Positions 1-64,000 of a stretch of DNA of 64,000 nucleotides are shown piece after piece (within the stretch, counting starts at the first letter, position 1; each line of letters starts with the position of its first letter). The translations under genes and the position numbers were made by a program. The DNA comes from Negaprion brevirostris (Eukaryota), in contig JARDVH010000059.1 in the NCBI GenBank assembly GCA_030324005.1, positions 65,704,132 to 65,768,131 of the forward strand, read 5' to 3'. The notes under the pieces are model-generated. The model worked only from the letters and a program-made list of their open reading frames with translations, ran no database searches and was not told the origin of the DNA.

Positions 1-117
1 TAAGGGTCATGGGTGGAGGGGGGACTGGTAATATTAAAATGGTGGTGCGGGCTCGTTGGGCCGAAGGGCCTGTTTCCTGGGCTGTTTTTGTTCTTTGAAA
101 AATGGTTGAGGGACAGA

Positions 118-1110
118 ACCAAAAATTATGAATAAATGGGTTGTTTTCAAGTTGGCAGGCTGTGACAAGTGGGGTGTGATGATGATCAATACTTGGGATC
201 CATGTAATATTTCCAGGTTTGCAGTTGACACAAAAATAAGTGGATGTGCAAATCATGAGGAGGATGCAAAGGTGCTCCAAGAGGATTTGGAGAGGTTAAC
301 TGAGGAGGCAAAAGTATGGCAGATGGAATGCAATGTGGAAAATGTAAGACCATCCACTTTTGTAGGGAAAAACAGAAATGCAGAGTATTTCTTAAATGGT
401 GAGAGGCTAAGTTGAATGTCAAAGGTCCTTAGGTGTTTGTTCTTGTTCATGAATCACTGAAAGCAAACATGCAGGTACAGCAGCAGTTAAGAAGGAAAAT
501 TGGTATTTTGGCTTTTATTATAAAGGGATTTGCGGGTAGGAGTAAAGATGTCTTATTGCAATTATATAGAGCCTCAGTAAGGCCAAACCTGGAGTGCTGT
601 ACACAGTTTTGATTTCCTTCCTGAAGGAAAGATATACTTGCACTGAGGGAGTACAACAAAGGTTCACCAAACTAATTCCTGGGTTGGAGGGATTGCCCTG
701 CAAGGAAAGATTAAATGGACTAGGCCTTTATTTCCTGATGTTTAGAAAGAATGAGAGGTGATCTTACTCAAGCATACAAAATTATTATTTCGGGCTTGAC
801 AGATGCAGGAAGGATGTTTCCCCTATATGGGCGATTTAGAATCAGGTATACTGTCTCAGAGTAAGGGACAGGCCATTTAGGACTGAGGTGAGGAGGAATT
901 TTTTCAGTTAGAGGACGGTAAATCTTTTGAATTCTCTACCCTAGAGGGTTGTGGAGTCTCAATGATTGAGTTAAAGGTCAAGGTCGAAGAGATTTCTACA
1001 TGTTGTAAGTTAATCAAGGGATGTGGGGATGGTGCAGGAAATGATGTTGAATAGCAGAGTGGCCTCAGAAGGGCTGAATGGCTTATGCCTGCTCCTATTT
1101 CTTATGTTCT
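118..1110 (+). mobile_element. CR1/HER1-type LINE 3' fragment (degenerate RT end and 3' UTR)
   Basis: FAVDTKI...LQEDLERL..AKVWQMECNV; aggccaaacctggagtgctgt motif; 3' end gctcctatttcttatgttct. Confidence 0.85.
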
Positions 1111-1131
1111 TTCTTTCTTTCTTTCTTACAG

Positions 1132-1215
1132 GTGTACAAAGTGATGGTGACAGTGGGTAGGAATGAATGGTTTGTCTTGAGACGCTATGCCGAGTTTGAT
1201 AAATTGTACAACGCT
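1132..1215 (+). CDS. SGK3: SGK3 coding exon 1 of 15 in window (PX domain)
   Basis: ttacAG|GTGTAC...AACGCT|GTaagt; 84 nt, [28 protein letters not shown], matches the SGK3 PX domain ([11 protein letters not shown]). Confidence 0.96.
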
Positions 1216-1439
1216 GTAAGTTTGGCGTTCCGTATGCATGTGCACAATAATACTTGATTCATGCTTTTCTACAGGTCTATGCAGAACACCAATTAGCTAT
1301 TTTATCATTCAGAATATGTATGTTTACTTTGCCAATCATTTTACAATTGGTTGTTATCAGTGTCAACATTTTCTTGGTCCTGTATGTTCATCTCTACCCT
1401 TGAACTTGCAGCTTTCATTTAAAGACATTCTCTAGTGTA

Positions 1440-2528
1440 AGGATGAGCCCGTAGTGTTGGGAGTAGTGTATTAGCATGGATAGAGGATCAGCTAACCAAT
1501 AGAAGACAGTGTTGGGATAAGAAGGGAATTTTCAGGATGGCAACCTGTAATTAGTGGAATGCTACATGGATAAGTGCTAGGGCCACAGTTATTTTCAATA
1601 TATATTAATGACTTGGAAGAGGAAAATGGATGACACATAGTTAGATGGGAAGTCAAGTGGTGAGGATGACGGAGTTTACAGAAGGATATGGACAGGTTAA
1701 GTGAGTGGACAAAAAGATGGCAGATGGAATATAATGTGGAAAAATATTAAGTTATGCACTTGGGAGTTGAATATTATTTAAATGGAGAAAACTGCAGCAC
1801 AAAGGAATTTGGGGGTCCTCTTGCATAAATCACAAAAAGCTAGCATGCAAGTTCAGCAGATAATAGGCAAGGCAAATGGAATATTGACCTTCATTTGAAA
1901 GATAATGGCATAAAAATAGACAAATTTGCTAAAACTATACAAGTCACCAGTTAGCCCACATCTGGAATACTGTGAATGGTTTTGGTCGTCTTATCTAAGG
2001 AACAATATCCTGACGTTGGAGGTAGTCCAGAGAAGATTCACCAGGTTGATTCCAGGTATGGAGGGATTTTCTTACGAAGAGGTTAAGTAGATTGGGCCTG
2101 TACTCATTGGACTTTAGAAAAATGAGAGGCAACCTTATTGAGACACATCAGATTCTAAGGGAACTTCGCAGGGTAGATGCTGAAAGGTAGTTTTTCCCTT
2201 CTGGGCGAGTCTCGGACCATTGGGATTAATCTCAGAGTAAGGGGTCACCCACTTAAGACAGTGATGAGAAGGAATTTCCTCTCTGAGGAAACTGAATCAG
2301 TGGAATTGTTTACTACAGGGCTGTGGAGGCTAGGTCATTAAAAGCATGTTCAAGGCTGAGATAGACAGATGCTTATCAGTAAGGACATTAAGGGTTATGG
2401 GGATAAGGCAGGAAAATGGAGTTGAGGATTGTCATATTGGATCAGTCATGATCTCATTAAATAGTGGAGCAAATCTGATGGGCCGATTGGCCTTGTTCTG
2501 CTCCTATGGTGTTGTGGTCTTATGATCT
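1440..2528 (+). mobile_element. CR1/HER1-type LINE 3' fragment
   Basis: tggcagatggaatataatgtg, agaaaaatgagaggcaaccttattgag and the 3' tail; multiple stops and frameshifts. Confidence 0.85.
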
Positions 2529-2756
2529 TTCTTCAAATATATATTACTCATAAAATGGCATTTATTTTATAAATGATTTGTTTCTCAAATTAGTACCTAA
2601 TGTTTGGCATAGAGTGAGTACAATTAAGGCTAAAATTTTCTCTATACTTCCAGGATCAGGATGGAAAAAAATAGATCTTAACCTCAGCTTCCCGCATTTG
2701 TGTCCCTGACACTAAATATTGCTTGAACCAAGGATTACCTCAAACAACAATTTTTG

Positions 2757-3016
2757 ATTTTAAAGTTTATTAATTTGTGTCACAAGTAGGCTTACATCAA
2801 CACTGCAATGAAGTTACTGTGAAAATCCCTAGTTGCCACACCCTGGTGCCTGTTGGGTACACTGAGGTAGAATTAGCTTAGCCAGTGCACCTAACAAGCA
2901 CATCTTTTTGACCGTGGGAGGAAACCAGAGCGCCCAGAGTAAATCCGCACGGACACTCAGCCAAGCCGGGATTCAAATCTGGGTCCCTAGCACTGTGAGG
3001 CAGCAGTGCTAACCAT
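2757..3016 (-). mobile_element. HE1-like tRNA V-SINE
   Basis: Reverse complement reads ggttagcactgctgcctcacagtgctagggaccc...ggtttcctcccac (tRNA head plus V domain). Confidence 0.75.
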
Positions 3017-3316
3017 GTTTTAAGCTTTTCATTGCCAAATTATAAATTAACTTAGAGTTGAGCTATAATGTCAGATGTAGATAAGTTATTTTTTTTTGCA
3101 AATAGCTAGTAACATACAGTTCTTTATAAAATTGCAAGGTTGAGCTCAAGCCAACTCCACAGCTCGACTACATTATCTGACCTGACACTTCTTTCAAATA
3201 AGATGCAAATTCAAGATAGATTCTGCGGTATTTTACAAGCAATTGAGCATTGAACTTTCTGTGTAGGCCAATATTGATTCATCAACCAGAACCAATTTAA
3301 AAAAAAAGTTAAAGGA

Positions 3317-3430
3317 AGAAACCCACAGACACAAGAAGAATGTGCAGACTCTGCACAGTGATCCAAGCTGGGAATCAAACCTGGGTCTCTAGCACTGTGA
3401 GGCAGCAATACTAACCACTGTGCCACCATA
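3317..3430 (-). mobile_element. HE1-like SINE 5' fragment
   Basis: Reverse complement reads gtggcacagtggttagtattgctgcctcacagtgctagagacccagg. Confidence 0.75.
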
Positions 3431-3529
3431 CTGTGATTAAGTAATTGTTTGCCTAAATTTAATATTTGCTTTAAACATTTTGTCAATCTAAGAATTCTTT
3501 TGATCTCTCTCAATCAAACCACCCAGGCT

Positions 3530-5400
3530 TACTGGCAGGCAGGCTGCAGAAGAGATCACATGACTTCATTAACCTTCAGTTTTGCCACAGGCCCAAAATA
3601 TAATAATCGTACACCCTGGGGTACACAATTGAGGTTTGTATCTCTATCGTATTTTGGAAATTCAACAGAGATTCCATCTTCTCCAGGGGCTTTGTTGTTT
3701 ATCAGTTGTCAAATGGATTATTAGATTTGCCATGGATCAGGGTAGTGCCAAGATTGAATCAGGTGGAATATTGAGGAATGGAGTTGAGGACGTGTACGTT
3801 AAAGGCAGCGACTCAGTTGAGGAATTCTTCGAAATGTTCTCTCCAGTGAGACCTGAATGCCTCCCTGTTCTTGTTGAGTTCATTTGCATTCTTGACTCTC
3901 AGCAGAGTGTGTCCTTGAGTGCTTCGGCCAGATTGTTTTGATAGTGCTGAAGAAACTGTCCACGTCAGTAGTCTCTGTGGACTGTTGGATCTCCTACCTT
4001 TCTACCCACCATTTATTCTTTTAGCAGGATTTATGCTGTCCCATGGCCTTCAACCACTGTAAATCTACTGCTTTTTCCTTGAGCTGTGGTTAAGTTTCCA
4101 GTCAATCAAATTTTTGCACAGATATTCGATTAGGTACCTCTTGGTTATTTTTGTCAAAGTAGTCATGATGTTTCCTGGTAGCGACATCAAGGATCTCTTT
4201 ACAGGTGGACTTTAGGGTGAACCAAGCACTGTGGGCTCCCTATAGCTCCTTGTAACTGGAGATTGAGAGGTTGGCAGTGAGGTTCTGACTGAAAAGAACT
4301 ACCTTGGTGGGATGTACGAGATCATAATTTTTTGCAGCATTGTTTCTGTTGCCTCTTCTGTTTGGGGGAACAGGCTGATGGAGATAGTAGATTAGATAAG
4401 GGAATTATCAGTCCAACACCCAACAATACCTTTGACAAAGGGCTATCAACAGCTTTGACAAAGGACCATCTGGACTCAATGTCAACTCTTTTCTCTCCTT
4501 ACAGATACTGCCAGACCTACTGAGACTTTCCAGCATTTTCTCTTTTGGTTTTTGATTCCAACATCCCTAGTAATTTGCTTTTAGCCAACAGTACCTATCA
4601 TAGGCTGGGTGATGTGGGCAACTCTGCAGACTCTTGCTTGAATGATTCAAGCAAGTGCCAATGTTTGGACCATAGGGATTGTCATGCGGTCTTGTGATTA
4701 TCTTGCTGGCAGAGCAGGGTGTGTGTTACGATGAGGTCCATGTTGTAGATGTTTCGTCAAGAGGAGTTGGAAACTCTCTTTTTTTCCTTCTTCTTCTTTG
4801 CCTGTCACACCCTTTGTAGAATTTTTTGTCTTTCCTGAATGGCATTGGAATCTCTGAGAAGGATCAGTTTGTCACCTCCTGGGACTCGGACTCAGGATTT
4901 CTGAAAGTTGTTATAGAATTCCCCCTTGGAAGGCAACTGTCTCAGCAGAGCAGGGCTTTGACCCAATGGCAAGGGCATTCCAAGACGATTGGAGGCCAAG
5001 TTCTGCTGTGGATGATTGTGCACAGATATATATGTAATCTGTGGCCAGAAATAGACTGAAACAAAAAAAACCTGTAGCCTGACAGAGGATCATTAGGAGA
5101 CTGAAGTTTCTCAATCGTTGCAGTGGTAGGAAAAGATAACAAACTGACCGGAACGTAGTCCAGAGCAGAAAATGTCATGACATCGAGAGGAGTCCAGGAA
5201 TTTGATAAGCTTGAGAGATGATATAGATTTAGGTATTTCGACAGGATGGAGATCAGGAAAGAAGAAGAAAATAATAGCAGCAGATTCTCAATGGAGACAG
5301 GGTCTTATTTTATTTTTCCAATGCAGAAACAGAAAGGTGTCTCATGAAATCCAGCAATATGAAGCCAGATTTGGGAAAAAAATCTGGACCCAGCTTGTTT
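3530..5400 (-). mobile_element. Degenerate RTE-clade LINE
   Basis: Minus-strand peptides NNKAPGEDGISVEF (~3660-3700), (W)REHFEEFLN (~3815-3845) and TTWTS (~4730-4750), typical of RTE ORF2. Confidence 0.6.
4430..4585 (+). mobile_element. Penelope-like 3' tail inserted in RTE fossil
   Basis: acagatactgccagacctactgagactttccagcattttc tail. Confidence 0.5.
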
Positions 5401-5502
5401 CATACAGTACATTGGGGAATGGACTTTGATCAGACAGAGACTATTCTAACAATTAACTGGAAGTTTAAGTTAAAATGCACCCAGTTAGAACCAGGGGTTA
5501 AG

Positions 5503-5972
5503 GCAAACTACTGCGAATGCTGGAATCTGAAACAAAAACAGAAAATGCTGGAGAAACTCAACAGGCCTGAAAGAATCCGTGGAGAGAGAATAAAGCCAAT
5601 GTTTCGAGTCGGGATAATCCTTCATCAAAGCTGAAGGCAAAGAAAATTAGGCCAGATTTATACTCTGAGGTTGGGGGAGGGGAAGTAGGAGGTTTGCTGT
5701 AATTGGACAAAGGGAATGTAAATGGTGATGAGAAAGGATGAGGGGTGCTAAAAGCATCCTTTAAGTGATCAGAATGTGTGAATCGCAGAACAAAGGTACA
5801 GATTGTTAGAGGACTAACTGAGGACTATCCTAGGGCCAACTGCCACATTTCTTAGTTCATCCCCTAACAATCTGTACTTTTGTTCGGCCATTCACACATT
5901 CCAGTTATTCAACGGATGCCGTTAGCATCTTTCTCNNNNNNNNNNTCTCAGCCTTTATCATCACCATTTACT
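5503..5972 (-). mobile_element. Penelope-like fragment with internal inversion
   Basis: Same tail family as 26195 and 4430; minus-strand TTGATGAAGG...CGAAAC hammerhead-like core near 5600-5630; ~5715-5820 is inverted relative to ~5860-5972. Confidence 0.55.
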
Positions 5973-6941
5973 GTCACATGTTATTAGAATTAGGGGAAGC
6001 TAATGCCATGCATTTTCATACCTATGTTGTTAGACATGTTGTTAGAATTAGGGGAACCTAATCAGTAGAAGTGAGGATTTCGAGGAGCAAAGCAATGGAT
6101 GGCCAGGTAGTGAGGAGCTCCTATACAGGGAGTGGGCTACACAGGGGTATCTTGGATAGAATCAAAAGTATCACATTCAAGATGTGACACAATAGTGTCA
6201 GAGGTATAAAATAACTTTTAAAAGACATTTTTTTAAGTAAACTTCAATCTGCAAACTTGCTTTATAAAAGAATAGTTAAACATTGATCTGAAGCCCTTTT
6301 TAGACATTTCATGCTTCAAATGATAAAATATGGACTGAGTATTTGAGGATTCTAGAAAGTTGGTGAAAAGCCATGTCACGGGAAGGTTTTGAATAAGCTT
6401 TTTAACAGTAGCCAGGAAATTATAAAATGTAGGGATTTTGGGTGAGAGTTCTTGAGAGTGGGATCAATGCAGCTAAAAGCTGTCAACTGAATGCTGGGGG
6501 AAGATGCATTGGAGTCTAGAGGTAGGAACAGTAAGGTTTAAATTGGTATGTATTCCAACAGTCACACTTATATTTCACAATGTATACAGATATAATACGG
6601 AAAGCAAAAGAAAGGCAATCATCTCCATGTTTGTTTTGAACTGTGGCCAGAAATTTCAAAACCATTGCCCGCTGATCTTGAGAGTTATGTAATCTGGTGA
6701 CTTTTTCATGGGACATAACTTGTAACCATGGCATCAAAGAAACTGTTTGAGCAAGCCACTAAACATCATAACCATGTGTCAAACCACAGACCACCCATGA
6801 AAAAGCTCATGAGATCCACTTTTTTTGTGGTCCAGAAACACCCTTCCATGATTCAATATATTCTCTGCAGCAGAAATCTATTCAGTAAAAATGTTTTTGT
6901 AAAACAAATACTGATATATCTTCTTTTCCTGTCTGTATTAG

Positions 6942-7014
6942 CTAAAGAAGCAGTACCCTCAATTTCCCCTGAAGCTTCCTGCTAAAAGGATATTTGGCGA
7001 CAATTTTGATCCAG
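6942..7014 (+). CDS. SGK3: SGK3 coding exon 2 (PX domain)
   Basis: ttAG|CTAAAG...GATCCAG|GTaatc; 73 nt, [24 protein letters not shown]. Confidence 0.96.
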
Positions 7015-7189
7015 GTAATCTCTACTATAGATTTTTAAAAAGCAATATTGTTGAAATTAGGCTACACTTTGAATTTTTTTTTCTCTTCCAGCAATGCTAC
7101 TGATGTAAAGGAAATCTAAATGTGTCATATTGAGTAATAAATATGACTTGTAAAAGAGATTCACAACAGAATTTCTTGAATCCCTTCTT

Positions 7190-9710
7190 AACTTTTAAAA
7201 ATGAAATAGGAACCTGTATTGACCATATATGCCCTTCATCTGCTCCACCATTGAATACCATCATGGCTGCACTTTAGCTTCAAATCCACTTTCCTGCCTA
7301 CACCCCATTTCCCTGGATTCCCTGAGCCAAAAAAAAATCTGTATATCTTGACGTTAAATACATTGAACAACGGAGCACCCATAACTTTGAGATGGAGATT
7401 TCCAAAGATTCACTACACTTTGAGTTAAGAAATTTCTCCTCATCTTGGCCCTAATTGATAACCCCTTATCCTGAGACTGTGTCCCTATGTTCTTGGTTCC
7501 CCAGCCAATGGAAACAGTCCTCTGTGTCTACTTTGTCAAGCTCATACAGAATTATTTATGTTTCAATTAGATCACCCCTCGTTCTTCTAGACTCCAGAGA
7601 GTGCAGACACAATTTACTTGGCTTCTCGTTATAGGGCAAGCCTCTCAACCTAGGAACCAACCTGTTGAATCTTCACTGCACCACTTCAAGAGCAACTAGC
7701 AACTATAGCTTTCCGTAGATATGGAGACCAAAACTGCACAATACACATGATCTCTGCAAAGCCCAATATGGTTGTAGAAAAACTTCCTTATTCTTGTGGT
7801 CTAATCTCATTTCAATAAAGGCCAGTGTACATGAGAATTCTTGTTGCTTTCTGTTCCTGCATGCTAACTTGGTGCTGTTAAATTTTAAAAGGTATTTCAG
7901 TTCTTACTACCAAAGTGAATAACCTCTCACTTCCCCACATTATAATCCACTTTGCCCACTCACTTAAAATGCCTGTTTCTCTTTGTAGCTTATTTGTGCC
8001 CTCCATCCAGACATCTTATGTTCCTACCTAGGGGAACCTAATATCAAACCTGGATACATCACTCTCATTCCCTTGGACTGACTCATGAATATACGTTGGA
8101 AATAACTGAGGCCCAGCACTGAATCTTGCTGCACTTCACTAATTATAGCCTGCCAACTTGAAAATGCCCTGTTCATCTCTCCTCCCTGCTTTCTGTCCAT
8201 TAACCAATCTTCCATTTTGCTCATGTTTTACCCCTACCTCCTTGAGGCCTTGCACATTAACCTTTTGTATGGCACCATTTTGAGTGTCTTTTGGAAATCC
8301 AAATATTCTGCATTGACTGGAACTCTCTGATCCTACTAGTTACATCCTCAAAAAATTCTGAAAGGCTTGTTATGAAACCATGTTTGCTCATAGTTTGATT
8401 TTCAAAGTATATTATTGAGGCTTCTTTAATAATTGATTCCAGCATTTTCCCGACAATGATGACTGGCCAACTGGCCTCTAATTTCCCATTTTCTCTCTCT
8501 CCTGTCTTGAATAGTGGTGTTACATTTGCTAACTTCAGTCTTTTATATTCATTTATGGTATGTAGATGTTACTGGCAAAACCAGCATTTATTGCCCATCC
8601 TTAATTGCCTTCAGAAGGGGGTGATGAGCTGCCTTCTCGAACCGCTGCAGGCCCCAACGTATAGGGAGGGAGTTCCAGGATTTTGACCTAATGGCAGTGC
8701 TGGAACAATGATATATTCCCAAGTTAGGACGGTGAGCAACTTGGAGTGGAACTTTTAGGTGGTGCTGTCCCCAGATATTTGCCACTCTTGTCCTTCTAGA
8801 TGGTAGTGATTGTAGGTTTGGAAAGTGCTGCCGAAAGAACCTTGGTGAATTCCTGCAGTGCATCGTGTAAATAGCACATACAGCTGCCATTGATTGCTGG
8901 TGGTGGAGGGGATTGAAAGTTTGTGGAAGAAGTAGCAATCANNNNNNNNNNNNNNNNNNNNNNNNNNNNNNNNTATTGATTGTTAGAGCTGCACTCATCC
9001 AGACAAATGGAAAGTATCTATTATATTCCTGATTTGTGCTTGTCGATAGTGGACAGGCTTTGGGGAGTCAGGTGGTGAGTTACTCACACAGGATTCCTAG
9101 CTTTTGACTTCTCTGGTAGGCATACTATTTATATGGCTAGTTAGTTCAGTTTCTGATTAATGGTAAGTAACTCCCAGGGTGTTTATGGCGGGGGATTCAG
9201 CGATGGTAATGCCATTGAATGTTAGGGGACAATGGTTAGATCCTCTCTTGTTGGAGATTGTCATTCTGGCAGTTGTGAGGCGCACATGTCACCTGTCAGC
9301 CTAGGCCTGGATATTGACCAGGTCTTTTAAAATTTGGACATGGTTCTGCTTTATGGATAGCTGGGATTGTTCTAATATTTAGAGAATTTTGGAAATTCAC
9401 GTCCATTATCTCTGCAGCCACCTCAATTAGAATGCTAGAATGTCAGCCATCAAGTCCTAAGGATTTGTTGACTTTTAGTGCTTTACGTTCCTTGAATTTC
9501 ATTTCTCCATTGATAATATTCATTCAGTATCATTTCTGGGATAAGTAACCAAAGTTCCTCACTATTATTAGCCTCTTTTTTACCCTTTTTTCTAGTGTGT
9601 GATTTGTGTCTTCTGTTGTGAAAACAGGCACAAGATATTTGTTCAGTGTCTCTGACGTTTCCTCATTTCCTGTGATAGTTTCCCCCCAGATGTTTACTTT
9701 AGCTATTCTC
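7190..9710 (-). mobile_element. CR1 LINE fragment (minus) with a second LINE-family fragment nested at ~8550-9340
   Basis: CR1 RT motifs on the minus strand (EDWLMDRKQ, MLESIIKE); nested piece starts with the gcatttattgcccatcc tail also seen at 41040-41850. Confidence 0.75.
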
Positions 9711-9780
9711 CNNNNNNNNNNNNNNNNNNNNNNNNNNNNNNNNNNNNNNNNNNNNNNNNNNNNNNNNNNNNNNNNNNNNT

Positions 9781-10192
9781 TGGTAGGTGTTGATGTGATC
9801 GGTGCAACTCGTGGGCCGAAGGGCCTGTTTGTGCTGTAGTGTTCTATGTTCTATGAAAGAACAGGGCATTATCCAGCTAGTTCAGTTCTTGGAGTAGAGT
9901 CATAGAGGTTTACAGCATGGAAACAGACCCTCTGGCCCAACTTGTCCATGTGCCCTTTTTTTAAACCCCTAAGCTAATCCCAATTGCCTGCATTTGGCCC
10001 ATGTCCCTCTATACCCATGTAACTATCTAAATGCTTTTTAAAAGACAAAACTGTACCTGCCTCTTCTGCTACCTCTGGCAGCTTGTTCCAGACACTCACC
10101 ACCCTCTGTGTGAAAAAATTGCCCCTCTGGACACTTTTTTGTATCTCTCCCCTCTCACCTTAAACCTATGTCGTCTAGCTTTAAACTCCCCA
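9781..10192. mobile_element. Two CR1 3'-end fragments, tail to tail
   Basis: gggccgaagggcctgtt...ttctatgttctatg (+) and catagaggtttacagcatggaaacag (-). Confidence 0.7.
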
Positions 10193-10499
10193 CGGGCCAG
10201 AGAATTTGGCTGAACTTGAGTTTGACATTTAAAATGTAGCTGTCTTGAAAATATTTACAGTTATTTGAATTTTCAACACTTTCAGTTTCATTGTTTATAG
10301 CGGTTCATTATAGCAAATCGATTGAACTTACATAATGCAGTTATTTAAATCCCTGTCAAAGACAATTGATGTAAGAAATGTAATCGTGGGCTCAAATTTG
10401 CTGAGCTTGAGTAATAAGTCTGAGCAACAACACTGCATTATTCAACACAGCACTATGCAGGAGATGGAACCTGATTACCAAATTGCTGAGTAAGAAGAG

Positions 10500-11790
10500 A
10501 TATGAAGCTATTGGAGAGGATTCTTAAGGATAGGTTTTACGCACATTTGGAAAAACATTACCTAATTAGGGAAGTTCAGCATGGGCTCTGTGCAGGGCAG
10601 TTCATGTCTGTCTTGATTTTTGAAGAGGCGACAAAGGTGATTAATGAGGGTAGAACAGTGGATGTTGCCTATGTGGATTTTAATAAGGTTTTTGATAAGG
10701 CCTCATGGTAGGCTCATCCTGAAAATTAAGATGCCTGGGATCCATAGTGACTTGGCCACTTGAATTCAGAAATGGCTTGCCAATAGAAGTCAGACACTTG
10801 TGGCGGAAGGGTGTTTTTCCGGTTGGAGGTCTATGATGGGATCCGTACTGGGACCTCCGCTGTTTGTGATTGTGTGTATGTGTATATATTATATATATTG
10901 AAAATATAGATGGGTGTGTCAGTAAGTTTACAGATGACACAAAGGTGGGTGGAGTTTTGGCTAGTGTAAAAGGTTTTCATAGGAAATAGTGTTTTATAGA
11001 TCATTATAGATACATATATGGGTGGTGAAAATGGCAGATGTAATTTAATCTGGGCAAGTGTGAGGTGCTGCACTTTGGGAGATCATATGTTAAGGTAAGT
11101 GTACAGTTAATAGCAGAATCTTGAACAGTATTGATGTACAGAGGGATCTTGGAGTTCAAGTCCATAGCTCCCTGAAAGTGGCCACATAAATACATAAGGT
11201 GGTAAAGAAGATATATGACATACTTGCCTTTATTTGTTGGTGCATTGAGTACAAGAGTCAGAATGGCATATTGCAACTTTACAAACTTTGGTTAGGTTGC
11301 ACTTAGAGTACTGCGCTCAATTCTGGTCGACATATTACAGGAATGACGTGGAAGCTTTGGAGAGGGTGCAGAAGAGATTTACTAGGATGCTGACTGGATT
11401 AGAGGGTATAAGCTATAAGGAGAGGTTTGGATAAACCAGGGTTGTTTTCTCTGGAGCGGTGGAGACTGAGGGGAGACCTGATAGAAGTCTGTAAGATTAT
11501 GAGTGGCATAGATAGGGTTGACAGTCAGAATCTTTATCTCAGAGTTGAAATGTCTAATATTAGGGGGCATGCACTTGAGGTGAGAGGGGGAAAATTCAAA
11601 AAAGATGTCAGGGCAAGTCTTTTACACAACAGAGTAGTAGGCCTCTGGAATGCACTGCCAGGGGTAGTGGTGCAGGCAGGTACGAAAGGGGTTTTTAGAT
11701 GAACGTGTGAATATGCAAGAAAGAGGGAAGTGGACCAAAGGCAGGCAAATCAAAGGGCCTGTTCCTGTGTTGTACTGTTCTATGTTCTAA
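10500..11790 (+). mobile_element. CR1/HER1-type LINE 3' part
   Basis: KLLERILKDR..QHG..VDVAYVDFNKVFDK; GLFSLERWRLRGDLIEV; ttctatgttcta tail. Confidence 0.9.
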
Positions 11791-13542
11791 GACAAATGTG
11801 TCAAGATTGCAGTATTTGCAAGTGACTGTATAAGCATTAGAAGCTAAATCAGGAAATTGGAAGTATTACTTAGAATGGATGGGCATGTTGATGATTCTCT
11901 TACAGAATCTTGGTTTCATCAGCTTAATATCCCAGTTTTTTTTCAATTCTTGAGGAAAGTCAAGTCGATGAAAAGGGAGATGAGACAACCTTATTAATTA
12001 AATACACTCGATTGCAGCCATAGAGTATATCGAAATACTGGGTATGTACCTGAATAACCAGACTTTATTCTTGAATTACCTGTTGTTTAGTTTCTAAAAG
12101 GAATCACTTCTGTGGCTATATGCGTGCTCCAAGTTGCACAGAGTCAAAATCAGTAGTCATCTTGAGAGTGTCTGTGTCTGTAAAGAATTTTGAGAGTTAA
12201 GGAATAGAATTCATCCAGGTGGAAACCCTGCCATTTCTCCACCTCTTTATCCTATATCTATTCCTACTGCTGCAGTTACTTCTCTTCCACCACTGGCATC
12301 TGTTGAACCTGAGCCAGATCCCAGCCCAACTTGGGCATTGTAGACCCTGACTTTGGATGAACATTGCTGGGTGCAGCCTCCTGCTACTTGTTGCTATCTT
12401 ACCCTCTTTCATCCAGGTTGTGCTCAGTGTGATGGCAGAAGCAGGAGCAGCTGGAATAACTGCTCCAGTTCCCCCAGTCACAAGACCTTGCTCTCTCACC
12501 CTTGCTGATTCTCCAATCATAGATCCTATCTCTTGGAGGAGTAAGAGCAGGAGAGACAGAGCCTGTGGTTGGAGGAAGTGGAGCAATAAGCGTTGGAGTG
12601 GCAGAATCTGTTTGGGGCAGTTCCTTGTGGACTCTGTCTCTCCCATGTACTTTTCTCTCATTTATCACTCCCATCATTAATTTTATAAGGGTCTTTTGGG
12701 GCATTATGAAGGCAAATTTACCTGCTGCCTCTTTGTATTTGAACCCTGGTCTTTGAGAATATCTACTCTTGAACCACCCCTTCCAGCAGCAGGATGCAAT
12801 GACTCATTGTAGCAACTGTCAGGATATATAATGAGCATTTTAAATATGAAGACACCTGCAAAATAAAGACAGCTGCTGCCAGCCCTTCACTTCTCTGTAA
12901 TTTATAGCTTCCATTGTACATCAATGCAAATTTTGTGTTTTGTAATATTAAGGAAGGAATCTTTGTGTCTGACCATGTCTAGGATCCAACTTTTCTTGGG
13001 GTTCAAAAGCCACCATTGAGTGTAGAAATTGTATGGCTTCTTCCTATTGCGTCTTCAGCTGTCCCAAATGGAATTAGTGAAAGTGGAAAGAGAGAACTCT
13101 GTTTCTCTACTTGAGCACAGCTGCCTCAGCATCAGTGCCTTAAGTTTGCCTAATTTTGCTGTGAGGTTTTTTTTGCACTCCAGCCTCCACATGCAAAGCC
13201 CCTGTGTATGGAAACTAAATGAATGAGGGAGTGTCTGCAGTAGAACATTCTTCATTATTTGAAGTTGTACATCAGTCACATGCAGCATCTCTGTATGTAG
13301 GAATAGAATGATTAATTTGCATCTCAAAGATTTTATAAATTACTGAAACCATGTGTGCTCCTCAAGTTCGGTTTCATATTTTGTGCGTTCCTGTGGGCTT
13401 ATTGTAATTGAGCGAGCCTCAATTAGATATTACTTGGAAAATGCTTTGTAGGTTTTGAATTAATAGCACAAGAGTTGTATCGTGTTTATCTGAATTGATC
13501 AGGAGTGGAAGAATAAGACTTCTTGTGTTCTTTTCTTAACAG

Positions 13543-13618
13543 CATTTATTAAGCAAAGAAGAGCAGGATTGAATGAATTCATTCAGAAACTAGTATCACA
13601 TCCAACATTAAGTCAACA
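13543..13618 (+). CDS. SGK3: SGK3 coding exon 3 (PX domain)
   Basis: aacAG|CATTT...CAACA|GTaagt; 76 nt, (A)FIKQRRAGLNEFIQKLVSHPTLSQ(H); contains the PI3P-binding QRR motif. Confidence 0.96.
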
Positions 13619-13774
13619 GTAAGTTTCATGTCATTTCTTCCATAAAATGCTAACCATCTTCATTTTAATCGATGCATTACATATTAAATATGGGAATTTT
13701 TGTTAGCAGCTAAAGCAGCTTTCTGAATTAAATGCAGCTGAATAACCTTTTTTTTAATAGTTTTTTCAAGTTCA

Positions 13775-14115
13775 TTCTTGACATGTGAGCATTGTTGGCA
13801 AGGCTCCAATTTATTGCCCGGGAGCAGGTGAGCCACCTACAAATCAGTAAATTGCTAGACCATTTTAGAGGCAGTTAAAAAATCAATCATGTTGTGGGTC
13901 TGAGTCAGAAGTAAATCGAATGAATGTTGAGTGCTGAATGAGCTTTTATAACAATCCGCAGTTTCATGATATTAACAAGTGTAGTTTTTCAAATTCCAGA
14001 TTTAATAATTAACCAAATCCTTTAGTGGCCCTGATGGAATTTGAACTTGTCTCCATAGTATTAGTCCAGGTTTTTGGATTATGAGTGTGGTAACATAACC
14101 ACTACACTACTGCCC
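13775..14115 (-). mobile_element. tRNA-derived SINE, degenerate
   Basis: atttattgccc tail at left; ggaatttgaac...aaccactacactac (reverse complement of a tRNA head) at right. Confidence 0.5.
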
Positions 14116-15394
14116 CTGTTTCTTATAAATGCTATTTCTGTAATTCTACTGTATAAAGTTGTAGGATAGCTGTTGTGAAAAATAAATATGATTTTGCAAC
14201 ATATTGGAATTGCAACTTATTGAATCAGATTGAAGTTGAAGATAGCCTAGGGTAGCCCCTGAGATTGGTTGCATAGATTGTGATACAAGGTTGACCCATC
14301 TCTGTTTATTGCAAAGCAGTCATATTCAACTTCCTGTTTCCCCACTGATTTAACTGATCTAAGCATCCAACCTGTGTCAATTATGCTGTTAATTGGCTGG
14401 ACAAGACAGCAAGAGGCCACTATCACTAAAGTTAACGTTAACCTTCACTGCTATCATGTTGACTGGAGCAGATGCTGCAGCCATGAAAGAAGTTTATCTG
14501 ATCTCCGGAGTATTTTTTTAAATAACATGGGAGATAACAGGCTTCAAGATTTTCAGGCACTGCTCTGGAAGCCTTGAAGACCAAGTTGCAAACAAGGAGA
14601 GATGTCCTGTAATCATTCATATCGAATTTATAGCACAGCAACAGTTCATTCTGCCAGGCTGTTCCATATTGGTGTTTATGCTCCACGTGAGCTGCCTCCA
14701 CCATTGCTTCATCTCTCCTTATCAGCATATACTTCTAGTCCTTCCTCTTTTATTTGTTTATCTAGCTTTCCCTAGATTTACCTATCCTCAACCACTTCAC
14801 ATTATAATGAGTTCCATGTTCTCACTCTGAGTGAAGAATTCTCTATTAATTTTATGAGTGACTACCCTGTATTTGTGACCTCTAGTTCTGGCCTCTCCCA
14901 CAAATGGAAATATCTTGTCGATGTCTGCCTTTACTCAATTTTAAAGACCTCTGTCAAATCACCCTTCAGCCTTTGCTTTTATAGAATTATAGAAGCCTTA
15001 CAGTGCACAAAAAGGCCATTCAGCCCATTGAGTTTGTACCAATCCTACTCAGATCCTGTCCTCTTAACCCCATGTTTGTCATCAAAGCTCAAATACGAAT
15101 GCCACAGAATGTAGGCATTATCATGACTATTGCCAGGATACTGGACATTGATCTGCATGGCATTCTGCCTTTGGTCACATTCTACCTTGACGTTCAGGGA
15201 GTGGAATCATTTAGCTTATGTATATTGAGGACTATGAGCTGCTGTAGCAGCTCCCTTTTAAAACTTCTAGTAGCGTGTCAGCATGGCTTTTGATATTTTA
15301 TGAGCATTTTTGTATTTACAATTTTTTTATTATACTCCTTCCTTTGGAATATCAAAGCATGTTGCCATTAAAAATGTGATTTGTTTTTCTTTAG

Positions 15395-15482
15395 CCTTGA
15401 GGTTCGAGCATTTCTTCAAATGGACAACCCAAAGAATCAGTCAGATCCCTCAGAAGATGAGGATGAAAAGCTTGGTCATATG
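15395..15482 (+). CDS. SGK3: SGK3 coding exon 4
   Basis: ttAG|CCTTGAG...CATATG|GTagta; 88 nt, LEVRAFLQMDNPKNQSDPSEDEDEKLGHM; donor chosen by phase fit. Confidence 0.9.
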
Positions 15483-15592
15483 GTAGTATCACAGATAAAT
15501 TCTTTAGTTTTAAAATGCACTTACTGCCTCAAACTGGGCATCTTTTATCATGCTCATGCCACAGAAATCTAAGATCATTTTTATTTCCACAG

Positions 15593-15642
15593 CAACATTC
15601 TACCTCTGAAAGCATTTATCTTGGTGTGTCAGGAAATCCCCA
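15593..15642 (+). CDS. SGK3: SGK3 coding exon 5
   Basis: cacAG|CAACAT...CCCCA|GTgagt; 50 nt, QHSTSESIYLGVSGNP(Q). Confidence 0.93.
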
Positions 15643-15844
15643 GTGAGTACTTTATAGTTCTGGTCATTTATTTTGGTATTTGATTGTAATAAAAACTTCA
15701 ATCACTTTGCCCTTTAAAAATAACTGTGTCATATCGTTGCGTTGTCCAATTTTATGTTACACAAAATTGCAATTTCATGTTTTGCGTATTTTAACCCACA
15801 CAACTTCACTTTTTGACTTTTATGGGATTGGTATTTTGTTTCAG

Positions 15845-15902
15845 GGCTCAGCCAACAGACTTTGCTTTCCTGAAGCTAATTGGCAAAGGAAGCTTTGGCA
15901 AG
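15845..15902 (+). CDS. SGK3: SGK3 coding exon 6 (kinase Gly-rich loop)
   Basis: ttcAG|GGCTCAG...GGCAAG|GTaaga; 58 nt, AQPTDFAFLKLIGKGSFGK. Confidence 0.96.
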
Positions 15903-16116
15903 GTAAGATTTTGAATATTCCATTTTTTTCTTGCTCACTGTAATGCATTAGCTGCAACATTTCGCAGGTTCAATGTGCTATGACTTTTATCCATTAACTG
16001 ATGGCTCTTGTGAACAGGCAGATGGGCAAACTGTACTTCTTTCCTCACACCAAAAGTCCACAAGCAGAAGCTACTTTGAATTATTTTTTAAAGAATGCTT
16101 TGGTGTGTTTTCCCAA

Positions 16117-16277
16117 GATGTGGAGAGACCAGTGTTGGATTGGAGTAAGCACAGTAAGAAGTGTCACAACAGCAGGTTAAAGTCTGTGTCAATACACACG
16201 CTCTTCTGGGAGGTCCTCTCCACTTGGAGCTGGCGTCTTTAACCTGTACTTTAACCTGGTGCTGTGAGACTTCTTAC
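16117..16277 (-). mobile_element. Fold-back Penelope-like fragment with 13-bp TSD
   Basis: Inverted arms of the same tail; flanked by TGTGTTTTCCCAA at 16104-16116 and 16278-16290. Confidence 0.65.
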
Positions 16278-17029
16278 TGTGTTTTCCCAAACCCTTGGTT
16301 ACTACTTTTCTAGTAACTTGCCTTAAACTCATGTTATGGTTAACAAAGGAGGCTAATTTATTTCACAGTCAAAACTTGGATGAGGAATGTTTGCAAGTTG
16401 CATTCCACTATGCATACAATAAGGGTGGTGTGTGTGTGAAGGGGGTGTGAAGAAAAGAAAAGAGGTTTACGGCAGTGGATAGTAACAGCACAAGAAACAC
16501 AGAATTGAATATTAGTTCACATGATTTCCAAAGTCCAAGAAGTCAAATTTCAGAGGGTTGCTCCTTCATGGTGGAGTTCAGTCCTGATTAGTTTCGATTG
16601 GCAACAACAATATAAAAATTCTTGAAATGAATGACACTGCTGCATGCTGGGCTTTCTGTGCTTAGACTACTTGGCAGGCATTGATTAGAAACTCCTAAAA
16701 TCAAGCAGGCTTCAGGAAGTTGAGAGACGGTAATTGGTGCTTGCTGAGACAGGCTGCTATAGTCCTTTCAAGTTGGTGTTAAAACAACAGCCTGAGGATT
16801 TCTTAATTCTGAAAAGAATATGGAAATTTCAAAATGGTCACTCAAGTCATGTGACTTTTCTCCCTGATGATTTCAAAAAGGATGTTTATCTGGTATTTGG
16901 AACTGCCTTTGATTCAGTCCTGAATCAATGTCCTAGCCATTAGTTTGAGGTTTAAATCATTTAAAAGCATTTTTGCGGGCTTTTTGTATCTACCACTTTA
17001 AGAATTGTAAGGGAGTAGGATAGCAGAGA

Positions 17030-17360
17030 CTGTGGGGGAGCAGGCTTTAAAACAGCACCAGGTTTAAAAGGAGGCCTGGTGCAGACAGCGGGCAGCGTCG
17101 GAGTGAGAGGGAAGCAGAGTGAGCTAATAGGGCTTAGGATAAAAAGGGCTGGGGAGAAAAAGGGCCAGGTAAGTTCNNNNNNNNNNNNNNNNNNNNNNNN
17201 NNNNNNNNNNNNNNNNNNNNNNNNNNNNNNNNNNNNNNNNNNNNNNNNNNNNNNNNNNNNNNNNNNNNNNNNNNNNTCAGATCAGCCATGATCTTATTGA
17301 ATGGCGGGGCAGGCTCGAAGGGCTAGATGGCCTACTCCTGCTCCTACTTCTTACGTTCTT
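17030..17360 (+). mobile_element. Probable CR1 5' UTR and 3' end separated by a 100-N gap
   Basis: GC-rich leader ending CAG|GTAAGT, gap, then a little-diverged CR1 3' end tcagccatgatcttattgaatggcggggcaggctcg. Confidence 0.5.
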
Positions 17361-17408
17361 ATTACAAGAAGCCATTATCTAGGCTGACCCGCTGACTCTG
17401 CTAAAGGG

Positions 17409-17542
17409 TGGTACGAAGTCTCACAACACCAGGTTAAAGTCCAACAGGTTTATTTGCTGGCCAAATAAACCTGTTGGACTTTAACCTGGTGTTGTGAGGC
17501 ATCTTACTGTGTTTGCCCAGTCCAATGCTTGCATTTCCACAT
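17409..17542 (+). mobile_element. Fold-back Penelope-like fragment with 13-bp TSD
   Basis: Perfect 37-bp inverted arms 17420-17456/17462-17498; TSD CTCTGCTAAAGGG at 17396-17408 and 17543-17555. Confidence 0.7.
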
Positions 17543-17898
17543 CTCTGCTAAAGGGGTCAGCTTATTGAGATACAAGTGATGTCATTGTCCCTTTTTGAAA
17601 GGAATCTGGATGGTATCAGGTGTGGGATGAGTCTGTTAATAGCCCTGCAGGCATGATATTCAACCTGCAAGTCATTTTGTGGTTACAAGGAGTTTGTGTA
17701 ATGAGGTGTGAGAGAGGCATTATTTTGTTCCTGTAACTGTTGTTAGTAGCTTCCAGAACAAAGGGCCAATCCCCGTGCAGCCTCCTTTTGGGTAATCAGA
17801 AAGTCAATTTAAAAAGAGCAAAATCCATTAAAGTTTGATATATATTGTCTTGATTTTGTGTCTTATTGATCTAACAACAACTAAAATTGTATTGTTAG

Positions 17899-17982
17899 GT
17901 TCTACTTGCGAAACATAAAATCGATGGGAAATTTTATGCAATTAAGGTCTTGCATAAGAAAGTAATCCTAAAGAAGAAAGAG
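17899..17982 (+). CDS. SGK3: SGK3 coding exon 7 (catalytic Lys, YAIK)
   Basis: gttAG|GTTCTA...AAAGAG|GTgaca; 84 nt, VLLAKHKIDGKFYAIKVLHKKVILKKKE. Confidence 0.95.
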
Positions 17983-18075
17983 GTGACATTAAACATTTAA
18001 TTTATTACCAGATTTGTTTTGGTAGTTTCTTGATTTGTGTGTGCATTTCAGATGTTAAAATATTTTTTAATGCAG

Positions 18076-18207
18076 CAAAGGCACATTATGGCTGAGAGAA
18101 ATGTGTTGTTGAAAAATGCGAAACATCCCTTCCTGGTTGGGCTTCATTATTCATTCCAAACCACAGACAAGCTCTACTTTGTTCTGGATTTTGTTAATGG
18201 TGGAGAG
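18076..18207 (+). CDS. SGK3: SGK3 coding exon 8
   Basis: tgcAG|CAAAGG...GGAGAG|GTtagt; 132 nt, [44 protein letters not shown]. Confidence 0.96.
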
Positions 18208-18673
18208 GTTAGTATTTCTATTTGAAGCAGTTGACTACTACAAACAGGTAACACTGAACTGTGATCTGCTATGACACCAAAAGAAACAGATTTCAGTATG
18301 TTTTAACACTTTAGAAAATTGATACTAATGTTAAAATGAAAAGACAAAAACAGACTACTGAAAGCTACTTGTGGGTAATTACATATAATAACTACTTCCT
18401 GTTTATTTTGATTTTGTTTTCTTTTCCCTTTGTCATATGTAGCATCAGTGTAGCTAATTTGTTCCAAGTTCTGCACTGGTGTTACATTAAGTATGCAAAA
18501 AAAATGCACTTCCTTATTATAAGGCCACTCGTGTATTACAATGCAGCCACTTGCGTGTGAGGAAGCAGCTGGCCTCAGTTTAATATCTTTTCCATTTCCC
18601 TACCGGCATTTTTGATTTGAAACTCCTTTCACCCCGAAATGAAAAGTTAATTCCAGTAGTCAAAACGTTATGC

Positions 18674-18890
18674 ATTCCTTCTTGGCCTTTTGGCTAAGAT
18701 CAAATGTAGTTTTGGCATCCTGCACTTGATTGAAGTCATGGGGTTACTCTGAGGCTTCATTTGAAGCAATTTTTTAAAGCAGCATCTAGGCCTTTTGGCT
18801 TAGGTGCAAATGAGATCGAGCCTTGGAGAAGGTGCAATGCCTGCTCTGTGAGAAACACAGCTCACAGTTAAACAATTTAGTCAAGTCAAG
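18674..18890 (+). mobile_element. U2 snRNA-headed interspersed repeat (candidate SINE), copy 1
   Basis: 18674-18710 matches U2 nt 1-37 at 33/37; second U2 module at ~18785-18805; 3' hairpin CTGTGAG/CTCACAG, then a (TCAAG)2 tail; possible TSD GTTATG; colinear with copy at 63849. Confidence 0.75.
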
Positions 18891-20612
18891 TTATGAAGGA
18901 GCAAGATTTTTATTTAACTTTCTTGCAAGACCAGGTGTCCAACAAAATAGGCACACCTTACATCGATTTGCAGCACATTTTTATACTTTTTTACAAGCAT
19001 TGTAATGGCTNNNNNNNNNNNNNNNNNNNNNNNNNNNNNNNNNNNNNNNNNNNNNNNNNNNNNNNNNNNNNNNNNNNNNNNNNNNNNNNNNNNNNNNNNN
19101 NNNNNNNNNNATAATGTGGGTTATCAATGTGCCTGGCTATATCCGGTCTACCTAACTCTAAGCTATTTCTCTATGCTGTACAGATATGTGTTAACAGCAT
19201 CTTTACCTATTGCTCACATGCTCCAATCAGCTTGGATTATATAGATTAGGCCCAAGACAGGAAGTGGTGAGCCTCTCTTGTCAGCTTGGATCTGGAATGC
19301 CTCACTTGCTGAGACTTAGAATTGGACTTTTATATATATCTAATTCAATGCAATCAAAAAAAATTATTTTCTGTGTTCTTCCACCCTTGAGTTTTGAGCT
19401 TTATAGTCTTGCCTATTTCTGTAGTCTGCTCCAAATCTCAGCACAACTATTTTTTTGTCCAACTTTTGCTACTAGCACATGCATCACTTTCTTCACCACA
19501 CCATTTGTAACTCTGTCTTCAGCTTTCCAACTCCTAACTTGTGGAATGTTCTGCAACCTTGCACCTCTCTATCTCATTCATTGGCTTAAAAAGTGCTGTT
19601 TGCTATTTACTCCTTTGACCCAGCTTTTAATCATCTAGAATCGTATTTTCTGTTTGGGCTCTGTCAATTTTTGTAAGATAATACTCTTTTGAAGCACTTG
19701 TTATGATCCCGGAAAAGACCAATAACTTTAAATAAGAGATTTTATTTCCCAAATGACTGAAAGGGTCATATGTTAAGATTCAAATTTGAAGACTTTTACT
19801 GTTTACTGTACTAAAGCAACATCAACTAAACGCCATTTAAGGGCAACAATACTCTAAACTACAGCAAAGACATCCCCCCATTTCTTAATGACTAAAAAAC
19901 CCATGCCATAGATAAAATTTATTGCCTGCTGTCCGCAGAGTTTACAGTCTTTATGGGAAACAGTTACTCCCAGCTTCCAATAGGTTCGCTTCTCACTGTT
20001 TCATTGAGTCTCAAAAGATTTTCCAGCTTTTCCCACCAGTGGGATCTTGCAGTACCGCTGAAGGCAAGCCTCTGCAGCAGGGCAGGCAAACTTTGGCAGG
20101 ACAGAAACATCCCACTGCTGCCAATGACTCTACTGCCAGAAAACATCAGGGCTGGGGGTGGAGGAATCCCACCTGTCCGTCTGTCCACAATGTTGAGTGA
20201 TTGTCGAAATGTCTTTCTCTCAATTTCCAAAGAAGTTCCAAACCAACTGCCAGTAGTTAGACTTGCTCTGCCAATTCTTGGCCACGCTAGGACAAATCTT
20301 TCAGATTGCTTAGATCGCCAAGGGATGCATCTCTTCAACAGAAACCATCTTTCCTCTCGTATCTTGCCTTGTTGTCTACAGAAAAGACATACTCTGCTGT
20401 ACTGATTATACCAGCTACACCTCTCTGTGAGAACTCCCCTCTCTGTATCTCTTTCTGTCTGAAATTTCAGCAATAAAGTGTGCCACAGCTGTTTTTACCT
20501 TTGTTGTAGGTGTGAACATTTTACATGGTGATTGGGGGACCAAGCAAGATGATAACTAAGCCACCTGACTTCTTGTCAGGCAGAACTTATAACTGATTAC
20601 ATGACCCTCCAT

Positions 20613-20891
20613 TCATTGAATCCCTACAGTGTGGAAGAGGCCATTTGACCCGTCGAGTTTGCACCAACTCTTTGAAAATGCACCTGACCCCACCTTNNNN
20701 NNNNNCCCCACACATTGATCATGGCCAATCCACCTAACCTGTACATCTTTGGACTGTGGCAGGAAGGCAGAGCAACCAGAGGAAACCCACCCAGACACGG
20801 AGAACATGCAGACTCCACAGACAGTCACCAAGGCTGGAATTGAAACCAGGTCCCTGGCGCTGTGAGGCAGCAGTGCTAACCATTGTGCCAC
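20613..20891 (-). mobile_element. HE1-like tRNA V-SINE, near full length
   Basis: Head gtggcacaatggttagcactgctgcctcacagcgccagggacc; CR1-like tail; CCCTCCA flanks both sides (possible TSD). Confidence 0.85.
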
Positions 20892-21655
20892 CCTCCACTT
20901 TATCCTGAATTAAAGCAGCAAAACAGTCCAGGGGCCACACGCAGCCCATCAGGGTTCAAAGTGAGACCCATGAGACATTCTTGATGTTGCCCACATGCAG
21001 AATTGCCACATTCTGCTGTTTTCCATCTGCATAGCATTTTTCCTACTGGTAAGACCAAAATTATATGCACGTATAGCAAGAGCATGTGAAGTGGTGATGA
21101 TTGCACACAACAATCAGCCATATGCTCCCTCTGTCCAATCAAACGTAAATATTTAATTTTTAACACTTGAAATTGATAGTTCCATTAATATAAACGATTA
21201 AGCATTTTCTATCAATTAAGAAATATTCACTGTGTATTAAATGTATCAATCTTATTCGAGGGTCATAGTTAGTGAACATGCCCGTTTTTAATCCTGCGGC
21301 CTGCTGAGATGAAGAGGGCCACTCATGCGGCCCACTTGCTAGCCAAGGTTGTCCATCACTAAATCAAAAGTATAGTAATTAAACATAATTATCTTAAAAC
21401 CTCACGCGCAACACATCATAGACTGTTCTACTACATTAAAGGCATAATAATGCAAGATGATACAATGTCACTGTAAGTACTGTTCACGTGAAACCTTCCC
21501 TCTCTGTGTATAAGCCATGATTAATTTGTCTGTTTAAAAAGTGGCAGCACATGTACTAACGAATTTAAAACAAAAATGTTTCTTCTTAGTTCCTGGAAAG
21601 TTTGTGCTGTATTTAAGCATCATGAGTTAATGTACTTACCCTGAACTATTTTCAG

Positions 21656-21768
21656 TTGTTCTTCCATCTACAAAGGGAGCGATGCTTCCCAGAAGACAGA
21701 GCCAGATTTTATGCTGCAGAAATGGCCAGTGCACTGGGATATTTGCATTCACTCAACATTGTTTACAG
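21656..21768 (+). CDS. SGK3: SGK3 coding exon 9
   Basis: ttcAG|TTGTTC...TACAG|GTatcc; 113 nt, [37 protein letters not shown](R). Confidence 0.96.
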
Positions 21769-22338
21769 GTATCCTATTTTTCTAAACTTAATGTAAATCA
21801 TTACAGTCCGCTATAAATAATGCATTATCAGTACAAGCTTTTCATTGTAAAATTAAAATTATATTGTACAATTATATATATATCAATGCACAATACTATC
21901 AAGTGATTGCTTGATCTTCCAACTCAAGCCGAGTGTGATCTGGACACTGTCTCTGGGGCCTAGTATTAAGGGCTGTAGAGTCTTGGGTATGTAAATGTAA
22001 ACCAGGTAAGTTTAAAATTCCTTGACACGGCAGGGAGAGGTATATAAGATAAGGGGTAGGACTTTCTTGTGGGGGGAACAGGAGGAAGAGTGTCAGGTTG
22101 GGCTTGGGTCTTGGTCTTGGTGTTGGGGGAGGGCGGGGAGGGGCAGGGGCAGGGCAGGGCTGGGCCAGGTCGGGCCTTGGAGAAGGGATGATGGGTTGGA
22201 GTCAAACGTGGATAGAAGATTGGTTGACAAATAGGAGNNNNNNNNNNNNNNNNNNNNNNNNNNNNNNNNNNNNNNNNNNNNNNNNNNNNNNNNNNNNNNN
22301 NNNNNNNNNNNNNNNNNNNNNNNNNNNNNNNNNNNNNA

Positions 22339-22455
22339 GAGGGCGGGAGTGTGGAACTGAGCCACGACAGATCAGCCATGATCTCATTGAATGGCGGGGC
22401 AGGCTCGAAGGGCTGGATGGCCTACTCCTGCTCCTATTTCTTATGTTCTTATGTT
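22339..22455 (+). mobile_element. CR1 3' end
   Basis: gatcagccatgatctcattgaatggcggggcaggctcgaaggg...ttcttatgttcttatg. Confidence 0.8.
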
Positions 22456-23236
22456 GGAGGGGTTGGGTCAGGCATTAGTGAGAATGGGAGAGGAGAAAGA
22501 GCTCCATGGGGGTGGAGAGTTCCATTGGAATGAGAGGAATTCTGTTTGCTGGGAAATTCACATTCGGGGTTGTGATCCCTTGTGGGGTGAGTAGGTAGTG
22601 GGGGGTGATGGGGAGCCACGTGGGGTGTCTAGATGGTAGGGAAATGCCCTGGGTCAGGTCTATAAATAGTTATCCAGAAGCTAGAATTGGTTTTAATTAT
22701 TTTCATTGTTTCTACATAACCATTGATGTAATCAGGAAACATCTGATGTTTTGAGATTGAAATCACGTTTTTGGATGGCTCCCAGTGCAGGACAATAATC
22801 CATGGAAAGTTTGCTCTGTGCCAACTTTACCTATGAACCTTCAGGGAGGACTGGTATGGGTTCCTTTAGTGCACCTGCACCTTTGGGGTATGCTTGAAAT
22901 ACTACACCCTGGAGCTCAGAAGTTATGGCCCAATTTCTGAACAACTGTGGTCAGACCACTACAAGATGTTGGAAGTGTCACTAAATCAGTTTGATATTTG
23001 ATATTGTCTGATATTTTTGGCAGTGCTGTTGATGGTAGTGTTGCAGTGGCTGCATGTATATATTTATTGATCTGATTTGTTTGTACCAGAAGGAAACTGA
23101 GTCAGTTTTTTACATTTTAAATTTGATTAATCAATGATTTTTCCCAAATGTTCTCTCTTCAATTTTCTCACTACTTACTGCAGTATTAAATTACATGCTG
23201 TTTGACTTGATATTAATTTATTTCCTTTTATAATAG

Positions 23237-23273
23237 GGATTTGAAACCAGAAAATATCCTTTTAGACTCTCAG
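23237..23273 (+). CDS. SGK3: SGK3 coding exon 10 (catalytic loop, 37-nt exon)
   Basis: aatAG|GGATTTG...TCTCAG|GTatgc; (R)DLKPENILLDSQ. Confidence 0.96.
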
Positions 23274-24649
23274 GTATGCACATGAATTTCCTATTAGTAA
23301 ACCAATATGCCACCCAACTTCTCTGTTCTTCTTTAAATGCTCAGACTGAACTCTTGCAATAATAACTTCAGTTTGATTCCTTAAGAAAACTGAAATAGGG
23401 GCCACTATTAAGCTCCATTTCTCAATATTAGTCTGTAATGTGGAAACAGAAATTAAGTAGAGCTATAGTGTTAGATGCAGTATTTTGATCAGTTTTAATG
23501 TAAATTTAAATGTTTCTCAACAAAAATTACAGACTACTTAGTGATGGTAAACATCAAATCCCATGGTGGTTTTTGGTGCAGATGATGCAATGGCATTGAC
23601 GGTGGTGGTATAACTGAAGGCAATGGCCATAAAATTCAGTGGGGCTTGAAAATAGACCTGGGGATTATGCTACACAAATAACCAACAGCTGCTATTTCAG
23701 GCAGCACTCAAACTTCAATGGTGCAGTGTACTGAAAAAGGCTGATGATGCTTAGTGCATTGGCAGGCTTGCCAGAAAGTCTGGTGTTAACATCAAGGAAC
23801 TTCGAGGTGTACATCATCAACCTTGTGCATAAAATTGCACAGAACTTAAAGCACATCCTTTCCAGCTCCAAGTCCATTACTACATTCGTAGGCCCAGTCA
23901 TGGTGCAGCATTTGATGGTGATGTGCCAACTTCCTTAAAGAATATGCCACCCAACTTCTCTGTTCTTCATTAAATGCTAAGACTGAACTCTTGCAATAGT
24001 AACTTCAGAAAAGTCCATGCATATTTTGGATGTGAAATTGCACTACATAAGTAGTCCACAAGGCACTGTGACACATCATCACTGTGCATACCAGTGTTTA
24101 ACAGTAATATTAGCTGTTCAACAGATTGTTAGGATGGCTGAAGCATTGCAGTGGAAGAATGGCAGTATCCTGAGGTGCATAAACCTCATTTTGAGTCCTC
24201 TCTGAAGATGGCAGAATTCATTTTTCCATACTGCCACTACACCAGGCATCTTTGCCTGTCAGCTAGCTAACCAATACTGTTATTGTCCGTAGTGAGATGC
24301 TGCAAAATGCAGCTGGAACTTCTAGGCCAGAGTTGAGCAAGGCCATCTGTATCAAAGTCAGCAGTCTTCCACTGACCATGCTGCAGCCACTGGAGCAGCA
24401 TTGCATAGGATGACTAGGACAGGCAAAGATACACCAAAGAGGGCACTAAGGGAATGCTCCAGAGTGATTAGTTGACTTTTGTCTGGAATATTGGATTGTT
24501 TGATAAGGTTTATTTGGAATGTTGTGGTGGAATTTATTTCAGTGTTGCAAACAAGTAGACACTCCAATGATCAATAATGGGGGAAAATAAATGGTAAGAT
24601 TGGTGAATGGGAAATTGAAGTTGAATTCGCTGGCACTAGAGTCAGATGA

Positions 24650-25010
24650 CTTGATCATTGATGGCCCAGTATGTTGATTGCATCCTTCTCGCTGTGCCTA
24701 TCCTCCACCCCACGCTCTACCCTGATATCACCAGTCCCGTCGCTCTGTCCCTAGTTCCTTGCCCCAGGTCTTGCATGCATGCAACTCACATGCATGGGTT
24801 CCCACAGAGTTATGCCCTATGTGGGAAGCATTTAGCCCTTGGTGCCAGTACCATTCTGTGGTTTCTTGGGGGTCAAGTCCTGAAGATACAGAAGATGCAA
24901 AGAATGAAGGCATGATGAATGTTGTCAAAATGCTGGGTGTTGACCTGCCTGATGTGCTGAATGTGGGTTACACACCAACTGGACATTGAGGAAGTTTAGC
25001 CCTTTGCAGT
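24650..25010 (-). mobile_element. PIF/Harbinger transposase fossil
   Basis: Minus-strand FLNVQLVCN..[frameshift]..HIRQVNTQHFDNIHHAFIL resembles the Harbinger DDE segment (NVQLVCD...PGSxHDAFIL). Confidence 0.55.
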
Positions 25011-25049
25011 TGCAGTATATCTCAGAATTGACATCACTTTACAGGCTCT

Positions 25050-25204
25050 GCATGTATGTCTGATCGAACTCTCCATTCGCCTGACGAAGAGGGTAACCTC
25101 GAAAGCTAGTGAATTTACTATCAAATAAATCAGTTGGACTTAAACCTGGTGTGGTCAGACTTTTTACTGTGTTTACCCCAGTCCAACACCGGCATATCCA
25201 CATC
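25050..25204 (+). mobile_element. Penelope-like element terminal (pLTR) fragment
   Basis: Hammerhead core followed by caaataaa...gttggact...aacctggtgt...ccacatc tail shared with 16117, 17409, 46640 and 47814. Confidence 0.6.
25075..25114 (+). ncRNA. Minimal type I hammerhead ribozyme motif within a Penelope-like pLTR fragment
   Basis: ATTCGC-CTGACGA-A-GAGG(GTAA)CCTC-GAAA-GC-TA-GTGAAT: stem I, conserved core, stem II with GNRA loop, and palindromic AGCT in place of stem III. Confidence 0.65.
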
Positions 25205-25387
25205 AATGCACCTTAAACCATGAGGAAGCCTTTTATCATGGTGAAAGTCGAACAGTCATTCCACTTGCTTCCCTTTGTTAAAAAAACACATGCAGTGTTC
25301 TCCCTTCTCTTCACATATGCAGCATCAGTGATGCAACTGTGGTCAGACAACTACAAGATGTTGGAAATGTCACTAATCCAGTTTGAT

Positions 25388-25605
25388 AGGAGCCTGACAC
25401 ACCCTCAGTCAGCTCTGAGGCTTGAGTACTGCTTGCAAGAGGTGGCAGATTTCAGTAAGTACTTCTTTAATGAAACAGATATCACATTCATTTCATTCTG
25501 CCACAGCAAGGATCAAAGAATTTGCCTGCAACTCTGGTTGGATGAGGAGCCTGACACACCCTCAGTCAGCTCTGAGGCTTGAGTACTGCTTGCAAGAGGT
25601 GGCAG
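25388..25605 (+). repeat. Exact 61-bp direct repeat (25388-25448, 25545-25605)
   Basis: aggagcctgacacaccctcagtcagctctgaggcttgagtactgcttgcaagaggtggcag occurs twice. Confidence 0.9.
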
Positions 25606-26194
25606 CTAGTCCTTCTCTGCGACACTGATGTTTTTCTTGTCATGTGACAAACCAAGGGTAATACACTACAGAACCCATGGTTTGAGAGCAAGTGATCTGT
25701 GCAAAACTCTTCCAGTAAAAAAACAATATCTTTAGCCATATACAACACCTCTCCCTGTTATCTTTGCCTCCTCCTAAGGGACTCGGCAAACTTCCAAATA
25801 CTACTAGCTCAGCATGAACCAGTAGAAATCAATCAGCAATTTAACTCCCAAACATATAATCGATCCATTTAAAGAGTGCTGGTTCATCAATTGAGCACAT
25901 CAATGGCACAAGATTAACATACGAACATATGAATTGAGAGCAGGAGTAGGCCATTCAGACTTTTGAACCTCTCCATCGTTCAAAATTTGTATCTAATTCA
26001 TAGTCCCCACAAGAGAGACATACAAGATCCAAGCTGACAAGAAAAGGCATTGCACCCCATCTTGGGCTTGATCCGATGCCAAAATTATCTCAAAAGGTTG
26101 CCATTTTGCTCTAGACTTTGCCTGTTCTTCTTGTGGTAGTTGTTGTACGGTATTGGTTAATATTTGATACGTCTGAAGAAATCTTCACAGTCAC

Positions 26195-26406
26195 ATGCTG
26201 GAAATCTGAAATAAAAGCACAAAATACTGGATAAACTCAGCAGGTCTGGCAGCATCTGTGGAGACTAAAAACAGGGTTAACGTTTTGAATCCAAATGACT
26301 CTTTTACAGAGCAGTTCTGTAGAATAGCCATATGGACGCAAAACATTAATTCTGTTTGTCTCTCCATATATGCTGCCAGACCTGTTGAGTTTATCCAGCA
26401 TTTTTC
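26195..26406. mobile_element. Fold-back Penelope-like fragment (second family)
   Basis: ~90-bp imperfect inverted arms (ctggataaactcagcaggtctggcagcat / atgctgccagacctgttgagtttatccag); near-TSD ATCTTCACAGTCAC/ATCTTTACAGTCAT. Confidence 0.6.
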
Positions 26407-27345
26407 ATCTTTACAGTCATACGTAGGCCTACCATTGTATTTTATTAACTCTTAGAACTGTGTACAAATATACTGGTAAAGGGTACTAGCTAGGAGCTGT
26501 CTCCATGCTTGCTGGTCCACAAGGCACTGTCCAACACCAGAATGACCCCAGCTGTGGGTCACCTGCTCTCGCATCACTGTGTGGACAGTACTGTTATTTC
26601 ACAATAACCACCATATATATATCAGATCAAATTTTTTTTGCAAAAAATGTATTTTATTTGTAAAATATCTCATCGAATGTTGCAAATGTTTCAAAGTGGC
26701 CATCACACAAAGTGCAGTAATATTCAGATTTGCTAGATACATCATATTGCACTTGATGCTTCGATACTATTGTGGGTGTGCCAGACCCAAATTCTGGAGT
26801 GATCTCTGCCTCTGGCAACAGCGTACCCACAATGCCATCTAATATAGCGCACTTCAGAAAAGTCCATGCATATTTTGGATGTGAAATTGCATTGCATAAC
26901 TGAATTTTGCACCAATTACCTATCTGTCCATAGTTCGCATAAAGCGTAAATGCTTTTACAATAATTAAGCAATAAGAATATGGGGGTCATTAGTGGCTCA
27001 ATGTTATGAATATTTCCTATCATCATTTAAGTACATATTTGTCTGTGCTTGCCAGTTTACTTTAACATTGCAATTTTTGAAGCTTCTAGCCAACGTTTGA
27101 AAGTAAATGGTCACTTGTGTTAATTGCTGGAGTGGTTACCAGGTTATTGAAATTATAGTTTGATTATTTGATTGTTTACATTTTAAATAAATTTGTAAAT
27201 GCTATAAACTCAAAAGAAAATGTTGCAAACTCTGAGCGGGTTACTCAGCATCTGTAAAGAGGCAAGTGAATGGAAAGAGCCTTCCTCAGAACTCGGGAAA
27301 GTTTTTACACCCAAATGTTACCCTGACTTCTGCTACAGATGGTGA

Positions 27346-27558
<213 letters not shown>

Positions 27559-27649
27559 TGACATGTAATTTAGATCTGTTTTACCGTATTTAGTGATTTG
27601 CATGAAAATCTTTATTTTGCGATGCAGGTTAAATATACGTGTAGAACAT

Positions 27650-28375
27650 TTATAGCACAGGATGAGGTAATTCAGCCCATCATGTCTCTGCCAGCTCAAT
27701 GCAAGAGCAATACACCTCAAACCATTTCCCAGCTTTTGCCTATAGCCCTGCATTTTTTTTCCTTTTCAGATAATTAATCAACTCTCTTTTGAAGGCCATA
27801 ATAGAATGTACCTCCAACAAAATCGGGCAGTGCATTTCAGATTCTAACCATGACTTAGTTTTTTAGAAATGGTTTCCTCATCACCATTTTGTTTTTGCCT
27901 ATCATTTTAATTAAGTGACATCAGTTTCTCAATCCTTCCACCAATAGGAAAAGTTTCATCTTCTTTCCCCTATCCAAACCCTTCATGATTTTGAGCACTT
28001 CTATCAAATTTCCTCTCTGCTCTAAGTAAAACAACCTTAGTTTCTCCAGTAACTGATGTTCCTCATCCCTGGAACTCGTGAATTTTTTCTTCACCTTCTA
28101 ATGTCCAAATACACTACATCAACAACATTTTCCCCTTAGTAACCCTCCTGGGTACCTCATCAGAATACTCTATCAAATTATTTAAATGTGATGTTTCTTT
28201 AACAAATTACTGCTTTGTCCACAATTTTCCACATGACACTTAATTTTGTCCCAGATTATAGCTTTGAAAAACTTTCTCATCAATTGGGTTAAACTGACTG
28301 GTTTGTAGTTTCTGAACTTGGCCGTACTCCCCTTTTTGAACAAGCGAGTTGCAATTTGAAATTCCCCAGGCCTTC
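27650..28375 (-). mobile_element. CR1 LINE 3' fragments
   Basis: cccttcatgattttgagcacttctatcaaat; gttaaactgactggtttgtagtt. Confidence 0.65.
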
Positions 28376-29299
28376 TGAGAGAGAGGGAATGCCACTGCTT
28401 TCTTCTGACAGTTCAGACAGCGACTGCTTATATTTTAAAAATTAAACTGAAACAGCATTTCTTCCTTGCAAGCTTAGCTCCTCCCATTAACCATATAACT
28501 CTGTACACCTAGCTGGAGATCCCTGGAGACCCTAAATAAAAGGTCCATTAACTCTACGAAGGAATGCATCCCTAGCTAAAATCAATTATTAGCTTGCATT
28601 CTTTGTGTCTGCTACATGTTTACCAGATAATCAACTCTTGTAGCAAAACAATGCCTCTTTAAATACAAAATACAGTGAAGTGGCACGGTACCATCTTACT
28701 GTGGCCTGAATTTTACACTACCTCCCCTCCTACCTAAGCAGGTTTTGAGATGGGTGGGGAATGCTGAAATTGGATGGGATTCCTTCATGGGNNNNNNNNN
28801 NCTTCCAAGTGCAGATGGATTGCCCCTTGTTCTTTCCATTATTAACCTAAACCTTTTTAATACTGTGGTCACTGCCCTCTAAATATTCCTTCTATCGTCA
28901 CCGATCCACCAATCTCAGTCCACAGAACCAGATCATGAAATGCTTCCTTCCTTGTTGGACCAGAAACATAGCGTAGAAAGTTACCTTGAACACATTCATA
29001 AGTTATTCCTCCTCTTTACCCTTTACATTATTACTTTCCAGGTCTATATTGCGATCATTAAAACTCCCCACTTAAATTACTTATGGTTTTTGCACCTCCC
29101 TGTAATTCCTGAGCAAATTTACTTCTCTATATCTTTCCTACTAGTTTGCAGCCTATTGAATACAGTATAATGGTAAATTTTCCTTGTATTCAGAATTAGT
29201 TACTAACCAGTCCTTCTATCAAACCTTATCTCCATTCTCATCGCAAAATCATATTCCCATGTGTACACCTATGCAAAAAGCTCACCACCTTATCANNNN

Positions 29300-30330
29300 N
29301 NNNNNGGCTCCATGGATTTATATATATGCATTATAAACTTAATTTGGACTTATTTCATTTCTCTTTTAGTCCATCTGATGTCTTGCTGTTTCTTTTTCTA
29401 AGTCTTTATGTAGTCTGTGTCTCTTAATCCTTTGTGCACCTTGTTTTTCCTTTCTAATGTTTTGCTGTAGTTCCCATCATCTTGTAAAGTTTGTTTAAAC
29501 CATCAGACCCCTATAGCACAAGCAAACCACTCTACAAGGCCATTGGTCCCAGTCTTGAGTTGCAATATGTTCAGCTTGTATGATTCCCACTTCCCCAGAA
29601 ACAGTCCCATTGCCCCAAAAATCAGTAGCCCTCCTTCCTTTACGATATATCCATCCAAGCATCTATAGTCACTTGCATATGGCACTGGGAGTAATCAGAA
29701 GATTACAACCTTTTGAGGTGGTGCTTGCTAGTCTCCTTCCTAGTTTCCTAAAATATGCCTCTGGTAGTCGTTCTTCCCTCACCACCACCTCTCCTTTCAG
29801 AGTGCTTAGCAGCTGCTCAATGTTAACCTTGATCCTAACATCAGGAAAGCAGTGTGCCATGCTGGATTTGTCTGCAATCACAGAAATGCCTGTTTTTTAC
29901 CCCTGAGTATAGAATTCCTACTATTGCTTTCCCATCTTCTTCATGCCCCCACCCCCTAGCCGGTCGTGGTGCCATGGATTTGGTCTGGCTGCACTCCCCA
30001 GAGAAACCATCACTGTCACCAGTGCACAGAACTGAGTTTTGGTGAGAAAACACAATGCACTCATGTAACTCTTACACTCCATGCCTGGTCCTTGTCTACC
30101 TAGTCACCCATTTCCTCAATGCCTGTATTTTCTTAAACTGCAGGGTGAGCATATCCAGAACCATGGTATCCATTACATTCTCAATCTCACAGAAGAATGG
30201 CAGTGGCTCCAGCTCTGAAACCAGGGCTCAGCTGTTCCAACTGCTGACAATTCCTGCTCATGTGGTTGTTCAGAATCTGAGAAGCATCCTGGAATTCCCA
30301 CATGGGTAAGAATATGCCATTCGACAGGAT
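29300..30330 (-). mobile_element. CR1 ORF1 (zinc knuckle/esterase) fossil
   Basis: Minus-strand HCFPDVRIKVNIEQL..KGE and AIVGI peptides; counterpart of the + copy at 35380. Confidence 0.6.
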
Positions 30331-31539
30331 GAAATGCCCACCACGGCTCTGTTTATTGGAATATTAACGGGCTTAACAGAAATAACCCTAATTTTTAAAT
30401 TAATAAAGGCTCACCAGCTACTTGCCTTTAGCTGCTTTCCTTGTCCTATATAACTTGCATGTTTTTACTTGTCTTATTATTGATATACTTATGATTTACT
30501 GAAAAATTCAGAATCATTAATGTTGTTATTTAAACTTTATCTTCCTACATTTGATTAACTTATTAAATATTTATTGCAATCGATAAATTATCAAAGTGGC
30601 TTTAGTTTAGATACCAAATAATTTATTTAATCTTACTTTATTAATCTAAATTTAATGAAAAATTTGCTCACACCAAGTGACTTCTGTGCTGTAATGTAAC
30701 TTTGCAATTTATCCCTGCTGTGTTTTTAGGCTGCCTTTTGTCCTTGCTGTGTTGTCAGGCTAAATCTATTGACCACAGTGAAAATTGTTTGGGTGTGAAT
30801 GAGCAAAGATTCGTGGATGGATCTCCATTTCTTTTGGGATGGGTGCACTGCATGATGTTGACCATTTAAAATATTTGGTGAATCATCAAGCCTGTCAGTT
30901 GAAGCAAAATGGATAACTGAAGTGAAGATGCAATGTGGCAACAGAACACAATTTTAAAAGAATAACTTGGGAACTTGAAATTTTCCTTTATAAAAAGTGG
31001 ATAAATGCCTATATTCCATTGTAGTTGAGAATGTGCCTTTTAAAATGAGTAAATTTTGAGATTCAAATTTATATGAATCATTTAATTAAGGACAAAAATT
31101 AGCATTGTCTTTTTTCATTTTTTTAATAAGAACTTTGACCTCATGAGTACAATACTTTGGTCTGACATTCCCTCTATAAATAGTGAAGAACCAGTGCAAT
31201 CTAATTAAACACTCCCTACATAATCTACTATTTGAAGGATCCAATGGTTAACTCAGGATTTAATCAGGATGCTTCTGTCAGATTTTATATTTAGCTTACT
31301 GTGGGGAAATATTGGCCAATTTAACATGTTTAGTCCTTCCCCATACCAATTAGTTTCATGTGTATCTTTATAATGGACCTGAAAGATGGAGTGGAATATG
31401 GGCATGAGTTCAGCCCATTCCAAAACATTAAATCTTGAACTGGAGAAAACAATTGATTAATGATAACAAATCCATGATGAGGGTGTATTTCAATAAGAGG
31501 AAACAGCATTCTGGTAACTGTTTATTTCTTATATTTCAG

Positions 31540-31635
31540 TACCTTGCACCAGAAGTGCTCAAAAAACAACCTTATGATAATACAGTTGACTGGTGGTGTC
31601 TTGGCTCTGTTCTGTTTGAAATGCTGTATGGCCTG
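31540..31635 (+). CDS. SGK3: SGK3 coding exon 12
   Basis: ttcAG|TACCTT...GGCCTG|GTatgt; 96 nt, [32 protein letters not shown]. Confidence 0.96.
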
Positions 31636-31710
31636 GTATGTAATCTAGCTTGCGTAATCGGGTATTTTATTGAGCGCGTATCATACATTTTGAATCAAAT
31701 ATTCCACAAT

Positions 31711-31806
31711 TGGCAGCATGGTGGTTAGCACTGTTGCTTCACAGCTTCAGGGACCTAGGTTCAATTCCCAGCTTGGGTCACTGTCTGTGTGGAGTCTGCA
31801 CGTTCT
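31711..31806 (+). mobile_element. HE1-like SINE head, runs into gap
   Basis: ggcagcatggtggttagcactgttgcttcacagcttcagggacctaggttcaattcc. Confidence 0.8.
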
Positions 31807-32659
31807 NNNNNNNNNNNNNNNNNNNNNNNNNNNNNNNNNNNNNNNNNNNNNNNNNNNNNNNNNNNNNNNNNNNNNNNNNNNNNNNNNNNNNNNNNNNNNN
31901 NNNNNNGGAACAAAATGAGGGCAGTCCCATTTTGCTGGTCAGGAAAGACATTGGATGATGGTGTGATCAGCAATGCTGAAGTCTTAAAAAAATTAAGGAA
32001 ATAAAAATATTTATAATACACCATGATCTTTGCCACAAATGAAATCTTTCTGATTTTGCTTAGGACAAGTTTGACACTGTAAGCAGGGTGGAAACTTGAT
32101 TATGTGGTTCACTGGTGGGCTTTTTGTAGAGGATGATGGTCCTTTGGAAAGGGTGGAGAATAAAATTTCTCCAATGGAAAACAGATTTTCTGTGAAACTA
32201 ATTGTATTGTTGCTGATTGGAATTTAAAGTTATCGTATGAAACACAGCACCAGAGATAAAAAAAAGTTATGCTGAACACATCTATTGCTAATTGTATTGC
32301 TTTATTTAGAGAAAGATGACCTCAAATCAAATGTTGGCAGTCAGAGTATAAGTGTGAATAGTGATCAGATCTTTATTGTACTTCCTTTACTAATCTTTAG
32401 AAATAGTAATTATTTTGAGCACTTCTAAAAATAGTTATTTCCTTAACCTTTATAGCAATGGAAACTTCTTTATTTGGTGTACTTTCTGGACATTATTAAG
32501 ATGAATTTTTGACTTATTTTCAAAGAAAACTTCAGTAAATTGATCATTGGTAATTTCGACAATAGCCTCAAGGTTCCTCATTTTTAAAAAAATACAAACT
32601 CTGCCTTCAGTTGGTTATTTAATACTCCATTTCAAGAATGGACTGGAGGATTAATCTAT

Positions 32660-33565
32660 TAACGAATGATTAGCAAGTTTGCAGACAACGCAAATGTTGG
32701 TGGAATTGCGGATAGTAATGAGGACCATCAGAGGATACAATGGGATTTAAATCGGTTGGAGACTTGGGCAGAGAGGTGATAGATGGAATTTAATCCAGAC
32801 AAATGTGAGGCAGTGCATTTTGAAGGGTCTAATACAGATGGGAAATATACAGTAAATGGCAGAAACCTTAAGAGTATTGATAGGCAGACAGATCTGGGAG
32901 TACAGGTATACAGGTCACTGAAAGTGGCAATGCAGGTGGAAAAGGTAGTCAAGAAGGCATACGGCATGTTTGCCTTCATCGGCTGGGACACTGAGTTTAA
33001 AAATTGGTAAAGTCATGTTGCAGCTTTATAGAATCTTAGTTAGGCCGCACTTGAAATATAGTGTTCAATTCTGGTTGCCACATTACCAGAAGGATGTGGA
33101 GGCTTTGGAGAGGTACAGAAAAGATTTACCAGGATGTTGCCTGGTATGGAGGGCATTGAGGAGAGGTTGGAGAAACTTGATTTGTTCTCACTGGAAAGAG
33201 GTTGAGGGGTGACCTGATAGAAATCTACAAGATTATGAGGGGCGTGGATAGAATGAATTACCAAAAACTTTTTCCCAGGGTAGCTGATTCAATTACTAGG
33301 GGCATAGATTTAAGGTGTGAAGGGCAAGGTTTAAAGGAGATGTACGAGGCAAGTATTTTTTACACAGAGGGTGGTGGGTGTCTGGAACTCATCACTGGGG
33401 CAGGTAGTGGAAGCAGATACGATAGTGATTTTTAACGGGCATCTTGACAATTACATGAATAGGATGGGACTGGAGGGATATGGTCCCAGGAAGAATAGAG
33501 AGTNNNNNNNNNNGCTTGGTCGGCCAAAGGGCCTTTTCCTGTGCTGTAATTTTCTTTGTTCTTTG
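32660..33565 (+). mobile_element. CR1/HER1-type LINE 3' part
   Basis: MEFNPDKCEAVHF; LYRILVRPHLKYSVQFW; LRGDLIEIYKIM. Confidence 0.9.
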
Positions 33566-34222
33566 GATAGATATTTGTTTGTGATCAAGAACTAAAGCAG
33601 ACATGATTGGCACAATGTTCACTTTCTGTGCTGTTAAATGGTTCTATAGACAATATATCTGGTATGAAAAATGGTAAGAATATTAGCTGAAAAGGAACAG
33701 CACTATAATTAACATTAAAACTTGATGACAGGGAGAACTTTGTTCCTTCTTGTAGCTGCTCCAATCAGGAGATTGCTTGTCTTGGTACTTCCCATGACTA
33801 ACTTATGTGTGAGCTCCCAGGATCCCAGACTCTTCACAGGTGACTGATCATGTGTCTTATACATGGCATGGCTGTGCCCTGATTGTGTGGCACACTTTGG
33901 TGATATCCACCTTCTGAGCCATTCTCCTACTACTTAGTAGTGTCCCTCGCACTCACCAGCCATTGTCAGTCTACAATTTACATTTGTAGGGGTGATGTCC
34001 CCACAACACAGCCAAAGCTAATTGGCCTCCTCACTTAGATTTTTGCATGATGTCAAGTCAGGATCCTGGAGTATGGTCACTGGTAAGCGTAACCAACCAT
34101 CTGGAATTATGAGTTAAAGTTGAAGAGTTGTAAAACATCATTCCCCTACCCATAAACCCTTTTAATCTGAGTATGTGGCTTGACAAGGGATCAAGGGATC
34201 TAGACCTCACAAATATCATAGA

Positions 34223-34540
34223 GTGGCATGGTAGCACAGTGGTTAGTACTGCTGCTTCACACCTCCAGGGACCTGGGTTCGATTCCTGGCTTGGGTCACT
34301 GTCTGTGTAGAGTCTGCGTGGGCTTCCTCCGGGTACTCCGGTTTCCTCCCACAGTCCAAAGATGTGCGGGTTAGGTTGATTGGCTATGCCAAAAGTTGCC
34401 CTGAGATGCGTAGGTTAGAGGGATTAGTGGGTAAATATGTAGGGATATGGGGGTCGGGCCTGGGTGGGATTGTGGTCGGTGCAGAGTCAATGGGCCAAAT
34501 GATCTCTTTCTGCACTGTAGGGGATTCTATGATTCTACGA
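34223..34540 (+). mobile_element. HE1-like tRNA V-SINE, near full length
   Basis: tRNA head, ccggtttcctcccacagtccaaagatgtg V domain and gattctatgattcta tail. Confidence 0.88.
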
Positions 34541-35083
34541 ATAAATTAAATAGAATGAAGTCCATTGTTTTCAGACTACTGTATATTGCATTCAATAATG
34601 TAGTCCATAGTACTCACACTTTAGAACTCAAATCCTGTCATGGCCATTTGTAAAAATTGACTAGCACAAGAAAAGCTGACTATAAAGCAGACAGATTTTT
34701 ATTAAAAATACAACTTGTTGATTACTTCATGGAAAGGATGCTGCCACTCTTACTTGGTCTAGTTGTTGTGATTCTACTTCATATTGTATGATTGGCTGTT
34801 AATGTTCTCCAATCTATATATGGTATTGGAAGCAGCTATAATATTCCACAGCAGAAAAAATAACTTGCATATCACTCTGGTAATCAGTCATGGGGGTCTA
34901 TGTCTAAAGTGACATAATTTGGTAAAGATACTAACTGCTTCCCTTAATGCCTGGGATATTCTGTACAGAGCCCAGAGAACAAATGAATTTCTGAGAGAAA
35001 GCAAAAATATTTTTTGAGTGGATAACAACAAATTGATTCAAAGGAAAATAAATAATTCAGAAAAACAATTTTTCTTTTTGCAG

Positions 35084-35239
35084 CCTCCTTTCTACAGTCG
35101 TGATACTGCTGAGATGTATGAATATATCCTTCACAAGCCATTGCATCTGAGACCTGGGGCAAGTAATGAAGCCTGTTCAATCCTGGAAGGTCTACTTGAA
35201 AAAGACAGGCAGAAAAGATTAGGAGCAAAGGAAGATTTT
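35084..35239 (+). CDS. SGK3: SGK3 coding exon 13 (PY motif PPFY)
   Basis: tgcAG|CCTCCT...GATTTT|GTaaga; 156 nt, [52 protein letters not shown]. Confidence 0.96.
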
Positions 35240-35379
35240 GTAAGAAGTTCTTGTAAATCCTTGAAATCATGCACCATTTTCTAGCATTTAGGATTATAAA
35301 CAAGGTTCTTCCTAACTCATAATATCTTGTACATCATAACAGCATTTAGTTTTGTAAGAAATAGTTTTTAAGCGTATGG

Positions 35380-36480
35380 TATGGCAGGTCAGTTTGGCTG
35401 AGAGAAATGTGCAGTCTGCGGTATGTGGGGAGTCATGGACTCACCATGCCTCCTAGTCGAACGCATCTGCAGGAAGTGTCAATGGCTGAGGAAGCGCGAG
35501 CTCCAGGTTTTTCTGAACTTGAGCAGTGGCTGGAATCATTGTTGGATATCTTAGAGCTATGTGGTTGACACATTTAGGGAAGTGGTCACACTGCAGATTA
35601 ACAGCATGCAGGCAGAGTGGAATGGGTGACCGCCTAGCAGTCTGAGATCCAGGCAGGTGGTGCAGGATCCCTTGAGTCTATCTTGCTTGCTAATGGATTT
35701 CCATTTTAGATACAGGTGAAGGTGATTGCTCCTTGGGGAAGTGCAGTTGGAATCAAGCCTGTGGTACCATCGGTGGCTCAGCTGCACGTTAAGGAAGGAA
35801 AAAGAATAGAAGATCAATCATGACAGAGGATTCCATAATTACAGGATCTGACAGGTGTTTCTGTGGCAATAAATGTGACTAGGATGGTGTGTTTTTTCCC
35901 CCCCAAGTGTCAGGGTCAGAGATGTCATGGAGCAGCTGCAGGACATTATTCTGGGGAGAGTGAAAAGCCAGAGGCCATGGTCCACATTTGTACTAATGAC
36001 ATAGACAACATAAGGTCCTGAAAGCAGATTTTAGGGAGTTAAGAAGGAAGTTAAAAACCTAAAGAACAGTGATGTCGGTATTAATTCCAATGCCACATGC
36101 TAATGAGCATAGGAATGGGAGGACTGAGCAATTGAACATTGGAGAATTGCTGTGGGAAGGAGAGCATATGGTTTCTGAGGCATTGTGACCTGTACGAGCT
36201 AAACAGGGTAAGATCTTAACAGATCTGGGACTAATATCCTCACAGGGAAATTTGCTACAGCTGTGGGATAAGCTTGGCTTTAAATTAGCTTGTTAGGGAG
36301 GTGGGAATCTGAAGACTAATCTGGAGAATAGTAAATTAATTGATGGAGTAAGGGGGAAAAAGTAATGTAGTCTAAATTAGGGTCATATAACATGTATGTG
36401 AATGCACAGAGTATAGATTAGGGAGTGACAGGCGCAGATTGCCATGTGGGATTATGATGTTGTGACAATAATGGAGACAT
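35380..36480 (+). mobile_element. CR1 ORF1 fossil (zinc finger plus SGNH esterase) running into the start of ORF2
   Basis: CAVCGM..CRKC; DSIITGSDRCFCG; VHICTNDID motifs of the CR1 ORF1 esterase, with stops and frameshifts. Confidence 0.7.
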
Positions 36481-36814
36481 GAACAAATTTACATGTAGAC
36501 TTTAAAGATCAAATAATTATCTGGCAAGTGGTTTATAGCCTGGTTTTTTGGTGATAATTTTCAAAATCCTCCTTGCAATGCCTAATCTAAATTTATTCAC
36601 AAATGTGTTGTGAAATTGAGAGTTGATATACTGATGTGAAAATTAACCTTCACTCTTGGACCATGGTTCTGAAGTAGTCTTTCCCTATAGCTGGATTTAA
36701 GTTCCAAATAGGGTCCTACAAACAGCAAGCAGTTCCCTTTTTTTTAAGTATAGTATCCGAAAGGCATATTAGCCAAGATGTTGGAAGGATTCTCTATCCT
36801 TTAAATACTTCTCA

Positions 36815-37270
36815 GAATCATAGAATGGTTACAGCATGGAGGAGGCCATTTGGCCCATATCTGTGCTGGGTCTCTGAATGAGCAACTCCTCTAATGCCAC
36901 TTCCTCACCTTCTCCCTGTAGCCCTTCACGTCCTTCATGATCAGATAGTCTGAGATCCCTTTTGAATGCCTCAATTGAATCTGCTTCTACCCCATTCAGG
37001 CCAGTGCTTTCTGGATCCTTATCAGTCACTGCGTGGAATAGATTTTTGACATGTTATCGCTGCTGCTCTCGCCAATTACCTTAAATTTGTTCCTCTTGTT
37101 TGTAATCCTTCTGCCAATGGGAACAATTCTTCCCTATTTACTGTATCCATAACCCTCATGATTTTGAATATTGCTATCAAACCTCCACTTAACCTTCTCT
37201 TTTTCAAGGAAACCAGTCCTAACATCTTGGAATTATCTATCTAACTGAAGTTATATCCATGGGATCTTTG
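36815..37270 (-). mobile_element. CR1 3' fragment
   Basis: atcatagaatggttacagcatggaggaggccatttggccc tail. Confidence 0.75.
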
Positions 37271-37993
37271 CACCATAGCTTACAGATCCAATCTTTCTTT
37301 CTTCCTTGCACTCCTTCTTTCTTTCCTTTTGATTACTAAGAAATCCAAAGTGTAATATCCTCCAATTTCCTATATGGCGGTGTTACTCATCAGAAATGCC
37401 TAACGAAAAACTGACTCACNNNNNNNNNNNNNNNNNNNNNNNNNNNNNNNNNNNNNNNNNNNNNNNNNNNNNNNNNNNNNNNNNNNNNNNNNNNNNNNNN
37501 NNNNNNNNNNNNNNNNNNNCAAAGTGCTCACATACCTTCAAGTCTAACACCTGGCCTGGTTCATTACCCAGACCAAATCTGCATGGTTTGTTGGTTCAAT
37601 GTGCATTGGGTTTCTATTTTGGATTTTTTTTGAAAATTTAGCTGCAGACATGATCCCCACCCACTCATTTTTGGAAATTAGGCTTCAGCCCAGGACCTCT
37701 GACAATGTACATGCCCTTTATAGTGTACTTAAGTTTTAATCCAGATTGTATACCCATTCTTGAAAAGATGACTGATCCAACAGCAAAAATGACCAACAAC
37801 CTTTGAACATATAAACTCAGCTATTATGCTTCCCGTGTAAAATAATTTAGAGACACTTAGGCCCAGTTTTTTGCCAAATGGGAGCTTCAGTATCTGGACT
37901 TGCATCTTAAAGATAGCCAGTTGAGCTAGTTACCAAATTTATATTATTCTGTGTGTTTAGTACTAATATGCCTTTGTGTATAAATGTTCTTAA

Positions 37994-38167
<174 letters not shown>

Positions 38168-38250
38168 TAAATACTACTAAATATCAGGATACTGCAAACT
38201 GTATGCAATGTTGTTTTGTGAGTATGTGACAGTAATATTTGTGTTTTCAG

Positions 38251-38421
38251 GCTGGACCTGAAGATTTACAAAACTTTGACCCAGAATTCACGGAAGAACA
38301 GGTTCCTCAATCTATTTGTCGATCTCCTGACCGCTCAATAGTTAATGCTAGTGTTTTAGAAGCTGATGATGCATTTATTGGCTTTTCTTATGCCCCACCA
38401 ATTGAAGATTCATTCTTATAA
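38251..38421 (+). CDS. SGK3: SGK3 last coding exon (hydrophobic motif, stop)
   Basis: ttcAG|GCTGGA...TTCTTATAA; [56 protein letters not shown]; FIGFSY is the mTORC2 hydrophobic motif. Confidence 0.97.
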
Positions 38422-40060
38422 AGGACACTCTCACTGAATGTTTCTATAGGAAAAGAAGACTACTTAGCAGGAAATGAAAGCACCATTCACCTTCAAGGTA
38501 TCTACATATGGGCTTTTGAATTTGTTCAACTATTGAATGCTTGAAATAAAACTTACACCCTAAAAATACTATAAAGAAATTGTAAATTCCTTGTGCAACT
38601 TACAAATGATCCAAATATTTAATTGCTTCACTGTAAGTCTGAAGATTCCAAAGTGATGCATTTTTAAGGAGAGCCTACTTGTTATGTAAGATTTTTTTCT
38701 GCTGAAATTTTGATGACATACTCCATATATAAAATTTAAATATTGTGAACACTGCTTACCAATTTTGGATAATTAAGTTTGGATATATATGCTGTGTGAT
38801 ATTTCTTTAAGAATTAATAATGTATTGTGGTCCAAAAAGAAAGTTGAGATCACATGTCACAACATGGTAAATTGATTATGGTATTTTACATATTTTGACC
38901 TCACTGCCATCTTATGTTGATGTAACATATCAAGATCATCTATTGGTTTTGGTTATAACTTCAATTCTTTACTGGAAGATTCAATTAAATTGTCACTGTG
39001 TATAAAATTGCATATATGATATAGACATTACTTGAATAATGGAGGGAGAGTTGTGGCCACTCAGGTGAGAGATGTGAAGATTTGTTTGAGTTATTTAAAA
39101 TGTTCTGGCCACCAGTTATTAATCATGCCTGTTTGTTTGAGATTCGTACTGGAAATGTACAAATTAACAAACTAGTTGAATTAGATGGAACTTTTATAAT
39201 TGCATAAGTGTATTTAACTCCATGCCATGTTCTGGAGATGGATATATATTGATGACAAAAATTGATGGCACATGTTCAGAAAAAAATACATATATATATA
39301 TTCTAACTGATAACTTGAATTTTAATGACTTTTTTGTTTAGCTTGCTTTAGTGTTCTGCTTAAAACAAAAAAAGCAAGGATTCAAGAATAACCGTAATGA
39401 AAAGGTTGGTTCAAAATCCAAGCAAGTACTTCTGCCCCTTTACTCCAATGGTACCATGTGTTGATATATGCCTACACTGTTTTGGACTGGTAGGACAGAT
39501 GTTTTCACTTACGTGGTGAATTATTTCTGTTGCCAGATTATGAGAAATCAAGCAGATGTGACAGCAGGTCCTTCTTTTGGGATAAGGAATAACATTTACA
39601 TGGGAAATGTCATCCAGCTGCTTCCCATATCCATTAATGTCAAATAATGCATCCTGCCTGCCCTGTCAACTGTGGAATGATGCATAATAGTATGAAATAT
39701 AAACAACAATTTTTATTTTAAAATATGTTCAATATATGTAATCTTCCTTTTATCCATTTTCTTTTATGTGGACCACAGTTTAAAATTGTAATTCAAAGTC
39801 TTTTGTAAGAGACAGTAGTCTCTAATATATCTGAAGGTCGCACAGGAAAACTTTTTGACAAGACATTCAGATAATTTATGGTAATTGGAACACCTTTTCA
39901 TTTGCTTGTTTTGTCTAAGGGATTTTCATTTATTCTGTGTACATCAAAGCCCAAAACCAAAACTGAAGGGAGAATCTTGGAAAATTCAGTTCCATTTATA
40001 ATCTTTTTATCAGAGAAAAGATGAGTTTCAATTTGGATATAGTATGCTGTCAAAATGTTT
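38422..40060 (+). other. SGK3: Probable SGK3 3' UTR (end uncertain)
   Basis: AT-rich stretch without recognisable TEs after the stop; AATAAA at ~38545 and ATTAAA at ~38984 are candidate poly(A) signals. Confidence 0.5.
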
Positions 40061-40480
40061 CTCAACAACAGTTTACATTTATATAGTATCTTTTATGTAA
40101 TTAAATGTCCCAAGGTTCTTTCCAAAGCACATTAAACAAAATTTAGCACTGAATCACATGAGATACTCAGCCTGATGATTAAAAGCTTGTTTAACAGGGT
40201 AGATTTCAGATGAGTCCTGAAGGAGGAAAGTAATGGGGAGAGGTTTAGCGAGAAAACTCTAGTGATTTAGGACCTTGGCAGCTAAAGACATGGCTACCAT
40301 GCAATGGTTAACACTGGGAATGCACAAGAGGCCAGAATGGTGGGAAAACAGAAACCCTAAAGATTGTGTGGCTGAAGGAGGTTACAAAAATAAGGAGACA
40401 CAAAACTATGGACGGTTTGAAAACAAAGAATTTTCAAATTGTATTTCTGAACTGGAAACCATTGTAGATCATCTAGACCA

Positions 40481-40756
40481 GACAGTGGCACAGTGGTTAG
40501 CATTGCTGCCTCACAGCGCTGGGATCCAGGTTCAGTTCTGGCCTCAGGTCAATGTCTGTGTTGAGTATGCACGTTCTCCATGTGTCTGTGTGAGATTCCT
40601 TCCACACTCCAAATATGTGTGGGTTAGGTTGGCCATGCTTAATTGCCCCTTAGTTGTCAGGAGGACAAGCAGTGTAAATAGTTACAGACATAGAGCCTGG
40701 GTGGGATTGTTGTTGGCGCAGACTCTATGGGCTGAGTGGCCTACTTCTGCCCTTTG
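40481..40756 (+). mobile_element. HE1-like tRNA V-SINE
   Basis: gtggcacagtggttagcattgctgcctcacagcgc...ttggccatgcttaattgccccttag. Confidence 0.85.
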
Positions 40757-41039
40757 TGAAAATAGGGTCAAGGGATCAGGAATTAGGTGTGGTGGATAAG
40801 ATGAACTTGGAGAGAATATGACTGATGGAAGAGAAAAATGCAAAAAGAATTAGAGCTCAGGCAGGAGCAAGGGGAAATCTTAGAGATTTGACCCAGCAGG
40901 ACTGGGGAAAGGATATGTCAGCTGACTAGATGGTCTCAATTTTAATGAAAAGTCCATGAACACGCACAAATTGGGGTTGAGGATTCAGAAAAGAAGCCAA
41001 GGGTTATTTTTGCATTTCTGGATGAAAGATTAGAAGTGG

Positions 41040-41850
41040 ATTCTTTTGCTAATGATTGCATTATGTTCAATTTCATTTGGAACTCCTCAGATGATGATGC
41101 AGTCTGTGTCCCTGTGGAACAAGACAGGGTAGCATTTGGTTTTGGCATAAGTGGCGACTAATGTTCATGCTGCACAAGTACAACGCAATTACCAGCAAGA
41201 GCAAATCTAATCACCTCCTTTTTACATTCAATGGCATTAACATTGCCAAAATCCTTCACCATCAACATCCTAGGTCAACAGAAACCTAACCAACAAGCCA
41301 TATAAATACTCTGATACTGGAGCAGATCAGAGGCTGCATATTTTGCACTGAGTAACTCGCCTCTGACCACCATCTACAAGGCACAAGTCAAGAGTGTTTT
41401 GGAATAATCTCTTCTTTCTTGCAGCTTTGTGACAACATTCAGGACAAAACAACTGGCTTTATTGATACTCCATCCACTACTTTAAACATTCACTCCTTTC
41501 ACCATTAGCTCAAGGTGGCAGCAGTGTTTACCATCTACAAGATGCACTGCAGCAACTCATCAAACCTCCCTTGTTGGTTTGCATCTTCCAAACCTCCGAT
41601 GCGTACCACCTAGAAGGACCTGCAGGTTCCCTTCCAAGCCACACAATATCCTGGTTTTGAACTATATTATCATTCTTTCATTGTCATTGTGTCAAAATTC
41701 TAGAACACTATTCTTAACTACACTGGTTGTACCAACATCAGATGGATTGCAGCAGTTGAAGAAAACAGTTCACCACCACCTTCTTGAGGGCAATTAGGGA
41801 CAGACAATAAATGCTGGCCTTGCAAGCGATGCTCACATCCATGCAAGGAA
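41040..41850 (+). mobile_element. CR1/L2-group LINE 3' fragment (second family)
   Basis: tttgctaatgattgca (FADDC-like), ccatctacaaggcacaagtca, and the aataaatgctggccttgc tail. Confidence 0.7.
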
Positions 41851-43649
41851 AAACTGTTTTTGTTCCTGCAGCTGACTCTTAAGATTTAGATTGATTTTCT
41901 GACAAACAGTAATAGTTCCAAATAAGTTAAGTAACAAAATACATTTATCAAATAAAACATCAGTGTTTCAAATATTACTTTCCTGTATAGTTAGATTTAT
42001 GATACCTCACCATAACTGCATATACTTTGTTTATAAACATCCTACTAACACAGCTATAACTTAACCAATCTTTCTTTGAATCTATCTGTGAAATTGAGAT
42101 CTGAACAAGAGGATAAATCCCCATTTGGTATCTAAGAAACCTTTTTAAAATTTACATAAATGTAAAGAGTGTTGTGGGAGTTAATTACAAGAACTGTATG
42201 TGATAGGTTTAACTGTAGAAGTCACTTCACATTCTTCTCCAGGCAAATTTTGGGTATTGCTGAAAGAATTAATTTCAGATCTTTTATATAACATGTCCTG
42301 TAGCTATCCACGCTCTGAACTTAAGCATGTTCCAATACTCTTTGTCTTTCTGTATATTTTGCTGAACTTCCTCTCTGAAGTGAGTCAGTGAATGCAAAGT
42401 AAAACTCCTCCAGCTTTTCCACCAAGGCTTGCAAGCTGCATCATTATTAGCATAAAAAGTTTTAAGATTTTAAAACATTTTCAATGAAAGGATGATTGCA
42501 AGCCTTCTCAAAATCTTTCTTGACCAAATATAATGTGGGGAAATCTGGCAGCTAATTTGTACTCCAGATGATTTCATAAACTGTAATAATAAAAAAATCC
42601 AATGTTGGTTGAGGAATAAATATTGGTTAGCTGAACAGAGTTCCCTTCCTCTGGCCCTTAGTGCAGTGGAAACTTTAACATGCATCTGGAAGTGGAGCCT
42701 CAGTTTAACATCTCATCCAAAATCAGGATGGCAACATTTGCATGCATGATGCTAATGTTAATTAGGTTATGGAGAATGAGGGGACTTGTATAAGATATTA
42801 GATTTCAGGGGATTGTTCTATTTAGCAAGTCTTTGGAATACATTGCCACCAGCTCATCCAGTGAATGTGGATTTACTACAGGTGTTCAAAAACCACTGTT
42901 ATTGCCTCTTTATTGCTAGTTTCAAAATTCCAGCTTTGATGCTGCATTCCTGTAAACCATGGTTACAAAGTTAAATTATGATCCCAATGCTGAAACAATA
43001 ATGTAAAATAACCAAATTTACTGTGACTTCCAAAAGAAAGAATTACTAATAAGATTCCACTGGTTGAAGTTTTTACTTTAACATGACCCAGAATTGATGT
43101 CAATTAAACATGAATTATATTTGAAAAAACTAAATTTACTTTAAATAGTTAGTATGAGAAAGATGTCTTCCACAAGCATTCCCCTTGAACATGTATGCAT
43201 TGCACAGTTTCAAAATGCACTAATTTATATTCGCACAGGGTAGGTCAGGAGTCAAATCAACAACTGCTTTCTCTTGAGTTTCACAGGTTTGATTATCTTC
43301 AGTGAACCTTCTCCCAACTGGGTCATGACAGTCCTGACTGACCAACCAGTAACATCACAATTTGCGATTTGGTCATTTCTGGGAAAAGATCCAGTTCTTT
43401 AGGTCTGGTTCTTTAAAGCTATATGCATAGCTTTCAAGAGCCTTCACAACTTGCCTCTAAAAGCTTCTGTCTCTTTTTTACCAAACAGAAAAATGGACCT
43501 CTTCCTGAGTGATTTGCTTTTCCTCACAAGAACTGTCTCTCTGAGTCTGCATCTGAGCCTTCACCTTCCAGCTCCTCTGCTTGTAGCTCTCCTTTGTGTC
43601 TGCAGTTCTCACTTCTGTTTGCCTGCCAAAAAACTTTGTTCTTTCTGAA

Positions 43650-45085
43650 GAACATGCCAAAAATTGATGACAAGAATGCTATGGCAGGTGTGGACCTAGA
43701 AACTATCATTATCACAAAAGAGGTAATGTTGGGCAAGCTAATGGGGCTAAAGGTAGACAAGTCTCCTGGTCCTCATGGAATGCATCCCAGAGTATTAAAA
43801 GAGATGGCGGGTGAAATAGCAAATGCACTAGTGGTAATTTACCAAAATTCGCTGGACTCTGGAGTGGTTCCCGCAGATTGGAAAACAGCAATGTGACACC
43901 ACTGTTTAAAANNNNNNNNNNNNNNNNNNNNNNNNNNNNNNNNNNNNNNNNNNNNNNNNNNNNNNNNNNNNNNNNNNNNNNNNNNNNNNNNNNNNNNNNN
44001 NNNNNNNNNNNACAGGCTGGTTAGCGTAACTTCTAGAGAAGGGAAAATGCATAGATCTATCATCAAGGAAGAAATAGCAAGACATCTGGATATAAATTGT
44101 CCCATTGGGAAGATACAGCATGGGTTCATGAAGGGCAGGCTAGGCTATGTTTGACTAACTTGGTGGAATTCTTTTGAGAACATGACGTCCATGGTGGATA
44201 ATGGGGAACCTGTGGATGTGGTATATTTGGATATAGACAATTTAAGTGAGCGGGCAAGGATCTGGCAGATGGAGTACAATGTTGGTAAATGTAGATCATC
44301 CATTTTGGTAGGAATAACAGCAAAATGAACTATTATTGAAATGGTAAAAAATTGCAGCATGCCGCTGTACAGAGGGACTGGGTATCCTTTTGCATGAATC
44401 ACAAAGTTGGTTTGCAAGTGCAGCAGGTAATTAAGAAGGCAAATGGAATGTTGTGCTTCATTGCTAGAGGGATGGAATTTAAAAACAGCGAGGTTATGTT
44501 GTAGCTATATAAAGGTGCTGTGAGGCCACACCTAGAGAACTGTGTACAGTTTTGGTCTCTACTTGAGAAAGGATACACTGGCATTGAAGGAATACAGAGG
44601 AGATTCACGAGGTTGATTCTGGAGTTGAGAGGGTTGGCTTATGAGGAGAGACTGAGTCGACTGGGGCTATACTCATTAGAATTCAGAAGAATGAGGGGAG
44701 ATCTTATAGAAACATATAAGATAATGACGGGAATAGATAAGATAGAAGCAGGGAAGTTGTTTCCGCTGGCAGTTGAAATTAGAATTAAGGGACAGGGCCT
44801 CAAACTAAGGGGGAGCAGATTTAAGACTGAGTTGAGGAGGAACTTCTTCACACAGAGTATTGTGAACTTGTAGAATTCCCTGCCTGATGAAGCTGTTGAG
44901 GCTACCTCATTGAATGTTTTTGAGGCAAGGATAAATAAAATTTTGAACAGTAAAGGAATTGAGGGTTATGGTGAGTGGGTGGATAAGTGGAGCCGAGTCC
45001 ACAAAAAGATCACATAATCTTATTGGATGGCGAAGCAGGCTCGAAAGGTCAGATGACCTATTCCTGCTCCTGGTTCTTATGTTTT
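43650..45085 (+). mobile_element. CR1/HER1-type LINE ORF2 3' half, internally deleted
   Basis: LKVDKSPGPHGMHPRVLKE..VPADWKTA; RPHLENCVQFWS; LEFRRMRGDLIETYKI; 3' tail. Confidence 0.92.
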
Positions 45086-46028
45086 AACTTCCTTTCTGTT
45101 GATACTGCTTCCATTATCAAGCACTGCCAGATCGCATAGACCAGTAATTCTTATTCAAGAATATTACGCTTTGATACAAACTCTTACAAGTTCTTTTCAA
45201 TTATTCTTAAAACAATCCTGGTTTCCAGAGACTTTTTAATGAAATTACAAATTTTCCTTTACAGTTTCCAGTCGCAATATTTTCAGTTTTTCCCCAAAGA
45301 AACTTTACAGGGTGATTTTTACTGTCTCGCCCACCATAGGAATCAGAGTGGATGAGGAGCAGACCATGGAAAAGTCTGACTGTGGGGTAAGATTTTCCAG
45401 TTTCGGGGCAAGCGAGGTCGGAAAACCCCACCTTGTGTTTCTGACAAGCTGCCCCTATTTTTTACCAAATTCATGAACAACATCTCGGACACTCCCAATT
45501 GAATTAGTTCATCTATTTTGGCCTCATTTCTTTGTGCACAAATGTGAATCTTATATTCAAACAACCATATCACCAGTTTATTTTTCAGCCCAAGAAACTA
45601 AGTATCAGATATCTTTTTATCTGGCAGTATCTGTGGTGAGAGAAACAGAATAAACATTGCAGGTTGTAATCTTTTCATCAGATGGTTCTGATGAAAGATC
45701 ACAACCTGAAATACTGGGGAGAATTTTTTCACCCCTGGTTTTGGGAGCAGGAATGCAGGTGGGGTCAGAGAATCCCGCAGGAGACCCAAAATGGCTTATG
45801 CTGGCAGAATTTCCCTATTCTATTGTCCTGTCCTCCTGTCAATGATGTAACAGGGATCACAACTTCAAAAGTCAGGATATCCATTTGTATTAATTTAAAT
45901 CTCACTGGGCATTTATACCTGATCTCCCCCCCAAGTTCGACTCTCTTAACATCTGCTTGAGGGCATTTTGATGTGAATCAGGACAAGTTCTCCATGACAT
46001 GCACCTGGTGAACATAACCCACCAGAAG

Positions 46029-46637
46029 NNNNNNNNNNNNNNNNNNNNNNNNNNNNNNNNNNNNNNNNNNNNNNNNNNNNNNNNNNNNNNNNNNNNNNNN
46101 NNNNNNNNNNNNNNNNNNNNNNNNNNNNNNNNNNNNNNNNNNNNNNNNNNNNNNNNNNNNNNNNNNNNNNNNNNNNNNNNNNNNNNNNNNNNNNNNNNNN
46201 NNNNNNNNNNNNNNNNNNNNNNNNNNNNNNNNNNNNNNNNNNNNNNNNNNNNNNNNNNNNNNNNNNNNNNNNNNNNNNNNNNNNNNNNNNNNNNNNNNNN
46301 NNNNNNNNNNNNNNNNNNNNNNNNNNNNNNNNNNNNNNNNNNNNNNNNNNNNNNNNNNNNNNNNNNNNNNNNNNNNNNNNNNNNNNNNNNNNNNNNNNNN
46401 NNNNNNNNNNNNNNNNNNNNNNNNNNNNNNNNNNNNNNNNNNNNNNNNNNNNNNNNNNNNNNNNNNNNNNNNNNNNNNNNNNNNNNNNNNNNNNNNNNNN
46501 NNNNNNNNNNNNNNNNNNNNNNNNNNNNNNNNNNNNNNNNNNNNNNNNNNNNNNNNNNNNNNNNNNNNNNNNNNNNNNNNNNNNNNNNNNNNNNNNNNNN
46601 NNNNNNNNNNNNNNNNNNNNNNNNNNNNNNNNNNNNN
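46029..46637. other. Large scaffold gap (N run); many ~100-N gaps elsewhere
   Basis: Ns in sequence; most gaps fall inside repeats. Confidence 0.99.
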
Positions 46638-46932
46638 TTGTCTGCATCTTTAAGACTTGAATAGCAGGTTAGCTGTAAAGACTTGCATTCTAATCAGTAT
46701 TCTGTAAACTGTGTATGCCTTTATATGCCGTCCTCTGATCAGAACCTTACACACACCTGACGAAGAAACGGTGTTTCCAAAAGCTTGTGGGTTTACTATC
46801 AAATAAACTGGTTGGACTTCAACCTGGTGTTGTGAGACTTCTTACTGTCTCCATAGATGCTGCCAGATCTAGTATTTCCAAACCTTTCTATTTTTATTTC
46901 AGATTTCCAACATCCATAATATTTTGCTTTTG
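46638..46932 (+). mobile_element. Two adjacent Penelope-like tail fragments
   Basis: CTGACGAAGAAAC(GGT)GTTTC-CAAAAGCTT degenerate hammerhead, then the caaataaac tail, then the gatgctgccagat...atttcagatttcca tail. Confidence 0.55.
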
Positions 46933-48338
46933 GATTAGCATTGTATAGTTTCTGCTGGCACATCTTCTCCAGTGCCTTCTCCGTCACTATCTTTCTTCTA
47001 ATATACATGTTTCCGTTTATCAGCATATACATCAGAAAAATCTGACTCAGCCCTCTACCTGAAACCAATCTTCTTTCCTTGATAACTGTCACTGCCCAAA
47101 AAGTCTTATTTCTGCCCATTTAGTGATGTTAGCCAAAGAAAATGGTATGATTTATGTTAATCAAAATTCCCTTGCACATATTAAAGCAATTTGTACAAGC
47201 ATACAAACACCATTCTTTAAACCAATAAATCACCATCAAGGCAGCCCAGTGATCAGCTCTCACGTGACATTTGACTCTTATTTGCAGTGCTGGCCCTGCT
47301 GTTTTCCTATATTGTGTTTTTATCCTTTTATGGGATGTGGATATCACAGGGCCAGAATTTGTTGCCCATCCCTAATTGCCCAGTGGCTTGCCATTTCAGA
47401 AGGCAATTTAAAAAAAAATCAACCACATTGCTGATCTAGCAATCCAGGGCCGACTAGGTAAACGTGACACATTCCCTTTCCTAACGGGAACTAGATGGGG
47501 TTTTACAACAGCTGCTGATTGTTTCATTTGCTGAGGCTAGCTTTCAATTCCTGCTTTGGCAGTCAGTAACTGATCTGCTGCAAAATTTAATAATCTCTTT
47601 TCCAAAGTTAAGTACTGGTATTTCCTTGACTTTGTTTTCTTCTGAACTTTTGACACTGTTGCCTCCTTGCCAAAAAGTGGTAACAGATGAATTCCAAGAG
47701 ATCACAATCACTAACCAATACTCCACCTACAGTCTGTATAAACGGTGATGTCCTCCAAGGAGTCATCTTGCTCATTTGTGTTTGGAAAATGTCCCTNNNN
47801 NNNNNNNNNNNNNGATGAAGGAGCTCTCTGAAAGTTAATGCTATCAAATAAACCTGTTGGACTTTAACCTGGTGTTGTGAGATTTCTCTGTTTGGAAATG
47901 TTAACATTGTTAATTGAAACAACAAAATAAGCAGGAATTATGTGAGGCTTTCAAAAACAGGTCTTTGGTTACATAAACAACTGATAAGAAAAGAAGCAAA
48001 TGCTATACGACCAAGTGGTAAAAGAAAACTGAGACAGAAGTGATGTAAAGCCTTGAGAGGGTCTCCGCCCAGATGAAATGTGGCCTATGCAGTCTAATGG
48101 TTTATGAAACAATTGGGGAGATGGGGACACTATGATAAAATCACTGGCAATCCAAAGGTCCTGATGATATGGGTTCAAATCACAGTTGATGGAATTAAAT
48201 TTTGCAGCAGATCAGCCTGTTCAATGTTACTGACTGCCAAAGCAGAATGATTCATCTTTGGTCATGAATCTCAGACTAACAGTGATCTTGGATTTGACAA
48301 CTGTGTGTTTTTGCTCAAGAAATCAATGCAGTTACTCC

Positions 48339-48540
48339 GGTTTGGGCAAGTTGTAATATTGTCCATGGGCCACGCGCCCAGATGTCCCTTCCACGGAATG
48401 GGGAGAGGCGAGGCTGCTACGCCTGCGCCGTGGCCGCGCGTGCGGGCGCTCACAGGTGTTGGGAGGAATCCGGTTAATGGCGGCGGTGCAGCTTGTTTCT
48501 GGTAAATTCTACAGGCTGAGGTTAACGTCGTTGTGTTAAA
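48339..48540 (+). promoter_or_regulatory. MCMDC2: CpG-rich promoter/5' region of MCMDC2
   Basis: Only dense CpG cluster in an otherwise CpG-depleted window (cacgcgcc, gcgccgtggccgcgcgtgcgggcgc, ggcggcgg), immediately upstream of an ATG in strong Kozak context (aaaATGG). Confidence 0.75.
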
Positions 48541-48640
48541 ATGGCAGCTGAGGATCTGGCTTTGAAGGAGATGGTCCTAGTTTACTTGGACAGGAGTGGA
48601 GGGCTGCAAAAACTTATCGACGACTGCATTCACTATAATG
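48541..48640 (+). CDS. MCMDC2: MCMDC2 first coding exon
   Basis: MAAEDLALKEMVLVYLDRSGGLQKLIDDCIHYN(D)|GTaatt; matches the MCMDC2 N-terminus (YLDRSGGLQKxIDDC). Confidence 0.93.
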
Positions 48641-49529
48641 GTAATTTTTTAAAGGAGCAATATCTCTAATTATTTGTCCAGAATTGTGTGTCTGGAGTGG
48701 TATTTATTTATATCGTGAGAAATAGCAATAGAGCGAAAGACCCTGAAGTCATTGCAGTGTTTTCCCAGCATAGATCTTCGTGTGTAAACATTGCTTACAA
48801 TTCGTTTGTTGTCCAAATATTGATCACTTAGGATATCAAATACATAAAGGATATCGACTGCATACATATCAATATTTACATGAGCATATATTTACAAAAA
48901 AAAACTGAATGAAGTGGGGAAATCTGTTTTCAGTGGCCAGATTACTTCAGAAATACTAAAAAGTAAATTTTTTTTTTGCAAAGGTAAATGAAACCCAGAT
49001 TTAAAGCGTAATAAAATTACTTCCATGACTAGTTTTGTTATAAAACATGCAAACAATACAAAGAACAAGAGACATACGATACTTCGGCCGAAGGGGGATC
49101 TGGTGATGCAACAGCACCTCGAGTTTTCTCCGCACATCTCGACTTTCATGCCAGAAGCTTGGACAGTTATACAATTTGGTTATCTTAGATACAGCCCAGC
49201 AATTAACTTAACATGATCTCATTTAATATTTAACTTGTCAATCATGACACATTCTCAAATCGAATTACAACCTGACACCTTAAATAATGATTTGTCCATT
49301 CAACTATTGGAAATATACTAAATAAAAATGGCTTCCTTGTTGCTTAGCTAACAAAACTGTACTTTCAACTTATTCAGCGTTTTGCAAGGAGGTTAGAACC
49401 AGTTTTCTGCTGGATGTGGGCCCATAAATCTGGCAGAATTCTCAACTAAACTTCTTGTTCTCGAATAGAAATGTACGTAATTTGTTCTTTTAAACAATGG
49501 ATGGCTTCATACTGCACCATGTTAGCGAG

Positions 49530-51545
49530 AGCATACCCTTCACCCTGAAAGCCCTGGATGAACCTGTATCTAGTGTCACCATTGCAGATGCCAGAGCAGC
49601 TTTCTTGAAGGTCAACCCACAGAAAATGATTGGCCCAGATGGAGTACTCGGATGTGCACTCAGATCCTGCGCGAATCACCTAGCAGGGTTATTCACAGAC
49701 ATCTTCAACCTCTCTTACAACAATCTGAGGTCCCTACCTGCTTCAAGAAGACAACCATCATTCCCAGTACCTAAGAAAAACCAAATAGAGTGCCTTAATG
49801 ACTATTGGCCTGTGGCTCTGACGTCTATCATGAGGGCTTTGAAAGGTTAGTCATGGCACGAATCAATTCCAGCTTCCCAGACTACCTGGATCCACTACAG
49901 TTCGTCTATTGCCGCAACAGGTCCNNNNNNNNNNNNNNNNNNNNNNNNNNNNNNNNNNNNNNNNNNNNNNNNNNNNNNNNNNNNNNNNNNNNNNNNNNNN
50001 NNNNNNNNNNNNNNNNNNNNNNNNGGCTTTGAAAGGTTAGACATGGCACGAATCAATTCCAGCTTCCCAGACTACCTGGATCCACTACAGTTTGCCAACC
50101 GCCGCAATAGGTCAACAGCAAATGCCACTTCGCTGGCCCTGCACTCAACCCTGGAATTCAGAAGAATGAGGGGAGATCTTATAGAAGGGAATAGATAAGA
50201 TAGAACAGGGAAGTTGTTTCCACTGTTGGGTAAAACTAGAACTAGGGGGCATAGCCTCAAAATAAGGGAAAGCAGATTTAGGACTGAGTTGAGAGGAACT
50301 TGTTCACACAAGATTGTGGAATTCCCTGTCCAGTGAAGCAGTTGAGGCTACCTCATTGAATGTTTTTAAGGTGAGGATAGATACATTTTTGAACAGTAAA
50401 AGAATTAAGGTTACAGTGAGCGGGCAGGTAAGTGGAGCTGAGTGCACAAAAAGATCAGCCATGATCTTATTGAATGGCGGAGCAGGCTTGAGGGGCTGGA
50501 AGGCCTACTCCTGCTCCTGGTTCTTATTTCTTATGAACACCTAGATATCAAGAACACCTATGTCAATCTCCTATTCGATTTTCAATTTTCAAGTTTGCTG
50601 ATCACACCACCATAGTGGTTCAGATCTTAAACAAAGATGAGACAGAGTACAGGAATGAGATAGAGAATCTGGTGAACTGGTGCGGCAACAATAACCTCCC
50701 CCTCAATGTCAACAAAATGAAGGAGATTGTCATCAACTTCAGGAAGTGTGAAGGAGAACATGCCCCTGTCTACGTCAACGGGGCCAAAGTAGAAAGGATC
50801 AAGAGCTTCAAGTTTTCAGTGTCCTGGTGCCCTCATGCCGATACCATAGTTAAGGAAGTCCACCAACACCTCTACCTTCTCAGAAGACTGAGGAAATTTG
50901 GCATGTCAGCTACAACTCTCACCAACTTTTACAGGTGGACCATAGAAGGTATTCTTTCTGGTTGTATCACAGCTTGGTATGGGGTCCTGCTCTGGCCAAG
51001 ACCACAAGATACAACAAAAGGTCATGAATGNNNNNNNNNNNNNNNNNNNNNNNNNNNNNNNNNNNNNNNNNNNNNNNNNNNNNNNNNNNNNNNNNNNNNN
51101 NNNNNNNNNNNNNNNNNNNNNNNNNNNNNNCAAGGAACTACAAAAGGTCAGTGAATGTAGCCCAATCCATCTCGCAAACCAGCCTCCTATCCATTGACTC
51201 TGTCTATGCTTCCCGCTTCCTTGGCAAAACAGCCAGCATAATTAAGGACCCCATGCACCCCGGACATTCTTTCTTCCACCTTCTTCCTTCGGGAAAAAGA
51301 TACGAAAGTCTGAGGTCACATACCCACGGACTCAAGAACAGCTTCTTCCCTGCCGCTGTCAGACCTTTGAATGAACTTAACTTGCATTAAGTTGATCTTT
51401 CTGTACCCTAGCTATGACTAACACTACATTTTGCACTTTCTCGTTTCCTTCTCTATGAATGGTATGTTTTGTCTGTGTGGCATGCAAGAAGCAAAACTTT
51501 TCACTGTATGTTAATACATGTGACAATAAATCAAATCAAAAATCA
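49530..51545 (+). mobile_element. Rex1/Babar-clade non-LTR retrotransposon, degenerate
   Basis: GPDGV..FTDIFNLS; CLNDYWPVALTS; LYLLRRLRKFGMSATTLTNFYRWTIEGILSGCITAWYG; aataaatcaaatcaaaatca tail. Confidence 0.8.
50152..50537 (+). mobile_element. CR1 3' fragment nested in the Rex1/Babar element
   Basis: gaattcagaagaatgaggggagatcttatagaa...ttcttatttcttatg; close to the 44680-45085 copy. Confidence 0.85.
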
Positions 51546-54500
51546 AGTTACATTGTAATTGAATTTTCATGTTTTTAGTCAATTCTGATACAAGAAAACC
51601 TTGCATTTAGAATCAGTACTGGCAAATTTAACAACTCANNNNNNNNNNNNNNNNNNNNNNNNNNNNNNNNNNNNNNNNNNNNNNNNNNNNNNNNNNNNNN
51701 NNNNNNNNNNNNNNNNNNNNNNNNNNNNNNNNNNNNNNNNNNNNNNNNNNNNNNNNNNNNNNNNNNNNNNNNNNNNNNNNNNNNNNNNNNNNNNNAGTTG
51801 ACATTGCTTGGTATTTGTGAATATGACATTTTCTTTGAACCTGGGAATGCAAGTAACATATATAGATTAAAAACAGTATGAATCCCAGTACCAATTCCTG
51901 GAGCACCCGTTCAGCACTGCCTCTACTTTATATTTCTTCCAGTGTGTTTTGCTGTTTCTTATGCTTTAGCCCATTTGTCAGATTATATAAATTTCTACAG
52001 CTTCATCCTGAAGAGCCTTTCTTCTGTAACTTTCCTATTTTTCATAAGTAAAAGCCACTTTTTGGTGCTTTCTGCAGTAAATCTGTGATGGTCTTTCCTC
52101 AACTGTTGGGGAAGTTAGCCAGAAAGGATCTCCCCTTGAGTATATTGACTGATTTTACTAGACTATTATTGTATAGGTAATCCTTGAATTCCTTCTTTGG
52201 TTTGATTATTTTAATGTAAGATTAATGGGTTTGAAATTCTGCAGGCCTGTTGAAAATAGGAGCCTCTTTAGCCAGTTTCCAATTTACTGAATTTACCAAA
52301 ATGCATTGACTGCCTCGTTATAACTTCAAATCTCACCCTTTAATAAGGATAAATACAATCCATCCTTCATTTGGATTGAGCCTTTTTAATCTGTTCAGGA
52401 CTTAACATATGTTTTATTCATTTATCCTTGAAGCCTTGGTAAATTGTTATTAGATTCTTATTCCTGAGTGAATATATGGAGGAAATAATTACTTGGCTTG
52501 GACTTTGCAGTTAGTGGTGAAGCAAGAATGCTTGCTACTGACCTTTATTGGGAGGGTGTTGGCAGGCAGACTGGTTGAATGGCCTCTGGGTAATGAAGAC
52601 TACCTTACTAGTTAAGGGTTATTGTCCACTGGCGGTTATTCACTGTATAGAAACTCCTGTACCAAAGAAAGAGTGCAAAGATTTCTCTTTGGATGGTGCA
52701 CTCATCCAAATTCTGCTTGGACATATAGGCCAAGAATTTTCAAACCCTCTGTAGACAGATTGGGAGGTGGGAGGGTTGATAAAAGTGGAAAGCAATTAGC
52801 GAAGAGCTATATTTTTCCACTGTCATGGGAGAGGTGTAAACAGCCACAGCCGAGCTACCTACTGACCACAAATGGACAGCTGGTGAAAGTAGTTAATTAG
52901 CCTGTTAAAGGCAAAAGCTCCTCTGACAATATGAAAGCTATCCACAGCCATTGAGGGAAATCTGCACTAGTGGCAATCCAAACAACCTGAATAAGCTAAG
53001 TACTTTCAGCATTAGAATGTGATGAAGAGCCCACTCCTTCAGAAACCACCTTATATTCTAGTTGGTGTGGTGTGCACAGAGCATGCAAGAGCAGCCACAG
53101 TAACCTGATAGTAAAGTATGCAACAATTATATAAGTCAAAGGAAGCCTCTTTTTTTCCCTTCCCTAGCCAACAAGTTGTTGCTTCAGCTCACTGAAATAG
53201 TAATTGTGAATAGGAAATGTAAGCATTGGGTTCTTTAAGTGACACTATACTTCGGGCTAGGTACTTGGCACGTATGAAACAAGCTATTTTGTCTTTTAAA
53301 CAACCACTTAAACAATCCCAAACTGGGCATTACTTCTCAATTGAGAGAATCTCTTCCTCATTTATGATCATGACCTTATTTATGATGTGTGAATCTGCAT
53401 TGACACAGATAACCATTTACAGCACATTTGCCATGTTGTTTTGGGCCAAGAGTTGCCATGTATCTCTTCCAAATATCCCAGCAGCAATAAATGATCAGCA
53501 TCAAAATTTTATCCACCCAATGTAATAAGGGTGTGTAGCATAGCTAGGACTAATTTGGTACTGAGAAGCAGTACCACCCGCAATGTGATGTTAGGAGATG
53601 CACAACCTGAGATTAGGGAGAATTCTGAACTGGACAGAGACCTTGCAAACATGGATTTATCTCTGCTTGGGCTATATCCTGTATAAATGTACATAATTAT
53701 GTGTTGTCAGTAAATGTTCAACCATTCAAGATTTAGACCTCTTCCTAAGACCTAACAAACAAACAACATCCAACAAGAGGAGGAAAGACTATCCAGCCAG
53801 CCCAACCAATTATTTGTAATATAGTTGTTTTAACATTAAATCATGCCATGCAATAGTAACAAGTGAATCTGTTTACACATTTACCAACCAAAAAATACCC
53901 CTTTAAGATAGAGGTATATTAGTCCATAAGTAGTCTTACATTTTTAATGCATTTTTAAATCTGTTCTTTTGATTTATATTTTGCAAATCTTCAAAATAAA
54001 CCTCTGTAGAATCCTGTTGTCCAATTGTCATGCCTTGGAATTTTTGATAATTTCGTTAAAGGAAGATTACTGTTAACTTGTATAAATATTTTGCCACAAA
54101 TTAAATACATAATGTATATCTTGTAGGAATGAAGGATGCATTCAGCCAAAATGTGTGCACTGAAGGTGCATCTTGCAAATCAAATCACCTTGAGACATTT
54201 GGGGTTAATTGAATGCATTCCAATATACATTCATTCATAAAATTATTTTCTTTTCTGCATCATTATTCCAGGTAGGGAAAATCAGCCTTAACAACTCAAT
54301 CCCAGAACATGGAGCACTGGAGAATGTTAATGATGGAGCTTTTGGTCATCTGTCTGACTGAGAAAGGACAATGACAAGAAAGTTGGACACAAGGAATGAG
54401 AGTTCCTTGTTTGTTAAATGCGAAGTAGTTTCAGAGAAATTTCTCTTAGCACTATAGTTAGCCTGCTAACAGAGGTGGTGTGATGTGCTATCATTCACAC

Positions 54501-55168
54501 TGCTGTAAGAAATATTATGAAATAGATTAAAACTCACTGTAAACGTTCATGTGTAAAACAAATTAGCCTGATAATGCTCAAGTCTCTGTCTTTCAGCCTT
54601 TCTTCTAGGTCAAGAGAAGCATTGAGATTACAGTATCTCATACAGATCCTGAGTCATACTCATGTAACTAGATATTGAGAAGTAAAGATAATTGCTCAAT
54701 ATAGGCTAGGTGGAATGTACGAGAGAAACGAATGATGTTGAACATGAGTGAATATCTGGTGCAGACCCCAATTTGATATTGGACTAGTGATTTCTGATAT
54801 GGGATACCTTGCAGAGCATATCCATCAAGACTTATGGATATGTGCAGGCGGATCAGTAATGGCCTATTTTGTTTAGATTTCTAGGGCTATAGTTTGTGCA
54901 TTTATATTTAAGTTCATAAGTGTTAATGTTTAAAATTCAGATGAAAAGAGACAACCATCTTCTCGAAGGCAATTGGGTTGAGCAACAAATTTTGTCCTTG
55001 CTAACAATGCTCATATTCCATGAAATAATTAAGAAAAAGTTATACCACTTTAAATTTTAAGTTTTTTTTATAGATGAACATAATGCATTTACTATTTATG
55101 TACATTTATTTCAGCACTCTTGGGTCAGTATTTATAAATATTTGTTCTAAAATGTATTAATGTTACAG

Positions 55169-55299
55169 ATTCCAAACAATCTCTTGCTGTTTATCGCTTC
55201 ATTATTAGTATAAATCCAACTGACCTGACGGAATTGGATGCAAGGCTTGGTAACTGTGTCCTTCATCAGCCACTAAAAGCTGCCTATTTGTTTCAGTCT
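55169..55299 (+). CDS. MCMDC2: MCMDC2 coding exon 2
   Basis: tacAG|ATTCC...CAGTCT|GTgagt; 131 nt, (D)SKQSLAVYRFIISINPTDLTELDARLGNCVLHQPLKAAYLFQS. Confidence 0.94.
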
Positions 55300-55443
55300 G
55301 TGAGTAATAAAGAAAAATCCTGAATTAGGCAAATGACACTCATACTGTGATAATCATATTTTTAATTTGGTTCCTCAATTCCTATTGTGCGATTTAGGAT
55401 TTGCATTTTTGTACATATTTCATTTTGAATATGTGTTTTTCAG

Positions 55444-55503
55444 GTGTGCTTTACAGGTATCAAGACTTTGTTATTAATTCAACAATTAGAAACAGAAAAC
55501 CAG
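55444..55503 (+). CDS. MCMDC2: MCMDC2 coding exon 3
   Basis: ttcAG|GTGTGC...AACCAG|GTaaat; 60 nt, VCFTGIKTLLLIQQLETENQ. Confidence 0.93.
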
Positions 55504-56439
55504 GTAAATGGGTCTTAATCTCGTGTGGTGAACGGTTTTTAATCACAGGTTTCTTCAAGTGTGAGACACAGATAATATATTGTTTGAGTCATTACCATGT
55601 TTATTAATTCATACTCTACAAAGTTCTTTCTGCATTTCAAAATTTTAACTCTTCATGCTGAACAATTCTGTTAAATAAATACATCCAATTTTGTAAGTTT
55701 TCATCTCTGAAAACTGACAGTGAAACAAACATTCATATAATAAATCTGTGGATATTAGGAATTAACTTAACATTTATTATTACAGTGTAGTGAAAACACA
55801 GTTTTAAACAGAAGTAAATTCTTCAATTGTGCTTGCCCTTTGATTCTTTTTTTCCCCATTCACATCCCTTTCCCATTGTCTTTACCCTCTTGTTAATTTT
55901 TCTTCTTCTTAAGTTTAATTGAACTTCTTTCTACATAATTGATTTGTTCTGCTATCTATTTAAGTAGCAAATTAGCATTAAATGTTTGACTTATTTTTCT
56001 GTTTTTTTCTCGGGCATGCACCCTTGGAGGAAAGCTGGAGTTCCTACATTTTAAAAACATTTAAGGCAGCTCCATCAATGGTGGGACTCCTTGAGCATTT
56101 CTTAATAGGTTTCATGACACTAGGGTATAATCCAACAGGTTTGTTTGAAATTGGTTCAAAAAATAGCTTCACGTTAGTTTATCATGGCACCAAATGTTAA
56201 TTTTGGCACTACAGTAGAATTATATTTTAGCCCATTAAAGTATGAATGTTGACAGAACAGCATAGTGAGGAGAAAAGGCCATTTAGCTTATTCACCTTTA
56301 GCAATGATTTAATTTTTTCTGATTTTCTCAGACCTGATTGTCATTCCTTCTTAGTTTCATGTATTTATACAACTTATCACATACCTTTGTGCACCAAAGC
56401 TCTTCATATGCTACATTACTTTAAATATAGGATTATTAT

Positions 56440-56722
56440 TATTTAGGCAAACTACTGCCCATTTGCACACCGCATAATCCCACAAACAGTAGAACTCCTC
56501 ACTCTTATAAATAGTGACAAGGGACCTTGAAAATCCTTGTGAACTACAGGAGAAAGCAGCTCTTGTCTGATTTAAGATTTCAGTTGAAGGTAGGCACCTT
56601 CAACATTGGAGTACTCCTTCAATATCATGCTGAAGTGTCATGTGCATTATGTACTCAAATTCTTGAATGCCCTCCTTACCTTTTGGCTAAGAGATAAGAC
56701 TAACTGAATCATACTGACACCA
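56440..56722 (-). mobile_element. DeuSINE/SacSINE1-like fragment
   Basis: gaaggtaggcaccttcaacattggagtactccttcaat...gtgtca...tatgtactcaa resembles the reverse complement of the Deu domain and tRNA head; related pieces at ~42500-42730 and ~18520-18600. Confidence 0.45.
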
Positions 56723-56801
56723 GCTGAAATCTATTTTCAGGAATAAAGCCAAATTCTTAAAAGCAATCCTTCCACTGACAACATCATTTTGTATCTTCAA
56801 G

Positions 56802-56997
56802 GTTAATGTTGTGCTAAAGCTGACACACTTGCCTCCACTACCGAATTACTCACTTAACTTTTGCCAGTTCCCCCGTGGGTACGAGCTGCTGAGATACTAT
56901 ATGATAGAAGGGGTGGTAATTGCAATGACAACCATAACAAAATACACTCAAGCTGCAAGATTCGTTTGTTCAGAGTCAAGCTGCCCTTTTTCAACAG
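56802..56997 (+). CDS. MCMDC2: MCMDC2 coding exon 4
   Basis: tcaAG|GTTAAT...TCAACAG|GTaaaa; 196 nt, VNVVLKLTHLPPLPNYSLNFCQFP...GVVIAMTTITKYTQAARFVCSESSCPFST; first CxxxxC of the MCM zinc finger. Confidence 0.94.
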
Positions 56998-57289
56998 GTA
57001 AAAAAAACTGGAAAATTATTTTAAGGCAAGCTTATGTTTTGAATGTGTTAATATAATTTCATACAGTTTGTAATGTAGTTTAATTTGTCGTTTTGAAATG
57101 TGAATCTGGGAATGTAATTATTTACAATTAATAATAACTTCTGGAAGCAAGTAACAGCGTTATTTTTCAAAGTGTTTTATTCCTTTGTAAGTATTTCTAC
57201 CCTTCCTCAATTTTAAGGTTTATTTTTCTTCCACAATAAGTCTTTGAAAACTAGAAGGGAACAGTTCAATTGCTTATTACCTTTAGTCA

Positions 57290-58060
57290 TAACTTTCATT
57301 AGTCAACCTCAAAAAAAAAAGACTTCTTTACAAACAGCAGTCCCATCTTCAACCTCAATTTCTTCTTCAATGTCCTTGAATGTATTGTCATCTTCCAAAT
57401 CCTTTCCCATCTTTCCCAGAAAATCATATAACAATCTCTCCAATCAGATGACCCCAAATCACCTTGCCACATTGTGGAAGCCTCTCTGATCAAAGTCTCA
57501 AATGACAACCTATATGATTGTAACAACAGCAATCTTTCTCTCCTCGTCCTTCTCGAACTGTCTGCAGCCTTTAACACAGTTGTTCGCACCATTCTCCTCC
57601 AAGGCCTCTCCATTGTTCTGCTACCATCCAGTTAGGTGAAACTGCACTTACCTGGTTCCATTCTTGCCTATCTAACTGTAGCCAGAGAATCATTTACAAT
57701 GGCTTCTCTTTCTGCTCCTGTTACTTCTAATGTCTCCCAAGGATCTTTCATTGGTCCCCTCCAATCTACATGCCATTCCTTAATGACATCATCTGAAAGC
57801 ATGTTTTTGATTTGATTGATCTGCTTGGCAACTATCTGAAATTAACCAATCTGTTCGCAACCTTGGTGTCATGTTTTATCCTGAGGTGACCTGCTGACCT
57901 CGTGTTTATGCCATCACTAAGACTGTATACTTGCATCTCCATAACATTGCTCAGTTTCACCTAAGCTCATCTGCTGCTGAACCCCTCGTCCGCTCCTTTG
58001 TTACTTTTGAATTTGACTTTTTCAGTGCACCCCTGGCTAATCTCCCACTTAAAACTCAAG
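57290..58060 (+). mobile_element. L2-clade LINE RT fragment
   Basis: LLVLLELSAAFNTV; cttacctggttccattcttgcctatct; gttcgcaaccttggtgtc. Confidence 0.75.
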
Positions 58061-58393
58061 ACTGCTAGTGTTGCAAAAGCTTAGGTAAATGTGATAGACA
58101 GTATTAAATGCTCCTACCACCAACTGATCCATTCAAAGCTCTGCAGTACTACCACATCCAGTCAAAAATACTGATGGACAAGTAAACAACTCACTGGAGG
58201 AGGAGGAGGCTGCACAAATGTCTTCATCCTCAAAGATGGGAGAGCCCAGTACTCAGTACAAATGGTGAGGCTGAAGCATTTGCAACAGTTTTCAGCAAAT
58301 GCCAAGCGGATGATCCATGTCAACTTCCTCTGTAGGTCCCCAACATGGTAGATGTTAACTTTGTCAGTTCGATTCACTGCAGGTGATATCAAA

Positions 58394-59800
58394 TGTTAAG
58401 AATCCCACTGATGTTAGGTGCGAGGGTATCCCAAACTCAGAAGGGTAACTTGCAACACCAGTTCTTAAGAGTGTATTTCATCAATTTGGTACAATGTGAG
58501 GAACGATTTGCAAACCTTTGACAAATTTACAGAGCCTTGTAACCATTCAAATAAAATGTTTATTGACATGTAAAACACACAAGAAAGACCACAATTCAAA
58601 ACAGCGGTGCACCTAACTACAGTAATGGCTACTCACATGCACACTATTCTGGACTCCCATACAGTTTAACTCTATGAGCGAATTCCAGTAAATACAAAGA
58701 ACAAAGAACAACCCAGCACAGGAAACAGGCCCTTCGGCCCAATGAGCCCACGCCACCGCATCTTCCTACACCTACCCTGCCCTGTGTGTATGTGAATGGA
58801 ACCCCTAATGTAGCCAGATTCAGGGGANNNNNNNNNNNNNNNNNNNNNNNNNNNNNNNNNNNNNNNNNNNNNNNNNNNNNNNNNNNNNNNNNNNNNNNNN
58901 NNNNNNNNNNNNNNNNNNNNNNNNNNNACTACACGACACCGAACCCCTCTCCTTCGTGAATACCGACGCAAAGTATTCATTCAGGATCTCCCCCATTCCC
59001 TCAGACTCGATACATAGCTCCCCTCCTTTGTCCCTAAGAGGACCAATTTTCCCTCTAACCACTCTCTTGCACCTAATATAAGAGTAAAATGCTTTCGGAT
59101 TTTCCTTAATTCTATCAGCCAAAGCCATTCCATGCCCTCTTTTTGCCCTTCTATCTCCGCTTTTTAGCTCCCTCCTACTCTTTCTATATTCCTCCAGCGC
59201 ACTCTCTGTTCCCAGTTGTTTCGACCTAACATATACCCCCCTCTTCTTCCTAACCAAGTCTTCGATACCCCCTGTTGCCACTGATGGGGTATCTAAGTTT
59301 AGGAGGTCTTTCTTTCGGTTCAGTGTGGTTTCTCTCTGAAGTTTTCAAATTAGCAGCTTTTAGCCTAGAATTCTGCTTTCTGGTAGAGTTTCTCTTTCCA
59401 GTTAGCTATGGCTAAGGTCATAACTGTTTTCCAGCTGCTTTTTTTCTTTAGCTCCACCTCCTGCTCCTGTTAGTACAGAATTTACCTGGTCACTGATATA
59501 TTTCCCTTTTGATCTCCTTCTATCTAAATGACTCACCTTAGAATCCAGGTTTATAGCGTGTACATTTGAACTGTATTCTTATGTCGCCACTTTGACCTAA
59601 TTTCTACTGCAGTTTTAATATCTGATATTTTATACTCTGTTGTTCTGCACTTCACTTACGTAAATATGTTTACCCTGCTTCTAAGTTATTTTGCACATCA
59701 AACCCCTTCAGACATCTGCACTCTTATCAATTCTGCTTTCATCCCATTCTTCAAACTTTATTTTATCAAATTCTTTAAACTTTATTCAAATTTCTTGACA
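58394..59800. mobile_element. Solo LTR-like element (TG...CA)
   Basis: Termini TGTTAAGAA...TTCTTGACA (8/9 inverted match); flanks TCAAA/TCAAG form a near 5-bp TSD. Confidence 0.5.
58690..59281 (-). mobile_element. Young CR1 LINE (middle lost in gap) nested in the solo LTR
   Basis: Uninterrupted ORF2 peptide LADRIKENPKAFYSYIRCKRV..LNEYFASVFTKE, CpGs retained, 3' tail at 58695-58750. Confidence 0.85.
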
Positions 59801-60594
59801 TCAAGAAATGCTGAAAGCATTGGACACTGCAAAGGCTATGACAATATTCCAGCAATTGTACAGAAGACTCATGCTCCAGGACTTGCCACACCCCTAGCCA
59901 AGCTGCTCTACTAGAGCTACACCATTGGCATCTACCTGTCAATATGGACAATTGTCGAGGTAGGTCCTGTACACAAAAACAAATACAACCCGGCCAATTA
60001 CCATCTCATCAGGCTACTCTTGATCCTCATGATAGTGATGGAAATGGTTATCAGTAGTGATATCAAGCGGCACATATAACAATGACCTGCTCACTGACAC
60101 TCAGTTTGGGTTCCACTAGAATCACTCGGCTCCTGATCTTGTTACTGTCTTGGTTCAAACATGGACAAAAGAGTTGAAGTGAGACTGACTGCTGTGATGC
60201 CAAGGCAGCATTTAACTGAGTATGGTATTAAGGGGGCCTGGCAAAACTAGAATGGAAATCGATGGGGGAGAGCACATAGGCAGATGGTTGTGGTCATTGG
60301 AAATCAAAATCTCAGTCCCAGGACATCACTACAGGAGTTCCTGAGGTAGTGTCCTAGGCCCAGCCAAATTTCACTGCTTCATCAATGACCTTACTTCCAT
60401 CATAAGGTCAAAAGTGGGGATGGCCGCTGATGACTGCATAATGTTCAGTATCATTTGCGGGGACTCCGATACTGAAGCAGTACATGTCCAAATGCAGCAC
60501 GATCTGGACAATATCCTGGCTGACAAGTGACGAGTAATATACATGTTGCACAAGTATTTCCTCCACCCTGATGTTTACACTTTTTTTCTCATTC

Positions 60595-61860
60595 ATGGAA
60601 ACTAGAAGCAGGCGTAGGCTATTTGACCCTTCAAGCCTGCTCTGCCATTCATTTTGATCATGGCTGATCATTGAATTCAATATCCTGATTCTCACCTTCT
60701 CATCCCTTAATATCTCTTGATATTTTTAGCCCCAAGAGCTATTTCTAATTTCTTCGTGAATTCAGAATTTTCCCGTTTCTAACTAAGGGGCCTGCATTCG
60801 TTTTTGTCAAACCTTTTCTCTTTGCACATAGAAACTTTCCTATAGAAACTTTTAAGATCAGTTTTTAATGTTCCCTGCTAGCTTACTTTCATACTTTATT
60901 TTTCTCCTCACCTTGGTTCTAAAAGGTTTATCCCTTATTCACAAACTATGAAGCCTAGTTCTGGACTCTCCCACCATTCTTTCTGAATCTACCCTGTCCA
61001 AATCTAAGAATTTTATAAGTTGCAATGAGATCCTCCCTCACTCTTCTAACCTCCGGTGAATATAATCCTAACTGACTTAGTCTCTCCTCATATGACAGAC
61101 CTGCCATCTCAGAAATCAGCCTGGTAAACCTTTGCTGTAATCCCTCTATAGCAAGGACGTTCTTCCTGGTGTGATCTCACCAATGTCCTATACAATTGCA
61201 GTAAAACATCCCTATGCCTATACTCAAATCCTCTTGTAATGAAGTCCAACACACTATTTGCCTTCTTTACTGCCTGCTGTACTTGGGCACATACTTTCAG
61301 CAACTGGTGCACGAGGACTCCAAGGCCTCATTGAGTACCCATCTCTCTCAATTTACACTCATTTAAGTAATAATCTGTCTTCCTATTATTGCTACCAAAA
61401 TTGATAACCCCACATTTATCCGCGTTATACTGAATCTGCGATGCACATGCCTACACACTCAGCCTGTCCAAATCAAGCTGAAGCGTCTCTGTATCAGTCT
61501 AGCTGAGAGAAAGATTTTCTCTCAGCTAGATTGCCAACTAATCCTTTCTCATTGCACAACACCCAGTCCAAGATGACCTGCTCACTTGTTGGTTCCTTAA
61601 CATATTGCTGAAAAAAACCATCCTGTATATACTCCAGAAATTCCTCCTCTATTGTACTGTGACTGATTTGACTCTCCCAATCTATATGCAGATTAACGTC
61701 ACCCATAATCACAGACGTACCTTTAACACATGCATCTCTGATTTCCTGCCTAATGCTTTTCCCAATATTATCACTACGCTTTAGTGGTCTGCAAACCACC
61801 CCCACCAATTTTTTTTTGCTCCTTGTTTCTTACTTCGACCCATACAGATTCCACATCACT
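60595..61860 (-). mobile_element. CR1 LINE fragments (3' end, RT and endonuclease pieces)
   Basis: VIMGDVNLHIDW..FQQYVKEPT..ILDWVLCN; VKKANSVLDFITRGFEY. Confidence 0.85.
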
Positions 61861-62555
61861 ATACTAATATCTTTCCTCAATTTGTGGGCTGTTGGCGTCG
61901 CTGGCTGACCATTTATTGCCCATCCTTAGTTGTCCTTTTCCATTGTGAAGATCGCTGCCAGTATTCATTGAGCCCTGCACCCATGACTTTTAAGTTAAGA
62001 AATACAATACCTATCTGATCCCTAATTGGCCCTAGTCTTTCCCTACTTATTCTCACTTTCATTCTTAAAGACATTTCTTAAAGCCTGCATCTTTGACCCA
62101 AGCTATTGGTCGCCTGACCTAATATATCCTTATGTAAATCAGTCTGTTTTATAATGCCGATATGAAGTGGATGTTTCATTATGTTAAAGATGCTACATAA
62201 ATGTAACTTGTTCTTGTATAGTACCCGATAGGATATTATTTTAAAGTATTGTTGTTTGAGTACACCAGTGCGCCACATACAGAAAATTTGCAAAATAACT
62301 GATTAATTTATTTCACTGGTATTGGTTCATGGATAAAAGTTAGTCAGAACCTTCTGTCTCTGATGCAAGTGTTTCCACTGAGAACAGCTAACATTTGGTT
62401 CTATGTGAATGTAGCCAGCCCACTGAGGTCAAAATGTTGAGAAATTTTGGGTCCACACTCTATGACTTTGTCTTCAAGCATAGTGAATTAGCACAATGCT
62501 CTAGTTCCCACCAGACTTTGTAAGAGATTTAACTATTATCTTTAAAATGCACTAG

Positions 62556-62678
62556 GTTTTCACTATATTCGGGTGCATACTGTAGGTGCTACAGAATCAG
62601 CAACAGTGCGAAATGATTTCACGTGCATGTTGTGTAACTCTGCACTCAAGGAAGATGTGAAGTTCAGAGTATTAGGTG
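62556..62678 (+). CDS. MCMDC2: MCMDC2 coding exon 5 (gene continues beyond window)
   Basis: actAG|GTTTT...TTAGGTG|GTatgt; 123 nt, (G)FHYIRVHTVGATESATVRNDFTCMLCNSALKEDVKFRVLG; second CxxC of the zinc finger. Confidence 0.94.
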
Positions 62679-63654
62679 GTATGTGTACAATTTCTTACTT
62701 TCTTAGCTTTTGAATTCCTTATTGTAACTATGCATGAAATAATGATGCTTGGCAGATAATACTGAGACAATTCTAAAACAACTTTTGTAAGTATGTAACT
62801 AGATAGCTTAGGATTGCAAATCGAAACCTGCAATAAATGAATTGCTTCTATTGCATGTTGGAAATTCAAATAATAGAGATTTGTTGCAAAATATTAATTA
62901 ATTGTTTGTGTGCTTTGTTTAAGTAGAATTATAAAGTGGTTACAGCACAGAAGGAGCCCGTTTTGGTCCGTTGTGTCTTTTCTGGCTCTATGCAGAGAAA
63001 TATTATCAGTAATTTGTGCATCGCTTTAAAATTATTTGTGTATGTCTTGTAAGGATGTCAAATGGTGAAAATGTAAAATATATTCCCCTGATGGCATAAG
63101 TGGTTAACTGTATGATTGGTTGAACCATGCAAGCCGGTATAGACCCACATTTGTTCCAGCTTTGCTGAGTTATCTTATTTTACACTGGAAGTCAGCATTG
63201 ATGCTACAATTAACTTAAACGGCCTACAGATTACAGGGCAGAAAGTAGGCCAGGATTCTTACTCCATACTGGTAATCAAAAACTGTGTGGAAAGAGGGTA
63301 CAAGAGTCTGTCAGGTACCAACCACTTACCGCTGTGATCATATAACCTCCATGTCATAGTATCAGATAATCTGGAACTGTTGAAGTAGTCCCTGGTGGTG
63401 ATAATGGACACCAAGGATTTTAAAGTCAGAAAAGAGGGCAGGAACACGAGTGGAGGGGAAGAGAGACTTCAGGACAATGGCGGGAGGGGAGACATTGGAG
63501 AAAATGTCATGGTCACATGCAGGCTACAAAACAGGACGTTTGTGACAAACGGAAGTTATAGTGTACTTCGCAACATTTAAATGACTATATTGTTCCCAAT
63601 TTTATTAATGTTAAAATGGAACTGCTAACTGAGTCAACATTAAGCAGGGACTTA

Positions 63655-63848
63655 TTATCTGTATTGGAGTTTAAAAGAATGGGAGGTGATCTTATTGAAA
63701 CATACAATTCTGAGGGGGCTTAATAAAGTAGATAATAAGGGATTTTCCTCTTTAGGGTTGTGGTGTATCCAGAACTACCAGCTAGACCGGTTCAGACTAA
63801 GTGTCTCCCGTTTAATACGGTCATGAGTAGGAATTTCTTCTCTGAGGA
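63655..63848 (+). mobile_element. CR1 3' fragment interrupted by the U2-headed repeat
   Basis: ttggagtttaaaagaatgggaggtgatcttattgaaacata...aggaatttcttctctgagg. Confidence 0.7.
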
Positions 63849-64000
63849 TTCTCAGCCTTTTGGCTAAGATCAAGTGTAGTGTCATCATGCTGTGCTTGGT
63901 TGAAGTCATTAGGTTACATTTCAGCTTCATTTGAAGCAATTTTTAAGAGCGGCATCTCGGCCTTTTGGCTAAGATGTAAATGAGATCAAGCCTTGGAGGA
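63849..64000 (+). mobile_element. U2 snRNA-headed interspersed repeat, copy 2 (cut by window end)
   Basis: 63849-63880 matches U2 nt 6-37 at 31/32; 63955-63975 is U2 nt 7-27 exactly; the following 120 nt are 96/120 identical to copy 1 without gaps. Confidence 0.75.

What the first reader, a model, noticed from the sequence alone, without database searches (positions are those of the whole stretch)
63849..64000. Second copy of the U2-headed repeat, inserted into a CR1 fossil
Seen: U2 nt 6-37 at 31/32 identity, followed by 120 nt that align gap-free to 18711-18830 at 96/120 identity (hand count). It abuts and interrupts a CR1 3' fragment (...aggaatttcttctctgagga|ttctcagcc...). The flanks are unrelated to those of copy 1. 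Inference: the copies arose by transposition rather than segmental duplication, the family postdates that CR1 copy, and ~20% pairwise divergence implies an old expansion.
Basis: partly seen in the sequence, partly recalled or inferred. Interest (0 to 1): 0.7.

Follow-up and report, generated by a model that had tools for sequence, protein, structure and literature searches.

The report
Shark repeat with U2 RNA head
A shark genome carries at least two scattered copies of a short, dead-looking jumping element that begins with the first ~37 bases of the U2 splicing RNA, a design the papers I could search describe only in crocodilians, but two copies and a fragment are too few to show how it moves.

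Summary
63849-63880 matches U2 nt 6-37 at 31/32, and the next 120 nt match copy 1 gap-free at 96/120. The left flanks are unrelated, and a CR1-type LINE piece stops dead at 63848. The host is an elasmobranch (SGK3 locus).

One correction: the 'hairpin and TCAAG tail' is not the repeat's 3' end. It is the end of a TG..CA LTR-like insert (18847-19218, 5-bp TSD) inside copy 1. Without it, copy 1 is ~308 nt: U2 head, 72-nt spacer, a second U2 5' stem, two ~52-nt hairpin units, a 3' block and A8. A related 92-nt fragment with a candidate 7-bp TSD lies at 26079-25988.

Best reading: a non-autonomous retroposon family built like crocodilian SINEU-1 and copied from a master by a LINE, probably Tx1/Keno-type (partner inferred, not found). 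The head ends within 1 nt of the Keno/Utopia site in U2.

Not obtained: sequence beyond 64000. CR1 resumption, a TSD and the 3' end of this copy are untested, so 'postdates the CR1' is likely but not shown. 'Old' is fair, but the 20% may include differences between masters. Repbase and Dfam could not be checked.

The parts
63663..63848 (+). 3' part of a CR1-type LINE ORF2, decayed; left flank of copy 2, ending abruptly at the head
   Evidence: 74-88% to sister pieces at 2106-2289, 7527-7596, 44675-44719 and 746-779; sisters run ~215-235 nt further; CR1 label recalled from the motif
63849..63880 (+). Copy 2 head: U2 snRNA nt 6-37 (stem-loop I through the branch-point recognition sequence)
   Evidence: 31/32 to the Rfam RF00004 consensus; the one change is a CpG-type transition
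63881..63952 (+). Copy 2 spacer, 72 nt, origin unknown; ends in a small hairpin and a T run
   Evidence: 75% gap-free to 18711-18782; no similarity to the 3' body or fragment 3
63955..63975 (+). Copy 2 inner U2 piece (nt 7-27, stem-loop I), 105 nt behind the first
   Evidence: 20/21 to its own head; 21/21 to the consensus; folds as a stem-loop
63984..64000 (+). 5' arm of hairpin unit A, cut by the window end
   Evidence: 63982-64000 is 17/19 to 18812-18830 and has the A-type arm, not the B-type
18674..18846 (+). Copy 1, 5' part: U2 head (nt 6-37 at 30/32; nt 1-5 at 3/5), spacer, inner U2 piece 18785-18805, start of unit A; in an SGK3 intron, sense strand
18847..19218 (-). LTR-like insert in copy 1 only: TG..CA ends, 8/9 terminal inverted repeat, 5-bp TSD (18842-18846 / 19219-19223), AATAAA ~68 nt from its minus-strand end; spans the N gap 19011-19110.
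   Evidence: (I18); true length unknown because of the gap
19224..19363 (+). Copy 1, 3' part: end of unit A, unit B (19242-19293), block shared with fragment 3 to 19327, AT-rich stretch, A8 at 19356-19363
   Evidence: unit A read across the insert aligns gap-free to fragment 3, 0 of 2000 shuffles as high; nhmmer E 5e-9
25988..26079 (-). Fragment 3: related element without head, one hairpin unit plus the 3' block; candidate 7-bp TSD at 26086-26080 and 25987-25981; followed by a CR1-type 3' tail
   Evidence: (score 74, 0 of 1000 shuffles)
1132..38418 (+). Host gene SGK3 (coding exons found); places the window in an elasmobranch; copy 2 lies ~25 kb past the last coding exon
   Evidence: last two exon blocks 89-100% to 5 of 5 shark and ray proteins, 55-81% to 8 of 8 bony-vertebrate proteins (15 of 120 listed proteins tested)

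Best explanation
63849-64000 is the 5' half of one copy of a short (~310 nt) non-autonomous retroposon family in a shark genome that works like crocodilian SINEU-1. A master locus carried two stacked U2 5' pieces in front of a body with two hairpin units. Its RNA was copied into new sites by the enzyme of a LINE through target-primed reverse transcription, and one copy landed in the 3' end of a CR1-type LINE. SHOWN: shared structure and junction register in two copies, unrelated left flanks, stacked U2 pieces, body continuity across a later insert, a related headless fragment. INFERRED: RNA-mediated movement (headless fragment with candidate TSD, A8 in copy 1, 5' ends differing by up to 5 nt, no terminal inverted repeats found); U2 pieces added by template switching onto U2 RNA; transcription from outside the element, since T runs argue against Pol III; a Tx1/Keno-clade partner; the hairpin as the partner's recognition signal. 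These copies look dead.
For: 152-nt gap-free diagonal that begins at the U2 5' end, with unrelated left flanks. One register across head and spacer points to a common master rather than two separate chimeras. Two U2 pieces 105 nt apart in both copies match the recurrent 5' addition described for SINEU-1 (PMC4494074). Fragment 3 lacks the head, shares the 3' block and has a 7-bp direct repeat 6 and 4 nt from the ends of homology. Copy 1 has five runs of 4 or more T and no A box under the strict pattern, as reported for SINEU. The body unit keeps 17 of 18 pairs between unit A and fragment 3 despite 13 differences in 48 nt, with 3 pairs changed on both sides (p 0.007 and 0.008 against random positions). 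Tx1-type repeats exist in whale shark and elephant shark, and Tx1-11_Crp carries a U2 head.
Against: Only 2 headed copies and 1 fragment were seen, all in this window. Five pattern scans of microbial and viral collections gave no true copy; those collections are not expected to hold shark DNA. No TSD was found for copy 1, and copy 2's right side is unseen. The 3' end is unsettled: homology with fragment 3 stops 29 nt before the A8, and fragment 3 has no A tail. A 7-bp repeat near two chosen ends is only modest evidence (my rough estimate is a few percent by chance). No partner LINE was found. The hairpin result rests on 3 sequences and probably one lineage event. It weakens when mismatch positions are held fixed (p 0.047 and 0.17), unit B alone is not unusually stable (z -0.6), and the whole 3' part folds like its shuffles (z 0.09). 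A 3' hairpin without a clear poly(A) would fit an L2/CR1-type partner as well (recalled).
Confidence: 0.6

Rival explanations
1. The master is an internally deleted Keno- or Utopia-type element still attached to the U2 gene it targeted. The head is the host gene's first 37-38 nt, transcription comes from the U2 promoter, and the inner U2 piece is a relic of a tandem insertion. This shares the family and retroposon parts of the best reading and differs in how the head arose.
For: Both heads end at U2 nt 37, within 1 nt of the Keno/Utopia site (3' flank starts at nt 39, PMC4640811; '37 nucleotides downstream', PMC6136364). Copy 1 may begin at U2 nt 1 (3 of 5 matches). A 7-nt match to the Keno 3' target lies 10 nt after copy 1's A8; 0.65% of background windows score as high for the 9-mer.
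Against: No U2 3' half follows copy 1 or fragment 3 (Rfam, E up to 10). The target-like match falls to 5.4% with the 20-mer, was noticed post hoc and is absent after fragment 3. Among 6 sister CR1 copies at or near the homologous site, 0 matched the 9-mer and 1 reached 5.4% with the 20-mer. The inner piece stops near nt 27, not 38. SINEU-3 also has a 32-nt U2 5' piece without a Keno insert.
Confidence: 0.2
2. Not a SINE-like family. These are 5'-truncated ends of an autonomous LINE's 3' UTR to which U2 pieces were added independently by template switching, like U6-L1 chimeras.
For: Fragment 3 is headless. The 41 nt right after the head are the most diverged part (68%). SINEU-2 gained heads many times independently.
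Against: Both copies join head to spacer in the same register over 152 nt without a gap, whereas independent additions in SINEU-2 vary by up to 22 nt. The inner U2 piece is shared too.
Confidence: 0.12
3. One chimeric U2 pseudogene was duplicated locally at the DNA level (segmental duplication or gene conversion over 45 kb).
For: Both headed copies lie in one window on the same strand; no copy outside the window was seen.
Against: Homology stops at the U2 5' end (29 of 150 upstream). Copy 1 is in an SGK3 intron and copy 2 against a LINE fragment. Fragment 3 is on the other strand with different flanks.
Confidence: 0.05
4. A functional variant U2 snRNA gene.
For: Stem-loop I can still pair. In copy 1 a T-rich stretch falls about where the Rfam model has the Sm site (44 nt against 47 model positions).
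Against: Both hits are below the gathering score and the middle of the model is not aligned. There is no shared upstream block. The heads show CpG-type decay, and copy 1 is broken by an insert.
Confidence: 0.02

Closest known systems
SINEU-1 (especially SINEU-1F, -1C/H) and SINEU-3 of crocodilians (Kojima 2015, PMC4494074; main text parts 1-4 of 5 read, figures and supplements not seen)
   Same: Short non-coding repeat with a U2-derived 5' head; stacked U2 pieces; under 500 nt; internal T runs; TSD hard to see; SINEU-3's 5' U2 piece is also 32 nt.
   Different: The host is an elasmobranch, while the paper found no SINEU outside crocodilians. The body has two hairpin units. Poly(A) is uncertain. 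No target preference or partner is shown. Sequence homology to SINEU bodies could not be tested.
Keno (Tx1 clade) and Utopia, U2-targeting non-LTR retrotransposons (PMC4640811 parts 1-2 of 5 read; PMC6136364 passages; Kojima and Fujiwara 2004 not seen)
   Same: The U2 sequence breaks at nt 37-38, their insertion site.
   Different: No ORF, no U2 3' half after the element, and the copies lie outside U2 gene arrays.
Tx1-11_Crp and other Tx1-Mar LINEs with snRNA heads (PMC4494074)
   Same: A U2 5' piece fixed at the 5' end of a retroelement.
   Different: Those are autonomous LINEs; this element is about 310 nt and non-coding.
snRNA-LINE chimeric retrocopies and 3'-truncated U2 pseudogenes (as summarised in PMC4494074 discussion)
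   Same: A short U2 5' piece joined to unrelated sequence by reverse transcription.
   Different: Those are one-off products; here two copies share the junction and the whole visible body.
Described chondrichthyan SINEs: CmiSINE, SacSINE1 (PMC5499810, abstract only); HE1 (recalled)
   Same: Short dispersed repeats of cartilaginous fishes.
   Different: Passage and search counts show no mention of snRNA in that paper (0 occurrences). No tRNA gene was found in the window. I did not compare sequences.

Membership tests
SINEU | 5' head derived from U1 or U2 snRNA | tested here: met
   U2 nt 6-37 at 31/32 and 30/32
SINEU | Copies share one structure (from a master, not separate chimeras) | tested here: met
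   152-nt gap-free diagonal in 2 of 2 headed copies; only the 5' half can be compared
SINEU | Recurrent 5' addition of snRNA pieces (SINEU-1) | tested here: met
   Second U2 piece 105 nt inside both copies; order of addition not shown
SINEU | Short (<500 nt) and non-coding | tested here: met
   Copy 1 is ~308-309 nt without the insert; length of copy 2 unseen
SINEU | 3' poly(A) tail | tested here: inconclusive
   A8 at 19356-19363 (10 such runs on this strand in 62,168 bases); none in fragment 3
SINEU | Internal T runs, no Pol III promoter | tested here: inconclusive
   Five T runs in copy 1 and no strict A box, but one loose B-box-like 9-mer in both copies (0.065 expected per 309 nt; patterns recalled)
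SINEU | High copy number | not testable with these tools
   No genome held. 2 copies in 62,168 bases is 32 per Mb (95% range 4-116), biased upward because the window was picked for them
SINEU | Target preference shared with a Tx1 partner | tested here: inconclusive
   Three different flanks; weak U2-target-like match after 1 of 2 visible 3' ends; no partner sequence available
SINEU | Homology to crocodilian SINEU-1/-2/-3 bodies | not testable with these tools
   No Repbase or Dfam; supplements of PMC4494074 not held
SINEU | Reported range: crocodilians only | tested here: not met
   Host is an elasmobranch. This lowers 'is a SINEU by descent', not 'works like SINEU'
Keno / Utopia | U2 broken at nt 38|39 on the 5' side | tested here: met
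   Heads end at nt 37, with nt 38 changed in both
Keno / Utopia | 3' flank is U2 nt 39 onward | tested here: not met
   No U2 hit in 19200-19700 or 25800-26300; copy 2 unseen
Keno / Utopia | Encodes reverse transcriptase and endonuclease | tested here: not met
   Copy 1 outside its insert is about 310 nt, too short for these domains
U2 snRNA gene | Full-length match at the Rfam gathering score, with upstream promoter | tested here: not met
   33.5 and 42.2 bits against 46; no shared upstream block
CR1 (left flank) | ORF2 C-terminal motif and short 3' UTR | tested here: inconclusive
   Motif matches sister copies; family name recalled, not returned by Pfam or the Atlas

The most novel reading that the evidence does not exclude
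Sharks hold an abundant retroposon family (tens of thousands of copies if the local density holds) that began as a shrunken Keno-type element inside a U2 gene, kept the gene's first 37-38 bases and its promoter as its source of transcripts, and is recognised by its partner through a conserved double hairpin. It would be the missing link between U2-targeting LINEs and U2-headed SINEs, arisen independently of crocodilian SINEU, and would give a route to the open question of how such elements are transcribed.
Probability: 0.2. Interest if true: 0.65.

Novelty: new variant of a known kind. Interest (0 to 1): 0.42.

Why it matters
snRNA-headed SINEs are described from crocodilians only in the papers I could search, and how they are transcribed is stated as open (PMC4494074). 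A second case in sharks would suggest that U2-headed retroposons arise repeatedly where Tx1/Keno-type LINEs occur. It would give a family in which the master locus, promoter and partner can be sought in many public shark genomes. It also matters for annotation: such copies can inflate U2 gene counts. This second copy is what turns a single odd U2 pseudogene into a probable family. The locus itself is most likely a dead repeat with no function.

Tried and rejected
No whole genome is held, and no sequence beyond 64000 was obtained. Run search for 59000-64000: 22 rows from 12 studies, no RNA holder listed. None was laid, so this is no evidence on expression, range or copy number.

Pattern scans for more copies: metagenomes 0 and 1. 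That one, L001, is a 23-nt chance match in a bacterial-looking contig with no further similarity. Viral contigs 0 and 0; prokaryote genomes 0.

Earlier scan notes: nothing by sequence or for this genome.

56679-56692 (14-nt match to the U2 stem, E 0.12) has no body around it: rejected. The nhmmer hit of the spacer at 42737-42669 (E 0.18): rejected. Spacer as a duplicate of the 3' body or of fragment 3: not supported (329-813 of 1000 shuffles as high). Fragment 3 extending 5' into the spacer: not supported (429 and 503 of 1000). TSD for copy 1: none convincing. U2-like target in the CR1: not supported. The spacer as a drifted U2 middle: only the position of a T run supports it (ATTTTT frequency 0.0013 per site); left open. 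Dating: 0.03-0.10 per lineage at 7e-10 per generation (PMC10587355 abstract) gives 4e7 to 1.5e8 generations, too crude to use; no date is claimed.

Full report
OBSERVATION. The counts hold. 63881-64000 matches 18711-18830 at 96 of 120 without a gap, and the diagonal extends back through the head: 82.7% over 150 nt, E 3e-40. Rfam finds U2 at both places, below the gathering score (33.5 and 42.2 bits against 46). From the printed alignment, the head of this copy matches U2 nt 6-37 at 31 of 32 and that of copy 1 at 30 of 32; two of the three changes are CpG-type transitions. Upstream the diagonal drops to 29 of 150, and the 300 nt before each head share nothing. The left flank, 63663-63848, is a decayed LINE ORF2 3' piece with several sisters in the window. 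It ends at the head, where two sisters continue ~215-235 nt. I call it CR1 from a recalled motif; Pfam and the Atlas did not name a sister copy.

HOST. The window holds SGK3. Its last two exon blocks are 89-100% identical to 5 of 5 shark and ray proteins and 55-81% to 8 of 8 bony-vertebrate proteins (15 of the 120 listed hits were tested). The host is an elasmobranch. Copy 1 is in an intron; copy 2 is ~25 kb past the last coding exon. No genome is held, and nothing past 64000 was seen.

ANATOMY, WITH A CORRECTION. Both copies carry a second U2 5' piece 105 nt behind the first (63955-63975; 18785-18805). 18847-19218 starts with TG and ends with CA, has an 8/9 terminal inverted repeat and a 5-bp TSD, and has AATAAA ~68 nt from its minus-strand end. 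It is an LTR-like insert across an N gap. Read without it, the body is continuous: unit A aligns gap-free to an independent fragment at 26079-25988 (0 of 2000 shuffles as high). Copy 1 is then ~308 nt: head, 72-nt spacer, inner U2 stem, unit A, unit B (A vs B: 11 of 2000 shuffles as high), a block shared with fragment 3 to 19327, and A8 at 19356-19363. Copy 2 should therefore end near 64120-64156. Fragment 3 has no head and one unit, and has a 7-bp direct repeat 6 and 4 nt from the ends of homology. That is a candidate TSD of modest weight. Copy 1 has no convincing TSD. The true 3' end is unsettled.

HAIRPIN. The ~52-nt unit folds as one long stem in all three versions. The consensus fold is -17.0 against -4.9 +/- 2.2 for column shuffles (0 of 1000), and single-sequence z is -2.4, -0.6 and -2.3. 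Taking the structure from fragment 3 alone, unit A keeps 17 of 18 pairs despite 13 differences in 48 nt, with three adjacent pairs changed on both sides. p is 0.007 and 0.008 against random positions, but 0.047 and 0.17 with positions fixed. The longer 3' region folds like its shuffles. This is suggestive of selection on RNA structure in master lineages, from three sequences only.

MECHANISM. The best reading (0.6) is a non-autonomous retroposon copied from a master and moved by a LINE. Shown: shared structure and register, unrelated left flanks, stacked U2 pieces, a headless relative. Inferred: an RNA intermediate, head gain by template switching onto U2 RNA, transcription from outside (five T runs, no strict A box, one loose B-box-like 9-mer), and a Tx1/Keno-type partner. 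Tx1 repeats are present in whale shark and elephant shark (PMC8455134 passage), and crocodilian Tx1-11_Crp has a U2 head. An L2/CR1-type partner is not excluded. The main rival (0.2) comes from the break point: both heads end at nt 37, within 1 nt of the Keno/Utopia site, so the master may be a shrunken Keno-type element with its U2 host end. Against it, no U2 3' half follows, and the target-like match after copy 1 is weak and post hoc (0.65% or 5.4% of background). Independent chimeras (0.12) fit the fixed register poorly, since SINEU-2 additions vary by up to 22 nt. Local duplication (0.05) and a functional U2 variant (0.02) are unlikely.

AGE AND ORDER. K2P is 0.21 over 152 nt but uneven: head 3 of 32, first spacer half 13 of 41, inner part 6 of 48 (post hoc p 0.009; head vs rest p 0.20). 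Part of the 20% may be difference between masters. In a slowly mutating lineage (7e-10 per generation, PMC10587355 abstract) even 3-6% is old, but I give no date. That this copy postdates the CR1 is likely and needs the right junction. CR1 is 21.8% of the whale shark genome, so the landing site shows no preference. Local density is 32 per Mb (95% range 4-116), biased upward by selection of the window.

COMPARISON AND NOVELTY. The closest system is SINEU (PMC4494074; text parts 1-4 of 5 read; figures not held; supplements unavailable, and they could bear on head lengths and body homology). It works like SINEU-1. Membership by descent is not shown, and the host lies outside the reported range. 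Also seen: PMC4640811 parts 1-2 of 5; passages of PMC4758252, PMC5381603, PMC7245038, PMC5786205, PMC6136364 and PMC8455134; abstracts of PMC5499810 and PMC10587355. Seven searches listed no paper on a U2-headed repeat in cartilaginous fishes. I saw 21 of 23 hits, 25 of 61 and 20 of 172, mostly as listings. The library lacks most subscription journals and Repbase Reports, so the family may already be named there. Two earlier scan notes from other genomes describe a U2 head on a LINE tail and spliced-leader-headed elements; they are unchecked leads, not support.

VERDICT. A real second copy of a probable U2-headed retroposon family in a shark; a new variant of a known kind, resting on two copies and one fragment. 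Interest 0.42. If the Keno-relic reading with high copy number holds (probability 0.2), interest 0.65.

Noticed in passing
window 18847-19218 (-): LTR-like insert with TG..CA ends and a 5-bp TSD inside copy 1, spanning an N gap; solo LTR or collapsed full element; no second copy in the window.
   Followed up: partly
window 26086-25900 (-): Fragment 3 sits directly before a ~65-nt CR1-type 3' tail; the right copy of its candidate TSD overlaps the start of that tail. Two of three family pieces thus touch CR1 3' regions, which is not beyond chance given CR1 abundance.
   Followed up: partly
window 17411-17543, with pieces at 16241-16289, 25059-25204, 46734-46913, 47841-47887: Palindromic repeat family (weak Rfam mir-3015 hit on both strands at 17420-17498, E 0.08); looks like a MITE-type inverted repeat.
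   Followed up: no
window 18781-18809 (+): In copy 1 the inner U2 piece has three changes from U2 and folds as a perfect 11-bp hairpin (-19.2 against -14.2 kcal/mol for copy 2).
   Followed up: partly
window 18769-18775 and 63939-63944 (+): A T run preceded by a small hairpin (21 identical nt in both copies) lies at about the distance of U2's Sm site from the head; the spacer may be a drifted U2 middle.
   Followed up: partly
window 42740-42540 (-): Looks like a Deu-domain SINE piece (recalled, not tested); gave the rejected E 0.18 hit to the spacer.
   Followed up: no
window 19365-19660 (+): Right flank of copy 1 looks like an L2-type 3' end (recalled, not tested); no sister found in the window.
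   Followed up: no
window 49835-49923 / 50025-50113; 23304-23371 / 23941-24008; 22942-22996 / 25334-25388; 25381-25448 / 25537-25605; 24002-24050 / 26851-26899: Short direct duplications at 92-97% identity, one of them flanking an N gap; possibly assembly or gap-filling artefacts.
   Followed up: no
window 49494-51028 (+): Pieces of a different LINE reverse transcriptase (Pfam ALKBH8_N hit at 50537-51028); Rex1/L2-like by recall.
   Followed up: no
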